IMG/VR virus record: IMGVR_UViG_3300032268_001078
Span: 115,716-179,715 of that record
From: a virus
Direction: 5' to 3' (one strand)
Length of the DNA: 64,000 nt
In this document: positions 1-64,000 of the stretch, piece after piece
Layout of the letters: the number at the start of each line of letters is the position of its first letter
Numbering within the stretch: the first letter of the stretch is position 1
The notes under the pieces: model-generated
Databases searched by the model: none
Told to the model about the DNA's origin: nothing
What the model saw: the letters and a program-made list of their open reading frames with translations, nothing else
Translations under genes and position numbers: made by a program

Positions 1-2638
1 TTGTTATAATAGTATCTGAGGATGTAGGTAGAGTGTTATTTCTTTTCCAAATATTTAATGTTGTTGTAGAACCTGTATTTGATGTTAAAATAAATCCTTT
101 TATAGATCCTGAATACGGTGAATAAAATATACTGTTGGTTTTACTTCCTACTGTTATTGGAGTTGGAATACTACCTAAATTAAATGTAATTGTTCTTGAT
201 TCTGTAATAGAAGTAGAAGCAGTTATAGAATAGGAACTTGTTCCTAATAAACTACCTGTAAATCCTAAAGTTGATATTATAGACCCAGTCACAGTCAAAC
301 TTCCTGTTATTATAGCTGATCCTGTAAAAGGAAATGCTCCACCACCACCAGTGTAACTTACAGTTACATCTCCTACTCCACTTCCAGGTGAAACAGATAT
401 ACTTGAACCTGCTATAATTTTTGTTACAGCACCACCGCCTCCTCCTCCTGATCCTGTATTAATAGTGATTGGAAATGTTGAACCGTCACCTTTAGTGAAA
501 GTAATTGTGTTTAGATTTACAGAAGCAGTTGTTAATAATGAACCGGTGTCTGTACTCCCACCGCCTCCTCCGTTCATAGCATAACTAGCAGTTAAAGCAT
601 AACTTGAACTTAAGGATTGGTTTGAATAAGACGAAGTTCCTAATAAAGATCCAGTAAATCCATTAGTTGATTGTATACTACCTGTTACTACTAAATTACC
701 TGCTATATTCTGTGATCCTGTATTTGTTAATACTTCATGCCATCCTGGTTGTGATCCAGAATTGTAGTAATAAAGTCCTTCTGTAGCAGAAGATGTAATG
801 TAGGTTATAAGACCTTGAGCCGGACTACTTATGTTTGATGTTAGGTTTGTTCTAGGTGGTAAGAAACCTTTTGTTGTACTATTTGCCTGTAAAACTGCCG
901 AAGGTACTTCAGATTGTCCAGATCCAAAATTACCCCAGTTTGTTATTGTTATACTATTTGTATTGATACCTTGAGCACCTGCTCCAATGATGGTATAACC
1001 ATCATCTCTAACTCTAAATACTTGTGTACCACTACTATTTTGAACTAAGAGAGCATTGGTGACAGATGTTGTTCCTGATCCTTTAACTAATAAACTATTA
1101 GTATTAGAACCTGTGATTGTTAAAGTACCTGCTATGTTCTGTGGCCCGGTATCATTTAATACTTTAGTCCATGCCTGATATGATCCTGAGTTATAATAGT
1201 AAAGTCCTTCTGTATCAGAAGATGTAATGTATGTTATTAAACCTTGAGCAGGACTGCTTATACTTGAGGTTAGGTTTGTTCTAGGTGGTAAGAATCCTTT
1301 TGTTGTAGACCGAACTTCAAATATTGCAGAGGTATTAGTAGCTCCAGCAGTTGCAGCTACGTTAATCCCTCCATTAACAGCAAAAAGTGTCATATCAAAT
1401 TGCGAACTTAATTGCATACGACCACCATTACTACCATTTAGTGTTCCTCCACCATTACCATTTACGGTAAATGATGAACCTAAATTAATTCCTCCATCGT
1501 CAGCAACTTTAAAATACTGAGTTCCTGCACTATTCTGAACTAGAAATGAAGATGACAATGAACTTGTAGTTTGGCCTACTATATGTAATGAAGCAGAAGG
1601 TATTATTGTTCCTACTCCTATAAGTCTATTATCAAGTATTGCTAGTGAAGCAGATGCGTTAGCATTTTCTATTCTTAAAGTTGTGGTAGCAGTAGTTGTA
1701 CCTGCTCCTTTTACAGTTAATCGAGCAGGTGGGGTTTCAGTCGTCACGTAGGTATTTCCTACAGCCATGTAACTAGGAGCTGAGACATGTCCGTTAAGAT
1801 TTATATACAGTCCATTATTGTTGTTTGCCCTAATTCTAAAATTGTTATAATTTGTAGTTAAAAGAGCATCTGAACCTATATCTTTAAATTGAAATTCTTT
1901 ACCATTTATCGCTATAACTGATTGTGATGAACCTGTCACTGTTAAAGATCCAGTGACAGTCAAACTTCCTGTTATTACTGCGCTTCCTGTATATGGAAAA
2001 GTTGAACCACCCCCACCACCTCCTGATCCTGTATTTACAGTAATTGGAAATGTAGTTCCATCTCCTTTAGTAAAAGTAATAGTATTTAAATTAACAGATG
2101 CTGTTACTAGTAAAGATCCTGTGTCTGTATTTCCACCTCCACCTCCGCCATTTAAAGCATAACTAGCTGTTAAAGCATAAGAAGAAGTTCCTAATAATGA
2201 GCCTGTGAATCCCTGTGTTGCTGTTATTGATCCTGTAACTACTAAAGAACCAGATATTATAGCAGATCCTGTATATGGAAAAGATGAATTTTCTTCATTT
2301 AATATTCCTCCTACTGAAGCTATAGCAAAACCACTTTCTAAAGTTGGAAAAGTTATTGTTGCACTTGAAGTACTATTTAATAATAAGTTTTGAGGAATAA
2401 TTTGATTATAATTTGAATCAAAAACTGTTATAATTGGTGTTCTTGTTCCTAAATTATGATTAAATACCCAAGTATCTGAATTACTAAATGAAGATGTTAT
2501 TACAGATCCAGATCCAGATCCAGAAACATATATATTTGTAGTTCCTCCGTTTAAAGCATATGAAGCAGTTCCAAATAAAGATCCTGTATATGAACCTGTT
2601 TGATTAAAGTCTATTTGATGTAATTTGATTAATGCCAT
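1..2638 (-). CDS. Tail fibre/long virion fibre protein, more than 879 aa, 3' end outside the window; absent from the supplied ORF track
   Basis: ATG at 2638, just after the TAG-TAA stops of the gp15-like gene. My translation reads MALIKLHQIDFNQTGSYTGSLFG...LNIWKRNNTLPTSSDTII, with no in-frame stop in the segments I checked codon by codon. It is Gly/Ser/Thr-rich, has a GVGTIIPSASLHI fibre-type motif and two internal duplications. Confidence 0.85.
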   Translation of the reverse strand, partial: MALIKLHQIDFNQTGSYTGSLFGTASYALNGGTTNIYVSGSGSGSVITSSFSNSDTWVFNHNLGTRTPIITVFDSNYNQIIPQNLLLNSTSSATITFPTLESGFAIASVGGILNEENSSFPYTGSAIISGSLVVTGSITATQGFTGSLLGTSSYALTASYALNGGGGGGNTDTGSLLVTASVNLNTITFTKGDGTTFPITVNTGSGGGGGGSTFPYTGSAVITGSLTVTGSLTVTGSSQSVIAINGKEFQFKDIGSDALLTTNYNNFRIRANNNNGLYINLNGHVSAPSYMAVGNTYVTTETPPARLTVKGAGTTTATTTLRIENANASASLAILDNRLIGVGTIIPSASLHIVGQTTSSLSSSFLVQNSAGTQYFKVADDGGINLGSSFTVNGNGGGTLNGSNGGRMQLSSQFDMTLFAVNGGINVAATAGATNTSAIFEVRSTTKGFLPPRTNLTSSISSPAQGLITYITSSDTEGLYYYNSGSYQAWTKVLNDTGPQNIAGTLTITGSNTNSLLVKGSGTTSVTNALLVQNSSGTQVFRVRDDGYTIIGAGAQGINTNSITITNWGNFGSGQSEVPSAVLQANSTTKGFLPPRTNLTSNISSPAQGLITYITSSATEGLYYYNSGSQPGWHEVLTNTGSQNIAGNLVVTGSIQSTNGFTGSLLGTSSYSNQSLSSSYALTASYAMNGGGGGSTDTGSLLTTASVNLNTITFTKGDGSTFPITINTGSGGGGGGAVTKIIAGSSISVSPGSGVGDVTVSYTGGGGAFPFTGSAIITGSLTVTGSIISTLGFTGSLLGTSSYSITASTSITESRTITFNLGSIPTPITVGSKTNSIFYSPYSGSIKGFILTSNTGSTTTLNIWKRNNTLPTSSDTIIT
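430..2190. repeat. Two internal direct-repeat pairs in the fibre gene (about 430-610 vs 2000-2190; about 766-878 vs 1193-1307)
   Basis: Duplicated peptides SYALTASYAxNGGGGGxxDTGSLLxTASVNLNTITFTKGDGxTFPITxNTGSGGGGG and TKGFLPPRTNLTSxISSPAQGLITYITSSxTEGLYYYNSGS; DNA differences are mostly at third codon positions. Confidence 0.9.
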
Positions 2639-2644
2639 TTCTTA

Positions 2645-3844
2645 CTATATGTATTTTCCTATTACTATCACATAATCTCCAACAATAACTGATGATGATC
2701 CACTAAATGTGATTTTAATATCACTTCCTTCTTGTTCAATTTCAAATAAAGTTGAGTCAATTGTTACTCCATTTACATAAACAATAAAGTTTAATTTACT
2801 TGTAGGTGTTAATGATAATGGAGCAGTTAAAATTGTTCTATTTCTTAAATAAGCCAAGTTATTACTCACTACTTCAGCTTGACTTGTAGTATTTGTGTTT
2901 AAATAATTAATAACTAAACTATAATCTGGTGGAGTTCCTCCTCCACCGCCTCCTGGAATAACTTGTGTATCAACTCTAGTTTTAGTATTAACAGGAACAG
3001 TATACATACTTGAAATGTATCCTTCATTAAATTTAACTGTTCCTTTACTCACAAAATTCATTTCATGAGACATAAAAGCATTAACAGTATCTGGAATTAA
3101 GTATCCATGTAGTGTTAAAGTAATTTTAGAAGTTACAGTTCTTTCTTCATCTTGTGTATATGAGTTCACTGTTGAAAAACTATTAGCATTTACGCGGAAA
3201 TAATAGCGGTTCTTATCGCCCCAATAGCTGTTTTCAGCATATTGTATGCTTTCAATAACTCTGTTTAATTGCTCAACGAAATTTGTATAAATTGTTAAAT
3301 CATAAGTTATGTTTACATAATCAGGATGAGCAACCATTTTAAATTCTTTAACAGGTTGTCTGTTGTTTAAAACTCCAAAATTATCATAAGCATTTTTAGT
3401 TGTATAAGATTGTTGGAATATATGTAAATTTTGAGCTACATTACTATCAAGATTTCTACCAATTGTTCTTATTTTTTCTATATTTGTACGATTTACTACA
3501 ATAACAGGAGTTAAAATTTTATTATTAACGTCTCTTAAGTATCCGTCTTTTTGCATTGCTACCCATCTTTCAGGATAAGCATAAATAACAGGTACTTCTA
3601 TTAATTCAGTATTTTGATAAATTGTAGGTTTAATGTTTTCTTTAATATGGTTTAACACAGCTGTGTCTAAGTCAATTAATCTAACACTAAAATCTTTAGT
3701 TCTTGAGTCTTTAGATGATACTTTAGTAGCTCTATTTTTACTTATTGCTGGTTCCTTACCATAGTCAACTAAATCATAAGGTTCAATTTTTTCTTGAACT
3801 CTTTCAGCTGGTGTTTTTGGTATAGGTTTTCTAATTTGAGCCAT
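2645..3844 (-). CDS. gp15: Tail terminator/sheath-stabiliser-like protein (T4 gp15-like) with C-terminal extension
   Basis: VPVIYAYPERW motif, VNITYDLTIYT strand, and synteny after gp13/gp14-like genes. Confidence 0.7.
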   Translation of the reverse strand: MAQIRKPIPKTPAERVQEKIEPYDLVDYGKEPAISKNRATKVSSKDSRTKDFSVRLIDLDTAVLNHIKENIKPTIYQNTELIEVPVIYAYPERWVAMQKDGYLRDVNNKILTPVIVVNRTNIEKIRTIGRNLDSNVAQNLHIFQQSYTTKNAYDNFGVLNNRQPVKEFKMVAHPDYVNITYDLTIYTNFVEQLNRVIESIQYAENSYWGDKNRYYFRVNANSFSTVNSYTQDEERTVTSKITLTLHGYLIPDTVNAFMSHEMNFVSKGTVKFNEGYISSMYTVPVNTKTRVDTQVIPGGGGGGTPPDYSLVINYLNTNTTSQAEVVSNNLAYLRNRTILTAPLSLTPTSKLNFIVYVNGVTIDSTLFEIEQEGSDIKITFSGSSSVIVGDYVIVIGKYI

Positions 3845-4446
3845 TATTGTAATTTATAAGGTATTAAATTTAAATGAGTTACTCGAGTCATATGAGCATC
3901 TAATTCATACATTAAACTTTCTCCTCGTTTAAATAAAGGATTTGATTCAAATGTTCCTTGAAGATAATACTGATCATCATTTCCAAACATAATGTGATTT
4001 TCATTTACATTATGAAGTTCATAGTATCTTTCTCTGTCTAATAAAATATCTCCTACTTCAGGAAATACTCCTATTTGAACTAACATTTCATGAACAAACC
4101 AAAATTTACTTTGTTGAGTATTAGTAGGTCCATAATCATCTACTTGTATTCTTTCATCACCTCTATCAATATAACACTTCATCATTACTGGTTCATAGTA
4201 GTATTTTGATAAAGATTCACCATAAATGTTCACATTAGATTGTTGGGGAATAATTTTATAGTATGCTACTTGCATAGACATAAGTCTCTTGTAACCTTCT
4301 GTAACAGAAGACACTTGAAAATCTACATCTTGTCCAGGAGCAAATGGATTAGGTCTAGCATTTCCATCAGGATTTGATGGAGTTGCTTGATAATCACCGG
4401 GTGTTGTAACCGCCTGTCCTGGCCTTCTAAAAAATGCACCAGCCAT
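3844..4446 (-). CDS. gp14: Neck/head-closure protein (T4 gp14-like)
   Basis: VAYYKI...NIYGESLSKYY.EPV.MKCYI pattern; position between gp13- and gp15-like genes. Confidence 0.65.
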   Translation of the reverse strand: MAGAFFRRPGQAVTTPGDYQATPSNPDGNARPNPFAPGQDVDFQVSSVTEGYKRLMSMQVAYYKIIPQQSNVNIYGESLSKYYYEPVMMKCYIDRGDERIQVDDYGPTNTQQSKFWFVHEMLVQIGVFPEVGDILLDRERYYELHNVNENHIMFGNDDQYYLQGTFESNPLFKRGESLMYELDAHMTRVTHLNLIPYKLQ

Positions 4447-5954
4447 TATAATATATAAATTTGATTAGGTAATGGAATATTTTTTGAGATTGTATTAGTA
4501 AATTCAACTTCAGCAGCTTGTCTTTCTAATTGTTTTTGTCTGCTTGTTTGATCTAAAAAATCTCTTAATTGTTCTAGTAATTTATCTTTATCATTTTGTG
4601 ATTGAGACATTAAATCTCCAGAACTCATTGCTCCTATTTTAGGAACATCAGCACTTGGAAATTTACCTCTAGAAAATCCTAAAGTTTCTTTAGCTAATGC
4701 TAAAGCATAACGCATAATCCAACTTCTTCCTACTGAATTAATTTCAGAGTATGTTGGATTCATATAAGGAACTCGAGTTACATCAGTAATTATAGGTCCA
4801 GTTGGTTTAGTGTTATTATTAAGATTTTGATTTTGATTTTCTATGTCTTTTTTATTAGCATATTCAATCCAATATTTTCCTGAATGTTCAGGTCTTGGAA
4901 ATATTGTTAAATTATTATTGTTTATACTAAAACTAAATCCACTACTTCTAACGTTTCTAGCCATTTCAATTTCTTGAATTCTTTGAACGTCAAAATACAC
5001 AGGCCATACAATATAATTGTTTCCTGAGTAACCATTATAAATACCCCATCCATCTGGGTAAGCACTTACACCACCTAATCCAGGAAATGGATTGTTGTAT
5101 TGGGCAATAGCAGGAAGAGCTTCATAAAACACACGAGTTACTACTACATCTTCTCCTTGAGCCATCCAATTATTAACAGTTGAAATAGTTTTTAAATCAT
5201 AAACTTGTTGACCATGAACTACATCAATACTTCCACTGTATGTAGGAATACTTTTAATAAATGCTTGATCTGCAAATTTATTAGATATTTTAATTACACC
5301 TCCTAAAGTTCTGTCTACTACACGAGTATTCATTAAATTATCTGATTTATAAGGAATATAACTTGCAGAAACATTAGAATTTGACAAATTACATCTATAA
5401 TCAGTGATTATAACAATATTTTCTCCATCTTTATGTGTAAATCTTGCTAAACTATTTCCACACCCTCCGTCTAAACTTAAACCTTGTAAACTTCCAGAGT
5501 CAGCTAAAGCTAAAGCAGGAAAGTAAGGAGCTTTATTTACATAGAAAATACTACCAGAAGCAATTGCTTGGGTAAAATATGGATCATTATTAAAATCTGC
5601 TGCTGTTGCTGTGTGAGATGGTCCAAAATTCAACAGAGTTTGTTTGTAAGTTACGTTGTAATCACAAAGAAACATATCAGTCGGCGATCCCTCAAGACTT
5701 AAGTAATTCTCGCGTATTTTATACAAATAAACTTCATTACCATAAGTTGTAACTGCTTCTTCATAAGCAGCGTATATTTGAAAATCTACTAATTCAACAT
5801 CAACTACACCATATCCTAAACGACGAGTTATATAAAAACATGCTTTTTGAGCGTCTGTTTGAAAAACAGGATCGTTGTCATAGTACCCCCATGGAGTATT
5901 TCCTTTTACTGGAAGTAAGTCGGTTGTGGATAGGGCATAGTTGTAGTCACTCAT
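4446..5954 (-). CDS. gp13: Neck/head-tail adaptor (T4 gp13-like)
   Basis: RRLGYGVVDVELVDFQI motif; WIMRYALALAKETLGFSRGKF C-terminal motif. Confidence 0.75.
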   Translation of the reverse strand: MSDYNYALSTTDLLPVKGNTPWGYYDNDPVFQTDAQKACFYITRRLGYGVVDVELVDFQIYAAYEEAVTTYGNEVYLYKIRENYLSLEGSPTDMFLCDYNVTYKQTLLNFGPSHTATAADFNNDPYFTQAIASGSIFYVNKAPYFPALALADSGSLQGLSLDGGCGNSLARFTHKDGENIVIITDYRCNLSNSNVSASYIPYKSDNLMNTRVVDRTLGGVIKISNKFADQAFIKSIPTYSGSIDVVHGQQVYDLKTISTVNNWMAQGEDVVVTRVFYEALPAIAQYNNPFPGLGGVSAYPDGWGIYNGYSGNNYIVWPVYFDVQRIQEIEMARNVRSSGFSFSINNNNLTIFPRPEHSGKYWIEYANKKDIENQNQNLNNNTKPTGPIITDVTRVPYMNPTYSEINSVGRSWIMRYALALAKETLGFSRGKFPSADVPKIGAMSSGDLMSQSQNDKDKLLEQLRDFLDQTSRQKQLERQAAEVEFTNTISKNIPLPNQIYIL

Positions 5955-5977
5955 AGTCAGTAATAAATATTACTTAT

Positions 5978-6685
5978 TTAATCTCTTAATTGTTTGTAAA
6001 TTTCAAGTATAGGTTCAACTATAGGATGTCTGTGGTTTGTTTTTAAATGAATACTTGCTACTCCTGAAACAGCTGTAACTGCTCTACTCATAAAAAATAA
6101 ACCACTGTCTTTCTTTTGTTTTAAATCAATTTGACCTGTATCACCAACAATAGCCATTTTACTACCTTCACATAAACGAGTTACTGCTAATTCCATTTGA
6201 CCATCTGTAATATTTTGTGCTTCATCTAAAATAATAAAACTATTACTAAAGTTTCTACCTCTCATAAAGGCAAATGGAATAATTTCTATTCTACCTTCTG
6301 CAATTTCTTTATCAATTTTTTCTTTATTGTATAATCGATACATGTTATCATAAATAGGTGCAATAAATGGATCTAACTTATCTTTTAAGTTTCCAGGTAA
6401 GAATCCAATTTCTTCCTTCGCTGTTACTACAGGTCTTGCTACAATGATTTTTTCAACTTCTTTGTTAAACAATAAATCTAAAGCGGCTTGACATGCTACT
6501 AATGTTTTACCACTACCAGCTAATCCTGTCAATACTGTAATAGTATTGTCTAGAATCATTTGTTTAGCTTGTTTTTGCTCTGTGTTTAAAGAAATGTTAA
6601 ATTTAATTGGGTTTTTTGGCTTGCGCTTCTCTTTGAAGTTGTGATTTGCTACCGCAGTCACTACTCTATCTACATTGTTATCCAT
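5978..6685 (-). CDS. phoH: PhoH-like ATPase
   Basis: Walker A GLAGSGKT, IGFLPG, FMRGRNF, ILDEAQN, GDTGQID and RHPIV, the canonical PhoH motifs. Confidence 0.95.
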   Translation of the reverse strand: MDNNVDRVVTAVANHNFKEKRKPKNPIKFNISLNTEQKQAKQMILDNTITVLTGLAGSGKTLVACQAALDLLFNKEVEKIIVARPVVTAKEEIGFLPGNLKDKLDPFIAPIYDNMYRLYNKEKIDKEIAEGRIEIIPFAFMRGRNFSNSFIILDEAQNITDGQMELAVTRLCEGSKMAIVGDTGQIDLKQKKDSGLFFMSRAVTAVSGVASIHLKTNHRHPIVEPILEIYKQLRD

Positions 6686-6714
6686 AACGTGTGTTGATAA
6701 TAAATATAAATTTA

Positions 6715-7221
6715 TTACAACAGCTTGTTGGATTTTCGTCTATTTTCTGTAATTAGTAAAGGCTGAGTATTGGTATAATGAAAAGTTCCTTTTTTACTAA
6801 GAGGAATAATATGATCTATTTCCCAATAAGTTCCCCAATTGTCCCATGACATTTCTGAAGTAAATTGATTTTCTAAATGTTGTTTGTAAACTTGAATATC
6901 ACAACCTAAGTACTCGTCTGTACTTCTGTCTTTTTCGTCTTTTAAGCTATTGTAAATTCTAGCTCTTAAAGCTTCTTTTAATTTTACTTCAGGATTTTGT
7001 CTTCGTTTTCTAGCAGCCTCAGTAAGTTGTTGAGTTCTATGTTGTTTTTGTTTAGGAGATAAATTAGCTAATCTGTTTTTATGATAATCTCCTGTATATT
7101 TTGACTTTTCTTTTTCCTTTCTGCAGGATTTACAACCACTCAACATACCACTTTTGTGATCTTTACTTTTATAATACTCAGTAATAGATTTATCTACACC
7201 ACAGATTGTGCATTTTATCAT
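6715..7221 (-). CDS. Free-standing HNH (homing) endonuclease with N-terminal zinc finger
   Basis: CxxC...CxxC N-terminus; WEIDHIIPLS...HYTNTQPL...NRRKSN HNH core. Confidence 0.85.
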   Translation of the reverse strand: MIKCTICGVDKSITEYYKSKDHKSGMLSGCKSCRKEKEKSKYTGDYHKNRLANLSPKQKQHRTQQLTEAARKRRQNPEVKLKEALRARIYNSLKDEKDRSTDEYLGCDIQVYKQHLENQFTSEMSWDNWGTYWEIDHIIPLSKKGTFHYTNTQPLLITENRRKSNKLL

Positions 7222-7234
7222 ATGTTATAAATAT

Positions 7235-7268
7235 AAAAAAAGGCTTGGCAAAAGCCAAGCCTCTTTTA
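7235..7268 (-). terminator. Intrinsic terminator downstream of the major capsid gene
   Basis: Perfect 9-bp stem AGGCTTGGC/GCCAAGCCT (7241-7262), 4-nt loop, followed by a U-tract on the minus strand. Confidence 0.9.
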
Positions 7269-7286
7269 AATCAGGTTTAGGTTAGA

Positions 7287-8975
7287 TTAAACTACATCTA
7301 AATCCGCTACTAAGATTTTTCCGTAGTAATCAGGACGGATCATTTTCTTAGCGTATCTTGTCATTATCCCCTTGCGTGGAGTGAAGGTTTCAGGATCGTA
7401 GATAAGAGGAGTCATAATCAATGGAACATATGGAGCATAAACTGCACCAGTTTCCAAGAATTGACCACCTTTATAACCTAATAAAATTGTGTTATCTTTG
7501 AAGTATGGGTTTTTGTAAACTTTGTAACGACCGTTGATAGCACCAATCTTTTGAACACCAAATGCATATTTCATTGTTTCAGCATCAGTATTGTCAGCTG
7601 CAAATCCTGGAATTGATTCCAAAATAGTAGCTACTGCTGGAGAAATAACCATGAAATTAGCACCACCACGTAAAGTTCTTTGGTGGATGATGTTAGAGAT
7701 TTTTTGCAATTTGATTCCTAAAGTTTGGAACCAAGACATTTGGTTGTAGTAAACACCAGCTGTGTTACTTACAAATGCGTTTTGAGCTGCGTTGATTTGG
7801 TTACCAACTTTTGCAGACCAAAATTCAGTTGTAGCTGCACCTTGCAACAACATACCTAAAATTTCAAGATCAATTTCCATTGAAATTTGTTCAGACAACA
7901 ATGAAGTTAATTCAGCTTCAGCATCCAAGTTTTGGTATGCGTTCAAGTCTTGAGCAAATTCAGGAGTCCATTGAGCTTTCATTTTACGAGTTTCAGCAGT
8001 AATACTGTCAGAACGTAATTTGATGTTGATTTCAGGGAAAACAATACTTGTGTTTGATTGAGCATTAGGAAAAGCTAAACCACTATTGCCATCTTCAAAA
8101 TCACCAGCATTGAATGGGTTTACTGTAGTTTCTTTAAAGAAGTAAGCAATACCAGCAGTACCGGCAGAAGCAGTAGCAGCTACACCAGTAGCAGAAGCAG
8201 TTACATACCAATAAACATTTCCGTCAGCTTTAATATTAGTTAATTCAGCCAATACAGTATTTGGAGTAGTTCCAGAACCACTGATGTACCAAGCAGAAAT
8301 TGCAGATAAATCAGCAATAACACCAGAACCAGTAAATGCACTTGAAGCAGAAACTTCAAAGATTTGACCAGCAGCTAAAGAAGCTGTATAACGAGCATCA
8401 AAATTTAATTTAGCGAAATCACCAACTGTAGTTTGAGATAAAGTTTTAGCTTTCAAAGTAACAGAAGCTGAAAATTCGTTACGAGTGTAACCATAACGAC
8501 CTTGACCATAGTAACCACCTTCAGCTAAGTTACTGAAGTTACTGTTACCAAATCCAGGTGCTGGTGTACCATATAAAGAATCACCACTAGAGAAAGGAGC
8601 TTTATTAGTTCCATATTGGAAATCCAAATAGAAGATAAGTCCTGAAGGCATAGACATAGGTTGTACGCTAACAAATTCTTTAGCTACAACTTGACCAAAG
8701 ATCTTACGAATCATTGGTAAAGCAACACCAGCCCATTGGTAACCGTTACCAACCTGGAAACCAGATGCTGGTGAACTTTGAGGGCCTGATGTATTAGTTT
8801 CAACGATAAGTTGTTTAGCTTGGTTTTCCAACAACATAGACATATTAGTCTTGTCATATCCACTCAAACCTTCCAACAAACCAGATTTACCCCATTTGCC
8901 TGCTAAACGAGCTGCGTCGTTTTGCAAAGACTGCCATGGGTTAGCAGATTCGAGGAGTTGATTAATTGTACTCAT
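7287..8975 (-). CDS. gp23: Major capsid protein (T4 gp23-like)
   Basis: KWGKSGLLEGL, VSVQPMSMPSGLIFYLDF, RKMKAQWTPEFAQDLNAY, EIDLEIL, FYTPRKG-type end (FTPRKGIMTRYA). Confidence 0.95.
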   Translation of the reverse strand: MSTINQLLESANPWQSLQNDAARLAGKWGKSGLLEGLSGYDKTNMSMLLENQAKQLIVETNTSGPQSSPASGFQVGNGYQWAGVALPMIRKIFGQVVAKEFVSVQPMSMPSGLIFYLDFQYGTNKAPFSSGDSLYGTPAPGFGNSNFSNLAEGGYYGQGRYGYTRNEFSASVTLKAKTLSQTTVGDFAKLNFDARYTASLAAGQIFEVSASSAFTGSGVIADLSAISAWYISGSGTTPNTVLAELTNIKADGNVYWYVTASATGVAATASAGTAGIAYFFKETTVNPFNAGDFEDGNSGLAFPNAQSNTSIVFPEINIKLRSDSITAETRKMKAQWTPEFAQDLNAYQNLDAEAELTSLLSEQISMEIDLEILGMLLQGAATTEFWSAKVGNQINAAQNAFVSNTAGVYYNQMSWFQTLGIKLQKISNIIHQRTLRGGANFMVISPAVATILESIPGFAADNTDAETMKYAFGVQKIGAINGRYKVYKNPYFKDNTILLGYKGGQFLETGAVYAPYVPLIMTPLIYDPETFTPRKGIMTRYAKKMIRPDYYGKILVADLDVV

Positions 8976-9002
8976 TTTATTTTTTTTTGTTTTGTTTTAA
9001 GT

Positions 9003-10385
9003 TTATTTAATTCCAGCTAGTTTTTGCATTCTTGAAATTTGATCATCAGCTTTAATAATTGGTTGGCTTGCTGGGCGACCACCGATTACTTTACTAGCAA
9101 ATGATGTTTTATTTTCTGTTAAAGCTTTTTTGTTAGATGATTTTTTGATAGTTGTTTTCAAAATTTCATAAACATTTTTAGCTTCGTTTAATGATGTAGC
9201 TTTATCAAAAGAACTAACTACATTTACTTTTTGACCTTCAGTTAAACTGTTTGCTTTGAAAATACGATTAACGTAAATCAATTTAGCGTTTAATAAATTA
9301 ACTTCGTTTAATTGACCACGAAGAGTTCTGATGGTACGAATGGCTTCTTTCAATTCTTCTTCTTTAGATTCATCTACATCACCTTTCATCATTTTTTTCT
9401 TTTCCATCATAGCTTTGATTTTAGATTTCATAGCTTCTTTCATGTCATCTTCTTCTTCTTTAATTACTTTAGGTCCTTTATATTTACCTTTCATAGTAAT
9501 TGCAGCAAGATTCTTTTGAGGAGCTACTCCACCTGATGTTCCAGCTTTTTTAGCTTCGTCCATTTCTTTTGGTTCACCTTTGTAACCTTTACGTTGTTTC
9601 ATAGCTTCGTAAAGAGAATAAAGTTCTTCTAATTCTTCTTCTTCAGATTTTTTCTTTTTAGGTTTAGATTTAGATTTTTTGTCTTCTTCACCTTCTTCTT
9701 CACCTTCTTCTTCAGTTTCTTCACCTTCCATTTCACCACCTTCAGCGTCAAAGTTGAAATCCATGTTCATGTCTTCTTCACCTCCCATGTCTTCCATGCC
9801 TTCTTCACCACCTAAACCAGCAGCTTCAAGTTCAGCTCTGATGATTTTTTTAAGTTCATCAACTGTAACTTCACCAATTCCTTCACTTCCTGAAGCAGCT
9901 TCATTTTCCATGTCGAACATTTCGTTCATCATGTCTTCTTCTTCATTTACTTCTTCACCTTCTTTTTCAAGTTCACGTAAGATTTCTTCAAGATCAAAGT
10001 TTTCTTCCATTCCTTCTTCTTCGGAAAGTTCAGAATCCATTTCATACACAGAACCATCACCATCCATGTCTTCTTCTTCAAGAGCATTAAATAATTCTTC
10101 TAAGTCGATTTCTTCTTCAAGACTAGTGTTGTCATCAGGATCATAATCCATTCCTTCTTCTACTTCATTTTCTTCATTCATAGAAATTAGATCTAAATTA
10201 CGATCTGAATTGTAAATTTCTTCCATCTCATCTTTTTCATCATCTCTCATACGTTTTTCAAACATAGCTGAAATACGTGGTGCAAATGATTCTTCAAGAG
10301 AGGCTTTTGCATTGGCAACGGCAGCTTCACGTAGAGCTTTAGCGTCAGCAATGGCTTCTTCGAATAATTTTTTGTTATTTGACAT
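9003..10385 (-). CDS. gp22: Prohead core scaffold protein (T4 gp22-like), highly acidic
   Basis: Lies between protease and MCP. N-terminus EAIADAKALREAAVANAK, long Glu/Asp-rich tract, C-terminal LNEVNLLNAKLIYVN...RMQKLAGIK, many LxE sites. Confidence 0.8.
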   Translation of the reverse strand: MSNNKKLFEEAIADAKALREAAVANAKASLEESFAPRISAMFEKRMRDDEKDEMEEIYNSDRNLDLISMNEENEVEEGMDYDPDDNTSLEEEIDLEELFNALEEEDMDGDGSVYEMDSELSEEEGMEENFDLEEILRELEKEGEEVNEEEDMMNEMFDMENEAASGSEGIGEVTVDELKKIIRAELEAAGLGGEEGMEDMGGEEDMNMDFNFDAEGGEMEGEETEEEGEEEGEEDKKSKSKPKKKKSEEEELEELYSLYEAMKQRKGYKGEPKEMDEAKKAGTSGGVAPQKNLAAITMKGKYKGPKVIKEEEDDMKEAMKSKIKAMMEKKKMMKGDVDESKEEELKEAIRTIRTLRGQLNEVNLLNAKLIYVNRIFKANSLTEGQKVNVVSSFDKATSLNEAKNVYEILKTTIKKSSNKKALTENKTSFASKVIGGRPASQPIIKADDQISRMQKLAGIK

Positions 10386-10400
10386 TTAATTTTTTTGTTT

Positions 10401-10468
10401 TCGCACTGTCTATTAAAGAGACAATATAAGTATTTTTGTAATGTGCGACAGGATATTAGAGATCCTGT
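10401..10468 (-). promoter_or_regulatory. Structured 5' leader of the scaffold-MCP transcript (candidate cis-regulatory RNA)
   Basis: Stems CGCAC/GTGCG, TGTCT/AGACA and ACAGGAT/ATCCTGT lie between the ATATTTAT motif (10479-10486) and the ATG at 10385. Confidence 0.55.
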
Positions 10469-10526
10469 ATGGATATTCATAAATATGTATAAATACCCAA
10501 AAACATGCAACTATTATAAAAACTTT

Positions 10527-11159
10527 TTATCTTATACAACAAACTCCGGTTTGGCTACAAATAATATCTGTAACTAACGAATGGATTTTATTGTAAGGAT
10601 TAGTATTTGTATTATAATTATAATTTTTAGATTCATTTAATCCACCTACTGGTCTCATATAAGCACCATGTGTAGATGGCGTACTTACAAAATCCCAACA
10701 AACTAAATCAAAATCATCTTGTACTTCAACTGTGTTTTCATTCATGGGTGTTGTTGAACCCATTCCACGAGATGAAATACCTACTGTAATATTATTTAAA
10801 AATAAATGTTTTAAAATATTTCCTGAAGGAGTATCTAAAACTTCTATGCGACCAAATAAATCATCACCGTCCCACCATAATTTTTGAATATTATGACAAA
10901 CATTTTTAAGATTAATTACTGATGATTCAGGATGATCTAATTCTCCTAATGCTCTATTTTGAGCAATAGGTCCTTGAATGTATTTTGCAACTTCTCTTTC
11001 TAGAATTCCTTTAGGGTAAATACGGCCATTTTCATTTTTAGCATTAGCCCGTTGTACAATACCTTCTACAATTAAATTTTTAGAAGGATTCATCCTTGCC
11101 TCATGTAAATTTTGGGCAATAGGTTTAAAAGGAATATATTCTATTAAAATTTGAGACAT
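10527..11159 (-). CDS. gp21: Prohead protease (T4 gp21-like, S77)
   Basis: NENGRIYP, ALGELDHP, LDTPSG, GISSRGMGS, WDFVSTPS motifs. Confidence 0.95.
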   Translation of the reverse strand: MSQILIEYIPFKPIAQNLHEARMNPSKNLIVEGIVQRANAKNENGRIYPKGILEREVAKYIQGPIAQNRALGELDHPESSVINLKNVCHNIQKLWWDGDDLFGRIEVLDTPSGNILKHLFLNNITVGISSRGMGSTTPMNENTVEVQDDFDLVCWDFVSTPSTHGAYMRPVGGLNESKNYNYNTNTNPYNKIHSLVTDIICSQTGVCCIR

Positions 11160-12187
11160 TAAGGAACTTGTTTAAACTTATTTTGAAAGTCAGGATCTGC
11201 AGTGATTTTATCTCCAGGTTTAGCAGATATCATAGTATTTGGATCTTTTTTACTTTGATAAAGTATTTCTTTAATCATACCTTTAATAGCTTTTACATTT
11301 TCAGGAGTTAAACGAATAGTTCTTGAATCTTGAACTTGAACACCTTCATTGTTTTGAATGCGTCTTTTATTAGCATCATTAGTTTTACCAACATTGATAA
11401 TTGGTTCACCTTTTGCTTTTTTATCTGCTTGATATTTTTCCCAAGCTGCATCAACTTCTTTATCAGATGGTCTTTTTTTACCCATTTCACTCATTGGGTT
11501 TTTTGGATTAGCTTGAGCATGAGCTGCAACAGCCATGTTTCTTTTTTCTTTATCTGTTTTTCCTTTAAATTGAGGAGCTTTAGATTTTTCAAAATCACTA
11601 ACGTACTTACTTATTGGAGCATTTTTACGAATTCTTTCTCCTAATGAAGTATCAGGACCACTAAAATTTTCTTTTAATGCTACTTTTTTTTCTTTACCGG
11701 GCATAGCCATTACTTTAGCACCTCTTGCTTTTTTAGGTGTTTGAGTCATACTAGCTACTTTTCCAGGGTTATTAGGATTTTTAATTTTACTGTCTTTTTT
11801 AACATTTGCTTTAACATCCTTTTTAGCTACTTTCATTTCATTAGCTTTATCTTTAGTTAAAGTATCATCTTTAGGAGTTTTAACTTCAGCTTTAACAGCT
11901 TCAGCCGATTTAGCAGTGTTACGAGTACCTGGTTTTTTGCCTGATCCCCATTCTCCTACTAACTTTACAGAGTCAGCAGCTAAACGATTAGTATAATAAG
12001 CTGGATCTGCTTTAAGGTTTTTAATTACTTTAGCTTGTGCTTTTTTAATATTTTCTGGATTTATTTCCCCACCCATTGTGGTTAATTCATAATCCATTCC
12101 GCTGTCGAATTCATAGACATTTACACGGTCTATTTCTTTTTGTAACGGGTTTATATATTGGTCGAAGTATTGTTGGTTGACGCCCAT
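11159..12187 (-). CDS. Lys-rich putative head-internal protein
   Basis: GMDYEL...KNLKADPAYY and SDFEKSKAPQFKGKTDKEKRNMAVAA motifs, recalled from T4-like phage hypotheticals; lies in the head operon. Confidence 0.55.
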   Translation of the reverse strand: MGVNQQYFDQYINPLQKEIDRVNVYEFDSGMDYELTTMGGEINPENIKKAQAKVIKNLKADPAYYTNRLAADSVKLVGEWGSGKKPGTRNTAKSAEAVKAEVKTPKDDTLTKDKANEMKVAKKDVKANVKKDSKIKNPNNPGKVASMTQTPKKARGAKVMAMPGKEKKVALKENFSGPDTSLGERIRKNAPISKYVSDFEKSKAPQFKGKTDKEKRNMAVAAHAQANPKNPMSEMGKKRPSDKEVDAAWEKYQADKKAKGEPIINVGKTNDANKRRIQNNEGVQVQDSRTIRLTPENVKAIKGMIKEILYQSKKDPNTMISAKPGDKITADPDFQNKFKQVP

Positions 12188-12202
12188 GGTGATAAATATG
12201 TA

Positions 12203-12355
12203 TTATCCTTGTCCTATAGAAATTTTTTTATAATTTTTTGAACCTTTATTTTTAGACATTTTTGTTTTGGCATGAATACCTTTACGTTTGGTTTTTGTCT
12301 TTAATTTAAATATTCTAACAGGTCCACTGCTTTTTGCTTTAACTTTTGCTGCCAT
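12203..12355 (-). CDS. Small, very basic 50-aa protein (below ORF-track cutoff)
   Basis: MAAKVKAKSSGPVRIFKLKTKTKRKGIHAKTKMSKNKGSKNYKKISIGQG*; fills the gap between two genes. Confidence 0.7.
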   Translation of the reverse strand: MAAKVKAKSSGPVRIFKLKTKTKRKGIHAKTKMSKNKGSKNYKKISIGQG

Positions 12356-13064
12356 TTTTTATTTCTTTTATATTTTTATATAACGTTTTTAATTCATTCA
12401 TTAATTGATCTACTATACCTTCAGTTCGTTTATTGTATTGAACATTATTGGTTTCACTTAATTCTACTTTTAACTTACTTGTGTAATTAGCAATTTTGTT
12501 TACTTCTTGAAGTTTTCGTTTAATTTCTTTCATAGCAACATGCATTTGTGTAGAAGGTTTAACTACTTCAGTTTGTTTCTTAAATTGATTATAACGAGTT
12601 TCATTCAATGCTTTATTGATTATTTTATTGTAATCAGCCATTGAAAGAGTTTTACCAGTTTCACTTAATCTAATAGTATTCTCAGCCACATTGTGTAAAT
12701 CCATGTCAGTTTTCGCATCTTCTCGCGCGTATTCTAACAATCTAATAAATAATGGTACATCTACCACGATTTTATCGGGTTTGTTGGTAGCTTCCCACAA
12801 ATCTTTAGCGTCTATTCTATCAGATGGTTTAGCTTTAGTATAACCTATACCAGTATATGCTGTAATGTCTTTTGCTCCTGGAGTGTATGCTGAAGGAACA
12901 GATCCTTTTTTATTTTGTCCTTGATATGTTGGATTTGATTCTTTAATGGTTTTATTTCCATTATGTTGATACCCATTTCCTACAGAAAAACTAGCATTTT
13001 GTTCTTTTATTTGTTTTTGAACAAACTTACGAATTTTTTCTTGTAATTCGGTTTTAGTTCTCAT
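12339..13064 (-). CDS. Hypothetical head-associated protein
   Basis: DVPLFIRLLEYAREDAKTDMDLH motif; IKE, LWE and LNE sites between segments. Confidence 0.55.
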   Translation of the reverse strand: MRTKTELQEKIRKFVQKQIKEQNASFSVGNGYQHNGNKTIKESNPTYQGQNKKGSVPSAYTPGAKDITAYTGIGYTKAKPSDRIDAKDLWEATNKPDKIVVDVPLFIRLLEYAREDAKTDMDLHNVAENTIRLSETGKTLSMADYNKIINKALNETRYNQFKKQTEVVKPSTQMHVAMKEIKRKLQEVNKIANYTSKLKVELSETNNVQYNKRTEGIVDQLMNELKTLYKNIKEIKNGSKS

Positions 13065-13909
13065 GATACTTTTTTAATTTCACTTAATAATTCATAATAT
13101 TGAAGTAAGTTAATTAAATGTTCTTCTTTTGGATTTTCATTTTTAAGAACAGGTTTAATTAATTTAATAGATTCATTTAATTTAATTTGTGTAGCTAAAT
13201 CTGGTATTCTTTCAGTATAACTAGTCAAATTTAATTTTAAATAATTAAAGTGATTATTAATAATATTTTTTAATTTAATTGAATCATTAATATTATTAAT
13301 GTATTCTTTTAAAATAAGTTTTTGTTGTGAAGTAAAACTATTATAACGTTCATTGAATTTTTCAATTAGTATTTTATATGTAAGAATACGAATATCTGCT
13401 GATTCATTTAAAAATAATTTAATGTTTTCATTTTCTCCATTAATTATTTCTTTTTTAGTTAAATGTTCTAATAAAGTAATTTTATTATCAATAACTTGTT
13501 TTGGATCTGTATATGTTTTTGAACGGTAGTGTTCTAATAAAGTATAAACAGCAGCAGAGGTTTTATAATTAGAAATTTTATTTCTAAAGAAATTATCTAA
13601 ATCATAATGTCTTTTAATATCTTTAACTAAATTATATTTTTCTTCATTTATTTTTTTAGTATTTATTTTGATAGCAGATTCTGCTAGAGTTTGAATAATG
13701 GTTTCAGCTTTAGAATCAGTTAGTTTTTCACTGTTATTTACTAAATTATAAAGACGTTGTTCTTTAGCTAATTCAGAATTAGTAAAGTGTTTTTTCATTA
13801 TTTTTACAGCAGGTGAATCACCTTTAGTCAACACATCATTAGTTACTTGGCGTACTAACAGCTCAAATATAATACCAGTGTTCTTTACCTTTGAATGTTT
13901 TATTAACAT
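13061..13909 (-). CDS. Conserved hypothetical protein downstream of portal (positional equivalent of prohead core genes)
   Basis: KHSKVKNTGIIFELLVRQ N-terminus; own ATATTTAT motif upstream. Confidence 0.55.
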   Translation of the reverse strand: MLIKHSKVKNTGIIFELLVRQVTNDVLTKGDSPAVKIMKKHFTNSELAKEQRLYNLVNNSEKLTDSKAETIIQTLAESAIKINTKKINEEKYNLVKDIKRHYDLDNFFRNKISNYKTSAAVYTLLEHYRSKTYTDPKQVIDNKITLLEHLTKKEIINGENENIKLFLNESADIRILTYKILIEKFNERYNSFTSQQKLILKEYINNINDSIKLKNIINNHFNYLKLNLTSYTERIPDLATQIKLNESIKLIKPVLKNENPKEEHLINLLQYYELLSEIKKVS

Positions 13910-13935
13910 GTTAAATCTAATAATAAATATGTATA

Positions 13936-15900
13936 TTAACTAGGAGACATAATGTTGTTTTCACTTAACAAACCATCATCGTCTTTTGATTCAAATAAGT
14001 TTATTTTTCTCATTCCACTTAAACCACTCAACATATTTTTATTTTGAAGATAAACAGTTTGGGTACTTTCTAATGCTAAAGGTGAACCACCTTTATATTG
14101 TGTTTTTCCAAGTTTATTTTCACCTTCTTCTGGAGCTGAGTATTCTTTGCGGCCTAAGCGATCTTTCCCAAATGGACTATCTTGAGTATCAATAACACTA
14201 GATTTCTTTTCAGGTCTACCAGGTAACCTAACTTTATTAGGTTGATTTTCATCATATCCTGTTGGTACTTGTTCTGGTGCTTTTGGAGGTCCTGTATAGC
14301 GACCTGGTCCATATATTGTTGCTAATATATGAGGTGTACCATATGCTTGTCCTGTTTCTGCTGGATCGTTTCCTTCTTCTTCTACTTGTTTTAATCTAAA
14401 TAAGCGTTTTTTATCTTCAATTACTAAATCTCTCATTTCATCTACTTCATCTTCACTAAAATGAAATACATTATCATAAATCCAATCACTAGGCATTAAG
14501 CCAGATTCTTGAACTGATTTAGCTAAGTCAACTTTTTCTTTCCATAATGCAACTCTTTCTTGATCATAGATAATACTTGGTGTAGTTAATGAAAGTTCAA
14601 AATTTGCTAATGCTTCTCCATCGTATCCTTGAACATATAAATGAACCAACGCAATTTTTGTAAGTTCACTTACTAATATTCGTTGTAAACGTTCTACTGT
14701 ACGAGCAAATCTAATGTCTTCAGCAGCTAATGTAGCTTTACCGGTTAAATCTTTTTCATAACCCATAAATGCTTTAGGAACTTTAAGAGCGGCAAATAAT
14801 TTGTCTCTTAAATATTCTACATCTGTAATACCATCATAGTTTAATCCAGGAACATTATCAATTCTAGTAGTTGTATCATTACCACGAACTGGAATATAAT
14901 AATCTTCCATCATATTTTGAACATTATATTTTAAATTATATTGGCCTGTTTGGTTATCCACAAATGGAGTTTTTTTCAATTTACTAACCATTTGTTGCAT
15001 ATAATTGTCTACTTCTGCTGGAGGAATAGCACCAATATTAATATAAAATAATCTTCTGTCTGGAGCGCGAGTAATTCTATGAATTAACATAGCATCTTCC
15101 ATCAACATATATTGTTTAAATAATTTACGAGCAGGCTCTAAATAACTTCTACCATAAGGTAAATAGTTAACATCACTTAATAATCTAAAGTGAGCCATTT
15201 CATAATTTTCAAAATAAATTCCTTCTTCTACATCTTTATTTCCATAACTAGCCCAACCTGCTGCACTAGAAGCACCAGATCCAGCTGCTGGATCATATTT
15301 AAATCTAACATAAGATGGATTGTCTAATTTAATACCTTCTTCTCTTAAAATATTAAAACTACTAAATGGAATAACATTATAAACACCAAATTTTTCAGCA
15401 ATTTCTAATTTTAAATAAAAATCACCGTATTTAAACATGTTTCTAGCCCATGACCATAAATTAAATTCAACATTCAATACATCATAAAACAAGTTATAAA
15501 GAATTTTTTGAATATTTTCATCACTAGAACGAATATGAAGCATTTCTCCACTTTCATTTCGTAAAGTACACTCATCTGCTAAAATATCTAATGCTGATGC
15601 TACAATAGCATCACTATCCATTGCTTCATAATCAGAATATAATTGAGGTCTGATTGAAGGATAATTAATAGCGGTTTGACCAGCATATGCTGCTACTCCT
15701 GATGTGGTGTAAATTCTATTGAATCTATCTACTACAGAGTTAGTTTGAAGTACCCCCTGAGATTGGATTCTATCAGTATCAATTACTTTTAGTTGATCTC
15801 CTCCTACATTTCGTATTACTACGTCTGCTGAGAATAATTTCTTTAATCTTCCAAATATACCTGTGGTAGGTGTTTGTGGATTTATTTGTTGTTCTGCCAT
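13936..15900 (-). CDS. gp20: Portal protein (T4 gp20-like)
   Basis: GRSYLEPARK, LMEDAMLIHRITRAPDRRLFYINIG, MMEDYYIPVRG, YLRDKLFAALKVPK. Confidence 0.95.
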   Translation of the reverse strand: MAEQQINPQTPTTGIFGRLKKLFSADVVIRNVGGDQLKVIDTDRIQSQGVLQTNSVVDRFNRIYTTSGVAAYAGQTAINYPSIRPQLYSDYEAMDSDAIVASALDILADECTLRNESGEMLHIRSSDENIQKILYNLFYDVLNVEFNLWSWARNMFKYGDFYLKLEIAEKFGVYNVIPFSSFNILREEGIKLDNPSYVRFKYDPAAGSGASSAAGWASYGNKDVEEGIYFENYEMAHFRLLSDVNYLPYGRSYLEPARKLFKQYMLMEDAMLIHRITRAPDRRLFYINIGAIPPAEVDNYMQQMVSKLKKTPFVDNQTGQYNLKYNVQNMMEDYYIPVRGNDTTTRIDNVPGLNYDGITDVEYLRDKLFAALKVPKAFMGYEKDLTGKATLAAEDIRFARTVERLQRILVSELTKIALVHLYVQGYDGEALANFELSLTTPSIIYDQERVALWKEKVDLAKSVQESGLMPSDWIYDNVFHFSEDEVDEMRDLVIEDKKRLFRLKQVEEEGNDPAETGQAYGTPHILATIYGPGRYTGPPKAPEQVPTGYDENQPNKVRLPGRPEKKSSVIDTQDSPFGKDRLGRKEYSAPEEGENKLGKTQYKGGSPLALESTQTVYLQNKNMLSGLSGMRKINLFESKDDDGLLSENNIMSPS

Positions 15901-15907
15901 TGTTTTG

Positions 15908-17512
15908 TTATAATAACCATGTTAAATCTACAATATTACCTTGGGCATCTTGCATTTTAAATGGATTTTGGTTGTTAGTGTAATTTGTATTATACATTGC
16001 TGGCATATGTAAGGCTGTTGATTTTCCTATTCCTTGAATTGCCATTTTTGTTAACTCATCTCCAGTTTGTTTATATTTTAAACTTGTGTCTCTTAAAAAC
16101 ATTCCTATTCCTAAAGCCATAACTAAGTCATCATTATATCCGTCTTGTGCTTGTGCTTTACCATGTTTCCACACAAAAGTCCTTAATTCTTCCAATGTTC
16201 TTTTTGATTGAATAGTTACTGATTTTTCATGAATATAAGAAATCATTTTAGCAATGACCAGTGGTCTAGTACGAAGAGATGTAGTAAATCCTGGAACCAT
16301 TCCTTCACCTGACTGGTATTTGTTAAGATACAATTCAACATTTACTAATGCTGCATCTTGTCTTGGTGAATAATATAGATTTGGATATTGTCTTTCAATA
16401 ACTGTTTGAACTACATCCCAACCTACGTTAGCATTTTCAACTACTAATAAAGCATTATTATATTCTGTAGCAATACCAACTAAAAAATGACCATAGTCAC
16501 GAGTTCCAATTTGTCCTTTATATTCTCCAACTTGAGTATTGGTTTCTATGTCAAAAATATGGAAAGCACTGTAATCTTTTCCGTCTCCTCTTGCACAATC
16601 TGCAATAACTGCGTATTGTTTTGAATAATCTGGACGTTCAAATATCCAAAGATTACCATCCATCCCACGTTTTTCTACAGGTTCTTTAACATTTGTTTCA
16701 ATATACCAATTAAGAACCGAAGGATCAATAGCAGTATCACCGGAAGTTGTAAAATCACAATCACATTCTTGTGCTGCCATTCTTGGTCCTAAATCAACAT
16801 CTTGTTGATCTCTCCACGATTGATTGCGTTCAGGATGTACAGTCCAAGGTAATCTTATTGGTAAGAAACTAGTTTGACCTTCTTCTGCTTTAACCCAAGT
16901 TCTATGAAACCAGTTTCCTGTACCATATGGAGTAGACATTGCAATACATCCACCACCTGTTGCTAAGGTTTGTTGAGCTGAAACGAATACTTCTTCGATA
17001 TTATCAATAAACGCAGCCTCGTCAATCAACAACAATGATACGGCTTCTGAACGTGCACTATCACCAGCTGCTGAAACGGCTTTCATTTGAGATCCATTTG
17101 CTAATCGAATACTGAGTTTGTTGTTTTCAATTGTTTTAATTTGCATCCAACTAGGTAAGTTATCATAACCAAATTTTACTTTAGTTACCATATTTTTAGC
17201 TGTTTCAGTTTTAGTCGCAATACATAACACGTTTTTATCTGTGTTAAATAACATTAACCACAAACTGTAACCCGATGCTAAAGTACTAATACCTAATTGA
17301 CGAGATTTATTAATAATACAAAATGGATTTTTTAAATATAATTTTAATACTGCTTCTTGAAAAGGATAAAGTTGAAATCTTACTCTACCTCTTGTAGGAT
17401 GTTGAATCATATAATACTTCTTCATGAAGTAAATAGGATCCTGCTTACATCTAATAAGTTCTTGTTGAATTGCTTCTTTTATGGAAGGTTGTATTATTTG
17501 CTTATCTTCCAT
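15908..17512 (-). CDS. gp17: Terminase large subunit (T4 gp17-like)
   Basis: KSRQLGIST Walker A variant, LLLIDEAAFI Walker B, STPYG, nuclease domain with DDLVMAL. Confidence 0.95.
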   Translation of the reverse strand: MEDKQIIQPSIKEAIQQELIRCKQDPIYFMKKYYMIQHPTRGRVRFQLYPFQEAVLKLYLKNPFCIINKSRQLGISTLASGYSLWLMLFNTDKNVLCIATKTETAKNMVTKVKFGYDNLPSWMQIKTIENNKLSIRLANGSQMKAVSAAGDSARSEAVSLLLIDEAAFIDNIEEVFVSAQQTLATGGGCIAMSTPYGTGNWFHRTWVKAEEGQTSFLPIRLPWTVHPERNQSWRDQQDVDLGPRMAAQECDCDFTTSGDTAIDPSVLNWYIETNVKEPVEKRGMDGNLWIFERPDYSKQYAVIADCARGDGKDYSAFHIFDIETNTQVGEYKGQIGTRDYGHFLVGIATEYNNALLVVENANVGWDVVQTVIERQYPNLYYSPRQDAALVNVELYLNKYQSGEGMVPGFTTSLRTRPLVIAKMISYIHEKSVTIQSKRTLEELRTFVWKHGKAQAQDGYNDDLVMALGIGMFLRDTSLKYKQTGDELTKMAIQGIGKSTALHMPAMYNTNYTNNQNPFKMQDAQGNIVDLTWLL

Positions 17513-18072
17513 GATACTCCTCCTAAGAATCCCATACCACTTGTTGAATTTGCTCCAACTCCAAAGTGAAATACTGTATTCTTTTTATTTTCATAGCTAA
17601 GAGTTCCATAACCTCCAATATTAGTTATGTCTACTAAAAATCCTCCATAAAGTTTACGTTGAGCTACTTCATAATGATTGATTGTTTTTTCTATTGTAGT
17701 TGTTATTTTAGGTATTCTATAATTTTTAGTATGTTGTCTAGCAGCTAATTTATTTTTAGTAATAGTATCTCTAATAGCTATATAACCTAAACTATCCATT
17801 CTAATTGTATCAAAATAAATCAACTTAGCAAAGTAGTCCGCCAATATTTTGGCGGTATCTACATGCTCTATAATTGGAGGTCCTGGAATATAAATTATTT
17901 CACCAGGAATATAAACTGGACTTACAATATTTGTTGTATCCCAAGTTGTATCGTGAGTAACTTGTATAAATGTATCTGATTTTGGGGCACCATTTGTACA
18001 GTATTTAGGGCCTATTAAAGCTAAAACAATTCCTAGTATTATAAGTAGTACTATTTGAATTTTCTTACCCAT
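17494..18072 (-). CDS. Membrane-anchored protein (possible spanin/lysis accessory, unproven)
   Basis: N-terminal hydrophobic segment IQIVLLIILGIVLALIG followed by KYC; DT-rich strands; beta-rich C-terminus. Confidence 0.45.
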   Translation of the reverse strand: MGKKIQIVLLIILGIVLALIGPKYCTNGAPKSDTFIQVTHDTTWDTTNIVSPVYIPGEIIYIPGPPIIEHVDTAKILADYFAKLIYFDTIRMDSLGYIAIRDTITKNKLAARQHTKNYRIPKITTTIEKTINHYEVAQRKLYGGFLVDITNIGGYGTLSYENKKNTVFHFGVGANSTSGMGFLGGVSWKISK

Positions 18073-18250
18073 TTTTATTTCCTCCTACTGCCCATTTAAT
18101 TCTGTCTACTTCTTTTTGATCAGGTTTAATCTTTTCTTTAATAAGAGGTTTTTTCTGATTTTCAAAACGTGCTTGTGTTGTTCCGTCAAACTTCTTTAGT
18201 AAGTTTTTGAAGTCATTCTCATCTAAAGGATTTACATTAAAATTACTCAT
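18065..18250 (-). CDS. Hypothetical protein (start reassigned to ATG 18250)
   Basis: ATG lies 15 nt downstream of an ATATTTAT motif (18265-18272). Confidence 0.5.
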   Translation of the reverse strand: MSNFNVNPLDENDFKNLLKKFDGTTQARFENQKKPLIKEKIKPDQKEVDRIKWAVGGNKNG

Positions 18251-18261
18251 AGTATATTTTA

Positions 18262-18783
18262 TCAATAAATATGAGGAAGAATCAAGTCTATACGTTCTTG
18301 TGTTGTACCACTTATCGTAATAAGTTTTTTAGGTGGATATCTTTCTAATAACTGTTTTATTTGATAATCAACTTGATCTCTGTAGTCACTGTTAGTTTCT
18401 CTAATACCATTACTTTCAATTTCTACACCTTTAGGATCAACATAAATCACAAGATCATATTCATTTTTCAATTGCATTGCTGCTTTTTCAAAATGATATT
18501 TTTGATTATCGTCAATACTTTTAGCTAAAGCTGTAAATGCACAAACATCATAAATAGTTCTATCTGTAATAAGATTAATTTGCATTAATTCAGCACTTCT
18601 TTCTGCTAAAAATATAAATTGTCCTTTTAAAGTTGAATCTGTATTTAAAGGAATGCCTAAACTTTGTAAATATTGACTTCTTTCAGTTGCTTTATGATAG
18701 TTATTAAAATGATAATCTTGACATAACGCATTTACTAGAGTTGTTTTACCAACACTCATTGTACCACAGAGACCAATTTTCAT
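18262..18783 (-). CDS. P-loop ATPase/kinase, AAA_28 / NadR-kinase-like
   Basis: MKIGLCGTMSVGKTTL Walker A; ITDRTIYD motif. Confidence 0.75.
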   Translation of the reverse strand: MKIGLCGTMSVGKTTLVNALCQDYHFNNYHKATERSQYLQSLGIPLNTDSTLKGQFIFLAERSAELMQINLITDRTIYDVCAFTALAKSIDDNQKYHFEKAAMQLKNEYDLVIYVDPKGVEIESNGIRETNSDYRDQVDYQIKQLLERYPPKKLITISGTTQERIDLILPHIY

Positions 18784-18819
18784 ATATATAATATAATAAA
18801 TTTTTAATTAAAAACCAAA

Positions 18820-19056
18820 TTACATTGATTGTTCATATCTTGGATCTTTAGACGGAGGTATTCCATTAAAATCTCTTTTAGTTTCTAACCATTCTTCTCT
18901 GGTCATTTGTTGACCAAAAATATAATACTCATCTTTACTTGATTTATCTTTGTAAATAACAGCGGGTGAATCCCAATTGTGTAGTACTCTGCGATCATCA
19001 TTGTTAAACCAATGAATAATTTTACCACATGTTGTTTTTGTTTTTATTGTTTGCAT
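18820..19056 (-). CDS. Small hypothetical protein with LHxxDxPAV motif (start reassigned to ATG 19056)
   Basis: VLHNWDSPAVI...EYYIFG; the longer ORF-track start overlaps the endonuclease gene. Confidence 0.6.
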   Translation of the reverse strand: MQTIKTKTTCGKIIHWFNNDDRRVLHNWDSPAVIYKDKSSKDEYYIFGQQMTREEWLETKRDFNGIPPSKDPRYEQSM

Positions 19057-19087
19057 TTTATAACTTATTTTTATAATATAATGTTTT

Positions 19088-19762
19088 TTACTTGTATTTC
19101 CAAATATAACCATATGCTGTTTTTTGTCTTCCTGCAGCACAATCGGCTATACTATTTCCTGATTTTTGTAAATGTCTACCTGCTTCTAATGCTGATTGAT
19201 ATTCTTTTATTATGTTTCCTTCTAAATCTAACTGTAATATTGTTTTAGCATGAGGATTGTGAGTTCTATTTGGAGCAAATATCTTCATTGATTTACTTAT
19301 CTTATCTGACCATAATATTTCTCTACCTTTATGTGCTTTACTTATATTAGGTTGTTTTTTATCAGTTCTTGTTTTACTTATTTTTTCTTTTGTTTCATCA
19401 CTCATAGGACCTCTAGGTTTTGATAGTTTTTTACCAAAACCTTCAGGTTTAGGTTTTGATAGTTTTTTTCTTCTTTCTGGATTAGATTTCATTTCTTCCG
19501 TCCAAAACTCAGGACCACTTCCGCCTTTTTTTCTAATATTTACTACATCAAAACCCCATGCTATAAACTGATTTATCCAAAATGTTTCTAATGGTTCCCA
19601 ATCCTCATACTTCAATGAGTCAACTTGATCTATTTCATTATAAATGATATTTTTACCAAATGTTCTTTTATGAGAGTTTTTTCTCCAGTTTCCTTTAGAT
19701 TTACCAATATAAACTTTATATGGGGTATTATCTATATTTTCTACTAAATAAATATATGTCAT
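19088..19762 (-). CDS. GIY-YIG homing endonuclease with NUMOD3/NUMOD1-type DNA-binding repeats
   Basis: YIYLVEN...VYIGKS, LETFWINQF; repeats such as KKLSKP and ETKEKISK; C-terminal ILQLDLEGNIIKEYQSALEA...TAYGYIWKYK. Confidence 0.85.
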   Translation of the reverse strand: MTYIYLVENIDNTPYKVYIGKSKGNWRKNSHKRTFGKNIIYNEIDQVDSLKYEDWEPLETFWINQFIAWGFDVVNIRKKGGSGPEFWTEEMKSNPERRKKLSKPKPEGFGKKLSKPRGPMSDETKEKISKTRTDKKQPNISKAHKGREILWSDKISKSMKIFAPNRTHNPHAKTILQLDLEGNIIKEYQSALEAGRHLQKSGNSIADCAAGRQKTAYGYIWKYK

Positions 19763-19792
19763 CAATAATAAATATTACCAGAAATGAAAAAC

Positions 19793-21154
19793 CTACACAA
19801 AAGATATCAAATCTCCATCATACCATGATTTTACTTCATTATCTTTTTCTAAAATATTTATTGTATTTTGTGTTCTAATAATACTTTCAGCTACATATAT
19901 TCCATGTGCACCAGAAACAGTAATACCACGAGCAGACAATGCATCACCTACAAAATATATATTAGGATATTGTACTAAAGATAGATTTTTATAATCAACT
20001 TTTACTTCAGGCGACAAATATTTTACTTCTGGGATATAAACACCCCAATCATTACTAAATTCAAAAATATCTTTCATATCTAAAATAAAACTTTCAACAT
20101 AATCCCAATATTCACCCATTACTTGTCTTACTTTTTGTAAATCTTGAATTTGATAAGCACTGATATCTTTACCTTCAGATGTTGTTCCTGGTTTTCTTGA
20201 TGGAGAATAATATAATCCTTTACCATCTTTTTGTAATTGATTTACTACATTTCTTGACCATTCAAATGGATTTTCAATTCCTTTGATTTCCATAATAATA
20301 CCAAAATTAGTTAAGTTGTTTCTAAATTCTTCACCTTTTTTAGCATGACCATTGTAAGTAATATCACCATAAGTTTCTTCAACTGCTACATAAGCAGCAT
20401 TATTATTAGTACAAAAACTTCTAATACTTATTTTATCATCTGATTGATATAGTTTAAAATCATAACTAACATCAATTAGTTTTTGAAAGTATTTTTGTGG
20501 TGCTTCAAATCTAACTCCTATTTGTACTGATTTTGGTTCATCAGGTAATTCATAATCCTTTGCTAAGTGTTGAGCAAAATCAATTCCTGATTTACCTACT
20601 GCGAATATTAATTCATCATATGAAATAGGTTCTAATGAATTATCTAATTCAACATATTCATATTTAAAATCAATAAATGTTACTTTTGTTTCCCATTCAA
20701 AATTCACACCTTTATCTACTAAATAACTGTACCAATTTTTAGCAATTTCATGAAGAAAATTTGAACCAATATGCCATACAGGTGACATTCTTAATGTAAA
20801 TTTAGGTTTAATAAAATCAGGTTCTTCTTGTGGATTACTTAAAAATATTTCTTCTGGTTTTGGATGGAATCGTCTAAAGTTTTCAACTACTTCATCCATT
20901 AAAGACAAAGCTTTAGTTTCACCACAGTATTTAGATAACTGACCTCCTTGACTTGTTGATACTACTAATTTTCCATCAGACCATCCACCAGCACCTAACA
21001 TACCTTCCATTACTTCTTCAGGTAAACGATTATGGGGGTCTTTACCCATATCAATAATAGTAATTAAACTACCATCATAACCATTATCTACTAATTTAGT
21101 AGCAGCGTTAATTCCAGCAACACCTGCTCCTACGATAACTATTTTTTTACTCAT
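19793..21154 (-). CDS. FAD-dependent oxidoreductase (COG2509-like), candidate auxiliary metabolic gene
   Basis: IVIVGAGVAG Rossmann motif, GMLGAGGWSDGKL, FAVGKSG, IYFVGDA. Confidence 0.85.
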   Translation of the reverse strand: MSKKIVIVGAGVAGINAATKLVDNGYDGSLITIIDMGKDPHNRLPEEVMEGMLGAGGWSDGKLVVSTSQGGQLSKYCGETKALSLMDEVVENFRRFHPKPEEIFLSNPQEEPDFIKPKFTLRMSPVWHIGSNFLHEIAKNWYSYLVDKGVNFEWETKVTFIDFKYEYVELDNSLEPISYDELIFAVGKSGIDFAQHLAKDYELPDEPKSVQIGVRFEAPQKYFQKLIDVSYDFKLYQSDDKISIRSFCTNNNAAYVAVEETYGDITYNGHAKKGEEFRNNLTNFGIIMEIKGIENPFEWSRNVVNQLQKDGKGLYYSPSRKPGTTSEGKDISAYQIQDLQKVRQVMGEYWDYVESFILDMKDIFEFSNDWGVYIPEVKYLSPEVKVDYKNLSLVQYPNIYFVGDALSARGITVSGAHGIYVAESIIRTQNTINILEKDNEVKSWYDGDLISFV

Positions 21155-21192
21155 AACTTAGATAATATAATAAAATTTGATAGAAAAACCAA

Positions 21193-21420
21193 CTATCCTT
21201 TAAGCCACTTATCTAAAATTGACTGTTGTTTTTGTGAAGCTTGATAGTTTTGTAATTTAATTGTATTTAATACTTTATAAATAAATTCAGTATTAGTATT
21301 AATATCAGCCCAACGTTTAAACCAAAGCCAAGCTTGTTCTCCTTCAGCATAACGCCCACCATTTCTATAAACTAGCGGACTAAAACTTTCTAAAAGTGAT
21401 TTTAAGGAAATATGAGACAT
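21193..21420 (-). CDS. Small hypothetical protein with propeptide-like N-terminus
   Basis: MSHISLKSLLE N-terminus. Confidence 0.55.
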   Translation of the reverse strand: MSHISLKSLLESFSPLVYRNGGRYAEGEQAWLWFKRWADINTNTEFIYKVLNTIKLQNYQASQKQQSILDKWLKG

Positions 21421-21425
21421 CAATA

Positions 21426-22520
21426 CTAAATATTGAAATAGGTTTGATTTTGTAAACCTTTTTCTTTATCCCACAAGAAAGCTTCAGCAGATTTACGAGC
21501 TCCAATGTATCCTTTTTTATGATGCCAACTATCTGTGCCACTTAAGCTACTCATATAACGAACCATTACGCCTTGTAGTTCATTGGTAGTATTAAATTTA
21601 GTTTCTTTTTTATGATGTAAATGACCTAAATGAAATTCTCTATATATAGTTTTAGCCCATTCAATAGGATTTTCTTGAGCCATTATCATTGGTAAATCTG
21701 TTACTTTTTCATTATTACCATGAGTAAGACCAATTAAACATTTACCATATGTGAAATACTTACGTGGACTTGCATTGTTATCTATAGTAACATTTTCATT
21801 ATTATGAAACCATCCTTGTAAACTATCACCTAAATAAAAACTACGCTCATAATCATGGTTACCAGGAATAACTTTAACTGTTACTGGTGCTATTTCTGAT
21901 AATTTTTGAATACCTGTAATTAATAATTCACGGCCTTTTCTAAATGTATTTTGCCATCTAGTATCTTCTTCTTGAGGTGTGCCACTTGTTGTAGCATTAA
22001 AAGGATGAGATCTATCTGAATTGAAGAAATCGTTTGAGATTGGAAATAGTATTTGATCTATATTAAAATTTTTATAGGTTTCAATAAAATAATCAATACA
22101 ATCATTGAAACGTTGTGTTGCAATATTAATATTATAATTTTCTCCAACTTCTTCATGCCAAGCTACTTTTCCAAAATGTAAATCAAAAATATTAATTTCT
22201 AATAGTTTACCAGGTTCAAGACTTGATAAAGTTGATTTTGATTTTACTACAGGAGATAACGATTTTAAATCATCTATAAATTGTTTTCTAATAGCATTTA
22301 AATCTATTTCTACTTGTTTACGATTTAACCATACTTTTACTTGAAATAAAGGTGTAGTTACAATTTTTCCATCTGGTCCTTTTGCACCTACTTCCCAACT
22401 GTTAACTATTTGTTTTTCTATATTCCATTCTTCTAATGAGATATTATGAATATTTAATAGTTGTTCTGTAGTTACAACTCTATTAGTAACCTCAGATGTT
22501 AAAACTTTTTCTATGCTCAT
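21426..22520 (-). CDS. Calcineurin-like metallophosphoesterase
   Basis: DLHFG, NDFF, GNHD, THG and GHLH metal-binding motifs. Confidence 0.85.
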   Translation of the reverse strand: MSIEKVLTSEVTNRVVTTEQLLNIHNISLEEWNIEKQIVNSWEVGAKGPDGKIVTTPLFQVKVWLNRKQVEIDLNAIRKQFIDDLKSLSPVVKSKSTLSSLEPGKLLEINIFDLHFGKVAWHEEVGENYNINIATQRFNDCIDYFIETYKNFNIDQILFPISNDFFNSDRSHPFNATTSGTPQEEDTRWQNTFRKGRELLITGIQKLSEIAPVTVKVIPGNHDYERSFYLGDSLQGWFHNNENVTIDNNASPRKYFTYGKCLIGLTHGNNEKVTDLPMIMAQENPIEWAKTIYREFHLGHLHHKKETKFNTTNELQGVMVRYMSSLSGTDSWHHKKGYIGARKSAEAFLWDKEKGLQNQTYFNI

Positions 22521-22552
22521 AAATTATTTTATATAAATATAATAAAATTTTT

Positions 22553-23587
22553 CTAAAATCCCAATTTTTCCTGGATTTTGTTTAGTACTTCTTCAGTACT
22601 CACTTCATTTTTTATAGGTTTATATTTAATTTCATGTCTTACTTCATTGCCATAAATTCTAGTTATATTGTCTTGAAACTCATGGTTTGGGGGTGTAAAA
22701 TCACTAATCAAAAATACGTGACAGTCACAACTATGTGCTAACCAACTCAAACCACTTGATACACCTATAAAATAAGAAGCTGAAGTTAGTTCGTTTACTC
22801 TGTCTTCTATTGGATAGTCGCCTGTTTTATCGATTATGTTTTTTAAGTTGGTTTTTTCGCGCGAAATCACCACAACTTCATAACCTTTTTCGACGAGGGT
22901 ATCAATAATTTTTTGCCAATCACCGTGCCACATTTTCATATCTAAACTAGCAAATTCACTTATGCAAATTTTGTTAGATTGTTTTTCTAAATTTGGTTTT
23001 TTCACATTAGCTTTTAAATGAACTCTGTCTAAACCTAAAATATCAGCTGCTATAAATGGAAGTGGTTCAGTAATATAAGAAGAAGGTTGATAAATTGGTT
23101 CATTTTTATCATGAGTTCCAACATAGTATTGAGCATACACATTATCTATTCTTGTATTAGGTTGAACAAACATAATATCTGGATAAGTTTCTATAAATAA
23201 ATTATTCCAAAAAGTTGAGCAAATTATTTTAGCTCCACTTGCTTGTCTAAGTGCTTCAATATATGGAATCCATGCTAAGTTATCACCTAAAGCATAAGCA
23301 TCTATTTTTATAAATACTACTTTATCTTTACAATTATAAACATCAGTATGAATTATTTCATTATTATTTTTAATAATTTCTACTTTCCAAAGTACTAAAT
23401 ACTGTACAGGACCACAAAACGGAACACCAGGAGTTATAGGCAATTCCATAAATCGATTTAATAAAGTATTAGTAAGTCTAACAGAATAAGTGTGTTGTAA
23501 TTCTTCTTCAGAATCAATTGTTAAAAGTACTTCAGGTGAACCTTGTTGAATAGGTAAATGTGTAATGTATTTTATAGAATATTTCAC
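22553..23587 (-). CDS. GT9-like glycosyltransferase resembling autotransporter O-heptosyltransferases (AAH/TibC family)
   Basis: ALGDNLAWIPY, ICSTFWNNLF...YP, FIGVSSGLSWLAH, FLISDFT; GTG start. Confidence 0.7.
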   Translation of the reverse strand: MKYSIKYITHLPIQQGSPEVLLTIDSEEELQHTYSVRLTNTLLNRFMELPITPGVPFCGPVQYLVLWKVEIIKNNNEIIHTDVYNCKDKVVFIKIDAYALGDNLAWIPYIEALRQASGAKIICSTFWNNLFIETYPDIMFVQPNTRIDNVYAQYYVGTHDKNEPIYQPSSYITEPLPFIAADILGLDRVHLKANVKKPNLEKQSNKICISEFASLDMKMWHGDWQKIIDTLVEKGYEVVVISREKTNLKNIIDKTGDYPIEDRVNELTSASYFIGVSSGLSWLAHSCDCHVFLISDFTPPNHEFQDNITRIYGNEVRHEIKYKPIKNEVSTEEVLNKIQEKLGF

Positions 23588-23621
23588 CCTATTAATATAA
23601 TAAAACCTTTAATAAAAACAA

Positions 23622-24119
23622 TTATGAAGGAATTCTTATGTAAGATCCTGATATTCTATAACCACTTCCAGTAAATGAAGCTGCTATATTATAATAGGCT
23701 CCACCTAAACTTACAGACATAGTAACTCCGGGAGCTCCACTTAAACGTTTTTGATAAATGTCTGTTATAAATTCATTTCCTCCACCATTATATGTTCCTA
23801 TAAAATACGAAGAACCACCTACAATAGATGAATTAAGTATTGATCCTGATGTAGCTGTCCAACTTAATTGATAATGAACAGGGGCATTAGTTGATGTATC
23901 AGTTGCAGGAATTTGTAAGAATATTGTATTTGAAGGGTTACTACCAAAACTATAATTAAAAGTTGTTGGTAAGGATGAGGTTAAGTTAGTATTATTAACA
24001 ATTAATGAACCAGTTATATTAACATTTCCATCTATTAAAGTACTACCTGTTATTTGTAGAGCGTATCCATTACTACTCCCACTGTCTTGTATTTCTATTC
24101 CAAAATCAAATGTTGACAT
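23622..24119 (-). CDS. Small fibre-associated structural protein
   Basis: ITGSTLIDGNVNITGSL trimer-type motif shared with the fibre genes; coupled to the upstream fibre gene. Confidence 0.5.
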   Translation of the reverse strand: MSTFDFGIEIQDSGSSNGYALQITGSTLIDGNVNITGSLIVNNTNLTSSLPTTFNYSFGSNPSNTIFLQIPATDTSTNAPVHYQLSWTATSGSILNSSIVGGSSYFIGTYNGGGNEFITDIYQKRLSGAPGVTMSVSLGGAYYNIAASFTGSGYRISGSYIRIPS

Positions 24120-24120
24120 G

Positions 24121-25977
24121 TTATTTTCTTATCATTAAAGTTGTACCGTTTGCATAAACTCCTCCCACAGGAACACCATTAGTTGCAGCGTGCGCACTAC
24201 TACTATAATTCATATTAACCACTTGAGGCAGTACTATTGTACCATCATTTTGACTACCTCCATTTACTTTAGTTATTACTACTTCAAATAAATTAGTTCT
24301 AGGGCCTGATATATTTCCAGCTCCTACAATAAATGGTCTATAACCAACTGTATTATATGTGGTTGTTTGTTCTATATTTCCATGTCCTACTACAAATTGA
24401 GCAGTAGCTGAGGCTATAGTTTGATAACCACTAGTATGTGAATACTCTGATTTTGTTGTTGTTTTGTAACCTTCAGTGTGTGATGCTTGTCCTATAGTTG
24501 TTGTTAACCAGCCTTCAGCGTGTGAATATTGTCCAGAAGCGGTAACATATATACCTTCAGCATGTGAATAAAGTCCTGATGCTAATGTATAATATCCTTC
24601 AGCGTGAGCTCCTTCAGCTTTAGTTGTAGTAAATCCACCTTCAGTATGTGAAAATTGACCTATAGCTTTAGTTGCTCCTCCTTCAGCGTGACTATCTGGA
24701 CTTACAGCTGAAGATGAATTTCCTTCAGCATGAGAATAATCTCCTATAGTTATGGTGTAAAATCCTTCACTATGAGACGATATACCTAAAGCTGTAGTAC
24801 TTAATCCTTCAGCATGTGAATAATTACCCTTAGCTGTTGAAGATCCTCCTTCAGCGTGACTGTAAAGTCCAGAAGCTGATACTGTATTTCCATTAGCAAA
24901 TGAATAACTACCAACTGCTATAGAAGCTAAACCAAATGCAACTGATGATAATGATGAACTATTATTACTAGCTCCTATATTAACTGAAGATGTAGTTGAA
25001 TTACCAACAGATGTTACAGATTGTAAATTTTGATTAGTACTGTTTGCTAAATTTAAAGTTCCAGCTGTTTGATTATAACCATTAAAGAATGTAACAGTAT
25101 TACTTGATATAGAAGCAGATGCAAAATTTCCACTTGCTGTACCTCGTAAAGATCCTGTTGCTCCTGCTAAAAATACTGCTGAACCACTAAAATAACTTGT
25201 ATAAGTAGATGTATTACTATTATAACCACGTGTTCCACCAAATATAGCGTAAGGTACTGTATCAAAGGTTGTTTTACGAATAGTAAGAAGTGATGTTGCT
25301 GGTATTGTACTTGAACTTAAAACAAAATGCATAGTTGGAGCATCTTGTCCGCTAGGCTCAAATGCTACTATATTACCATTTCCAAAAGCATAATTTAATG
25401 CTAAAAATTGTTGGTTAGTTCCTACTCCAGGTTCCTCTCCTCTAAATACTTTTATTCCACCTAAAAAACCATCAAGACTTTCACTTGCTACTATTTGTAA
25501 ATTTCCATCAATATTAGTTGTAGAACCACTAAATCTTACATCATTATAAAAAGTAGTAGGCAAATAAAAACTAGCTGTTTGAGGATCAGATCCATTACTA
25601 CTAGTTACTGAAAAACTACCTGTAAATTGAAAAAATCCACCTCTTCCAACAGATTCACTTAGAATAGTAAATGAATTAGTAACATAATTTGAATAAGTAG
25701 CAAATAATGAATAATTAGTTACATTAGAAGCACTTAAAGCATAACTTGCTGTTTTAGCATTCATAGCATATGAAGCTGTAAATTTACCTAAGTCTTTAAT
25801 TTCAATTCCACCACCATTAGATCTTGATAAAATTAAACTATTACTTTGAAAATAATGTGTTGTATAACTAACACTTTGTGATTGTAAAGCAGCGTACTGT
25901 ATATTATTGTCACCTTCTGTAAAAGTAAGAGGTGATCCTTTGACGTTTCTTAATACTAATGAACCTAAATCTGGCAT
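24121..25977 (-). CDS. Tail fibre/adhesin with YadA-head-like 14-residue repeats
   Basis: Eleven (S/A)H(A/S/T)(E/S)G repeats at a 14-aa period plus one degenerate copy; Ser/Thr/Gly-rich. Confidence 0.8.
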   Translation of the reverse strand: MPDLGSLVLRNVKGSPLTFTEGDNNIQYAALQSQSVSYTTHYFQSNSLILSRSNGGGIEIKDLGKFTASYAMNAKTASYALSASNVTNYSLFATYSNYVTNSFTILSESVGRGGFFQFTGSFSVTSSNGSDPQTASFYLPTTFYNDVRFSGSTTNIDGNLQIVASESLDGFLGGIKVFRGEEPGVGTNQQFLALNYAFGNGNIVAFEPSGQDAPTMHFVLSSSTIPATSLLTIRKTTFDTVPYAIFGGTRGYNSNTSTYTSYFSGSAVFLAGATGSLRGTASGNFASASISSNTVTFFNGYNQTAGTLNLANSTNQNLQSVTSVGNSTTSSVNIGASNNSSSLSSVAFGLASIAVGSYSFANGNTVSASGLYSHAEGGSSTAKGNYSHAEGLSTTALGISSHSEGFYTITIGDYSHAEGNSSSAVSPDSHAEGGATKAIGQFSHTEGGFTTTKAEGAHAEGYYTLASGLYSHAEGIYVTASGQYSHAEGWLTTTIGQASHTEGYKTTTKSEYSHTSGYQTIASATAQFVVGHGNIEQTTTYNTVGYRPFIVGAGNISGPRTNLFEVVITKVNGGSQNDGTIVLPQVVNMNYSSSAHAATNGVPVGGVYANGTTLMIRK

Positions 25978-26007
25978 AGTTTGTTATTTGTTATAAATAT
26001 ATTAATA

Positions 26008-26328
26008 TTATTTTTCTCTTATTAATAACTCTCCTAACACCTCTAAACGTCCAACTTCTCGTTGAAATTCAATTGGTGTCATATTTAATGATATTTTTTT
26101 TAATGTTTGTTCAAATTCCTTTTCAGCAACTTCTTTATTAAATTTGCTTTCAGTAGCTTTTTTATAGTAAGGAGCTTTAACTTTAAAGTGATGCCATGTT
26201 AATAAAGCTAAACCACCTTTTTCTTTAGCATTTGAAGCTATTTTAGCAGCACCTTCACCACGTTTTTTGGCAAACTCTTCAAAAGTTTCTTTCTTTATTT
26301 CTAATAATAATTTTATCAAGTTTATCAT
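26008..26328 (-). CDS. Basic putative internal head protein
   Basis: MINLIKLLLE propeptide-like N-terminus. Confidence 0.5.
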   Translation of the reverse strand: MINLIKLLLEIKKETFEEFAKKRGEGAAKIASNAKEKGGLALLTWHHFKVKAPYYKKATESKFNKEVAEKEFEQTLKKISLNMTPIEFQREVGRLEVLGELLIREK

Positions 26329-27212
26329 TATCTACCTACAAGAAGAGATGTTTTAGTGCTATCAGGTTGGCCAGACATATCTGGATTATAATTTGGATTT
26401 CTTTGTTTATATCCTACTAACGGCGTTGAACGTCCTGAACTATCAATAACCTTAATTGTTATTTGTCTGTTTTTAATAGTAGGAAGTAATTTTTTCAAAA
26501 ATTCAACAAAGTCTCTTCTATCAGGGAATAATTCAGCTATGTCTCTTTCTTCAGAGTTTTTATTAACATTATATAAATAGTATCCTGATTTTAATTCAAT
26601 AGGACCCTTAACCTTTTGAGAGTATTTTAATTCAACATATGGTTTTAAGAATCTAAATACAGATACTTTGTATGTTGTAGATTTTTCTATTTTAGTACCG
26701 TCTTCTTGATCATATATTTTAGTTCTTGTTATATAGACATTATTATATCTGTCTTTCTCATCTACTTTAATTTTCTTAAATATTAAATCTTTATCTGCAC
26801 CTGTAGTTAAATCACCAAATTCTGAAGTGTCTCCAAGATCAAAAACATTGTCATTTGGTTCAACTTCTGGTGTTGTTACTTTTTTAGTTACATCACCCCT
26901 TAATGGAATTAAAATTCCTGCTTGTTTTAAGTCAGGAATAAAAGCTCTATTAATAGCTTGTCTACTAGTATAACCAAAAACAGTCATTAAATCAGTAGAC
27001 GTTAAAAAATCTTTATATTGAAGTTTTTCTAAACCTGATTTTAGTGTTTTATATCCTCTAGATGAGTTGTATTGATGAGTATTTTGAAAGTTAGTTGCTT
27101 TTGTTTCCCAATCATCTGCCAAAGTAAACATTTCTGTCATTCTAGGCATTTCTTCTAGATTGCGTCTTACAGCTTCATTTAGTACTTTTACTATAAATTT
27201 TTTAATATCCAT
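26328..27212 (-). CDS. Hypothetical putative internal head protein
   Basis: MDIKKFIVKVLNE...NLEE N-terminus; degenerate FDLGD motif. Confidence 0.5.
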   Translation of the reverse strand: MDIKKFIVKVLNEAVRRNLEEMPRMTEMFTLADDWETKATNFQNTHQYNSSRGYKTLKSGLEKLQYKDFLTSTDLMTVFGYTSRQAINRAFIPDLKQAGILIPLRGDVTKKVTTPEVEPNDNVFDLGDTSEFGDLTTGADKDLIFKKIKVDEKDRYNNVYITRTKIYDQEDGTKIEKSTTYKVSVFRFLKPYVELKYSQKVKGPIELKSGYYLYNVNKNSEERDIAELFPDRRDFVEFLKKLLPTIKNRQITIKVIDSSGRSTPLVGYKQRNPNYNPDMSGQPDSTKTSLLVGR

Positions 27213-27223
27213 ATTATTAATTA

Positions 27224-27757
27224 TTATTGTGTTGGAGTTTCTTCACCTGCTGAAAAAGGATTACCTCCTTCTTCTTCTCCACTTAACGGTTCAGGAGATG
27301 AATTTGATATATTTTCGCTTGTATCACCAGATGGTTCATTTCCTAACGGAGATCCCATTGCTAATAGTCTTGCTATTGCATCTATTGCTCTTCCTCTTTC
27401 ACCAACATTTAAAAGATAGTATTTTTTACCACTTACTTTAGCCATCCAAGTTCTTCCCATGTATATCATATAGAAATACTGATTGTTATGTAGAATTATT
27501 TTAAATGTTGTAGGAATAGGAGCAATAATATATATTCCTGTTATGTATTCTAAAAAATTATCTGTTAATAATGTTTCTAGAGTTTCTTTTAGAGTAGGAT
27601 AATAATAAAGAATATATCCTATTGGATCATCTTCAAATGTTGGTGTTGGTAATATTTCATCTATTGTATTATCAAATGATTCTTCACCCTGATTCCGTTC
27701 TTGTTGGAATTTCTCAAATTCTTGAGCAAAAATCTTTTTGAATGTTTCTAAATTCAT
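27224..27757 (-). CDS. Hypothetical protein
   Basis: 177-aa ORF, TAATG-coupled to the upstream gene. Confidence 0.6.
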   Translation of the reverse strand: MNLETFKKIFAQEFEKFQQERNQGEESFDNTIDEILPTPTFEDDPIGYILYYYPTLKETLETLLTDNFLEYITGIYIIAPIPTTFKIILHNNQYFYMIYMGRTWMAKVSGKKYYLLNVGERGRAIDAIARLLAMGSPLGNEPSGDTSENISNSSPEPLSGEEEGGNPFSAGEETPTQ

Positions 27758-28227
27758 TAGTATCCTGGATCTTCTTGACCGCCTGTAATAATATTTTTAG
27801 GATTTTTGTTTATTTTTTGATTATTAACTTCTTCACCATAAAGATAACCATAAACTGATTGTAAATAGTCTTCAGCTTTAGTTAATTTAGCTTGAACCCA
27901 TGCATCTAATTGTTCTTCTTGATCAATCATGTCACATAACCCTGTAGATAATCGTTTAATATTAGAAAGTTGACTGTAAGCCATATCAGCTTCATCATCT
28001 TTTTGCATCCAATCGTCTTCATATAATTTTTCTTCTAAATCAGTAGCATCATGGTGCATTTTAACAGGTTGTTCATCCATGTTTTTAGCAATAGCCATCC
28101 CACGTTTTTTTTCATACGGTGATATTATATCATCCTTGTTTAAGTCTGATTTTTGTCTATTGAATGGAACTGCTTCATTCATTGCTTGTTTTAAGCGCCA
28201 TTCGTGTATATCAAAATTATCCTTCAT
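27757..28227 (-). CDS. Putative internal head protein (MAYSQL...LDAWVQAKLTKAEDYL family)
   Basis: Motif recalled from T4-like phage hypotheticals; MKDNFDIHEW N-terminus. Confidence 0.55.
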   Translation of the reverse strand: MKDNFDIHEWRLKQAMNEAVPFNRQKSDLNKDDIISPYEKKRGMAIAKNMDEQPVKMHHDATDLEEKLYEDDWMQKDDEADMAYSQLSNIKRLSTGLCDMIDQEEQLDAWVQAKLTKAEDYLQSVYGYLYGEEVNNQKINKNPKNIITGGQEDPGY

Positions 28228-28858
28228 TTGCGAATTCTGTTAAAGAGTTATGTAATTTTACTTTTGTGAATTGGTGAGATATTTTTTCTACTGCTTGTTT
28301 TAGTTTTTCTTTACTGTATTTTGAGTTTTTATCTAATGGGAATTCGATATTAACTGCGTCTTTAGAGTAATAAACCAAAGGTAGTTTTTGTTTTTTCAAT
28401 GTATTTAATGCTTTATCACGTAATTGTTCAGTATCAAATACTAAACCTATATTTAACTCAGCTTCTGTTGATTTTGTTTTATCTTTTTTTTCGTCTTTTT
28501 CAAAAATACCAGCTAATTCTTGCATTCTTTTAATTTCATTTGCTGAACCAGCAGGTAAACCTTCACCAGATGCGCGACCGGGTTGGCTATTATTATAATT
28601 ATTCCAAACTGAATCAATACTCATCTCAAAATCTTCTTCAGGCCCCAGATCAAATTCTTCTGGTTCTATTAAACCAATATGAAATTTTTCTAAGTATGGT
28701 TCTACTTGTCCACTTGCCATAAATTCAGTTACTTCATCTGCATCTCCATCAAAATACTGAACTAAGTCCTCATAAAGATTATCAAAATCCTCATCAGTCC
28801 ATTTCATGATAATATTCTTATCACGATATTTGAAGAATATTCTGTCTAAATCGTTCAT
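28217..28858 (-). CDS. Hypothetical acidic protein
   Basis: EEFDLGPEEDFEM motif related to the 54-58 kb repeats; RMQELAGI motif shared with the scaffold. Confidence 0.55.
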   Translation of the reverse strand: MNDLDRIFFKYRDKNIIMKWTDEDFDNLYEDLVQYFDGDADEVTEFMASGQVEPYLEKFHIGLIEPEEFDLGPEEDFEMSIDSVWNNYNNSQPGRASGEGLPAGSANEIKRMQELAGIFEKDEKKDKTKSTEAELNIGLVFDTEQLRDKALNTLKKQKLPLVYYSKDAVNIEFPLDKNSKYSKEKLKQAVEKISHQFTKVKLHNSLTEFANEG

Positions 28859-28860
28859 AA

Positions 28861-29226
28861 TTACTTATTTGTATCAATAAGTTTAGTAACGTCTTGATAG
28901 ATTTTTCTCATATTATTATGCATTTTTTCAATTTCTTTTAACATGTCATCATGAGTTTCAGGAGTCATACTTTCATATGTTGATTTTACTTGACTATGCA
29001 TTTCTTCAAGTTCACTAAGCATAGCATTATGTTGAATTCCAATTTCATAAGCTTTAGCAATTTCTTCTAATTCAGCTTTTGCTAATTTTCCATCATATTC
29101 ATATAAACCTTTAAAGTATTCTTTAATTTGTTTACGATTACAGCCTACTTTAGCACCTTTTTTACCGTCTTTCTTTTTGTAAATGCATTTAGCATCATCG
29201 CCTGTACCAGTAATATATTTTCCCAT
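28861..29226 (-). CDS. Hypothetical protein
   Basis: 121-aa ORF preceded by ATATTTAT (29241-29248). Confidence 0.6.
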   Translation of the reverse strand: MGKYITGTGDDAKCIYKKKDGKKGAKVGCNRKQIKEYFKGLYEYDGKLAKAELEEIAKAYEIGIQHNAMLSELEEMHSQVKSTYESMTPETHDDMLKEIEKMHNNMRKIYQDVTKLIDTNK

Positions 29227-29247
29227 AATTATTATTTGTAATAAATA

Positions 29248-29826
29248 TTATTGTATTTTTTCTTTCTGTAATTTAATCCAATCTTTTACTTCTTTAACAT
29301 GTTCTGGTGTTAAACTATTTCCAGTCCATTCATTTACTTCACCGTCTTCAGTTAAAGTTTTACTAAATCCTAATTTAATAAAATCATCAAATTCCATTTC
29401 TATATTATTTAACATTTGATTTAAATTATTAGTATGTAAGTTTTTAGCATATTCTTCAAATTTACCTTCTAACTTTAAATTACTTTCCATTTTAGCAATA
29501 CATGTAGGACATTTATGTAGTAAATTATACATGTATTTTACATAATCACTTTTGTGATTTAATAGTCCATTACATTCAGGACAAGTAAGAGGCATATTAA
29601 ATTGTTTTTTAAACTTACTTAATTTAGGAATACTTCTTTTAATACCATTTTTAATAGTCCAAGTTTTACCTTGTTCTTCCCATGTGTCTCCTTCTTTTCT
29701 TTGAATATTATTTTCATAACCTATTTGACTTTGTGTTTTATCGCCATGTTTTTTCATAACAATATTTCGCATTCTTTGTACTTCACGCTCAGTAAACTGG
29801 CGATTTAGTAATGTTTCTTTATTCAT
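29248..29826 (-). CDS. Hypothetical zinc-finger protein
   Basis: CPEC and CPTC pairs. Confidence 0.55.
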   Translation of the reverse strand: MNKETLLNRQFTEREVQRMRNIVMKKHGDKTQSQIGYENNIQRKEGDTWEEQGKTWTIKNGIKRSIPKLSKFKKQFNMPLTCPECNGLLNHKSDYVKYMYNLLHKCPTCIAKMESNLKLEGKFEEYAKNLHTNNLNQMLNNIEMEFDDFIKLGFSKTLTEDGEVNEWTGNSLTPEHVKEVKDWIKLQKEKIQ

Positions 29827-32252
29827 AACTCGTATTTGTGTAATTTTTCTATTGATTCTTTTGAATTTTCTGGGTTGTTTTTTATTCCTATCCCACCAGC
29901 TTGAGTAAATTCTGTTGTGTTTTTACTCATATCATCTATTAAGATATAACCTTCTTTAGCTTCTGTGTGTTTATCTTTTGCTTGTTTAAATACTCTGCGA
30001 TTTTGTGGAATAGATGTATGTTTATTTAACCATTCATTTTTACCTTTTTTAGCGTCTCCATTAGGATCTAAACCAGGACTTGATAATACCCAAACTTCAA
30101 TACCATTTTTAGGAGCCATTTTCATAACATAATTATAAAGTTCTTTTCCTCCAGGATTCCAATTCATTCCTGACCAGTATGTATCTGTTCCTTTGTTAAT
30201 TATATCCCAAGCTTTTTTAGCGCCATATTTTCCAATGTATTCTTTAAAATCTAATTTTTCGTCATTGTATTTTTTAAACTGCTCGTCAAAATCAGCTAAT
30301 ACTCCATCTAAATCAAAGTAAATTCTTGTAATTTTTGGATTTTTTTTTTCATTTAATTTAGGAGTATTGTCATGTCCACATTTATGACACACATACATAT
30401 CTTTTCCTCCATCTTTCTTTTTCCAAGTCCAACCACAATTATCACAAGTTATAGTTTTTTTTGTTTCAGATTCGTTTAACACACCAATTTTATAAATGTC
30501 TGGGTTTTGTTTGCCATAGTCTCTCATAATAATACCAGCAATACTATTAGCATCATTTTCATGGTCACTGCCTGTTTCACCACTATTTGGTTTAAGTAAA
30601 CCTATTTCATTTTGTTTAGCATGAACTAATTCATGAGCTAATGTTCTATAAATGTCAACAATATTCCTATTAGAAGGATTAATGAGTATATGATGATCAA
30701 AGGGAACATAAGCCCCAAAGCTAGGTTGTTCCTCTCCGAATTCGTATCGGATTTCCAACGTTGGCGGGTTTTGAATTTGGAGTTCTTGACAGGCATAAGA
30801 CATAAAATTATTTAAAAGTGATTGGATATTATCTTGAGATGATTCATTCAATGAAATTGTTTTATCAATCAACTCATTTTTTAAATCATTCAATTTATCT
30901 AAATAACCTGTGTTTCTTAAATCTTTAAATGCTAAATTTTCAACTGAGTATTCTCCGTTTTTATCTAATCCAGCTTGTCTAAAATTCTTTAAACGTTCTT
31001 GTATTGTTTTTATTTGTTCTATTGATTTTTCAGGATTTTTATTTCCTGTTTTTAATAATTGATTTATTTTTTCTTTAAAAGGACGAGATTTTTTCTTAAT
31101 ATTTCCATCAGGAATATTTATAGCTTCATATTCTGGTTTCTTTTCCCATTTATCATTTAATACTGAATAAACTCCTGTAGATGTGTGTTTTTCATTTAGG
31201 TTTTGAACATAAATTTCTATAGGTTGTTTACCTAGTTTTGGATCATGAGCATTATTCCAATTATTTTTTGCTGAGTCAAACCATTTCTTTACCATTTCTG
31301 GGTTGGGAAATTTATTAAAATCAATAACAATGTGTAAATCTATATCAGATAAATTAGAATAATTGTAATTAGCAGATGAACCTGTTAATACAACATCATC
31401 AAATGGTTCAGGAATATCTAAACCATCCCAAAACATTGTAGCAATTTTTAATAATAATTCTTTAACTTGTGGGTCTAATTTGTCACCATCAAATAACATA
31501 GGATTAAGTTGGTTATTATTTTTATATTCTTCTAACCAAACCCAATTTTTTTCTTTATTATAGTTATTATCCTCTTGTAATGATTTAGGATTAATTGGAT
31601 TTATTTTTAGAATTTTTAAAAAATCATCAAATAATCCTTTATTAATAAGAGATTCAGGCATTAATGCTTTTAAATAATCATATGTGTTGTTATAATCATT
31701 TAAAGCTATTGTATATTCTTTAGTTCCTTTTTGTTGTTTACGTAGTTTATTAAAAGTTTCTTTTAATTTACTTATTGTTCCAACAAATTCAGCTTCACCA
31801 ACGTCTTCTCCATCTTTATCAGTAAAATGATCATTTATAACTTGACTATAAACACGATCACTAAATTTTTCTTGTAGTTTATTTACATACCCATTAGTTG
31901 TTTCTTCTTGAGATCCAGCAACATATGCTTCATTTTCTAAATTAGCAAAAAAGCTAAATAAGTCTTTAATAGGAGATGCATTTTTAGCAATAGCAATTTT
32001 TACCTTTGGATTTGGATTAGATTCTAAATATAAATCCCAAATAGCTTTACTTTGTTGTGGAGTAACATTGTTTTTAGTATCGTTTCCTATTAAAACAATA
32101 ACTTGATTTATATAGTTTTTTCCAGCTAATGATTCAACAGCATTAAAATGTCCTTTATTAGGTGGTTTAAAAGCCCCTGGATAATAACATGATAAAGGAG
32201 GATTTGCTATTTGTTCTCCTATTTGTTTCCCTATTTGTTCTATATTTACCAT
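29823..32252 (-). CDS. Multidomain fusion: HxGH-like cytidylyltransferase fold + pol-beta-type nucleotidyltransferase + HExxH zincin + Zn ribbon + HAD 5'(3')-nucleotidase
   Basis: YPGAFKPPNKGH; LTGSSANYNYSNLSDIDLH; LAHELVH; CDNC...CHKC; IYFDLDGVLADF...LIDD. Confidence 0.8.
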   Translation of the reverse strand: MVNIEQIGKQIGEQIANPPLSCYYPGAFKPPNKGHFNAVESLAGKNYINQVIVLIGNDTKNNVTPQQSKAIWDLYLESNPNPKVKIAIAKNASPIKDLFSFFANLENEAYVAGSQEETTNGYVNKLQEKFSDRVYSQVINDHFTDKDGEDVGEAEFVGTISKLKETFNKLRKQQKGTKEYTIALNDYNNTYDYLKALMPESLINKGLFDDFLKILKINPINPKSLQEDNNYNKEKNWVWLEEYKNNNQLNPMLFDGDKLDPQVKELLLKIATMFWDGLDIPEPFDDVVLTGSSANYNYSNLSDIDLHIVIDFNKFPNPEMVKKWFDSAKNNWNNAHDPKLGKQPIEIYVQNLNEKHTSTGVYSVLNDKWEKKPEYEAINIPDGNIKKKSRPFKEKINQLLKTGNKNPEKSIEQIKTIQERLKNFRQAGLDKNGEYSVENLAFKDLRNTGYLDKLNDLKNELIDKTISLNESSQDNIQSLLNNFMSYACQELQIQNPPTLEIRYEFGEEQPSFGAYVPFDHHILINPSNRNIVDIYRTLAHELVHAKQNEIGLLKPNSGETGSDHENDANSIAGIIMRDYGKQNPDIYKIGVLNESETKKTITCDNCGWTWKKKDGGKDMYVCHKCGHDNTPKLNEKKNPKITRIYFDLDGVLADFDEQFKKYNDEKLDFKEYIGKYGAKKAWDIINKGTDTYWSGMNWNPGGKELYNYVMKMAPKNGIEVWVLSSPGLDPNGDAKKGKNEWLNKHTSIPQNRRVFKQAKDKHTEAKEGYILIDDMSKNTTEFTQAGGIGIKNNPENSKESIEKLHKYEL

Positions 32253-32269
32253 TACTCAATTAATAAATA

Positions 32270-33049
32270 TTACTCTAATTTAGTTGTTATAGGTAATGTT
32301 TCAAATAATGGTTTATTATTTGGATTTTCAAGAGAAAATATTTCATAAATATTCTTAAACATTTGAAAATAATTATCAATTGATTTATCTGGTTCAACTA
32401 TTTCCCAACCTTCTCCTTGTAATTTACCATCTTTTGCTTTTCTTTTTGATGATTTTAACCACAATAATCCTACTTTTTCAATTTTATTTTCACTTATTTC
32501 ATTCCAAGCTTTAGCATATGCTGATAATTGTAAATTATATGAAGTATGTAATGAATTTGATGTTTTAATGTCTAAAATCCATAATTTATCTTGAATTTTA
32601 ACAATCAAATCACACGTTCCTGCATATTTGTGTTCATGAGATAATAAATGAATTTCACTAGCTACTAGTTCTGGTTTATGAGTATTCCAAAAATCACTAA
32701 ATTTTAAAATCATTTTCCATACATCTAAACTGTATTTTGCTGTTCCATTTTCATCCATCCATTTTAATTCTTCACCTTGTAAGAAATTTTCAATAGCATT
32801 GTGAACAGCTGTTCCTTCTTCACTTGCTTTTCTAACAATAATATCACTATTGTGTGAAACATCTTTTAACCAATTTTCAAAAAATTTATTTTTTGGATAA
32901 AAATTTAATATAGATGTTACAGATGGATAAAATTCTCCAGTTTCTGTTTTATAAAATCTACTATCTAAAAAATTTATTTGTTCTCCTTGATGTTCTACTA
33001 TACGTTTTAAATAAGGATGTTTGTAAATATTATCGTTTTTTTGTATCAT
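32270..33049 (-). CDS. Cas4-like PD-(D/E)xK exonuclease
   Basis: YPSVTSIL, GTAVHNAIE, YAGTCDL, DIKTS, QLSAYA. Confidence 0.85.
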   Translation of the reverse strand: MIQKNDNIYKHPYLKRIVEHQGEQINFLDSRFYKTETGEFYPSVTSILNFYPKNKFFENWLKDVSHNSDIIVRKASEEGTAVHNAIENFLQGEELKWMDENGTAKYSLDVWKMILKFSDFWNTHKPELVASEIHLLSHEHKYAGTCDLIVKIQDKLWILDIKTSNSLHTSYNLQLSAYAKAWNEISENKIEKVGLLWLKSSKRKAKDGKLQGEGWEIVEPDKSIDNYFQMFKNIYEIFSLENPNNKPLFETLPITTKLE

Positions 33050-33972
33050 AAATTTATTTTTCTAAGCATTAATTCACTAAGTGTTAGTGGGTATGCATTA
33101 TGTAATTTTTCTGTAAATTGTTCAAATCCCATTTCACTAGGATCTTTATCTTCCATATCAACCATATACACTTCTTTACCATAACTTAATAAAGTTTGCG
33201 CGTGATTTAATGCAGCCTTTTGAGCATCACAATCTAATGCAATATATATTGTTTTTACACTAGACTCAACGAGTTTTTTCATTAATGCAGTAGAAAGTGT
33301 CTTACCAAAGATAGGAATAGAATTGCGACGAACAGCAATGGCGTCAAACGATCCCTCAACAAGTATAATTGGCATCTCCCAATTGATGAGTGCCTCAAAA
33401 CCAATAATATCGTTTTTGTTGCATTTTGGTGTATCATATTTTCTAGACTTATTCGGATCCATAGTGCGACTGACAAAATAGTTGACACTGTAAGAACTGT
33501 TATAAGAAGGAATAATAATACTATTAGCATATTGTCCAGTAGTTGCATATCCTATATTATATTTTATAATTTCTGTTTCTGTTATTCCACGTTTTTTTAA
33601 GTATGTTTTAGCTCTTCTTGCTTCTAAACTTGTATCGGCAATAAGATGAATAAATTCTTTAGGTAATTCTACTTGATTGTAGTCTTTTACCAAATCTTGT
33701 TTAGGAGAAACACCTAAAATTGAACGAAGTTCAAATACTTTTTCTCTAGGTGCTTTTATTTTCCTAAATAAATTTGGAAGTTGTAAACCTTTTACATTAC
33801 AAACCCAACAAGCAAATGGATTTTCTCCTTTAGTATTGGTTTGAAGTTGAATTTCTAATTTTGGTTTATGATGATTACACAACGGACAATGAAATGCATA
33901 ATTTCCTCTTGCTGTTTTTTTACTTTTTCCTAAAACACCTTCTAAACAATTTAATAATAGAATATTATCCAT
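33046..33972 (-). CDS. DNA primase (Zn finger + TOPRIM)
   Basis: CPLC...CWVC zinc-binding domain; LVEGSFDAI; ALDCDA; KDPSE. Confidence 0.9.
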   Translation of the reverse strand: MDNILLLNCLEGVLGKSKKTARGNYAFHCPLCNHHKPKLEIQLQTNTKGENPFACWVCNVKGLQLPNLFRKIKAPREKVFELRSILGVSPKQDLVKDYNQVELPKEFIHLIADTSLEARRAKTYLKKRGITETEIIKYNIGYATTGQYANSIIIPSYNSSYSVNYFVSRTMDPNKSRKYDTPKCNKNDIIGFEALINWEMPIILVEGSFDAIAVRRNSIPIFGKTLSTALMKKLVESSVKTIYIALDCDAQKAALNHAQTLLSYGKEVYMVDMEDKDPSEMGFEQFTEKLHNAYPLTLSELMLRKINL

Positions 33973-33990
33973 TATTAATAATATAATAAA

Positions 33991-34446
33991 TTAACTTGGA
34001 AGAACCAAATCTTTTCTAAAAAAATGTCCAGAAATATTATCATTAAAACTAAGTGGATCTTCTAAAACATTGTATTTAAATAAATACTTCAATTCAGTGT
34101 ATGTTTGAATTTTCTTATTGGGGCAAATCGCTAAAATTTCTCTTTTAAAGTTGTTTTTACCTTCTGCTTTAACATAAGTTAAGAATTCTTTACTAGAACC
34201 CCAATAGTCTTTCCAAGTACTTTCTTTAGTAACAATTTTAGTTGATGGTTTTCTACCTCTTCCAGTTTGTTCTAATAATTCTTTTTTACCAAGTTTTTGT
34301 TTGGTATTATTAAATAAAATCTTTTTTCCAATATAATATCGATTTGATGTCTTATGTGTAATTTTATACACGAAACCAAACGAATCTTGAGGAAAATCGT
34401 CAACTGTATTGTAACATTTTAGTTCATTTTTAAATTCGTACCACAT
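33991..34446 (-). CDS. Short GIY-YIG nuclease (Seg-like); start reassigned to ATG 34446
   Basis: GFVYKITH...YYIGKK, WKDYWGSS, REIL, YTELKY; TAATG overlap at 34446. Confidence 0.75.
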   Translation of the reverse strand: MWYEFKNELKCYNTVDDFPQDSFGFVYKITHKTSNRYYIGKKILFNNTKQKLGKKELLEQTGRGRKPSTKIVTKESTWKDYWGSSKEFLTYVKAEGKNNFKREILAICPNKKIQTYTELKYLFKYNVLEDPLSFNDNISGHFFRKDLVLPS

Positions 34447-34844
34447 TACCAATCCATTTTAATTATAAAAGTCATATCTGTATTATTTGATAAAGGAACA
34501 GGTTGAGCCATTTTAGCTATTGCTAAAAGTTGATTTGAATCATTGTATAAACCTATTACTGATATGTATGGACTAAAATCTGATCCAGTAGCAAAGTTTT
34601 TTATTTGTGTGTCTGGTTGAGTATAGTAACTACTTGTATATGGTGTTGGAAGTACACTACCTGTAACCCAATCAGATCCAGATAAATACACATAACCTGT
34701 TGATCCTGTAGTTAAAGTTGGATTGTAACTTGTGTTAAATTCATAGTCTTTAACAACACATTTTATAGTTTGTTCATAAACAGGATAAGTGTTATTTATC
34801 TGTAAATTATATATACTGCTGGTATTTACTGTGAATAATGCCAT
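34446..34844 (-). CDS. Tail/baseplate structural protein
   Basis: YISVIGLYNDSNQLLAIAKMAQP, paralogous to the C-terminus of 35551-36576. Confidence 0.6.
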   Translation of the reverse strand: MALFTVNTSSIYNLQINNTYPVYEQTIKCVVKDYEFNTSYNPTLTTGSTGYVYLSGSDWVTGSVLPTPYTSSYYTQPDTQIKNFATGSDFSPYISVIGLYNDSNQLLAIAKMAQPVPLSNNTDMTFIIKMDW

Positions 34845-34845
34845 A

Positions 34846-35541
34846 TTAACTACATACGTAATAACCTTGATTGTTTTGTGGTGTTACATCAGGAGTGTAA
34901 AAATCAGGAACAAAGTAAGATGTTGTACAAATATTTGCTGTTATCAATGTAATAGGAATAATAGTTAATGTAGCTAAACCTTGTTCATACCATACATTCC
35001 CAACATAACTTGATTGACTCAATATTGTATTATTTACAGAACTAGAAATATTATTTCCTGACCATCTTAAATTGTATTCTCCATCATCATAAATTACACC
35101 TCCACTAACTTCTAATCTAATACTACCTGGTTGGATTTTTTCATAATAAATATTTTTAGGAATGTTTAATGTTAAAATATAATTTCCTGTGTCTGTAGGA
35201 AAGTATTTTTCTGTTGTAGTTCCATTTCCTAGTCTTTGTAAAGCGTTATAATCAATATTTTGTTTTAAAGTACTATTTAAATTATTAGTTTGAAAATAAG
35301 AAGAAGTACTATGAGACTCAGTAGGATAAAATTCAGGATAATAGTTACTTAATACAGATTGATAAAGTAAATTTTCAGTTGTGTATTGATTTTTAGGAAT
35401 ACTTCCTGCTTTTTCTCCTATATTAAATTTTATATTATAAGAATTAAATGAAGCAGATACAATATCATAATGTTTATTTGCTTCATAAGGAGAAACAAAA
35501 ACATCACTTACATCAAATCTTTTATTAAAAGTATCTGCCAT
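34846..35541 (-). CDS. Tail/baseplate structural protein
   Basis: IQPGSIRL...YDDGEYNL...VGNVWYEQGLA; tail operon context. Confidence 0.55.
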   Translation of the reverse strand: MADTFNKRFDVSDVFVSPYEANKHYDIVSASFNSYNIKFNIGEKAGSIPKNQYTTENLLYQSVLSNYYPEFYPTESHSTSSYFQTNNLNSTLKQNIDYNALQRLGNGTTTEKYFPTDTGNYILTLNIPKNIYYEKIQPGSIRLEVSGGVIYDDGEYNLRWSGNNISSSVNNTILSQSSYVGNVWYEQGLATLTIIPITLITANICTTSYFVPDFYTPDVTPQNNQGYYVCS

Positions 35542-35550
35542 GCCATTTTA

Positions 35551-36576
35551 TTAGTAATCCAGCTTAATTCTTACAAGTGTTTCTTTTGTAAAGTCTTTTT
35601 GTAATGGTTTACTTAATTTAGCTACAGCTAATAATTCATTATTATCATTGTATAATCCTACAGTAGTAATATAAGTTACAGGAGAATAAATCAATTGGTT
35701 ATAAATTAAATTTCCATCACTATCAATAATAGTTGGGTTTGCTGTGTAATTATTTTCAGCATTTTTAGCTCTACAAAATATAAAATTTGAAGAAATTACT
35801 TCACTTGCTTGTAAACTAAAATTAGCACCAGAACTCACAGCATTAAATAATATTCTATTGTTATAATTATAAAATGGATTTTGTTCAGGTGTTGAAGAAT
35901 TACTTGTATTCCAACTTATACCAATACCTCCATCAGCTATAGATGCACTTAAAGCATTAGGATTTAAAATAATAGCTCCTAAATCAGGAAATACATAACC
36001 ATATGTTCCCATAGCTGTTCCAGCTGTACTGTAAGCATTTCCTTGACTTCCACTTATTAAAGTATAATACTGAGTAGAATTAATAAATGTAGCTGATGTT
36101 TGAACTTGACTATTGTCTGTTAAACTTAATTCATCTGTTCCATTTTTTAATTTTAAAGTTAAACTTCCTGGATTGAAAGATTGTTTATATTTACTTCTAG
36201 CTACTGAAATTACCGCAATACTATCAGAACCTGAAGTATAATCAAAATTAAATTTAGAATTTTCATCTCCTAAAATTAATGCTCTCCATTGTCCATAAAC
36301 ATCTTTAGTAGGAGTTGAATATGGAGCTAAACTATTAAAATAATATGATCCGCTTCCTAAAATATTACCATAAGCTATTGAAAATTGATTAGTAGCATTA
36401 GCATCAGTTGAAGATGTTTGGTAAACATTTAAATAAAACCTACCAGTACTTCCACTTTCTTGAATAGAACTAGTAAAAAATGAATTTAATGTATAAACAT
36501 TATTAGACCAAGCGGGAGATACTAGTATCTCATTATTTACTACTTGGTCATCTGGTTGTATAGTTGTAAAAGCCAT
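35551..36576 (-). CDS. Tail/baseplate structural protein
   Basis: YITTVGLYNDNNELLAVAKLSKP C-terminus resembling tail-collar domains. Confidence 0.6.
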   Translation of the reverse strand: MAFTTIQPDDQVVNNEILVSPAWSNNVYTLNSFFTSSIQESGSTGRFYLNVYQTSSTDANATNQFSIAYGNILGSGSYYFNSLAPYSTPTKDVYGQWRALILGDENSKFNFDYTSGSDSIAVISVARSKYKQSFNPGSLTLKLKNGTDELSLTDNSQVQTSATFINSTQYYTLISGSQGNAYSTAGTAMGTYGYVFPDLGAIILNPNALSASIADGGIGISWNTSNSSTPEQNPFYNYNNRILFNAVSSGANFSLQASEVISSNFIFCRAKNAENNYTANPTIIDSDGNLIYNQLIYSPVTYITTVGLYNDNNELLAVAKLSKPLQKDFTKETLVRIKLDY

Positions 36577-37241
36577 TATTGTTTTTTCTTAACTGTGTAT
36601 GGAATACTAATTCTAGCACCTGAATTTCTACCTAAAATATTAATAGTTGTTGTAACTTGAGTAACACCAGTTGGGAAAATATCATTTAAACTAGTAGCAG
36701 TGATAGTAAATGCTGTACCAATTTGAGTAACACTTAATGGAGCTCCTGATGTAGTTGGAGTTGCTGTTGTACTTGGTAAAGCTGTTGTATCAACTCCTGT
36801 ACCTGTAAAAGATGCTACTAAATTTTGATTAGAAATTGTAATTAAATAACCTAAAGGTTCAACAGTTTCAATAGTTCCTAAATAATTTAATGTTGTAGGT
36901 TGTAAAGTAACAGTAGCCCCTTGTTGTATACTGAAACTAGCTCTACCACCAACATTTAATACTGGTAGTCTTGAAGTACCTCTTGGTAGAGTTACTAATT
37001 GATATTTAAGATCTTGAGTATCATCTACAAAAGCTTCTAATAAAGGTAAACGCTCAATTGCTTCACCGTAAAAAGCTGATCCTGATGGATGATTTGGATT
37101 ATAAAGTGTATAATCAATTTCATCATCTGCTAATGCAAATTGAGTAATTCTAAAAGAACCGTCGTTTCGTGCTAATAATTCTCTGCCTTTACGGGTTAGA
37201 ACAGCGTCTATAGTAACAAATTCGTTATTTAAATATGCCAT
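36576..37241 (-). CDS. Tail/baseplate structural protein
   Basis: DAVLTRKGRELLA...ITQFALADDEIDY N-terminus resembling the tail-collar N-terminal half. Confidence 0.6.
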   Translation of the reverse strand: MAYLNNEFVTIDAVLTRKGRELLARNDGSFRITQFALADDEIDYTLYNPNHPSGSAFYGEAIERLPLLEAFVDDTQDLKYQLVTLPRGTSRLPVLNVGGRASFSIQQGATVTLQPTTLNYLGTIETVEPLGYLITISNQNLVASFTGTGVDTTALPSTTATPTTSGAPLSVTQIGTAFTITATSLNDIFPTGVTQVTTTINILGRNSGARISIPYTVKKKQ

Positions 37242-37256
37242 AATTTATGATAAATA

Positions 37257-40200
37257 TTATACTAATAAGTTTTTTGATGCTAAATCTTGAACTATATTTG
37301 AAAAATTTTCTTTTAATGTTGAAGAAGGATATTTAGGTAATATAAATCCTGGGCCTTGAGAGTTTTGAGTATTTAACATTATAAAACCAGGGTCATCTAT
37401 TAATCGTCTTATAACAAAATAATCTAAATTTTGTCCTTGAGGAGTTCTATCTAAAAATAAATGTAATTGATTAGAAAGATCTATTGATGATGATAAAATA
37501 GTATATACTTGACTTTCATTTCCCATAAATCTTATTTCATCATTTATATTAATAGTAAAAGGTAAAGGACTTGAAAAACCACTATTAGGATTTGATATTA
37601 ATGGATATGTATATGAATCTAATTGAGTATAACTTTCACCATAAAAATAACTTAATGATGGAGATACTACTAATTCTGTACTTCCTGTTGTTGTTGTTAC
37701 TAAAAATGGTGCTTTAGCGTTTGTGTAAAGTGCTGCTCCAGCTGGATCTATTTTAAATTGAGTATAATTTCCTCCATCTTCATCTAAAATATAAATTGCT
37801 GAACCAACAGGATCTCTATTATCGGAGTAGGTTACATAGAAACTATCTCCTGCTTTTAATAATCCTGTCCAACTAACATCAAAAATTCCTGTTGTATTAT
37901 CACTAACATTTTTAGCCTCGGTGTCTAATAATACACCATTATTGTATAAACGTATAAATACAAATACAGTATCTGGTGAAATATTAAAATTATTTCTAAC
38001 TATTACTTTAGCAGATACAGTAACTTGACCAGTAGAATTTCTAGTTACATTGTAAGTAGAAGTTGAAGTATTCCATCCTCTGGCTTCATCTTCAGCAATA
38101 TCATTAAATTTTATACCTTCAAATTCTACAGGTTGGTATGTATCAGTTAATCCTACTAATGTTGTAATTGCAGTTATATCACCAGAAGGTGAATAAAAAG
38201 ACATTGTTGTATTATATCCTGGCTGTAAATAATTTGTATCTAATGATCCTGTATCTGAGTAAAGTATTGTTGAATAAGTTCTTAATGGTCTATGAACTGT
38301 AGTTGATTTTGAAGATTGTTGATAATAAGTAGCATTATATAATGTATAATTTACTTCATCATATGCTCCAAATCCTTGATCTACAATACCATAATACTCT
38401 GATCCAGTTGGTTCAGGTAAATATGTTTTCCCAGTTTCATCAATTAAATATCTAATATGAAAATTATTAGAACCTTGTCTTTCAGCTAAAGTATCACTAG
38501 TCCAATCATAGAATAACATATATGGTGTAGTTACTTCTACATTACTAAAAGACAAAGAAGGATAATTATTAATAAATTGATTAAAACCAGGAGCTGTAAG
38601 TTTTACACCTTCTACTCTACTTCTATCCCAACTAGTTTCAGTTAATAAACTGTCTTGAAATTCAACACTTCCACTTTTTAAAACATTTATAGTTGATGGT
38701 TGGAATATAAATTCAACAAACAACCATGATAAAAATCCAGGACCATCAAATGAATATAAACTTCCTTCACATGCATCTATAAGTATATTTCTACCACCTA
38801 AAAGAGCACTAGGAATAAGTGTTAATTGACTATTACCACTACAGTCTGTATATGTTAATATATGAGCACTACTTATATCTAAATTATTTACATCATATCT
38901 TACACAAGTACACCTTGTATCTGGTTCTACTTGAGTATTAAGTTTTTTAAATTTAAATTGACTAATTATAGCTTTATCAACATTATTATTTAAAGCATCA
39001 TATCCTCCATATTGTTGAACAAATCGTGTTCCATAATAAGGTTTAGAATCTAATATTGTATATCCAGTTCCAAAAATATGACCTATTTGATCTTTTAAAG
39101 CTATAATTTGAATTTGATTTAACCCACTAGAACCAGAAGCTTGTTGTGTGTTACTACAATCTGACCAGGTAAGTAATCCATCATATTGAATTGTATACTC
39201 ATAACATTCAGTCACAGATGTGAATGGATTAATTTGTTCATAAGAACTGTCTAAATTTATAGTAGAATCACTTATATTTCCTGTATAGAAAGCTTCATTT
39301 AATGGAGAATTTCTTGAACAACAATAATTTCCAGGATTAGATCCTTCGATAGTCACAATTTCAGTTTCACCAAAATACACAGAACTTGTACTAACATTAG
39401 GTTCATGTCTAGCTACTTTGTTTCTTTCAAGAATATGAGGTTTAATTATTACACCACTAGACATGTCTGTTCTAGCTGGTGTAAAATCATTTAAATATCT
39501 AAATAAAGACTTATGAAAAGTCTCCATTAGTATTAAAAAATCTTTATAATTGTAAGCAGTATTGTATTTAGTAAAATAGTTTTCTTGTAATTTAGTTAAA
39601 GCTTCATAATTAGAATCTGTAAGAGTTGATGGATCTCCTATAATATTATCTAAATTATAAGTATTACCTAAGTGAGCTATAATATCATTGTTAATTTGAT
39701 CTTGTGGACTAAATCCAGCTTGAGTAGTTTGAACATCAAATGTTCTAGAACTAGTAGAAGGATAAACTACAGATTTATTAAATTGAAGAATGTTTGAAGC
39801 TAAACTTTCACTAACTATTCTAATTTTATTAGTAACAGGAACAGAATATCCTCCAATAGCTGGTTGGCTATAATACATTTCTGTAAAAGAAATATAATTT
39901 GAACCAGTAAGATTTAAAGTAATATCTGGTCTTAAAGTTGGTTGTGAACCAGTAATTCTACTTCCACTTATTTGTAAATCATTTCCTAAAGGAAATCTAA
40001 ATAATAAATCATTATAAGCTGAATTTGAATTATTTCCTACATATGATTCTGGATTTAATGTATGAGTATTAATTATAGATTCAGAAATAAAATTATTGTA
40101 TGCTTTTAATTCTTGAAATTGACCATAATATTCACCAGTTCCAAAATTATAAAAAGGAGAACTAATTAAAGATGCTGTAATATTTGGAGGAATTGTTCCT

Positions 40201-42362
40201 AAGTAAGTATTACTTCCAGTTTCAATAAATCTACTATTAGATGGAGTTGAAATAAATGAAGAAGATTGATGTCCTATTTCTCCACTTAATTCAGATTTTA
40301 CATAAAGTCTAGTAGTAGTAGAATTTCTTTCTAAAACTACATTCCACCAATTATAATCTCCATCAGAACCAGTTACATAAAATGGTAAAGTTACTTGTAA
40401 AGGAGTGTTATATAAAGCCAACCCAGAGTCATTTGAATAAAAACTTAAAGTTCCATATTGATAACTTCCACTTTGATTTCCATTTAATGTTATAATACTA
40501 TTAGGTCTTTTAGAAGAACCTGTAGGAAAATTACTAAATAAAGATTGAGTAGCATAAACAGAAGCACTAGGATAAGGTTTAAATCTAAACTCTAATGTTT
40601 GAATTTGTTGAGTTGTTGAGTTAGGTAAACTTAATTGAGTATAAGTAGTTTTACTACTACTTAAAGCATAAGTAAATTTAGGATAGCTGTATTCAACTGT
40701 ATTTGAGTCTTTATCAATACCACCAAATTCTAAAGGTATTAATACTGTATCAGGAATACCATAAAGTGTAGTTAAATAATTTACAAACTTGGTTGTGCCT
40801 TTTGATTTAAGCAATGTTGGTAAATTAGCATATATTCTTTTAAATACTGATTTGGCTTCATCTTGTCCAGATAAAGTAGGATTAGAAGCAGTTACAGCGG
40901 TTTGCCAAGATTGAGGCATAAATGTATAACTTCCACTTTGATTTATACCATAAAGATAAGTAGCTAAATCATCTTGATCACCATCAGTGTAAAGACTAAT
41001 ACCTAAAGACTGTAGAGCATCTCCTACTAAATCTTTAGAAATACCATCCATTAAACTATTTTTTGCTTTCCAAATATCGGTAATAGCTCTTATATAAATC
41101 CAAATGTCATCAAACATTTGACCCATAGAATGAATAAATGGTTTTACATATTCAAAATCATCTCTTTCTTGTAAATAAATTGGTAAACCATAAACTAAAT
41201 TATTATTATTAAATTCATCATAATAACTAGCTGATGTGTAATTAAGATTATACCAGTTTATTGCTTGAGATGAAGTTGAAGAATATAAATTAAAAGGAGG
41301 TTGATTATTAGATTTGGGCCAAGCAAAACTTGTAGATTCAAAATACAAATAAGTTTCATATCCATCAAATCCTTTAATAATTTCATTTATTTTATTTTGG
41401 TAAACTATATTATCTAAACTTGATGATGGTAAATAATTATTATATAATTCTAATTTTTGTATTTTAGTTTTAAATGTACTTAGTCTTTGAGTTTGTGATC
41501 CAAAATGAGTAAAATTATTATAGTTTGTATAATCAACATTAATAATTGGATTAGAACTACTAATAAAACCTAATAAGTTTTGTAATTGAGGATTATTTGA
41601 CCCAGTTAAAGCTATTAGTTGATTAAAATTATAATAATCACTTGAACCTATTCTTTGATCATCTACATTTAAACTAAAATTAGCTTGACGTAAAGAAGGT
41701 AAAGCAGATGCTTCTACAGGTATTTGATTTATTATTGCTTCAAACCCTTGTGTTTCTGAGATTTCTTCTACTAAATTAAGAGGAGAATTTACTACTATTG
41801 TATCGGGTAAAGCATTAAATAATTTAACAAGAATACTAACATTTCCATTAATATCTTTTTCTACAGCAAATGAATTAGCTGTTATTAAATTATTACTTCC
41901 TAAGTCTAAATAAAATTCAAGAAAATAATTTCTACTATTTATTAAATCTATATATGTTAAAGCATTACTGTAAACAACATCATTTGATTCTACTGTAGTA
42001 GCTATTTTTATTTCAGTTCTATCTTGAGAAATATTTTGAATAAATAAATCAAGATTAGAATTTAATGTTACTATAGGTCTTAAAAAATTATAATATAAAT
42101 TATATGTTCCTAATCTATATCCTAAATCTGTAATATCTTTTTCAGGATCAAGATTTATTACTTTATTATCAGTAAGAGTATAATTCTGAAAGTTAGAAAT
42201 ATTATTTAATAAGGTATTAGTTGATGTATTATAAACATATAACTGAATAAAATCTTGAGGTAGTCCAAAATATCTAGTAATTTCTTTAGAATCTACAAGA
42301 CCTTGTTCTTGTGGACTTAATATACCGCCTGGGGTTCCTATAGAATTTATTATAACTGTCAT
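37257..42362 (-). CDS. Large (1701 aa) baseplate wedge/tail protein (gp7-like core with LamG-like and beta-rich domains)
   Basis: LLKSKGT...LYGIP wedge-type motif; LEFRFK...WWNVVL LamG-like segment; baseplate operon context. Confidence 0.6.
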   Translation of the reverse strand: MTVIINSIGTPGGILSPQEQGLVDSKEITRYFGLPQDFIQLYVYNTSTNTLLNNISNFQNYTLTDNKVINLDPEKDITDLGYRLGTYNLYYNFLRPIVTLNSNLDLFIQNISQDRTEIKIATTVESNDVVYSNALTYIDLINSRNYFLEFYLDLGSNNLITANSFAVEKDINGNVSILVKLFNALPDTIVVNSPLNLVEEISETQGFEAIINQIPVEASALPSLRQANFSLNVDDQRIGSSDYYNFNQLIALTGSNNPQLQNLLGFISSSNPIINVDYTNYNNFTHFGSQTQRLSTFKTKIQKLELYNNYLPSSSLDNIVYQNKINEIIKGFDGYETYLYFESTSFAWPKSNNQPPFNLYSSTSSQAINWYNLNYTSASYYDEFNNNNLVYGLPIYLQERDDFEYVKPFIHSMGQMFDDIWIYIRAITDIWKAKNSLMDGISKDLVGDALQSLGISLYTDGDQDDLATYLYGINQSGSYTFMPQSWQTAVTASNPTLSGQDEAKSVFKRIYANLPTLLKSKGTTKFVNYLTTLYGIPDTVLIPLEFGGIDKDSNTVEYSYPKFTYALSSSKTTYTQLSLPNSTTQQIQTLEFRFKPYPSASVYATQSLFSNFPTGSSKRPNSIITLNGNQSGSYQYGTLSFYSNDSGLALYNTPLQVTLPFYVTGSDGDYNWWNVVLERNSTTTRLYVKSELSGEIGHQSSSFISTPSNSRFIETGSNTYLGTIPPNITASLISSPFYNFGTGEYYGQFQELKAYNNFISESIINTHTLNPESYVGNNSNSAYNDLLFRFPLGNDLQISGSRITGSQPTLRPDITLNLTGSNYISFTEMYYSQPAIGGYSVPVTNKIRIVSESLASNILQFNKSVVYPSTSSRTFDVQTTQAGFSPQDQINNDIIAHLGNTYNLDNIIGDPSTLTDSNYEALTKLQENYFTKYNTAYNYKDFLILMETFHKSLFRYLNDFTPARTDMSSGVIIKPHILERNKVARHEPNVSTSSVYFGETEIVTIEGSNPGNYCCSRNSPLNEAFYTGNISDSTINLDSSYEQINPFTSVTECYEYTIQYDGLLTWSDCSNTQQASGSSGLNQIQIIALKDQIGHIFGTGYTILDSKPYYGTRFVQQYGGYDALNNNVDKAIISQFKFKKLNTQVEPDTRCTCVRYDVNNLDISSAHILTYTDCSGNSQLTLIPSALLGGRNILIDACEGSLYSFDGPGFLSWLFVEFIFQPSTINVLKSGSVEFQDSLLTETSWDRSRVEGVKLTAPGFNQFINNYPSLSFSNVEVTTPYMLFYDWTSDTLAERQGSNNFHIRYLIDETGKTYLPEPTGSEYYGIVDQGFGAYDEVNYTLYNATYYQQSSKSTTVHRPLRTYSTILYSDTGSLDTNYLQPGYNTTMSFYSPSGDITAITTLVGLTDTYQPVEFEGIKFNDIAEDEARGWNTSTSTYNVTRNSTGQVTVSAKVIVRNNFNISPDTVFVFIRLYNNGVLLDTEAKNVSDNTTGIFDVSWTGLLKAGDSFYVTYSDNRDPVGSAIYILDEDGGNYTQFKIDPAGAALYTNAKAPFLVTTTTGSTELVVSPSLSYFYGESYTQLDSYTYPLISNPNSGFSSPLPFTININDEIRFMGNESQVYTILSSSIDLSNQLHLFLDRTPQGQNLDYFVIRRLIDDPGFIMLNTQNSQGPGFILPKYPSSTLKENFSNIVQDLASKNLLV

Positions 42363-42685
42363 TATTGATTGTTAAAAGTGTCGATTTGTTTTTGTAATAA
42401 TTCGTTTTGAACTTGTAATTCTTGTAATTGTAAAAGTAATTGTTGTAAATTAAGACCAATATATTCACTACTTTTTTCTATAAGAGTTTCGTGACTATTT
42501 GTTCCTGTTTTTGGAATATTATAAAATAAATTATCATAATTTTCAAAAAGTTGAGGAACATCAACTACAGGAGGTGCTGGTGTTGTATCTACAGGTGGAA
42601 TATAGTTTGTAAAAGTAGTATTTATAACCTTATTTATATCAGGACTATATATTCTTTTTTGAGATGGAATGTTTATCTGTGCCAT
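42362..42685 (-). CDS. Hypothetical protein in baseplate operon
   Basis: 107-aa ORF with C-terminal coiled coil; TAATG-coupled. Confidence 0.55.
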   Translation of the reverse strand: MAQINIPSQKRIYSPDINKVINTTFTNYIPPVDTTPAPPVVDVPQLFENYDNLFYNIPKTGTNSHETLIEKSSEYIGLNLQQLLLQLQELQVQNELLQKQIDTFNNQ

Positions 42686-42687
42686 AA

Positions 42688-43923
42688 TTAAGGAGTTTCA
42701 GAAATATAACAAGTCTCAACCCATCCTGCATCTACATATGGATATACAATTGAACCTGTAGGTATAGGTGCCGGACCGGGAGGTGCATCTGGTGTTGGTA
42801 AAAGTATTGGGTTTAGTATATCACTCGTTGGACCAGAATTTTGAGTAACTTTAAAATTTAAATTATCAGTTAATGTATAAAAATTACCACTTAAATATGT
42901 TCTAACTTGAATTTGATAGTATCTATTAGGTTCAAGTGTATCCATATCTAAATTAAAGAAATTACTTGTATTATCAGCACTTAGTCTAGTACCTATACTA
43001 TTAAAAGGAACAATAATATCATTAGTATCTACATCAACAATCTGATACCAAGAATTATAAGGTAAAATTTTATTATAAGCATACAACGATTGAGTAGTAA
43101 ATGTTCTAGCAGGATATCTTTCTCTAGCATATACTCTTAATTGTACTTTTTCATTTGATTGAAATTCATTTCTGTTATTTCCTAAAGTAGCTGTAAAATC
43201 TTGATTAGAAAGAATTCTACTGTAACTTCCAGAAGTTAAATTCCATGTTTGATCATTCCAATAAAATATTAAACTTGGAGGATAAATAGTATTTGTGTCT
43301 CTACTAAAATAACTTAAATGATATTGATAAGCAGGATTATTTTCAGTATTTGAATCTACATGCAGTATATGACCATAATTAGGAATATAATTATAATAAT
43401 GTAATAATACTTGATCTGTTATATTAGCAAATATATCAAATGGAGTATATGTTGAAATTGATTGAGTTGTAGTATAATTTTCATACCATGAACCACCTCC
43501 AACTGAACTTGAATAAGATCCTGTAATTCCATATGATCCACTAATAGACCAATTAGTAAGAGTTGTTGGGTAAGTCCAACTAACTCCATTAGTTGTGGCA
43601 GGACTATTAGCTAATCTTCCAGTTCCCATATCCCACGCGTTTCCTACCGGATCTATGTTAATATCTAATTGAGTAGGTAATGAATCTACTTCACTACAAT
43701 ACATTCTTAAATAAGCATTCCATGAACCTGAAGTAATTGTAGGAACAATTTTATTATTAACTACATTTTCTATTTGTTGTTGATCAAAAGCTATTACAAT
43801 TCTAGAAGGATTGTATTTTGATGTTTTAGAAAGTTCTAATATTTCATCAATCCCAGTATTAGTAGCTGGATATTCTTGGTATAATGTAGCGTCTTTAGAA
43901 GGAAACAGTTGATAGAATGCCAT
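42688..43923 (-). CDS. Baseplate-associated structural protein
   Basis: LFPSKDATLY...NTGIDEILE jelly-roll-type N-terminus; Pro-rich tail; follows gp6-like gene. Confidence 0.55.
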   Translation of the reverse strand: MAFYQLFPSKDATLYQEYPATNTGIDEILELSKTSKYNPSRIVIAFDQQQIENVVNNKIVPTITSGSWNAYLRMYCSEVDSLPTQLDINIDPVGNAWDMGTGRLANSPATTNGVSWTYPTTLTNWSISGSYGITGSYSSSVGGGSWYENYTTTQSISTYTPFDIFANITDQVLLHYYNYIPNYGHILHVDSNTENNPAYQYHLSYFSRDTNTIYPPSLIFYWNDQTWNLTSGSYSRILSNQDFTATLGNNRNEFQSNEKVQLRVYARERYPARTFTTQSLYAYNKILPYNSWYQIVDVDTNDIIVPFNSIGTRLSADNTSNFFNLDMDTLEPNRYYQIQVRTYLSGNFYTLTDNLNFKVTQNSGPTSDILNPILLPTPDAPPGPAPIPTGSIVYPYVDAGWVETCYISETP

Positions 43924-43936
43924 GTGTTAATAAATA

Positions 43937-45802
43937 TTAAATACTAACAACTCTGCCTAATATATCATTATCTGGGAATTTTATTTCAAAAATCATAGGG
44001 TCTAAACTTGGATAAATAACTCCATTTAAATTAGCTCCAGTTAAATCATAAGTATATGGACTATAATTTCCTCCAGATTTATTTATAAATTCAAGTTTTT
44101 TAACAGCAGCTACTCCATTTACATTAGCAGCAGATATTATATTTTCAACTTGAGATAAAATAATAGGTTGGTTAATTGACCATTTTTTAGTATCAAAAAA
44201 TGATTTTAAACTATTAATTGCTCCAACTAATACTTGTTGAGCGTTAAAACCTTGAAGTACTTGAATTTCAAAATTAATTCCAATATTGATATAATAAGCA
44301 TCTTTAATACTTACAGCATCAGTTAACATTTTAAATTGACTTAAATAGTTTTTAAGATTTTGTTTTACTGCTTGATTGGCTTGTGTTAATTTATTATCAA
44401 TATCGGTAGTTAAAACATAAACACTTAATCCTAATGGATTCATATCAGAAGTACTTGTTCTATCTCTATCTGCGTTTAAATTTAGATCTTGAACAACATA
44501 TGCTTTTGTAATAGTTCCAAATTCACTAGGCATACTTAAAGTTCTAATTAAATAATCTGCTTGAGTTACATTTCTTAATTGAGTAGGAAAATTAGCTAAA
44601 GCATTTAATCTAATTTCTTCAATTGTATCTCCAGGTCCTCCTCCAGTAGCCCCAATATTATTATTAAATCTTACTGAATTTACAATTGTTTGAACAACAG
44701 ATGAATTTAAACCATAACTATCTATTTGAGGGTTTACTGTATCTATTATGTTAATATCATTAGCAGGAACATTACTTTGAGCTCCATAACCTGTTAAATA
44801 TGTAAATGTTAAAGTTGTATTTACAGGTGCTTGACCATATTCATTTGTAAAGAAAAAATTAGCTGGGTCAAATGCTGTGTTGAATTTACTAATGCCATCT
44901 TGTAAACCAATACCTACATTATATGGATTTGGAATAATTAATTCATCTGCTTGTCCTGTTGTTCCTGCTCCAAAACTTATTTCTAAATTAGTATTATCTA
45001 CAAATTGAGCAGTAAAACGTTTTTGAACTTTTTTTAATCTAAGCATATATGGTGCTTGATCTCTGTAATAATAATAATTAGGTTCATAAACAGGAATATT
45101 ATATGTTTTATCTATAATAGTATCTTGGGCTAAATAAGGAACTTGATACCATATATTTCCATCACTGTCAGTAACATTTAATATTTTAATAATATTAGTA
45201 TCACTTAAAGTTACTTTACTAAATTGTTCTAAAGTAGTAAAATTAAAATCTTGTGTTTTTACTTGACCTGAATAAGCTTGTACTTGTTTTTTAAGAACAT
45301 AAAATTCAGGATTAGAAGTTCCACTATAATAATTATAAATACTTATATCAGTTGGATCATTTGATCCTGAGTAAGCAAAATTAATTAAATTTTCTGTTAA
45401 AAATAAAACATTAGGTTGAGATGTACTCTGAATCTGGCTTTGTTCTGGAATACTAACTGTGTATCTCCAATCTGGGTTAAAAGAATTTGCTGCGTCTGAA
45501 GGAATTAATTGATAAACATCTAAAACTACAGTCGATGGTTTTGAAATAACAGGTTGATAACCTAAACTATATGCAATAGGAAGTATATTTTTTGTTTCTT
45601 TAGCTTCTAATAATAGTGTTTCTTGAACTTGAGTATCAGTATAAAAACTAAGTACATCACCAACATATGCTGCTAAATCACTAAACATATTACCAGGAGA
45701 AGATGGACCAAAATCACTATAATTATTATAATTATTTTTTATATAATCAGTTAGAGCCTGTTTTAACTGATTGAAGTCTTTATTTAAATATTGTACACTC
45801 AT
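43937..45802 (-). CDS. gp6: Baseplate wedge subunit (T4 gp6-like / Baseplate_J)
   Basis: YLNKDFNQLKQAL...YSDF...G...DLAAYVGDVLSFYTD; GGGPGDTIEEIR; RNVTQADY. Confidence 0.85.
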   Translation of the reverse strand: MSVQYLNKDFNQLKQALTDYIKNNYNNYSDFGPSSPGNMFSDLAAYVGDVLSFYTDTQVQETLLLEAKETKNILPIAYSLGYQPVISKPSTVVLDVYQLIPSDAANSFNPDWRYTVSIPEQSQIQSTSQPNVLFLTENLINFAYSGSNDPTDISIYNYYSGTSNPEFYVLKKQVQAYSGQVKTQDFNFTTLEQFSKVTLSDTNIIKILNVTDSDGNIWYQVPYLAQDTIIDKTYNIPVYEPNYYYYRDQAPYMLRLKKVQKRFTAQFVDNTNLEISFGAGTTGQADELIIPNPYNVGIGLQDGISKFNTAFDPANFFFTNEYGQAPVNTTLTFTYLTGYGAQSNVPANDINIIDTVNPQIDSYGLNSSVVQTIVNSVRFNNNIGATGGGPGDTIEEIRLNALANFPTQLRNVTQADYLIRTLSMPSEFGTITKAYVVQDLNLNADRDRTSTSDMNPLGLSVYVLTTDIDNKLTQANQAVKQNLKNYLSQFKMLTDAVSIKDAYYINIGINFEIQVLQGFNAQQVLVGAINSLKSFFDTKKWSINQPIILSQVENIISAANVNGVAAVKKLEFINKSGGNYSPYTYDLTGANLNGVIYPSLDPMIFEIKFPDNDILGRVVSI

Positions 45803-46209
45803 TAGTTTGTTGTGTTTAAAGCTAAGGTTAATTCATCTGATTGGTTATTAATGGTATATGATATTTGTATGTAAACTACATTATTATCATCACTAATAGC
45901 ACTAACATTATTTACTATAATATTTTGAACATATGCTTCTATACCTTCTTTTAAATTATCAGCTATTGTATCTAAATTAGTATTAGGTTCAAATAATAAT
46001 GATCTTATTCCACTTCCAAAACCAGGATCAAAAAGTCTTTCACCAGGATTAGTTAATATATAGTTTATAAGTTGATTTTTTGTTTGAGAGGTTGTTGTAT
46101 AAGTTGAAGTAAAGACACCATTTTCTATAAATTGAATTCCAATTCCAATTTCTCTTTTAGCAGTATTTTTTACTACATCTTCATATCTATAGATAGGTCT
46201 TACAGTCAT
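45802..46209 (-). CDS. gp25: Baseplate wedge/sheath initiator (T4 gp25-like)
   Basis: KNQLINYILTNPGERLFDPGFGSGIRSLLFE. Confidence 0.9.
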   Translation of the reverse strand: MTVRPIYRYEDVVKNTAKREIGIGIQFIENGVFTSTYTTTSQTKNQLINYILTNPGERLFDPGFGSGIRSLLFEPNTNLDTIADNLKEGIEAYVQNIIVNNVSAISDDNNVVYIQISYTINNQSDELTLALNTTN

Positions 46210-46637
46210 TATAACAATCCTTTATTTTTCATTGTTGACATCATCGCTGTAAAATCAGGTACTTCACTTACAGATTGAATCATTTCAGGTGATGCTACTT
46301 TAGGAGCATTATTTAACATTGATTCTACTGTAGATGGTTTTGATTTTCCCAAATCCATCTCAAATGGTTGATTATTTATAGATTGAAAACTAGGTGCATC
46401 AGCTGATGTAAAGTTTCCTACTGAGCGCCAATCACTTTGAGCTGTTTCATTTATTAAGTCTTCTAAAACATTACCTGTAGATATAAGTTTTTTAGTTTTA
46501 GGAATATTTCCTAACATATTACTAAGAGATTTTTTAGTTTCTTGTATAGGTTGTCTTTGTAATTCTTCTCTAATAGCAGAGCGAACTTCTTTTTTCACAA
46601 CTTCACGAATAATTTGTATAAATTCAGTTTTATTCAT
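46209..46637 (-). CDS. Hypothetical protein
   Basis: MNKTEFIQIIREVVKKEVRSAIREEL helical N-terminus. Confidence 0.55.
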   Translation of the reverse strand: MNKTEFIQIIREVVKKEVRSAIREELQRQPIQETKKSLSNMLGNIPKTKKLISTGNVLEDLINETAQSDWRSVGNFTSADAPSFQSINNQPFEMDLGKSKPSTVESMLNNAPKVASPEMIQSVSEVPDFTAMMSTMKNKGLL

Positions 46638-46654
46638 ATAATATAAATATTAAA

Positions 46655-47686
46655 TTATAAAGGAGGTGTTAATTTAGTTTTTAAATCTTGTAATGCAGTA
46701 TTATTTTGTTGTTGATTTATAAAAGTATCAACTTTACTAATAATATTATTTAAACTTTGTTGTTGATTTTGATTTATTTTACCAAAGTAAATAATATTAT
46801 CTTTTAAAACAGTAATTTGTTCGTATGCTTTATTTAAATCATTTACTTGATTTTGTTCACTTTCACTTTTAGTTAAAATATCACTAACAGCTTGACCTGT
46901 AGTTATGTAACTTGAAGCGGGTACAGCTGTTTCTACTTGAATAACTATTGCTTTAGCTTTTTTGATTTTATTTTGAATACTTTTTACTAGTAATAAAGCT
47001 GAAATGACTAATTGAGCGAATTCTACTACTTGTTTTAATGAAAGATTATTTACAAAATCATTAAAATTAGTAATAGGTTTATCATTACTTAGTCTAGTAG
47101 TTACTTTATTTGTTTTATCGGTTAAAGATTTAACTATTGATTCTATATTTTGTAAAGCAGCTATAGTTTGTTGATTAGCAATTGGAACTTGAACTATAGT
47201 CCCATCACCTAACTTAACAGTAGTATTAGTATTAATTTTATCTATAATACTATCAACTTGATCTTCAAGACTTAAAATTTGACTATCAATTTGTTGTTGT
47301 AAAGTAATAATATTTAATATAACAGCATTAGTTGTTTTTAAAATTTTATTAGTAAGAGGTGTACTATTGGTAGTACCTGCTTGATTTGATTGATTGTCTG
47401 TAGTTGTAGTTACTCCTAATTCTTCAGCTAGTCTAGCTTTTGTAATATCAATTACTACTTGACTTACCCATGCTGCTAAACTAAATGCTTTATTTAAATC
47501 AAATGAACTACTTTTAACTCCTGAATTTAAATTATTCATTTGTTGAGTTAGTTTATCTATATTTGCTGTTAAATTGTTTTGAGAATTATTAGTATTTTGA
47601 GTATACTGTTTCCTTACAGGATTTAACGGTTGGGCAACATTGATTTGTTTACCTTGTAGTGCTATTAAGTCTTCTATTGTCGCCAT
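46655..47686 (-). CDS. Helical, Gln/Asn-rich hypothetical protein in baseplate region
   Basis: 343-aa coiled-coil-like ORF, TAATG-coupled. Confidence 0.5.
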   Translation of the reverse strand: MATIEDLIALQGKQINVAQPLNPVRKQYTQNTNNSQNNLTANIDKLTQQMNNLNSGVKSSSFDLNKAFSLAAWVSQVVIDITKARLAEELGVTTTTDNQSNQAGTTNSTPLTNKILKTTNAVILNIITLQQQIDSQILSLEDQVDSIIDKINTNTTVKLGDGTIVQVPIANQQTIAALQNIESIVKSLTDKTNKVTTRLSNDKPITNFNDFVNNLSLKQVVEFAQLVISALLLVKSIQNKIKKAKAIVIQVETAVPASSYITTGQAVSDILTKSESEQNQVNDLNKAYEQITVLKDNIIYFGKINQNQQQSLNNIISKVDTFINQQQNNTALQDLKTKLTPPL

Positions 47687-48096
47687 TATACAGTGTACGT
47701 TATTTTAGATTTAAATCTTTTAAGTTTTTGTTTGATTAGTTCAGTTTTAGCTTGAGTATTAGTTTTTAAAACAACCTGGCCTTGAGGAATATAAGCACCA
47801 GGAGTATCAACAATTTGATTTAATAAGTCTAAAACATCAATTAAAATTTTTTCTAATTGATCTCCTTTAACTACAGATTCTAATTTTTTAGTTTGAGTTG
47901 GAATACCAAATTCTATTTTTGGACTATTTATTCTAACTTTATTTGGTTTGTTGTCTCCATCTACACTTCCTATATCAATAAAAAGACCTTCTTTAGCACC
48001 TAAATGAATATAGGTATTAGAGTTTATTTTAATATCATCACTTTCTGATACTAATTCTAATTTACCTGATTTTGCTGATATTTTTTCTTCTGCCAT
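47686..48096 (-). CDS. Baseplate spike C-terminal-like (gp5-like beta-strand repeats)
   Basis: SGKLELVSESDDIKINSNTYIHLGA...RINSPKIEFG...VVKGDQL. Confidence 0.5.
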   Translation of the reverse strand: MAEEKISAKSGKLELVSESDDIKINSNTYIHLGAKEGLFIDIGSVDGDNKPNKVRINSPKIEFGIPTQTKKLESVVKGDQLEKILIDVLDLLNQIVDTPGAYIPQGQVVLKTNTQAKTELIKQKLKRFKSKITYTV

Positions 48097-49256
48097 TATT
48101 TAATATATTTATTCATTGGTTCATCTATGTTCACAGTAGATGGAATTAAATTATTTGCTATTAATGTTTTAACAACAGCAACTAAGTATGTTGTAGGATT
48201 TGTTAATGCGTCTCCAAATGGAGCATATGTGTTAAAATATTGTCTAAATGTAGGAGGATTAGTACCTTTATGAGAATATGATTCTTGTTCTTTATAATTA
48301 ATACCATTTTTCTTATAATATTCATTATCTTTATCTATATACCAATTAATTCGTCTTACACCACCATCATAATTTAAACTTTTAGCAGTTCCATTTATGT
48401 ATGGAATAGTAACTTGATTAATCATTGCTGTCCATCCTTTTTCATATGTACTAAAACAAGCATATGTTCCTAATTTTTCAGCGCCTTTAATTGCTTTAGC
48501 TCCTAAATCACCTTCTCCTCTTAAGTTACCTGGATTTTTATTTTGTCTAACACCTAATGAATTAAATCCTTCAACCTTTGCTTGAGCTGCTGCTAATCCT
48601 TTAATAATTGGACTTAATTTTTTTAAAGAAGCAAATGAATTTATACTACTTAAAGTAACACTTATATCTAATTTACCAAAAGGAGTATAAGGAGGAGGTG
48701 ATCCTTGTTTAATACTTTGCTGTTCTTTAGGAGAAATACCTGCCCAAACTTCTGGTGGAATTTCAGTTCCTGGGATATTATTTCCATAAATTGTAAAAAA
48801 ATCATCTGTAGGTTCAATTTCAGCAAAATATGCTGTAAGGCTAGCTGTATCATAATTTACTAATTCAACTACTTCCACTGTTTCTGGAGTAATTATTATA
48901 GATGAAGTAATATCTGTTGCTGTTTCAAAATTAGTACTTTGAGTAACAACATAAGGTTGAACATAGGTTGGAGGTACAACTTGATCAACTACTGTTTGAG
49001 ACCAACCAAGTGTAGTAAAATTACTACTTGGAAATACTACTTCACTTTGGATACCTATAGGAGGTTCTCCACTAAAAATTCCTATAGAAGAAACAGAATT
49101 CATTACAGAGTAATCAGTTTGAGAACCACTAGGTTTATTTTTAGATGTAAGTATTATATTACCATTAGTATCATGGGCAATACTACTTCCACCTCTACCA
49201 TTTGTTATAGTAGATCCTGGAGTTACTTTTCTAGATTCAACTCTTTTATCTTGCAT
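48096..49256 (-). CDS. Baseplate hub segment with NNPGN-type lysozyme-like cell-wall hydrolase domain
   Basis: TITNGRGGSSI gp5-like N-terminal part; KVEG...NKNPGNLRG...FSTYEKGWTAM...YAP...PTTY. Confidence 0.6.
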   Translation of the reverse strand: MQDKRVESRKVTPGSTITNGRGGSSIAHDTNGNIILTSKNKPSGSQTDYSVMNSVSSIGIFSGEPPIGIQSEVVFPSSNFTTLGWSQTVVDQVVPPTYVQPYVVTQSTNFETATDITSSIIITPETVEVVELVNYDTASLTAYFAEIEPTDDFFTIYGNNIPGTEIPPEVWAGISPKEQQSIKQGSPPPYTPFGKLDISVTLSSINSFASLKKLSPIIKGLAAAQAKVEGFNSLGVRQNKNPGNLRGEGDLGAKAIKGAEKLGTYACFSTYEKGWTAMINQVTIPYINGTAKSLNYDGGVRRINWYIDKDNEYYKKNGINYKEQESYSHKGTNPPTFRQYFNTYAPFGDALTNPTTYLVAVVKTLIANNLIPSTVNIDEPMNKYIK

Positions 49257-49738
49257 TATATCATCCCGTTTAAACTATTATTATAATTAGTTACATTAAA
49301 GTTTGATTGTTTAGTATTAGTAACTTGACCGGGTGTTGATTGATCTAAATTAATATTTGTATACATATTATCCCACATGTTAAGAGGTCCTGTATAATAA
49401 GCAATTTGTTTAGGATTTGATTTATTGTTAGATGCTGATTTAGGTTCAGCAGCAAATGTAATATCAATATATTCTCCCACCATAGGAGTAATATTTTGGT
49501 ATTTATTTAAAGGTTGAGCTGTTTTGCTGGGATCAGGTTGTCCTAATTGAGATTTACCTATACTATCTACAGATTCATAATAAACCCAACCATTATCTGC
49601 TACTCCTGTTACTCTATATCTAAAACTTTTTTGTTTAGTAGTTGCATAATTACTGTATCCATTAGCACTTGTTGTGTTGCTTATTGAAGAAGGACTTGTT
49701 ATAATTCCTGAACTATGTTGAGTAGATTGAGTTGGCAT
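49256..49738 (-). CDS. Baseplate hub N-terminal OB-fold-like (gp5-N-like)
   Basis: PLNKY...TPMVGEYI...YYTGPLNMW pattern; coupled to the hydrolase ORF. Confidence 0.45.
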   Translation of the reverse strand: MPTQSTQHSSGIITSPSSISNTTSANGYSNYATTKQKSFRYRVTGVADNGWVYYESVDSIGKSQLGQPDPSKTAQPLNKYQNITPMVGEYIDITFAAEPKSASNNKSNPKQIAYYTGPLNMWDNMYTNINLDQSTPGQVTNTKQSNFNVTNYNNSLNGMI

Positions 49739-50076
49739 TATTCTATTCCTAATCCGTCTAATGATTCAAATAATAGTTGTTTGTCTCTTTCAGACATTAC
49801 TCCTCCATTTTCTTCAGTAACTTTAGCACTAACTGATTCAATTTTTTGAATAATACCTAAAAGTTTTAGTAAAACATCATCATTCTTAATTGATAAATCC
49901 ATATATTCTTTAATTAAAGGAACCATCATAACAGCATCACCACCATCAGTAATAAATTCTTTTAATTGATTAATTAAACCATTAAGTTTTTCTTGCTTAT
50001 CTTTTTTGTCTTTATAAGCTTCTTCCATCAACTTAGAAATAGTTTTTCCTTTGAAAATTTCTTTATTATAATCCAT
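49738..50076 (-). CDS. Conserved helical hypothetical protein
   Basis: 112 aa; preceded by ATATTTAT (50091-50098). Confidence 0.6.
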   Translation of the reverse strand: MDYNKEIFKGKTISKLMEEAYKDKKDKQEKLNGLINQLKEFITDGGDAVMMVPLIKEYMDLSIKNDDVLLKLLGIIQKIESVSAKVTEENGGVMSERDKQLLFESLDGLGIE

Positions 50077-50102
50077 ATTATTATATGAATATAAATATTA
50101 AA

Positions 50103-50846
50103 TTACATTTTTTTTACAATGCCGTTCTGTTGATATTGACTATATAAAACAACATATAATTCTTTCATGCGTTTAATAATTTTAGTAATATGAGTTGTAT
50201 CACAGTCAACCATTTCTTTAATGAATATATAAAACGCTTTTTTATTAAATATATCTATATTTTCTCTTTTACGAAATATTTCTAAAATAGCATCAGCTAG
50301 TTTTTTATCTTTTTCTTTAGGAAATAATGTATCTATATAAGTTTCTATATATAATACATAGATATTTAAAAAATCACTTAATTCAGTATTTGTTTCTTGA
50401 ATTACAAATTCTTTAGTTACTTCTCTTTCTTCATTAACTTCATCAACATCTGAATGTGATTTGAGTTTTTTATAATTGTTTTGATTATTGAAAATAAAAT
50501 AACGTTTTGCTATTGTTCCAAAATAACTGTATGCTTTTCCTTTTCCCGGTTGAAATTTTTTTAAACGTTCAATTAAGAAAATAATGGCTTCATGTTGAAT
50601 TTCTTGAATTGAATGATTATCTGTATAATAGTATTTGTATGTATGAATTAAATTTTCAGTTAATTTAGTAAAAGCATAATGAATTCTTTCTCTGTATACT
50701 TTATTTCTAATAAAATCATCATCTGATGCTACATATTCAATAATAGCGTCTTCAGTGTCCTGAGTAAAATAGTTTCTACTCTTTTTTGGTTTACGTTTTC
50801 TAAGTGTTCCTTTTTTAGTATATAAGTTAGGATCTAAATTACTCAT
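50103..50846 (-). CDS. gp55: Phage sigma factor, probably late (T4 gp55-like)
   Basis: YFTQDTEDAI...TENLIHTYKYY...KFQPGKGKAYSYFGTIAKRYFI, resembling sigma region 2. Confidence 0.65.
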   Translation of the reverse strand: MSNLDPNLYTKKGTLRKRKPKKSRNYFTQDTEDAIIEYVASDDDFIRNKVYRERIHYAFTKLTENLIHTYKYYYTDNHSIQEIQHEAIIFLIERLKKFQPGKGKAYSYFGTIAKRYFIFNNQNNYKKLKSHSDVDEVNEEREVTKEFVIQETNTELSDFLNIYVLYIETYIDTLFPKEKDKKLADAILEIFRKRENIDIFNKKAFYIFIKEMVDCDTTHITKIIKRMKELYVVLYSQYQQNGIVKKM

Positions 50847-51109
50847 TATTTAAAGTTTTTTAAGGTCTCATTTAATTCTTTCAAATCTATCCACATTTGA
50901 CCTATATAATCGTTTGCTCTAAATAAATTTTGTTGATCAATTACATCAAATGTTTTAGTAATTTGATCAATAGATTTACGAGTTGTTTCAATATATTCAG
51001 CTTGTTGTTGAGCTATTTTTTCTAATTTTTCATTTCTACGATATTGGGTGATAATGATATAAACCATTATACTTACAATCCACAACCCAATATTAATTAT
51101 CCAAACCAT
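50846..51109 (-). CDS. Small membrane-anchored coiled-coil protein
   Basis: N-terminal TM WIINIGLWIVSIMVYIII. Confidence 0.55.
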   Translation of the reverse strand: MVWIINIGLWIVSIMVYIIITQYRRNEKLEKIAQQQAEYIETTRKSIDQITKTFDVIDQQNLFRANDYIGQMWIDLKELNETLKNFK

Positions 51110-51110
51110 A

Positions 51111-51884
51111 TTATAAATTTTTTAACATATCAGCAAAAGCATTATTTTTAGTTCCAATTGTTCTAATTGCTTTTTCTTGACTTGATTGTTTAACTGTTGT
51201 TTTTACTTTATCTTGTTTAGGAATTTGAAAACTATCTAACCATTCTGCTTCAAATTCTACTCTAGCAGCTAAAAAATCGGCTTGCTGAATAATAAATATT
51301 AATGAAGTACGAGGCTTAGTTTCTGGAGACCAAGATTTTAAATAAGGTTCATTAGCTGGGTCGTAAAGTCCATCATGTAATTTAATTGCTAAAGTTTCAT
51401 TTTGAGACATTTTAATTCCTAATTCATTTAATAACCAAATACCTCTATCAGGAACAGACATATAAGTTAATTTTTGATTAAACATATACATTTCTCCTAA
51501 TTTTTCTCTTCTCCATTGATCAGTATTATCTAATACTGCTTGATTTTCAAAATCCCCAAATTTTCCTAAGTCATGATTTAATGCACTAAATACTAATTCT
51601 TCTATAGTATATGTATCTTTAACATTAAATTGACGCCATACTTTATTTATTTCTAAAGCTGCTTCTATTACTCTAATAACGTGATCAATATATCCTCCCT
51701 CGAAGGCATTATGATACTCTCTTTTATGAGAGGCTGGCATAAGACAAAATCGTTCCTCATACTTCTGATAAAAACCTAATAACTGTTCTTTTCGAGGTGA
51801 GGATATGTATTGATCTATAATTGAGAGAAAACGATTCCAATTTTCTAAAATTTGTTCTGAAGTTAATTTGATATTGTTACTCAT
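51111..51884 (-). CDS. HD-domain phosphohydrolase
   Basis: HNAFEGGYIDHV, NHDLGK, LHDG, QADF. Confidence 0.85.
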   Translation of the reverse strand: MSNNIKLTSEQILENWNRFLSIIDQYISSPRKEQLLGFYQKYEERFCLMPASHKREYHNAFEGGYIDHVIRVIEAALEINKVWRQFNVKDTYTIEELVFSALNHDLGKFGDFENQAVLDNTDQWRREKLGEMYMFNQKLTYMSVPDRGIWLLNELGIKMSQNETLAIKLHDGLYDPANEPYLKSWSPETKPRTSLIFIIQQADFLAARVEFEAEWLDSFQIPKQDKVKTTVKQSSQEKAIRTIGTKNNAFADMLKNL

Positions 51885-51920
51885 ACAACTATATTATAAT
51901 AATAAAATTTAAAAAAACCC

Positions 51921-52112
51921 TTATCTTTGTTCTGGTTCGTTATTAAGATAAGTACGTGCTTGATCAACTGCTGAATGTAGTTGATACATTAAACGTGCCA
52001 TATCTTCTTGGTCACGTTGATTTGAAGGTCTAGTTTTAAGAAAAAATTCTAAACCTTTTGCTGAAGATTCAATAGTTGATAGAATCTCTTGGTATTGTGT
52101 TTTGTATCTCAT
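51921..52112 (-). CDS. Small hypothetical protein
   Basis: 63-aa ORF with ATGA overlap. Confidence 0.5.
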   Translation of the reverse strand: MRYKTQYQEILSTIESSAKGLEFFLKTRPSNQRDQEDMARLMYQLHSAVDQARTYLNNEPEQR

Positions 52113-52459
52113 AGATGTACTGTTAATTGTTTATAAAATGATATGTTTGAATTTAATATAATAACACTTTTATCTATAACCCCTGATGTATTAACAATAA
52201 TTTTAGATTCTGGATATAATGTAAAAACAATTGGATAAGCATCCGTTTTAAGAGTAGATTCAATTTTATCAGCTATGTTACTATGTTCATTTTGATTACA
52301 ATCAAATGCTTCATAACTCCACCCATCAATCATTAATTCAGCTTCTAATTCTTTACATTTACTACATCCACTAAGTTTAAATAGTATTATTTGGGGATCG
52401 AATTCGGTACCTTTTTCCCCTTGATAACTTCGTACCTTATTTATTAATGCTTCAATCAT
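52109..52459 (-). CDS. Glutaredoxin/thioredoxin-fold protein (start reassigned to ATG 52459)
   Basis: ILFKLSGCSKC CxxC motif; AYPIV cis-Pro motif; promoter motifs at 52466-52485. Confidence 0.7.
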   Translation of the reverse strand: MIEALINKVRSYQGEKGTEFDPQIILFKLSGCSKCKELEAELMIDGWSYEAFDCNQNEHSNIADKIESTLKTDAYPIVFTLYPESKIIVNTSGVIDKSVIILNSNISFYKQLTVHL

Positions 52460-52647
52460 ATTGACATAAATATAATAACAAAGTTTATTTTTCCCCCCTC
52501 CATAACTTAGGAAAACTAATTTGTAAAACAAAAACTAAGTATAATAATTTGATTTTAAGGCAATCACACCAATCAGATCCAACATTAAGGTTATCCTTAT
52601 GTAGTTTAAGACATACTAGTCTGTTTGTGAGACAATAGTATGATAAT

Positions 52648-52687
52648 AAAAAAGGGTAAAAAGCCAAAACTCTTTACCCCTTCTTTT
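52648..52687 (-). terminator. Intrinsic terminator
   Basis: Minus-strand stem GGGUAAAGAG/CUUUUUACCC followed by a U-tract. Confidence 0.8.
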
Positions 52688-52703
52688 ATAAGTAAATTTT
52701 ATA

Positions 52704-54041
52704 TTATCTAATTCCAGCCATTCGTTGAATTCTTTCAAGTAAAGCATTATCAGCATCATCTGCTGTTAAATCACTTCTCATTTGACTAAACATACCTTTC
52801 AACTGATTCATTTGTTGAGGTGTTATTCTATCATTAATAATATTAGTAATTAATTGAATAAATTCATTATTTTCTAATTTATAAATATCTTGTAAAAAAT
52901 CGTCTCTTTCAGCTGGTGTAACATTGGTTTCTAATTTATTAATTACATCTTGTAAACCTTTAGCTATAATTTGACCATAAGCAATATCTTCAGGTTCATT
53001 TTGAATTTTATCAGTATATTTAACTACTTTTTCTCCTCTTTCTAAATCACTAAAACCAAATAAACCAATAATTTCATACATTCCTTTTACAATTTCATGA
53101 ATTAATACTGGAAAACAAATAGCTCTTGCTTTAATAATCCATTTTTCTTTTTCAAAATCAAAATAAACACTTTCAGCTCCTACACTACTATCTTCCATTG
53201 GTGATCCACCCCCTCCTGACATTCCTAACATAAAATCAATCATATCAAGGGCCGCTTGCATTAAATCTCTGTATTTATCACTTGCACCTTCTCCACTAAC
53301 AATATCAACATATTCTTGTTGAACATAATGAGCTGTTTTACTTAAACTTGCTCCACCTTGAGTTACAGAATTAATAAGTCTTCTTTTCATTAATTCACCT
53401 GTTAATTCTTCAGCTTCATCTTCTTCTTCTTCATCCATTTCAGGTGTATTTAAAGCATCTTTAACTTGAGATTGTGGAACTATTTTAGCATCAATTTCAA
53501 TAGCATCAGTTTGTGCTAAATAAGGATAAGCTTCATTAACAACATCTAAAGCTAGTTGTTCTAATAAATCTTCGTTTCCTTTTTCCATTTGCATTACTTG
53601 CATAGCAAGTTGTTGCATTTGTCTTCCTACTTGCATTGGATTTTTACCTTGAATCCTTTGAGCAACTCCACCTTTAAGTTTACCTAAAGTTTCAGGATCA
53701 AAAATTTTATCATACTCAGCTTCATTTAATTTATCAAATTCAGCCTTATATCTAGCTACAATTTTATTCATAATACTATTTGAAGCTTCTTTCATTCCAG
53801 CTGGTTTTGGTTTTGGACCGTTTTTAGGAGCCTGATGTGGTTTTTCTGTTCCTTTAGTTTGAGCTTTAGGAGCTGGTTTAGGACTAGTAGCTGGACTTGG
53901 AACAGAACGTCTTCTAGGTTCTGGTCTTGTAGAAGGTCTTCCTGGCATTACATCCGGTTGAGGAGCTTTTCCTGGTTGTTCCTGAGGAGCTCTTTGTGGA
54001 GCAGCAGGACTTTCATTTAAAAGATTTTTAAGCTTAATCAT
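52704..54041 (-). CDS. Putative internal head protein with Pro-rich N-terminus
   Basis: MIKLKNLLNE N-terminus; KRRLINSVTQGG and FPVLIHEIVKG core; C-terminal RIQRMAGIR. Confidence 0.6.
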   Translation of the reverse strand: MIKLKNLLNESPAAPQRAPQEQPGKAPQPDVMPGRPSTRPEPRRRSVPSPATSPKPAPKAQTKGTEKPHQAPKNGPKPKPAGMKEASNSIMNKIVARYKAEFDKLNEAEYDKIFDPETLGKLKGGVAQRIQGKNPMQVGRQMQQLAMQVMQMEKGNEDLLEQLALDVVNEAYPYLAQTDAIEIDAKIVPQSQVKDALNTPEMDEEEEDEAEELTGELMKRRLINSVTQGGASLSKTAHYVQQEYVDIVSGEGASDKYRDLMQAALDMIDFMLGMSGGGGSPMEDSSVGAESVYFDFEKEKWIIKARAICFPVLIHEIVKGMYEIIGLFGFSDLERGEKVVKYTDKIQNEPEDIAYGQIIAKGLQDVINKLETNVTPAERDDFLQDIYKLENNEFIQLITNIINDRITPQQMNQLKGMFSQMRSDLTADDADNALLERIQRMAGIR

Positions 54042-54229
54042 AGTATTATTATAACAATAAATATATTATAAATTAGTATCTTATAAATCTCTAAATAGTT
54101 TTTTAATTACTTTTTTGTGGGTATTTAAATAATTTTTTGACTTCGACTACTTTGATATATTAACGTTTATTATTAATATTACCAAATAAACTTTCGCTTA
54201 TTCCGTCAATTAAATTCAAATATAAATTA

Positions 54230-55222
54230 TTATTTATAAGGATCTAAAATATAACCATCTTCCATTTTATTTTGTACCATATTAATAGAAAATTTACTAA
54301 TATATTCACTATTATCTTTCTTAAGTAAAACACTATTACCTTCAAAACCTACTATATAATAACTAGATTCAGAACTTATCACTCCAGGTTCAATAGTATC
54401 TCCTTTACCTAAATAAATAATATTAGGGTTAAAGTCTTTAGCCATTTCTAAATCATCTGGTGTTAATTCAAATTTTTCATTTACTTTATCTAAAATTTTA
54501 ACATCAACTTGTAAGTCTTCCCATTCATTTTCCCAAGGTGATTCATAATAATCTTCAGGTATATCTTCAATAACTTCATCACCTTCTAGTATTTTTCTCA
54601 TTAAAAAATCACTATCCCATAGATTATCATAAATAATTGATTCAATTTCTTCTGGGTTATAAGGAATAGACATTCCTAATTCTCTTTCTAAATCTTCACT
54701 ATTAATTATACATTTAGTCGTTTTTTCAATTAAATCATTCTCTTCATCTTCATAATTATAAAAATTATATGTTGAATGACTTATTATTTCAATATTAAAA
54801 TCTTGGAAATGTTTAGCTAATTCTAAATCTTCGTCTCCTAAAGAAAATTCTTCTTCTTTTAATTTAGGTTTAGGTAAAATTATTTTATGTCCATTTGAAA
54901 GCATTTTTTGAACATCATCAAGATCCATTTTAAATACATTACGTGGCTCACCTTCTTCAACTAAATTTATTTTCCAAACAGCAACACCATTTTTATCTTC
55001 TTGATATATTTTTTGAACAATAAAATTACCATTTCCTATGTATCTGTAAATTATATCTGGATTTTTAAACATATTGGCATTGATTTTACTGCCTTTTGTT
55101 ATGTTTTGATTTTGAAGACCCTTAGCTAATTCTAAATCGTTATCTCCTAAAGAAAATTCTTCTTGTTCATTTAAGAATAATTGATATTCTTTCCATTTAT
55201 GTAAGTCAAAGTTGTCTCTCAT
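54230..55222 (-). CDS. Acidic three-module repeat protein (start probably ATG 55222)
   Basis: Three F(S/E)L(G/T)xxDLExAK motifs, each preceded by LNE, LKE or VNE. Confidence 0.75.
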   Translation of the reverse strand: MRDNFDLHKWKEYQLFLNEQEEFSLGDNDLELAKGLQNQNITKGSKINANMFKNPDIIYRYIGNGNFIVQKIYQEDKNGVAVWKINLVEEGEPRNVFKMDLDDVQKMLSNGHKIILPKPKLKEEEFSLGDEDLELAKHFQDFNIEIISHSTYNFYNYEDEENDLIEKTTKCIINSEDLERELGMSIPYNPEEIESIIYDNLWDSDFLMRKILEGDEVIEDIPEDYYESPWENEWEDLQVDVKILDKVNEKFELTPDDLEMAKDFNPNIIYLGKGDTIEPGVISSESSYYIVGFEGNSVLLKKDNSEYISKFSINMVQNKMEDGYILDPYK

Positions 55223-55608
55223 TTTGTTTTTCCCCAAGTTTTACCTTTACCTTTTCTTTTACATCCAGCTGGAGTAGGTCTACAAGCAGGATACTTTGAT
55301 CTTACTTCACCTTTTTTTCTTCCACAAGCTTTATAACCTCCTTTTCCATCAGGAGCATTACAATCTACCCAACCACCTTCTTTACCTTTTGGACCTGAAC
55401 GTTTAAACCACTTATGAAGCGATTCATCTTCATTAACTGTTTCTTCAGAAATTCCTTTCCAAATTTCACCTCTACGACATCTAACTACAGCACCTGACTT
55501 ATAAGCTGATGGTTTGTCAAACTTACGATCAGCAATTCGAAGACATCTGTCTCGTTTTGATTTTTTTTCAGTAAGAACTTCTGTTAATATATTTGTAAGT
55601 TTAATCAT
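55219..55608 (-). CDS. Small basic Cys-containing protein (two mini-domains)
   Basis: MIKLTNILTE; PSAYKSGAVVRC; VNE junction; LHKWF...WVDC...CGR...YPACRP. Confidence 0.65.
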   Translation of the reverse strand: MIKLTNILTEVLTEKKSKRDRCLRIADRKFDKPSAYKSGAVVRCRRGEIWKGISEETVNEDESLHKWFKRSGPKGKEGGWVDCNAPDGKGGYKACGRKKGEVRSKYPACRPTPAGCKRKGKGKTWGKTK

Positions 55609-55846
55609 TTATAGGTTCCCACCAATTAGTACAATATTCATCAGCTGCATAAGGAATTTTATTTGTACCTGCCCAATCACTGTAATAAGTACTTGTACAA
55701 ATTTGTTCTTCTTTATTCCAAAATTTACAATTAGCACAACAAGAACCTCCTTTAGGTACTTTTAAACCGGCTTTATGGGTTGGAGGTAAAATCATTTCAC
55801 CTTTACCACCATAGTTTTCTGTTAATATGTTTGTAAGTTTAATCAT
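55601..55846 (-). CDS. Small Cys-rich (metal-binding) protein; start reassigned to ATG 55846
   Basis: MIKLTNILTE; CCANC...C...CTNW. Confidence 0.65.
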   Translation of the reverse strand: MIKLTNILTENYGGKGEMILPPTHKAGLKVPKGGSCCANCKFWNKEEQICTSTYYSDWAGTNKIPYAADEYCTNWWEPIND

Positions 55847-55847
55847 A

Positions 55848-56237
55848 TTACCATTTTCTACAAGACCAATAGTTTGCTTTATGGCGAGGACCTGGATTAT
55901 CACAATGGTGTCTTGCTCTATAAGCTGCTCTTCGTTTAGGATTATTTTTCTTAATAACCATTCGTTTACCTTTAGCACTTTTGCCTCCAAAACCAAAATT
56001 TACTTTAACTACTTTACCTTTAGGATTTTTAACATATACCTTAAATTTTTTGATGTCACCTTGCATAGGTTTACCTAATTGTACCTTACGACCTTTGTAT
56101 TCTGCTTCACGTAAACAAGAATCACAATCAGTAGATTTATATTCTCTCATAAATTGAATAAACGATCTAACATCATCAATGTTTTCAACATCGTATTCTT
56201 CAATTTCATTATTAATAAGTTCAGTTAATTTTATCAT
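55848..56237 (-). CDS. Small basic protein of the AEYxGRKV...RARHxC...YWSCxKW family (recalled as widespread in T4-like cyanophages)
   Basis: AEYKGRKVQLGKP...KKFKVYVKNPKGKVVKVNFG...YRARHHC...YWSCRKW. Confidence 0.7.
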   Translation of the reverse strand: MIKLTELINNEIEEYDVENIDDVRSFIQFMREYKSTDCDSCLREAEYKGRKVQLGKPMQGDIKKFKVYVKNPKGKVVKVNFGFGGKSAKGKRMVIKKNNPKRRAAYRARHHCDNPGPRHKANYWSCRKW

Positions 56238-57937
56238 CTGTTATAAATATTAGGTTCAATCATATATTCTGGTTTTAATAAATAATTAATATTTTCTATG
56301 TCGATATTAATTTCATTTCCATTTTCAGTATTTAAATAAACATAATTATCTTCAATCATAGAAATTGTCCAATTTTCATCACGATTATCAATAAAATTTT
56401 CTAAGTCAGGATTATTTGGATTCCACATATTAGGAGTAATTTGGTTACCTACTTCTAAGTATTTAATAACTTTTAAACCATTAGTTAATCCAATATCTTC
56501 AGGACCCATTTCAAAAGTTTCGTTTATATTATTTTCTAAATAAGCATCAAAATCACCAATTAATTCTTTATTAGTTATATTTAAATATGGTTCCATATCT
56601 CCATAATCATACATATCTAACATGTATTCTTTAATATTGTCTAATTCAAAATTAGCTTTAATTAAAATAGGAACAGCCCATTCTTTAAATTCTTCATATG
56701 TTTCTCCTGTCCAATTTTCTTCATCTAAACCTTTAGCCAGTTCTAAATCTTCATCACCCAACTCAAATGTTTCCTCTAAATCATTTTTACTAGGAATATA
56801 AGCATTTATATTATTCATAAGATCTTTATTAAAATAATCTACAGTAAAAGTATAAACATTCTCAGGACGCATAGCAAACTCAAATGCTACTATTTCATCA
56901 TCATAATAAACAAGTTCTTTATACTGGCCTTCATTTGGACCTATGTAAATAATTTTTTTAACAAGACTACGTATACGTGAAGGAGCATCTTCTAATTTTG
57001 TCCAAGCACCAGCATATTCAGGATTAGAACTATCATAAAAATAGTCTCCTACTTTAAGTTCACGTTTATTAAAATCTTTAGCTAGTTCTAAATCTTCATC
57101 TCCTAATTCAAAGTCTTCATTAACTCGATTTAAAGGTTTAATTAAATCAACAGTAACTTCCATTTCATCAAGATTCCAAGCATCTTGAGGAAATTTAGAC
57201 CAATTAATAGGATTAAATACTTTATAAGCTTTATCTTGAATCCACTCTTCAATAAGATGACTACTCCACAAATCAGCAGGTTGCCCAAGTTCCTCATAAG
57301 CTAATTCTATAAGACTTTCATAAAGTGTCTCTATAAAAGCTTTGTCTTTTAATTTACTAGGAATTTCATCTGCAGCATAAGTTTCATATGGACTGTATTT
57401 ATCAATTAATTCTACTAATTCATCAACACTATAGTGAAGTCTATAAGTAGTTTCATGATCAGGTACACTTGGAAATGCTTTAGAATCACTATTCCAATTA
57501 TAAATAAGATGAACGTCTACTTGTACTTCAGGTTCATCATTAAGTTGTTTTGCCAATTTTAAATCTTCATCTCCAAGTTCAAATGACTCGTCTATGGGTT
57601 CTGCTTCAATTCGAAATTCAGGTTTTAAATAACCATTAATTTCATGTAAATCAAAATCAAATTCATAGCCAGTTTGTTGTTGTAAAGTAATAAATTCTCC
57701 ATCTTCATCTGTGTCTATATTTAAAATATATAAGGATTTATCTTGAAAATTAGGATCAAATGACTCACCCCACATTTCAGGCTCAATAGTGTCACCTTGT
57801 GTTAAAAATTTAACATTTAAACCTTTAGCCAGTTCTAAGTCTTCATCACCCAATTCAAATTCTTCATTTATGATTTTTGAATTTCTAGTAACTTTGTTTT
57901 CAATAAGAAATTTTTTAATGTCAAAATTGTTTTTCAT
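56234..57937 (-). CDS. Acidic five-module repeat protein
   Basis: Five FE(L/M)GxED(L/I)xL motifs preceded by INE, IDE, VNE, LEE and INE. Confidence 0.8.
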   Translation of the reverse strand: MKNNFDIKKFLIENKVTRNSKIINEEFELGDEDLELAKGLNVKFLTQGDTIEPEMWGESFDPNFQDKSLYILNIDTDEDGEFITLQQQTGYEFDFDLHEINGYLKPEFRIEAEPIDESFELGDEDLKLAKQLNDEPEVQVDVHLIYNWNSDSKAFPSVPDHETTYRLHYSVDELVELIDKYSPYETYAADEIPSKLKDKAFIETLYESLIELAYEELGQPADLWSSHLIEEWIQDKAYKVFNPINWSKFPQDAWNLDEMEVTVDLIKPLNRVNEDFELGDEDLELAKDFNKRELKVGDYFYDSSNPEYAGAWTKLEDAPSRIRSLVKKIIYIGPNEGQYKELVYYDDEIVAFEFAMRPENVYTFTVDYFNKDLMNNINAYIPSKNDLEETFELGDEDLELAKGLDEENWTGETYEEFKEWAVPILIKANFELDNIKEYMLDMYDYGDMEPYLNITNKELIGDFDAYLENNINETFEMGPEDIGLTNGLKVIKYLEVGNQITPNMWNPNNPDLENFIDNRDENWTISMIEDNYVYLNTENGNEINIDIENINYLLKPEYMIEPNIYNR

Positions 57938-57979
57938 GTGATAATAAATATGGGCTAGCCCAATAAATTACTAAAGCCT

Positions 57980-58250
57980 ACGTATATACCTTGTCGGTTT
58001 AAAGTTGATTTTGTCGTAAGGAGAAATTTGGTCCCTGTGGTTTTAATGTTAATTTGACTTTTTGAGAAATTGGGGGTTTAGCTTTGGGTCGACTTGGAGT
58101 TACTTGGAGTCACTTTGGGTTGACTGAAATTGATTAAGCTGGATTATATGAGGCTAAGAGTATCGACGTATATACCACACATGGTTAGTTTAAAGTTTTT
58201 TAGTCGGAAATAGTAGATTATGTGAGGTTGAGAGTATAGATGTATATACA
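57980..58250. repeat. Non-coding left arm with GTATATAC palindromes and short direct repeats
   Basis: GTATATAC at 57982, 58168 and 58242; a degenerate 34-bp duplicate (58142-58175 vs 58216-58249); (G/T/C)ACTT(G/T)G(A/G)GT 10-bp tandem near 58090-58120. Confidence 0.75.
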
Positions 58251-58344
58251 AAATGCGGATTGGTCGAAGTTGTTCAAGGTAGTGCTTTTCGTCACCCACG
58301 CCCGTGCCACGTCTCCGCGCGTCGATTGACAGCGGCTCGCCGTG

Positions 58345-58382
58345 GGTCTAATATTAGACCACATGCGGACCGCTAGCGGTCC
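58345..58382. other. Twin perfect 16-bp palindromes in a GC-rich island
   Basis: GGTCTAATATTAGACC (58345-58360) and GGACCGCTAGCGGTCC (58367-58382). Confidence 0.95.
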
Positions 58383-58706
58383 AAACGAGGCACCTTTTCA
58401 GAAGAAGAGATTTTAGAGCCCTAGATTATAAACAAGGCAACCTAGTGATTTTTTCGGGCCAGTATGTTAAACGAGGCAACCCACCACTTTTTGGTGGCCC
58501 TAGATTATAAACAAGGCAACCTAGTGATTTTTAGGTGCTCAAGCCTTTAAACGAGGCAAGAGTTTTTCACACATGTACTTTGTGTAATGAATTATAATAA
58601 AAATATTAATTAGGGAATAAAATAAAAAACGAGGCAATTAAAATTTAATCACCACAATTCACATTAATGAATTAGGAATTGGAATCGAAAATTAAGGAAT
58701 CAGGAA

Positions 58707-58955
58707 TCAGTCTTGATTTCCTTCACCATACGGATCTGAAAAATATTCTATGTCGTCAAATCGATTGATTGATTCTAATATTTCACTCAATTGATCAATT
58801 GCAACGTTTAAAGGCTCAGCTACCTCATCTTCTATTTCTTGAGCCAAGTCACTTGAAGACGGTGCAACATTGTCTACTTGATTGATTAATTCAACTTGCA
58901 GTGCTTCTAAGTCGGTCAAGATGTCTTTTAGTGTGTCAAAAATTTCTTGTGTCAT
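58707..58955 (-). CDS. Small acidic helical protein (start reassigned to ATG 58955)
   Basis: MTQEIFDTLKDILTDLEAL...; promoter-like TTTTATTAT motif just upstream. Confidence 0.6.
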   Translation of the reverse strand: MTQEIFDTLKDILTDLEALQVELINQVDNVAPSSSDLAQEIEDEVAEPLNVAIDQLSEILESINRFDDIEYFSDPYGEGNQD

Positions 58956-59021
58956 ATTGATAATTATTATAATAAAAAGTTTTAAACGGGCCCTCTTTAA
59001 ACGAGGCAACTTATTAGATAT

Positions 59022-59045
59022 AAAAAAAGGGGGCATTTAGCCCCC
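59022..59045 (-). terminator. Intrinsic terminator
   Basis: GGGGGC/GCCCCC stem, 5-nt loop, U7 tract. Confidence 0.85.
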
Positions 59046-59050
59046 TATCA

Positions 59051-59401
59051 TTATGCTTCAACTTGTTCTTCTACTTTAATCATTTTAGGTCTTCCTAGTT
59101 TATAAGTACCATTTGCTTTCATTTCAGCTATTCTATTTAATTTAATTTGACGAGCTGATGTCTCACTTACAGGTCTACCTAATTGTAATGTACCTTTTAA
59201 AGCTAATCTTTGTTGACGATTTGAATTTTCACTTACAGGTCTTCCTCTTTGAATAATAACACCTGATGCTTTACGTTCTTCTTGTTGTTTTAAACGTAGT
59301 TGACGAGGTGAGTTAGGGTTAACTGGACGACCTTTTTGTTTAACTGCTTCTAATTTAACTTCGTTTACTGTGATTTCTTGGTTTTTAATTTTCTTTGTCA
59401 T
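59051..59401 (-). CDS. AT-hook-like (GRP repeat) basic DNA-binding protein, paralog 1
   Basis: Three GRPVxxxSxRQ units plus a terminal LGRPK. Confidence 0.65.
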   Translation of the reverse strand: MTKKIKNQEITVNEVKLEAVKQKGRPVNPNSPRQLRLKQQEERKASGVIIQRGRPVSENSNRQQRLALKGTLQLGRPVSETSARQIKLNRIAEMKANGTYKLGRPKMIKVEEQVEA

Positions 59402-59474
59402 AACTTTTGTTTTTTGTTTTTATGTTTATTTATTTTTTATACTTATTACACAATTTATTTTATCAAATCCCCTC

Positions 59475-59666
59475 TTATATTTCAAACTTAGTTAAAAGTC
59501 CATCTATATAACAATACACACCCTCCCAACTCTTAATTTCAGTTCCAACTACATAATCATATACTTGTTCAATAAACATTACTCGTTTATCATCTTGTAA
59601 ATCAAAATCATCAGCTAAATGATCTAATTCAAACTTTAAATTATCTATATTTACTTCATTTTTCAT
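59475..59666 (-). CDS. Small acidic hypothetical protein
   Basis: 63-aa ORF directly behind an early-type promoter. Confidence 0.6.
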   Translation of the reverse strand: MKNEVNIDNLKFELDHLADDFDLQDDKRVMFIEQVYDYVVGTEIKSWEGVYCYIDGLLTKFEI

Positions 59667-59826
59667 ACCTATTACACAAACAATTTTATAAAATTCCCCT
59701 TTATATGTGAAAACTAGATTAGTAAACGAGGCACCTTTAGTGTCTCTAAAGCCTAGATCTCAGAAACGAGGCAACCTGGAGAGAGTCTAGAGCTGCTAAA
59801 CGAAGCAAGGCAACTTAACAAATAAA

Positions 59827-59854
59827 CAAAAAAAGGGGAATTAAATCCCCCTTT
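59827..59854 (-). terminator. Intrinsic terminator
   Basis: GGGGA/TCCCC stem followed by a U-tract. Confidence 0.7.
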
Positions 59855-59856
59855 AA

Positions 59857-60114
59857 TCATAACTGAGATAAAACTTGATAATTATGATAACAATCATCAA
59901 CTTCATTTATAAAAACATAATAAATACAGTTTTTAATTTTATAAGATTGATCATTAGTATCTATTAATTTATCAACACTAAGTTTTTTACCTCTTGTTGT
60001 TCTAACTTTTTTATTAATAATTCTTTGAACATCAGATTCACTAATGTAAAATACATTATCAATAATTAATAAATCACACATTACATCTTTAATTGATAGT
60101 TTTATTTTTTTCAT
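59857..60114 (-). CDS. Small hypothetical protein (start reassigned to ATG 60114)
   Basis: MKKIKLSIKD...; the longer ORF-track start runs through the promoter and repeat boxes. Confidence 0.6.
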   Translation of the reverse strand: MKKIKLSIKDVMCDLLIIDNVFYISESDVQRIINKKVRTTRGKKLSVDKLIDTNDQSYKIKNCIYYVFINEVDDCYHNYQVLSQL

Positions 60115-60554
60115 AACTTTTATTTTTATACTTATTACACAAATAATTTTATAAAAAACCCTTTTGCTTTTCAGATCCAGATCTCGAAACGAGGCAACCA
60201 GTCCATACAATAAACGAGGCAAGTGTTCCCATCCCTCTAAACGAAGCAAGGCAACTTTAATTATTACATTACACTAACAGGAATCAACAGGAATCGGGAA
60301 TCAACAGGAATCGAATTTAAAGCCAATGAAAGCCCGAACACAATCAAGTGTCGAGCAATTAAATATGCTATCATCTGCCTAATGCATCAAGCTAATACGG
60401 TTAGAACGTCAATCAATGTAATTACTATTCGAGTTACAACCCTGTGGCGCCGTCTTCATTACATCAATAAATATGTAAGCCAGACAAAAAAACGAGGCAA
60501 CTTTAAACTCTAGACCAGAGCCTTAAACGAAGCAAGGCAACATTTAACTACAGT

Positions 60555-60580
60555 AAAAAAAACCACACTTTCGTGTGGTT
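60555..60580 (-). terminator. Intrinsic terminator
   Basis: AACCACAC-GAAA-GTGTGGTT perfect 8-bp stem with GNRA loop, then a U-tract. Confidence 0.85.
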
Positions 60581-60641
60581 CTCGTTTGTGATTTGTTATT
60601 ATTTCTTGTTGTTAATATACTTATGTGAAATGTAAGGGATA

Positions 60642-61031
60642 TTAATTATCCCCCACACTTTCTTCATTCATTTGTTTTCTTAATTCACGTTGTTGTAATA
60701 CTTGTTGTCTAACTGAATTAACGTTAACAGGTCTTCCTAATTTAACTTTACCCCTTTTACTTAACATTTCTTGTCTTTTACTAGTTTCATTTACAGGTCT
60801 TCCACGTTTAATTTCAATACCCTGTTCTTTTAATTCATTAATATGATTTAATTTAGCTTGTCTTGATGAATTAGGGTTTACGGGACGACCCTTTTTCATT
60901 TCAATTCCACTTTGTTTTTTCAACTCTTGTTCTTGTAAACGTAGTTGACGAGGTGAGTTAGGGTTAACTGGACGACCTTTTTGTTTTACTTCGATCATAA
61001 CTGGTTGGTTTTTAATGTTTTTGTTTTTCAT
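60642..61031 (-). CDS. AT-hook-like (GRP repeat) basic DNA-binding protein, paralog 2
   Basis: Four GRPVNxxSxRQ units; about 50 bp identical to paralog 1 (about 60937-60985 vs 59292-59340). Confidence 0.65.
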   Translation of the reverse strand: MKNKNIKNQPVMIEVKQKGRPVNPNSPRQLRLQEQELKKQSGIEMKKGRPVNPNSSRQAKLNHINELKEQGIEIKRGRPVNETSKRQEMLSKRGKVKLGRPVNVNSVRQQVLQQRELRKQMNEESVGDN

Positions 61032-61307
61032 AATTTTTATTTTTTATATTTATTTAATTTTTATACTTATTACACAATTTACTTTTTAAAACACCCTTTT
61101 TTATTTAAAATATTTTTTATTTAATATAATAATTTTATTTAAATGTTTTAATATCATAATTTATATGATTATTACACAATAACTTACTTAAATTACCCCT
61201 TCTTTCATTTAGTAAACAAGGCAACTTTTCACACACGTTAAACGAGGCAACTTTTCACTTACTAAACGAGGCAAGTTTTCACAATTAAAACAAAAACTAA
61301 ACAAGGC

Positions 61308-61501
61308 AAGGAATCGACCCACCAACTATTTTAAACTAATTTATGACTAAATAAGGAATCGACCCAACGATTTACTTAAACTGACTTACAACAAGGTAAG
61401 GAATCGACCTGGCTAATTTGTTAATACTAAATCACTTATAATTAAGGAATCGACCCAACGATTTACTTAAATTAAATCATAACACAAACAGGGAATCGAC
61501 C
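61308..61501 (+). repeat. Regularly interspaced array: five 12-bp A(A/G)GGAATCGACC repeats at a 45/45/46/46-bp period
   Basis: Repeats at 61308, 61353, 61398, 61444 and 61490; 33-34 nt AT-rich intervals. Confidence 0.95.
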
Positions 61502-61514
61502 TGTATATACTTTT

Positions 61515-61540
61515 GGGACTGGGGAGGAAAGGGGACAGGG
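61515..61540 (+). other. Canonical G-quadruplex motif
   Basis: GGG-ACT-GGGG-AGGAAA-GGGG-ACA-GGG. Confidence 0.7.
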
Positions 61541-61621
61541 TGTGACACAACAAATTGCCTGAAACACAATCCTATTACACCCGTTCATCACATATTGTTT
61601 ACATACTAATCCATATATACT

Positions 61622-61654
61622 AAAGAAAGACCACCGATTTAACGATGGTCTTCT
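61622..61654 (-). terminator. Probable intrinsic terminator
   Basis: AGACCAUCG/CGGUGGUCU stem followed by UUCUUU. Confidence 0.7.
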
Positions 61655-61874
61655 ACATTTGATGTTATGTTGTGTAGGTTTTATTTTACTCGCTATTCAC
61701 CAACGAATTTTACTTAAAAATCAATATAATCAATTGCCATTTCACCTATTCCTACATTGTCTTTAGTTATTTCATAATTTAAATCCATTCCAAACATCAT
61801 AACATCGTCAATTAGTTCATTTAATGAATTAAATTGTTTTGTGTAGTACTTACAGTCTAATGAATACATATTAT

Positions 61875-62240
61875 TTATTTGTTACTTTCTTTTACTATTT
61901 CAATTAATTTTTTAAGACAAACAAGTTCAGCTTCTTCGTAGGTTTCATAACAATCTCCATTATTATAAAATTCTATAAATTGAACGACAGGAATGTACCC
62001 ACGATTGTACCCTAACATTCTATCAAAATCAGAATGTATTTCAGATATAATACCTTTATGTCTAAACCATCTAAATGCTTGTGAGTAGGTTGGTGCTAAT
62101 ATGGTATCATCAGTGCTTGATAAGTTACTAAACGTTCCTTTTCTTAACTTTTTAAAAGAATAAACAGTAAAACATTCATCGTCAAATCCAAGTTGCTTTA
62201 ACTCTAAAGCAAGTTCATAGGGTACAAATTCTTTATTCAT
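61875..62240 (-). CDS. Hypothetical protein of a type typical of Bacteroidota phages
   Basis: FVPYELALELKQLGFD...APTYSQAFRWFR...TYEEAE...LKKLIEI. Confidence 0.7.
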   Translation of the reverse strand: MNKEFVPYELALELKQLGFDDECFTVYSFKKLRKGTFSNLSSTDDTILAPTYSQAFRWFRHKGIISEIHSDFDRMLGYNRGYIPVVQFIEFYNNGDCYETYEEAELVCLKKLIEIVKESNK

Positions 62241-62445
62241 TTACTTGTTTACTAACATATTTCTTCAAGCATTCTTCACATCCTGCTACATTAATGCCTT
62301 CGATTCTAACGTGATTAGTACTTAATGCTGGTGTGCCACACAAATTGCCTTCGCCTTGTTTGTAAATGTGAGCCGTGTTGTTCCATACATTGCCTTTGTT
62401 TCCAAACAATGAATAACCTTTTTCTAAATCTGTAATGTGTATCAT
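62233..62445 (-). CDS. Small hypothetical protein (possible Zn-binding)
   Basis: AHI...LCG...CEEC; follows an early-type promoter. Confidence 0.6.
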   Translation of the reverse strand: MIHITDLEKGYSLFGNKGNVWNNTAHIYKQGEGNLCGTPALSTNHVRIEGINVAGCEECLKKYVSKQVNE

Positions 62446-62488
62446 ATTATTTTTTATTTTATCTTTTATACTTATTACACAAAATTTT

Positions 62489-62758
62489 TTACAAAATCCC
62501 CTCTTCTTTTACAATACAATCTTCTAAACCTGCTTCTTTTAGTTGGAATTCTAATTCTAGTGTTTTCATATCATAAAATGATTTATCGGCAAACCACTTA
62601 CTAACTACTCCTACTAATAAGTGTTTATAGTATTTAGTTGGTAAATCGTCGTCTAAATTATTTATTACTAGTCCTTTAAATAAAACTCTGTTGTCATCTT
62701 GATTACTTTCCCACATTTGTTTTAATGTGAGATACATATCTTTGTCTAAATTTATCAT
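62489..62758 (-). CDS. Hypothetical protein (start probably ATG 62758)
   Basis: ATG lies 2 nt after the stop of the upstream gene. Confidence 0.55.
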   Translation of the reverse strand: MINLDKDMYLTLKQMWESNQDDNRVLFKGLVINNLDDDLPTKYYKHLLVGVVSKWFADKSFYDMKTLELEFQLKEAGLEDCIVKEEGIL

Positions 62759-62759
62759 A

Positions 62760-63005
62760 TTATTTAAACATTTCCATGTTCTCAAGTGTTTCTTTCAATT
62801 CTTCAATTTGTGATTTTAATGTTTCAACTTGTGATTCTAAGGTTTCAATTAGTGATTCTAAACTGTCAATTTCATCAGTATATTTCTCTTCACAGTCTTC
62901 ACATAATTCTACTTCTAAAAATATTCCTCTGTTGTTGATATCAACATCGGTGTTTAGTTCTTTACCACAATTATCACAACTTACATTAATATCAATTGAT
63001 TCCAT
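62760..63005 (-). CDS. Zn-ribbon + coiled-coil small protein
   Basis: CDNC...CEDC followed by a heptad repeat LESLIETLESQVETLKSQIEEL. Confidence 0.65.
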   Translation of the reverse strand: MESIDINVSCDNCGKELNTDVDINNRGIFLEVELCEDCEEKYTDEIDSLESLIETLESQVETLKSQIEELKETLENMEMFK

Positions 63006-63006
63006 A

Positions 63007-63198
63007 TTATTTATTTTTAGACATTAAAAATGCTACTATTAATACAATTGGTAATACTATACCTGTTAATGGACTAATTGCTAAGAAAAATACTCCATCC
63101 CATATGTATTTCTTATTGTGTTCCATAATACCTACATATATTAGGAATAAACTTAATGCTATTCCAATAATACTACTTATTGTCCAAAATGCTAACAT
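63007..63198 (-). CDS. Small two-TM membrane protein
   Basis: Two hydrophobic segments. Confidence 0.6.
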   Translation of the reverse strand: MLAFWTISSIIGIALSLFLIYVGIMEHNKKYIWDGVFFLAISPLTGIVLPIVLIVAFLMSKNK

Positions 63199-63201
63199 AT
63201 T

Positions 63202-63384
63202 TTACTTATGCCAAATCGTCATACATAAAGTACCTGTCCACCAACCAATCATACAACTTCCAACTAACATTCTAACTATGTTTACTACTGGACCAAATTG
63301 TGGTAATAGTGAGATTAGGAATACTAATGTTATTAGTGTGATTAACGCGATTTTTACTGATTTTATTTTTATTAAGTTTTTCAT
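63202..63384 (-). CDS. Small two-TM membrane protein
   Basis: Two hydrophobic segments. Confidence 0.6.
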   Translation of the reverse strand: MKNLIKIKSVKIALITLITLVFLISLLPQFGPVVNIVRMLVGSCMIGWWTGTLCMTIWHK

Positions 63385-63390
63385 ATATTA

Positions 63391-63618
63391 TTAGTCTAAA
63401 TCTCTACCTCCATTATTGTTTGGTCCAATTAATTCTTCTTCTTTCTCACCTTCTTTTATTGATTTGTAAATGACATAATAAATAGTCATTAATACTACAA
63501 TTCCTAAAATACTAAATGTTACTTTAGGAAACATAGTTGCAAGATATGCTAAAGCAAGTATAGTTAAAATAAATGCTATTGTTTTTAAATGTGTTATCAT
63601 ATTATTTTTATTAGTCAA
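63391..63618 (-). CDS. Small two-TM membrane protein (start may be ATG 63600)
   Basis: Two hydrophobic segments and a charged tail. Confidence 0.6.
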   Translation of the reverse strand: MTNKNNMITHLKTIAFILTILALAYLATMFPKVTFSILGIVVLMTIYYVIYKSIKEGEKEEELIGPNNNGGRDLD

Positions 63619-63871
63619 CTTTAATTACTGATTCGTTTTTAGTTGTTTTACCTTCTTGTACATTATAGTTTAACACTGTAGGCATTTTATCTGCTGTGTC
63701 TTTTGGATACATTATCCAAATAGAATTTGCACCATCTGCAGGTACAATCTTTACAAGTTTATAAACCTTATTGTTTATTTCAATAAAATCTTGAGGTTCG
63801 TAATATATTTCACCTCGTTTGCTACATGAAGCTAATGCTACAATGCTTAGTACTAATATAATTTTTTTCAT
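63611..63871 (-). CDS. Predicted lipoprotein
   Basis: MKKIILVLSIVALAS-C signal peptide with lipobox; first gene behind an early-type promoter. Confidence 0.75.
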   Translation of the reverse strand: MKKIILVLSIVALASCSKRGEIYYEPQDFIEINNKVYKLVKIVPADGANSIWIMYPKDTADKMPTVLNYNVQEGKTTKNESVIKVD

Positions 63872-63930
63872 AACTTATTTTCTTATACTTATTACACAAA
63901 GAGGAGATTAAAAATCCCCTCTTATTTTTA

Positions 63931-64000
63931 TTATTTTAAATTATAACGTGTTGTGTCTATTGTTACTACCATAGTATCACCATACCATGTTTGGTGTTCA
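63931..64000 (-). CDS. 3' end of a gene starting outside the window
   Basis: Open frame ...EHQTWYGDTMVVTIDTTRYNLK*, followed by hairpin GAGGGGATT/AATCTCCTC (63901-63921). Confidence 0.45.
   Translation of the reverse strand, partial: EHQTWYGDTMVVTIDTTRYNLK

Follow-up and report, generated by a model that had tools for sequence, protein, structure and literature searches.

The prohead protease gp21 of phage T4 cleaves its substrates after L/I-x-E, and such sites are also where N-terminal targeting peptides of 10 to 20 residues come off (PMC9026906, PMC5694885). In T4, replacing the Glu by Asp prevents the cut while targeting is kept (PMC9026906). Polyvalent proteins carry unrelated domains in one chain, with a zincin metallopeptidase (MPTase) as hub and with variable cassettes; they are proposed to be delivered with the DNA and processed into units, and Iyer, Burroughs, Anand, de Souza, and Aravind (2017) suggested that the MPTase within the chain does the processing (PMC5512222). 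Here, we describe an open reading frame, P0001, located at 29823 to 32252 on the minus strand (stop codon included) of a 64,000-nucleotide stretch of IMG/VR record IMGVR_UViG_3300032268_001078, referred to below as the window. The source is an uncultured T4-like phage, and its host is probably a member of the Bacteroidota. The 809-aa product of P0001 resembles the polyvalent proteins in its unrelated domains, its zincin hub, and its variable cassettes, and the same delivery and processing are suggested for it. However, the published account of the polyvalent proteins includes neither a junction motif nor a link to the prohead protease, whereas the joints of P0001 all carry L/I-x-E.

The initial annotation had proposed a fusion of five domains in a single open reading frame, and Pfam, PHROG, and fold matches bear this out, with support for each of the five enzyme-type modules. 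Module 1 (residues 14 to 227; 31572 to 32213, minus strand) has an NMNAT-like nucleotidyltransferase fold and ends in SLQE. Its Foldseek matches included an archaeal NMNAT (1m8f; E value, 1.5e-3; TM score on the target, 0.63) and NadD structures, while the Pfam match to CTP_transf_like (13.3 bits) was below the cut-off of 21. The NMNAT fold is present, but the (H/T)xGH and ISxTxxR-type signature motifs are absent from this copy: P0001 and its approximately seven closest relatives carry NKGH and GEAEFV, while the majority of homologues carry HKGH and SGTDFR. Module 1 of P0001 is probably inactive or altered in function. Module 2 (residues 228 to 470; 30843 to 31571, minus strand) is a pol-beta-type nucleotidyltransferase (NTase) with a helical C-terminal domain, ends in SLNE, and matched phrog_36119 at 4.7e-43. 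The pol-beta signature of hG[GS], DxD, and a third acidic residue was found as invariant G291-S292 and D303-x-D305 and nearly invariant E346, and the NTP_transf_2 score was 14.3 bits in P0001 (cut-off, 21) versus 21.3 to 23 bits in three homologues. Foldseek also matched the NTase to CD-NTases and aminoglycoside adenylyltransferases; because these matches were weak (E value of 4e-3 or worse), no substrate was assigned from them.

Module 3 (residues 471 to 594; 30471 to 30842, minus strand) is a minimal gluzincin, with HELVH and E565, and ends in VLNE. Its ligands, H540-E541-x-x-H544 and E565, are invariant among homologues. The VIA comparison matched it to Wss1 (Z score, 9.1; rmsd, 3.3; 103 residues aligned) and to minigluzincins (Z scores, 7.7 to 7.8), and the Pfam match to DUF6782 (17.9 bits) was under the cut-off of 27. 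Module 4 (residues 595 to 635; 30348 to 30470, minus strand) is a zinc ribbon of the CxxC...CxxC type at residues 601 to 625, with weak Pfam ribbon matches, and ends in KLNE; it is an optional cassette that homologues of 768 to 778 aa lack. Module 5 (residues 636 to 809; 29826 to 30347, minus strand), the last module, resembles HAD 5'(3')-deoxyribonucleotidases and has no terminal [LI]xE. It matched Pfam NT5C (25.5 bits versus a cut-off of 24.8; residues 644 to 796), phrog_2643 (2.6e-19), and, by Foldseek, the mouse and human 5'(3')-deoxyribonucleotidases (1.5e-4; 2jao); the NT5C hallmarks, motif I as DLDGV (DxDxV type) and motif IV as IDD, are conserved. Stand-alone nucleotidases of this kind are generally interpreted as cytoplasmic enzymes. 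A profile of the whole polyprotein had no match among PDB sequences, a megablast search of cultured phages with 20 kb of the window as query returned no match, and no cultured phage with the fusion protein was found.

In the AlphaFold2 model of P0001, pLDDT falls below 50 in four segments between domains (residues 224 to 245, 462 to 474, 588 to 598, and 631 to 637), and one junction tetrapeptide lies in each: SLQE (224 to 227), SLNE (467 to 470), VLNE (591 to 594), and KLNE (632 to 635). Substrates of T4-type proteases present L/I-x-E in exposed positions, and these four sites lie in exactly such low-confidence linkers. While the total number of [LI]xE motifs in P0001 is not enriched (11 seen, approximately 9 expected), their placement at the joints is far beyond chance, with random placement or shuffling of the sequence hitting all four linkers in 0.04% of cases (P value for P0001 alone, approximately 4e-4). 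LEE at residues 240 to 242, inside the first linker, was not counted as a junction site because it is not [LI]xE in most homologues.

We extended this analysis to 120 close homologues, in which 0 to 5 extra cassettes are inserted between the same joints and in which the same module, found internally in some proteins and terminally in others, serves as a natural control. A module with another module after it ends in [LI]xE, and the Glu is absent where the module is last. The motif was present at the zincin end in 114/115 internal versus 0/5 terminal cases (Fisher test, 3e-8) and, among representatives at 50% identity, at the NTase end in 61/70 internal versus 0/7 terminal cases (5e-6; background, 0.13). 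The middle residue varied (N, T, V, K, Q, or D). In a homologue with only a short tail after its last module, the joint reads LND; in another, which lost the HAD module, it reads INK. Module borders were taken from BLAST breakpoints and direct inspection; borders drawn from gap runs in a MAFFT alignment of all homologues were discarded, as the alignment stacked unrelated cassettes on each other and gave scattered borders. [LI]xE was enriched at BLAST similarity breakpoints (20% versus 7%), and no such enrichment was found there for [AG]xE, [LI]xD, [LI]xQ, [ST]xE, or [KR]xE. Residues S/A-K-Q-S-N after the junction Glu are also common to the joints. A Pfam search of the extra cassettes gave no names, and PHROGs gave only phrog_17560 (function unknown), for cassettes with a D-G-x-H-R motif; a ParB-like identity for the latter was dropped since it rested on that motif alone. 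The junction rule, natural controls included, is upheld in hundreds of homologues. Collectively, the four linkers and the homologues confirm the earlier claim of an LxE site at every domain junction, and retention of the linker sites among homologues, which had been set beforehand as its test, was observed at the internal joints of the 120 proteins.

The phage encodes a candidate for the enzyme that would recognize these sites, an S77 (T4 gp21-type) prohead protease (10527 to 11159, minus strand; PF03420 at 8e-33, 114 bits versus a cut-off of 27) that is 36% identical to T4 gp21 and whose C-terminal LNE/S aligns with ITE/S of gp21. A Gp23-type major capsid protein and an acidic scaffold-like ORF lie at 7287 to 10385 on the minus strand. 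The capsid protein carries IVE at residue 59, close to where T4 has Glu65, the scaffold-like ORF has 18 [LI]xE sites, and nowhere in the genome is [LI]xE denser than in the head-core ORFs (10 seen versus 2.3 expected and 18 versus 10.6). Flavobacterium phage immuto, a cultured relative, shares this head module. The protease is also encoded by the IMG/VR records of 4/4 relatives that are at least 90% complete, and distant relatives are located in S77-encoding jumbo phages. S77 proteases are frequent in large myoviruses, and their co-occurrence with the polyprotein is therefore weak evidence.

P0001 begins with a 13-residue leader (32214 to 32252, minus strand) that lies ahead of Rossmann strand 1, overlaps a helix at residues 4 to 16, and ends in I-G-E. 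I11 and E13 are invariant; among the 117 homologues having the N terminus, 115 carry IGE and 2 carry IAE. A propeptide of 10 to 20 residues ending in the cleavage motif is typical of T4-type substrates, and the leader is a candidate capsid-targeting propeptide of this type, with a putative targeting role. Analogous leaders occur in distant relatives, and stand-alone NTase homologues in five S77-encoding phages have leaders of 7 to 17 residues ending in [LI]xE; tblastn detected no zincin homologue in these five phage records. The stand-alone NMNAT-like gene of L010 has no leader, and so not all relatives of module 1 are packaging candidates. The window also holds a cluster of small genes headed by leader families ending in LxE, as at T4 internal-protein loci. 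Their MIKL-type leaders are unlike that of the polyprotein in sequence. One of them encodes a 129-aa protein (55219 to 55608, minus strand) with the leader MIKLTNILTE and a DUF5872 module, the only Pfam match among the leader-bearing small proteins, which shares 69% identity with the final cassette of the polyprotein homologue P0012. The LxE-delimited module proteins at 54230 to 57937 have no zincin.

P0001 falls among the polyvalent proteins, an already known class. It joins at least two biochemically disparate domains in one chain, having five modules; module 3 is a zincin-like MPTase with HExxH and a downstream Glu; and its core is linked to hallmark domains in other proteins, namely ART-PolyVal in the distant relative P0156 (2.2e-59, three stretches) and SLT, LysM, and amidoligase domains in P0151. 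Across the whole superfamily, the conserved core consists of the NTase-zincin pair. While the published account lists pol-beta NTases for conjugative elements only (PMC5512222), the core of P0001 pairs a different NTase family (phrog_36119) with the zincin.

Because the motif of the phage's own head-maturation protease stands at every joint, P0001 is most likely packed, cut, and injected. From the sequence evidence, we consider it rather probable that P0001 is a capsid-targeted polyvalent polyprotein that is cut by the prohead protease and ejected by the phage. The initial annotation had pictured a packaged, protease-split, and ejected polyprotein, and the junction rule, the S77 gene, the IxE-ended leader, and the polyvalent kin point the same way, while targeting, packaging, cleavage, retention, ejection, and the enzyme substrates are what we infer from them. 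The polyprotein would be synthesized alongside the structural proteins, and its short amphipathic N-terminal leader would carry it into the prohead's scaffolding core. There, the gp21-type S77 serine protease would cut after the Glu of each exposed L/I-x-E, taking off the leader and separating the NMNAT-like, NTase, gluzincin, Zn ribbon, and HAD nucleotidase modules. The pieces would be kept in the head and ejected with the DNA; their targets during the first minutes of infection may be nucleotides or molecules modified with nucleotides.

An alternative is that P0001 is packaged and injected in this way but that cleavage at the L-x-E joints, whether in cis or in trans and whether in the head or once injected, is the work of the embedded gluzincin rather than of the prohead protease. 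The model published for polyvalent proteins is of this kind (PMC5512222), and the alternative is in keeping with the invariant HExxH and third Glu ligand, with a fold akin to Wss1/SprT proteases and minigluzincins, and with the position of the zincin in the superfamily core, where the most conserved L-x-E of the superfamily lies directly at its N terminus. However, L/I-x-E is the documented motif of gp21-type proteases (PMC9026906), and in this phage it is shared by the capsid protein, the scaffold, and the C terminus of the protease itself. LxE-ended leaders also precede the stand-alone NTases in records where tblastn found no zincin, and LxE delimits the zincin-free module proteins at 54230 to 57937. 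We regard the gluzincin as an unlikely cutter of the joints.

The location of the gene speaks against packaging and for a second alternative. The polyprotein gene adjoins primase and exonuclease genes, outside the head module. The initial annotation had assigned it a late-type promoter; the T4 late promoter TATAAATA is absent upstream and is not enriched in the window, while the phage's own upstream motif, ATATTTAT, does lie 10 nt before the ATG (32263 to 32270, minus strand). ATATTTAT has 72 copies on the coding strand versus 12 on the other strand, with 47 copies 40 nt or less from a start, and it lies ahead of most tail, baseplate, and head genes. It is also found ahead of some nuclease genes and PhoH, so late timing of the polyprotein gene is not established. 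Consistent with its place amid replication genes, P0001 could be an uncleaved cytoplasmic multi-enzyme of fused auxiliary nucleotide-metabolism genes, in which one flexible linker recurs as the L-N-E and S/A-K-Q-S-N joints, or in which these joints are a microhomology for cassette shuffling. In other phages, each module, the NTase, zincin, and nucleotidase among them, also occurs as a gene of its own, presumably with a cytoplasmic product; in distant phages, the polyvalent gene has a leaderless NMNAT-like gene and an NT5C gene as separate neighbours, and the joint residues shared beyond L-x-E could reflect recombination. Yet only L and E are fixed, with the middle residue free, across relatives at 33 to 40% identity, and the absent enrichment of the control motifs is left unexplained. 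The motif is the one used by the phage's protease and head-core proteins, it also ends the conserved N-terminal leader, and domains typical of injected proteins, lysozyme and ART-PolyVal, are found in the relatives. An uncleaved enzyme is improbable.

Returning to the packaged and protease-cut polyprotein, the related class is very large, with 8,127 cluster representatives at an E value of 1e-3 or below and proteins of up to 2,288 aa. We tentatively suggest, at somewhat short of even confidence, that in gp21-type phages the prohead protease doubles as a polyprotein processor and that this class consists of plug-and-play strings of cassettes ending in L/I-x-E, where each module pasted between joints would be automatically packaged, freed, and injected, the joint being both cleavage site and recombination point. 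If true, a leader plus L/I-x-E joints would be a simple rule, readable from sequence, for phages whose head protease is of the T4 type; it would predict capsid-packed, injected proteins and the positions at which they are cut, and thousands of giant phage proteins that now lack annotation would resolve into sets of discrete candidates for early effectors. The published idea of processing by the embedded metallopeptidase would need revision, and the exchange of effector cassettes would be explained. The T4 targeting sequence has already been used for loading foreign proteins into capsids, and the same rule could allow such loading into capsids of these phages.

Among other known systems, a close parallel is T4 itself, where IPI-III and Alt, as in this phage, involve an S77 protease, L/I-x-E, and short N-terminal leaders, and where the internal-protein loci are likewise clusters of diverse small genes with only the leader in common (PMC9026906, PMC3012670). 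However, each T4 substrate has a single function and is trimmed at one end or both, whereas the P0001 chain would split into at least five folded modules, and in the P0001 family, unlike the T4 internal proteins, cassettes are swapped between joints. The inner-body and ejection proteins of phiKZ, 201phi2-1, and SPN3US are cut after Glu in a three-residue motif, as proposed here, with multiple sites per protein and a protease that cleaves its own C terminus (PMC5694885). Their proteases use S/A/G-x-E and remove mostly long propeptides, in contrast to the L/I-x-E of P0001, and an enzyme polyprotein with one site per domain joint is undescribed for these three phages. Finally, the polyproteins that eukaryotic RNA viruses encode, as in the model for P0001, are single products cut at short conserved junctions into enzymes, although the proteins and the protease are unrelated to those considered here; for P0001, the cutting would occur in the prohead of a DNA phage, and the products would be carried to the next cell.

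The ORF at 29823..32252 (minus strand) encodes 809 amino acids and had been read in the initial annotation as a five-domain nucleotide-enzyme fusion. In line with this, AlphaFold2 with a 35-sequence alignment gave five folded units, divided by segments with pLDDT <50 (residues 224-245, 462-474, 588-598, and 631-637). The domain HMM search placed only NT5C (residues 644-796) above the Pfam threshold, while matches to zincin, NTP_transf_2, CTP_transf_like, and zinc ribbons stayed below it. PHROGs assigned residues 244-468 to phrog_36119 (4.7e-43) and residues 640-798 to a 5'-3' deoxyribonucleotidase family; by Foldseek, the C-terminal unit groups with 5'(3')-deoxyribonucleotidases, and the N-terminal unit resembles NMNAT/NadD enzymes. 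When residues 228-594 were modelled separately (pLDDT 91), a pol-beta nucleotidyltransferase (NTase) core carrying a helical domain preceded a minimal gluzincin, which matches Wss1 (Z 9.1) and abylysin/selecase (Z ~7.8) in structure. The family shows no variation in the catalytic signatures of its NTase, zincin, and HAD modules. In this phage and its ~7 closest relatives, the NMNAT-like module reads NKGH and no longer has the SGTDFR motif retained by most homologues. With both nucleotide-binding signatures lost (residues 27-36 and 148-160; window 31770..31800 and 32150..32170), this copy of the module, still full length, is probably inactive.

An LxE site had also been proposed at each domain junction. 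The polyprotein contains 11 [LI]xE tripeptides, about the number expected from composition; four of them, ending at residues 227, 470, 594, and 635, fall one in each of the four AlphaFold2 linkers, an arrangement reached in 0.04% of random placement or shuffling trials. The linker motif held across the homologues examined. A database search yielded 120 close homologues (445-1319 aa), and the motif at 470 was present in 121/121 sequences, as was a leader motif at 13 in all 117 possessing the N terminus; the L and E are constant, and variation is confined to the residue between them. Whole cassettes are the units of difference among these proteins. Directly after SLQE stand optional DUF5661 and helical modules, each ending in IEE or LNE, and the zincin is separated from the terminal HAD module by 0 to 5 extra cassettes, all of which end in [LI]xE when another module follows. 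The zincin itself ends in [LI]xE in 114/115 proteins with downstream sequence, and the Glu is absent in all 5 that stop there (Fisher 3e-8). One homologue with only a short tail after its last helical module has LND, and one without the HAD module has INK. Within each of three homologues (P0108, P0110, and P0099), successive joints carry the same stretch behind the Glu (S/A-K-Q-S-N and then F or P), which might act as microhomology when cassettes are exchanged.

To place the family more widely, 1.8 billion representatives at 50% identity were searched, giving 8,127 relatives (cluster representatives at E <= 1e-3), 1,467 of them at E <= 1e-30. Giant proteins starting with NTase and zincin are numerous among them; the five relatives scanned carry ART-PolyVal, SLT with LysM and amidoligase, dCMP deaminase, or DUF5661, which makes them polyvalent proteins as PMC5512222 uses the term. 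At this distance (33-40% identity), L-S-L and then x-E close the NTase in 61/70 proteins with further sequence downstream (14 different middle residues; background for a stretch of this kind, 0.13) and in 0/7 whose last domain is the NTase. Furthermore, [LI]xE was enriched at similarity breakpoints of distant relatives (20% vs 7%), where six control tripeptides showed no enrichment, and in one giant relative read completely LxE precedes every ART and zincin module. In distant phages, separate NMNAT-like and NT5C genes neighbour the polyvalent gene, adjoining DnaJ and ClpB genes: two jumbo-phage contigs, L010 (7106..7870) and that of the distant relative P0151, have CTP_transf_like and NT5C-like genes as separate units close to an NTase-zincin polyvalent gene, along with a DnaJ-ClpB pair. 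Elsewhere, then, the three enzyme types joined here are conserved neighbours, which suggests a common nucleotide-related task.

T4 gp21 cleaves after L/I-x-E, 10-20-residue targeting peptides come off at such sites, and a Glu-to-Asp change prevents cutting (PMC9026906, PMC5694885). The window, the final 64 kb of a 179,715-bp IMG/VR record rated complete, carries nearly all its genes on the minus strand and contains a T4-type head module: a Portal_T4 portal (13936..15900), a Peptidase_S77 prohead protease (10527..11159; 8e-33) 36% identical to T4 gp21, a scaffold-like acidic ORF (9003..10385), and a Gp23 capsid protein (7287..8975), by which Flavobacterium phage immuto is the nearest cultured relative (64%). 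The top [LI]xE densities of the genome are in the portal-to-capsid ORFs (observed vs expected, 10/2.3, 18/10.6, and 10/5.7). In the capsid protein, IVE occurs at residue 59, near the position aligning with T4 Glu65, and LNE followed by S in the protease is the counterpart of ITE followed by S in T4 gp21.

Unrelated genes with 10-14-residue, LxE-ended MIKL-type leaders lie on the minus strand at 52704..54041, 55219..55608, 55601..55846, 55848..56237, 26008..26328, and 26328..27212. The small-gene cluster 55219..56237 and the genes at 52704 and 26008 have only the MIKLTNILTE-type leader in common, and DUF5872 is the sole recognised domain among leader genes of this type. The DUF5872 module of one such small protein shares 69% identity with the final cassette of the homologue P0012, so one module can follow either a leader of its own or a joint in a polyprotein. 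In five phages (cyanophages S-B68 and S-CRM01, Caulobacter phage Cr30, Maribacter phage Molly, and a 636-kb metagenomic phage), homologues of the NTase stand alone and have 7-17-residue leaders ending in [LI]xE. Each of these records codes for an S77-family protease, and none gave a zincin homologue by tblastn; ten IMG/VR records contain distant polyvalent relatives, and S77 is present in 4/4 of those that are >=90% complete. Proteins of 330 and 567 aa (54230..55222 and 56234..57937, minus strand) share an N-terminal leader of the type M-K/R-D/N-N-F-D and consist of repeated modules, each introduced straight after [LIV]xE by a conserved, acidic FELGDEDLELAK-type tag; they look like further LxE-delimited polyproteins, zincin-free.

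The motif ATATTTAT lies upstream of the polyprotein gene, with the ATG 10 nt away; it is strongly strand-biased and is found 4-27 nt upstream of 47 start codons. Late expression, as the initial annotation had supposed from a late-type promoter, is plausible because ATATTTAT precedes most tail, baseplate, and head-accessory genes as well as leader-bearing genes, though its presence before endonuclease VII, PhoH, and Mre11-like genes qualifies the label. Two further motif classes mark other gene sets: G-T-G-T-A-A-T-A-A-G-T-A-T-A (9 copies, coding strand only) before the small genes at 59-64 kb and T-T-T-A-T-T-A-T-A-T-T-A (8 copies) before primase, thymidylate kinase, and dehydrogenase genes. The three classes, spread over the whole window (e.g., 59400..63900, 18784..18819, and 33973..33990), may represent three temporal promoter classes. 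Two genes downstream of the polyprotein, a 121-aa protein (28861..29226, minus strand) with ATATTTAT upstream and no family found has the third-highest [LI]xE density in the genome (6 vs 1.7 expected). Between primase and tail-side genes lies a GIY-YIG-type homing-endonuclease-like ORF (33991..34452, minus strand) whose best PHROG is labelled 'NAD synthetase'.

Collectively, the most economical reading, which we hold with moderate confidence, is that the polyprotein would be targeted to the capsid, that the prohead protease would separate its modules, and that the freed modules would then be ejected. Self-processing by the embedded zincin, the published alternative, seems unlikely, weakened by leaders and joints that end in LxE where the protein or genome lacks that zincin. 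We give equally little credence to an uncleaved cytoplasmic fusion with joints that are linkers or recombination points only, which leaves unexplained the fixed L and E around a free middle residue, the Glu loss at terminal modules, and the identity of the joint motif with that of the phage's own protease. The fusion is absent from cultured phages, so the case for capsid targeting and cleavage is sequence evidence only. Nothing in the literature searched described a junction motif in polyvalent proteins or named the prohead protease as the enzyme that processes them. Both polyvalent proteins and targeting with cleavage of the T4 type are already known, and the MIKL-leader genes resemble the hypervariable internal-protein loci of T-even phages, T4 included (PMC3012670).

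Follow-up and report, generated by a model that had tools for sequence, protein, structure and literature searches.

Candidate capsid-packaged polyproteins built of shuffled, tagged modules in an uncultured T4-like myovirus

Related systems and setting of the locus

The T4 prohead protease gp21 cleaves on the C-terminal side of Glu at a short motif, removing capsid-targeting sequences (CTS) of 10-20 residues (PMC5694885, PMC9026906); in the T4 CTS, targeting depends on residues 4 and 7, and processing is directed by residues 8 and 10 (PMC9026906). The internal proteins of T-even phages are a diverse set with the CTS alone in common (PMC3012670, PMC9026906). In the giant phages phiKZ, 201phi2-1, and SPN3US, a gp21-related protease recognises a three-residue motif and cleaves after its Glu, Ser being favoured at P1' in SPN3US; the head and ejection proteins can contain several sites each, and paralogous ejection proteins have common N-termini (PMC5694885, PMC10052503). 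Known prohead-protease substrates either lose terminal propeptides or are degraded, and we found no documented precedent for several folded domains freed from one chain (PMC10052503, PMC5694885). Polyvalent proteins of phages and conjugative elements are chains of 2-15 domains, whose defining features are recognisable enzymatic or effector domains and, in most cases, a zincin-like peptidase (MPTase) within the chain; they have been proposed to be packaged, delivered with the DNA, and processed into units, and their extensive domain mosaicism was ascribed to host conflict (PMC5512222; Iyer, Burroughs, Anand, de Souza and Aravind 2017).

The window analyzed here, i.e., the whole stretch of 64,000 nucleotides (positions 115,716 to 179,715 of IMG/VR record IMGVR_UViG_3300032268_001078), derives from an uncultured T4-like myovirus, and its polyprotein locus is a likely internal-head-protein locus, comparable to ipI/ipII/ipIII and alt of T4. 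A 567-aa polyprotein gene, three small genes with MIKL-type leaders, a 330-aa polyprotein gene, and a 445-aa MIKL-leader gene form a tightly coupled operon (Table 1), in which the start of the first 129-aa gene shares 4 nt with the stop of the 567-aa gene and the DUF5872 gene overlaps its neighbours on both sides. The locus heads the block of structural genes, and the 567-aa and 445-aa genes share with at least eight genes of the structural region the motif ATTTATT(A/G), located 5-15 nt ahead of the start codon. The gp21 homologue named in the preliminary description was borne out by its Pfam and PHROG matches. Between the protease gene and the capsid-protein gene lies a gene for a gp22-like scaffold, which had no match in Pfam or PHROG and has the termini MSNNKKLFEE and ...RMQKLAGIK*. 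T4 gp23 is cleaved after Glu65, and the major capsid protein of this virus has IVE59/T about 10 residues ahead of the region aligned to gp23 residue 80.

Table 1. Coordinates in the window of the polyprotein locus, its junctions, and the head-maturation genes
Feature	Position	Strand	Description
567-aa polyprotein gene	56234..57937	-	ORF confirmed; pI 4.1, net charge -82
Leader, 567-aa protein	57863..57937	-	MKNNFDIKKFLIENK...IINE; two LxE sites
Junction 1, 567-aa protein	57824..57871	-	INE + EFELGDEDLELAK (aa 23-38)
Junction 2, 567-aa protein	57548..57595	-	IDE + SFELGDEDLKLAK (aa 115-130)
Junction 3, 567-aa protein	57077..57124	-	VNE + DFELGDEDLELAK (aa 272-287)
Junction 4, 567-aa protein	56732..56779	-	LEE + TFELGDEDLELAK (aa 387-402)
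Junction 5, 567-aa protein	56480..56527	-	INE + TFEMGPEDIGLTN (aa 471-486)
129-aa basic protein	55848..56237	-	pI 9.9, phrog_7595, leader MIKLTELINNE
81-aa Cys-rich protein	55601..55846	-	leader MIKLTNILTE
129-aa basic protein	55219..55608	-	pI 10.0, DUF5872, leader MIKLTNILTE
330-aa polyprotein gene	54230..55222	-	ORF confirmed; pI 4.3
Junction 1, 330-aa protein	55121..55174	-	LNE-QEE-FSLGDNDLELAK (aa 17-34)
Junction 2, 330-aa protein	54812..54862	-	LKE-EE-FSLGDEDLELAK (aa 121-137)
Junction 3, 330-aa protein	54437..54484	-	VNE-K-FELTPDDLEMAK (aa 247-262)
445-aa protein	52704..54041	-	leader MIKLKNLLNE, N-terminal part Pro-rich
Prohead protease (Peptidase_S77, gp21-like)	10527..11159	-	Pfam 8e-33, phrog_207 6e-54; N-terminus MSQILIE
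gp22-like acidic scaffold, 460 aa	9003..10385	-	pI 4.45; assignment based solely on position and composition

The locus shares with the T4 internal proteins IPI/IPII/IPIII and Alt the context of a T4-like phage that encodes both an S77 protease and an acidic scaffold, as well as a conserved leader on diverse cargo at a locus that is hypervariable among close relatives. The short N-terminal leaders ending in LxE, with hydrophobic residues at positions 4, 7, and 8 and Glu at position 10, are likewise comparable to the T4 CTS. However, the T4 genes encode one cargo each without a tag, whereas here many domains are encoded per ORF, a cut-site motif followed by a conserved tag is located at every junction, and the cargo is acidic. 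Like polyvalent proteins, these chains contain multiple domains per polypeptide (five and three here, with relatives reaching 16 or more). In contrast to polyvalent proteins, they had no recognisable effector or enzymatic domain or embedded MPTase-type peptidase in Pfam, processing is proposed to occur in trans, through repeated sites cut by the prohead protease, and a repeated tag or joint is present, which is absent from the description of that group. Multiple cuts in the giant phages break up long N-terminal propeptides for disposal and leave one mature product, whereas here each segment between sites is a predicted folded domain in a modular, shuffled arrangement. A single ORF with viral protease sites at domain boundaries is also known from RNA-virus polyproteins, but these encode essential replication and structural proteins in fixed order, unlike the mostly paralogous small units found here, which are free in number and order and carry a conserved tag after every site.

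Modules, tags, and leaders

Both ORFs and all eight tags of the five and three tagged modules in the preliminary description were found. The 567-aa protein consists of a leader (aa 1-25), a class A SH3-like module, C (157 aa, alpha/beta), E (115 aa, beta-rich), D (84 aa, predicted as helical with low confidence), and a second class A module, and the 330-aa protein of a leader (MRDNFDLHKW..., aa 1-19), K (A-related), F (126 aa), and I (A-related). The start of the 330-aa form was assigned to the ATG at 55222, backed by the N-termini of homologues. Modules of both polyproteins are acidic, with a pI of about 4. The earlier grouping of four modules into one class was matched at E values of 8e-20, 5e-23, 3e-7, and 1e-6 by a profile made solely from class A modules outside the window, with their tags stripped. 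Homology between the two second modules (157 and 126 aa), which had also been placed in one class, was undetectable (HMM E 0.25-1.8, hhalign probability 1.8%).

AlphaFold predicted the modules as separate small domains (pLDDT 80-94), and the commonest predicted class, accounting for 5/8 modules of the two polyproteins, was an SH3/Tudor-like barrel. Every junction, including all five of one chain, had low pLDDT, so that the junctions are probably exposed, although low pLDDT is no proof of disorder. Structural alignments by VIA-align to CarD (4l5g_A, Z 5.3, rmsd 2.4 over 52 residues) and FeoA (7r7b_B, Z 6.2, rmsd 2.6 over 62 residues) were within the range of generic small barrels, and a Pfam search of 45 modules, with CarD (PF02559) tested for, gave no match at E up to 5. 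Additionally, neither polyprotein had a match in Pfam or PHROG, tblastn against 50,697 phage records gave none, the family was found in no cultured phage, and neither the polyproteins nor their modules had sequence homology to IPI-III or Alt.

Every module is preceded by [LIV]xE and then a 12-residue tag, F(E/S)LGxxDLELAK (5 + 3 copies), and a loose regular expression searched in six frames of the 179.7-kb genome matched eight times, always in these two genes. The tripeptides INE, IDE, VNE, LEE, and INE, and LNE, LKE, and VNE agree with the earlier reading; their placement immediately before the tag did not hold in the 330-aa protein, in which 2-3 residues intervene (LNE-QEE-F, LKE-EE-F). The consensus of 95 junctions in 21 close relatives was [LVI][DNE]E[SETD]-F[EST]L[GST]xxD[LYMI]ELAK. 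In a count anchored on tags alone, [LIVMF]xE was located no more than 12 residues upstream of 197 of the 201 tags (FELG-type, 81/83; F/W..W-type, 116/118), compared with 27.6% of background 12-mers. The upstream sites had Leu at P3 in about 77% and Ser at P1' in about 47%, and the spacing from LxE to the tag was 1 to 10 residues, mostly 1-5. LxE was also retained where other acidic-aromatic tags, e.g., DEFNVDAPxEWN, stand in, and with the wholly different tag of P0017 (DDWNVDSSF). Furthermore, the leader of the 567-aa protein also heads unrelated cargo in other metagenomic phages, and LxE closes the leaders on unrelated cargo in P0059 and P0073. These results indicate that LxE is an element separate from the tag, because it is kept with varied spacing, with other tags, and in leaders on unrelated cargo. 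No tag follows the LxE of the MIKL leaders, suggesting that the tag would be dispensable for cleavage.

MIKLxxLLxE starts were confined to four ORFs in the genome, each belonging to this operon, and their L4, I/L7, L8, and E10 match the T4 CTS in pattern, without sequence homology. The leaders of the polyproteins terminate in FLIE, IINE, and FLNE. The 445-aa protein ends in ...RIQRMAGIR*, a motif whose sole other occurrence in the genome is the C-terminus of the gp22-like scaffold. The locus is polymorphic among close relatives and combines conserved leaders with variable cargo; in L003, for example, a 184-aa cargo with the same leader type substitutes for the 81-aa gene.

Shuffling at the tag-coding DNA

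Among about 60 metagenomic relatives, the number of modules per protein ranged from 1 to 16 or more and their orders differed; a single module with a leader forms a small protein in P0061, P0074, P0065, and P0068. The preliminary description had proposed the tag DNA as a crossover point, and DNA comparison with relatives of 90-98% identity agreed with this, revealing module insertion or deletion, replacement, reordering, and gene fusion at or beside the tags. In L009, a 227-aa gene matches the 330-aa gene except that precisely module K is missing; the deletion ends lie within tags 1 and 2, and the remainder is 97-100% identical. In L003, K is swapped for a class A module between flanks of 90-100% identity, and both events have their left end at junction 1 and their right end at junction 2. 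In L004, tag 1 of the 330-aa gene alone was converted, to FELGPNDYELAK. Module D of the 567-aa gene, between tags 4 and 5, is missing in L004 and replaced in L003, with the left breakpoint at junction 4. At junction 5, a block of 93-95% identity with L003 and L004 begins and a block of 90-91% identity with L009 and L010 stops. L001 has the order C-D-E instead of the C-E-D of the 567-aa protein, and the 567-aa gene itself corresponds to the leader of gene 1 of the relatives fused to the body of their gene 2.

The comparisons thus support shuffling of modules at the tags. Read from these alignments, deletion, replacement, reordering, and transfer between genes occur at the tag-coding DNA and the conserved first codons of class A modules, and the locus thus behaves as a combinatorial cassette. 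The tag is not predicted to be part of one repeat fold, a possibility considered earlier, because one tag was converted with its module unchanged, the junctions had low pLDDT, and homologous modules carry quite different tags in other proteins. A repeat search detected a 59-nt DNA repeat family of seven copies with 63-83% identity, which did not include the fifth tag of the 567-aa gene, a degenerate one. The idea that the tag DNA is specially conserved failed, as its conservation is no more than peptide conservation and codon bias predict (identical-codon fraction at identical residues in tags, 0.688 observed and 0.690 expected). Even without cleavage, the family is a clean natural case of a phage gene shuffled in exon-like fashion between defined junctions.

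Possible packaging, processing, and alternatives

We consider it somewhat more probable than not that the chains are packaged in the capsid and cut at the junctions by the S77 protease into separate effector domains. The N-terminal leader (MKNNFDIKKFLIENK... or MRDNFDLHKW...) would act as a capsid-targeting propeptide by which the whole chain is drawn into the prohead scaffolding core, and the protease would then cut after the Glu of the [LIV]-x-E that closes the leader and of the one at each junction. The capsid would then hold separate domains of 9-18 kDa with the acidic tag as their new N-terminus, which could be ejected along with the DNA. The circumstantial support for cleavage and packaging consists of the independently spaced LxE, the portable leaders, the MIKL-leader neighbours, and the C-terminal motif that the 445-aa protein has in common with the scaffold. 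Counting against this reading are the lack of a documented precedent for such multi-domain release, the missing matches of the modules to known internal proteins, and the MIKL leaders, whose LxE has no tag behind it. The strong acidity of the modules, in contrast to the basic internal proteins of T4, also counts against it, as do the junction-like L[DNEQS]E sites within modules, which were not depleted (z = 0.3); general [LIV]xE sites within modules were depleted (z = -4.8), in a test that related sequences and secondary structure may bias.

The same lack of avoidance would suit an uncleaved multidomain protein that acts intact within the capsid or at another site on the virion, e.g., as a multivalent binder made of SH3-like domains, with LxE and the tag as a conserved acidic linker or short docking element, which we regard as unlikely. 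Tandem SH3/Tudor-like barrels with conserved linkers are a common design of multivalent binders, and the tags are homogeneous in each gene, as in repeat proteins grown by tandem duplication. However, LxE is kept at variable spacing while the tag differs completely among lineages, and it also ends N-terminal leaders, even those on unrelated cargo. The free change of module order and number in near-identical genomes argues against one cooperative structure, and versions with one module occur.

Less probable still, the chains might be processed assembly material (as core filler, for control of size or charge, or as internal peptides), cut in the prohead core like T4 gp22, gp67, and gp68 and mostly expelled before DNA packaging or in its course rather than delivered as effectors. 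Their acidity is scaffold-like (pI 4.1-4.3 vs. 4.45), a leader start (MKNN...KKFLIE) is similar to the scaffold start MSNNKKLFEE, and T4 core proteins are cleaved to short fragments that exit the head (PMC5694885). Nevertheless, such variable copy number (1 to 16 or more modules) and module turnover between genomes of 96-98% identity are unexpected for a component critical for dosage or geometry, the modules are predicted to be globular and well folded rather than coiled-coil scaffold, and the genome has a separate scaffold gene. A role outside the virion, as late cytoplasmic proteins such as decoys or sponges for host factors whose leaders and LxE are unrelated to the prohead protease, fits the lack of homology of the modules to any virion protein in the Pfam, PHROG, and phage-record searches but is very improbable given the operon shared with four genes of T4-CTS-patterned leaders and a protein bearing the C-terminal motif of the scaffold, the position at the head of the structural block with an upstream motif common with structural genes, and the near-universal LxE ahead of the tags.

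Within the preferred reading of packaged and cleaved chains, the turnover of modules between near-identical genomes suggests roles in host interaction or counter-defence; roles as anti-defence proteins or DNA mimics are speculation. With rather less confidence than in packaging and cleavage, and at somewhat under even chances, we propose a self-diversifying effector cassette, in which each junction would be both a processing site, perhaps with a handling signal, for splitting one capsid-targeted chain into many free domains, and a homologous DNA joint at which phages could delete, swap, reorder, and fuse modules in one gene or across genes, yielding combinatorial sets of injected proteins. Its logic would be like that of polymorphic toxin cassettes, but placed within the head-maturation pathway of a phage.

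Cleavage of the junctions in the prohead would amount to a new capsid-loading route for a T4-like phage, in which one targeting signal imports a string of domains, the maturation protease separates them, and the cargo set is open to rearrangement by recombination at a joint of 36-48 nt. The logic of the S77 protease would be widened from propeptide removal to true polyprotein processing, and the modules would constitute a new, abundant class of small SH3-like virion cargo. Additionally, a leader followed by repeated units of LxE, tag, and domain could serve as a design rule for loading several foreign proteins into T4-type heads.

Among the relatives, MIKF-type leaders begin polyproteins, and the sole Pfam domain is HNHc_6, identified in three of them.

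Tag and LxE site at the module junctions

The preliminary description had placed the tag, a 12-residue F(E/S)LGxxDLELAK-like segment opening each module, in the two polyproteins. A loose regular expression run against the six-frame translation of the whole genome agreed, returning eight matches, five in the 567-aa and three in the 330-aa protein, all with [LIV]xE (LxE, the putative cut site) ahead. The placement of LxE directly before the tag held except at junctions 1 and 2 of the 330-aa protein, where it lies 2-3 residues further away. The four modules grouped in that description do form one class, being matched by a tag-stripped profile of modules from outside the window (E 8e-20 to 1e-6), and the proposed homology of the second modules (157 aa and 126 aa) was undetectable at the sequence level.

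Among close relatives, 88 unique junctions gave the consensus [LVI][DNE]E[SETD], then F[EST]L[GST]xxD[LYMI]ELAK. Other lineages keep the LxE part and carry different acidic-aromatic tags (FELGPEDYELAK, DDWNVDSSF, DEFNVDAPxEWN, DEWDLEAGPEWN and DDDFNITTDAF). Unique cases were anchored on tags alone and the upstream 12 residues then inspected; [LIVMF]xE was found there in 81/83 and 116/118 cases, against a background of 27.6% for 12-mers drawn at random from these proteins. Leu was preferred at P3 (~77%) and Ser at P1' (~47%), and the distance to the tag was 1-10 residues, mostly 1-5. N-terminal leaders likewise end in LxE, and one leader, MxNNFDLKKFLxENKxT...LxE, also occurs on metagenomic proteins whose remainder is unrelated (P0059, P0070 and P0073). 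Since LxE accompanies other tags, is kept upstream of nearly all tags and ends the leaders, it is a conserved element in its own right and belongs neither to the tag nor to a domain.

In P0070 (369 aa), the leader NFDLK(R/K)FLVENK occurs twice, at residue 1 and near residue 184, the second copy directly after LKE-NK; this ORF either joins two cargo genes or encodes a polyprotein with a leader retained on each unit.

Two roles for the tag were weakened. The MIKL leaders (MIKLxxLLxE-type N-termini on four operon genes) carry LxE without a tag, which speaks against the tag as a P'-side recognition element required by the protease, and the coexistence of L-, M-, I- and Y-variants in one genome speaks against a tag type linked to a genome-wide partner. 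Tag variants are more alike within a gene than between genes of one genome, which points to recombination or duplication inside genes more than to co-evolution with one trans-acting partner.

A module of class A, the commonest class, was folded with both flanks on a 45-row module alignment. Its core (residues 28-100) was predicted to be a small beta barrel (pLDDT 84-94), and the flanking tags were predicted as isolated short helices (pLDDT 54-71). The 567-aa chain was predicted to form five separate domains, with all five junction segments at pLDDT below 50-60. Homologous modules of the metagenomic relative P0017 bear quite different tags, and in the related contig L004 a tag is replaced with the module unchanged. 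From these alignments and predicted models we conclude that the tag is autonomous and outside any repeat fold. In one alignment (A1), the F of FELG was placed under the F of DEFNV, and LAKxFN under xxWN; therefore, FELG-type and DEFNV-type tags may be homologous. A small hairpin is another structure that the tag pattern F-x-L...L-x-L would fit. Foldseek searches of PDB and BFVD returned no match at E <=0.001, and no usable match came from the feature search of the ESM Atlas, whose structure rows had TM <=0.3. The wide VIA-align search, which chiefly covered class A and barely included the C, E and D modules, found for class A only generic SH3/Tudor/FeoA/CarD-type barrels (Z 5-6).

Relatives and module shuffling at the tags

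Nineteen relatives were found by a word-indexed search and 61 by running phmmer exhaustively over 1.84 billion cluster representatives, all of them of metagenomic origin. Their lengths range from ~100 aa (a leader plus one module) to 2188 aa, and clustering the modules of close relatives gave about a dozen classes. Module number and order, expected to vary in relatives, differ freely, with up to 16 junctions counted per chain: B-A-C-E-D-A (B, leader) and K-F-I in the window, and B-A-F-D-C-D-E-A, A-A-A-A-A-C-E-A-A and B-G-F-E-A elsewhere. Pfam and PHROG scans of both window proteins, 33 full-length relatives and 45 isolated class-A modules returned nothing applicable to the window proteins, and tblastn against 50,697 phage records matched neither the 567-aa protein nor a distant 1537-aa relative. 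For the 445-aa neighbour, the only matches were two unannotated uncultured phage records of ~640 kb each.

Comparison of the locus DNA with five related contigs placed the breakpoints of deletion, replacement, reordering and fusion at the tags, bearing out the proposal that tag DNA acts as a crossover point. In L009, a 227-aa gene equals the 330-aa gene without exactly module K (remainder 97-100% identical), and both alignments share a 48-nt tag overlap. In L003, module K has given way to an unrelated module of class A (43-62% identity), flanked by sequence of 90-100% identity, with breakpoints directly after tag 1 and at tag 2. The L004 counterpart of the 330-aa gene is 93-100% identical except in the ten codons of tag 1 (63%), now a Y-type tag. 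Compared with the 567-aa gene, L004 lacks module D and L003 has a class-A module in its place; breakpoints fall at tags 4 and 5, and a block of 93-95% identity begins at residue 468-473. The order is C-D-E in L001 and C-E-D in the window, each module being 82-85% identical, and neighbouring alignments overlap on tag DNA. Additionally, residues 1-56 of the 567-aa protein and the upstream DNA align with the first polyprotein gene of the relatives at its start, and residues 23-470 match the body of their second (90-91%); the window gene is therefore a fusion made in or just after a tag. These sequence comparisons make module shuffling at the tags a solid conclusion.

Seven copies of the tag DNA form one 59-nt repeat family. 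The preliminary description had regarded this DNA as also conserved; within the window genome, no conservation was found beyond that given by the peptide and codon bias (0.688 observed vs 0.690 expected), and extra conservation as from recent gene conversion was rejected for this genome. Since the tags show no excess synonymous identity here, the shuffling events are not very recent in this genome.

In two relatives, the reading frame of the first polyprotein gene terminates within a degenerate tag (...EEFTLGTNDINDKI*), and its final codons share DNA, in a different frame, with the MIKFKS start of the second, a start missed by the public gene call for P0009. An opposite-strand cassette lies directly after the polyprotein gene in three relatives (Table). 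The polyproteins of L009 and L010 (P0003 and P0002) stop at junction 5, without the terminal class-A module of the window; that of L001 retains its terminal module, and the window is without the cassette.

Operon, leaders and prohead context

The genome is a single contig of 179.7 kb (~29% G+C) from a T4-like myovirus, of which the window is the right-hand 64 kb, and the minus strand carries nearly all genes. The structural block has at its upstream end a tight operon that includes the polyprotein genes, the first five operon genes overlapping by 4-8 nt or lying 1 nt apart.

Coordinates of window features and of loci in related contigs
Feature	Position	Strand	Remark
Major capsid protein	7287-8975		
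Scaffold-like acidic protein, 460 aa	9003-10385	-	by position and composition; without family match
Peptidase_S77 protease	10527-11159		
Portal	13936-15900		
Terminase	15908-17512		
809-aa multi-enzyme fusion	29823-32252	-	
Operon, 445-aa gene	52704-54041	-	188-nt gap before
Operon, 330-aa gene	54230-55222	-	
Operon, 129-aa gene	55219-55608	-	
Operon, 81-aa gene	55601-55846	-	
Operon, 129-aa gene	55848-56237	-	
Operon, 567-aa gene	56234-57937	-	
Intergenic region upstream of operon	57938-58700		760 nt
ATTTATT(A/G), examples	57942-57949, 54055-54062, 32261-32268, 43928-43935, 18794-18801		
End of first polyprotein gene	L004:7900-8010, L009:8130-8170		
Cassette	L001:10450-11304	opposite	Thy1
Cassette	L009:9853-11279	opposite	Thy1 and Endonuclease_NS
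Cassette	L010:5798-5938	opposite	partial gene without identification
184-aa cargo gene	L003:11172-11726		

The T4 late promoter box TATAAATA was neither enriched nor placed ahead of the operon genes. ATTTATT(A/G) was found on the coding strand 5-15 nt upstream of the 567-aa, 445-aa and 809-aa gene starts and those of at least eight further structural-region genes (51 matches vs 39 expected; at least 11 directly ahead of genes). The motif may act as a late promoter or in translation initiation, and its presence at both operon and structural genes is weak evidence of co-regulation. The intergenic region upstream of the operon is richer in G+C and contains several direct repeats, among them ttgcctcgttt-type boxes and a ~36-nt stretch present in duplicate.

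Starts of the form M-I-K-L-x-x-(I/L)-(L/I)-x(1-2)-E occur on four ORFs in the whole genome, all inside the operon; positions 4, 7 and 8 are hydrophobic and position 10 is Glu. In the ten-residue capsid-targeting sequence (CTS) of T4, residues 4 and 7 target and residues 8 and 10 direct gp21 processing (PMC9026906, citing Mullaney and Black 1996). The relatives' second polyprotein gene opens with MIKFKSIL...ILRE and then a tag, and therefore the two leader types are interchangeable on these chains. The three small genes combine near-identical MIKLT(N/E)(I/L)... leaders with unrelated cargo: two of the proteins are basic, one belonging to DUF5872 and the other to phrog_7595, and the third, of 81 aa, is Cys-rich. 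In L003, the 81-aa gene gives way to a 184-aa cargo that has this leader type and no Pfam match; this swap matches the T-even internal proteins, in which variable cargo lies behind a conserved targeting sequence (PMC3012670, PMC9026906).

The 445-aa protein and the scaffold end in ...RIQRMAGIR and ...RMQKLAGIK, respectively, and the ending (R/S)(I/M)Q(R/K)(M/L)AGI(R/K) is confined to these two ORFs in the genome. A distant relative (on L005, 429 aa) keeps the leader and ends in ...LQRLAGL. The common C-terminal motif may serve in docking to the capsid interior. The major capsid protein contains IVE59|T ~10 residues before the part aligned with residue 80 of T4 gp23. Because T4 gp23 is cleaved after Glu65, a T4-like cut would be expected at about IVE59. 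The window protease begins MSQILIE, and T4 gp21 has LIE-9 (PMC9026906).

Candidate readings of the locus

We consider it somewhat probable that the locus encodes internal proteins in the T4 style, with the cargo delivered in polyprotein form. The leader would direct the chain to the prohead core, the S77 protease would cleave at every LxE, and the tagged 9-18 kDa domains would stay in the head; ejection and function are likewise conjectured. The analysis does show the architecture itself, a near-universal LxE that is independent of the tag, an autonomous tag, modules that fold independently in the predicted structures, the genomic context and recombination at the joints. This processing hypothesis is attractive and testable. 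Several points weaken the internal-protein reading. The modules are acidic (pI about 4), whereas T4 internal proteins are basic. LxE-like sites are not avoided inside modules, and the depletion test was mixed, so no support was drawn from it. The occurrence of MIKL leaders without a tag weakens the reading further and leaves the role of the tag unexplained. Lastly, documented prohead-protease substrates lose propeptides and do not yield several folded products (PMC10052503). A multivalent protein that remains uncleaved is unlikely, and it is quite unlikely that the chains are a processed filler in head assembly. A non-virion protein is improbable.

The T4 CTS/internal-protein system works alike and Aravind's polyvalent proteins (PMC5512222) are alike in concept, and by sequence the locus belongs to neither. 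Unlike both, it has a repeated cut-site-plus-tag joint and a putative trans-acting maturation protease.

The 809-aa multi-enzyme fusion matches NT5C nucleotidase (1.4e-5) and, weakly, the DUF6782 putative metallopeptidase (0.002), and contains L(N/Q)E at residues 126, 225, 352, 468, 592 and 633. By the definition in PMC5512222 it may count as a polyvalent protein, and its start is preceded by the ATTTATTA motif, as at other structural-region genes.
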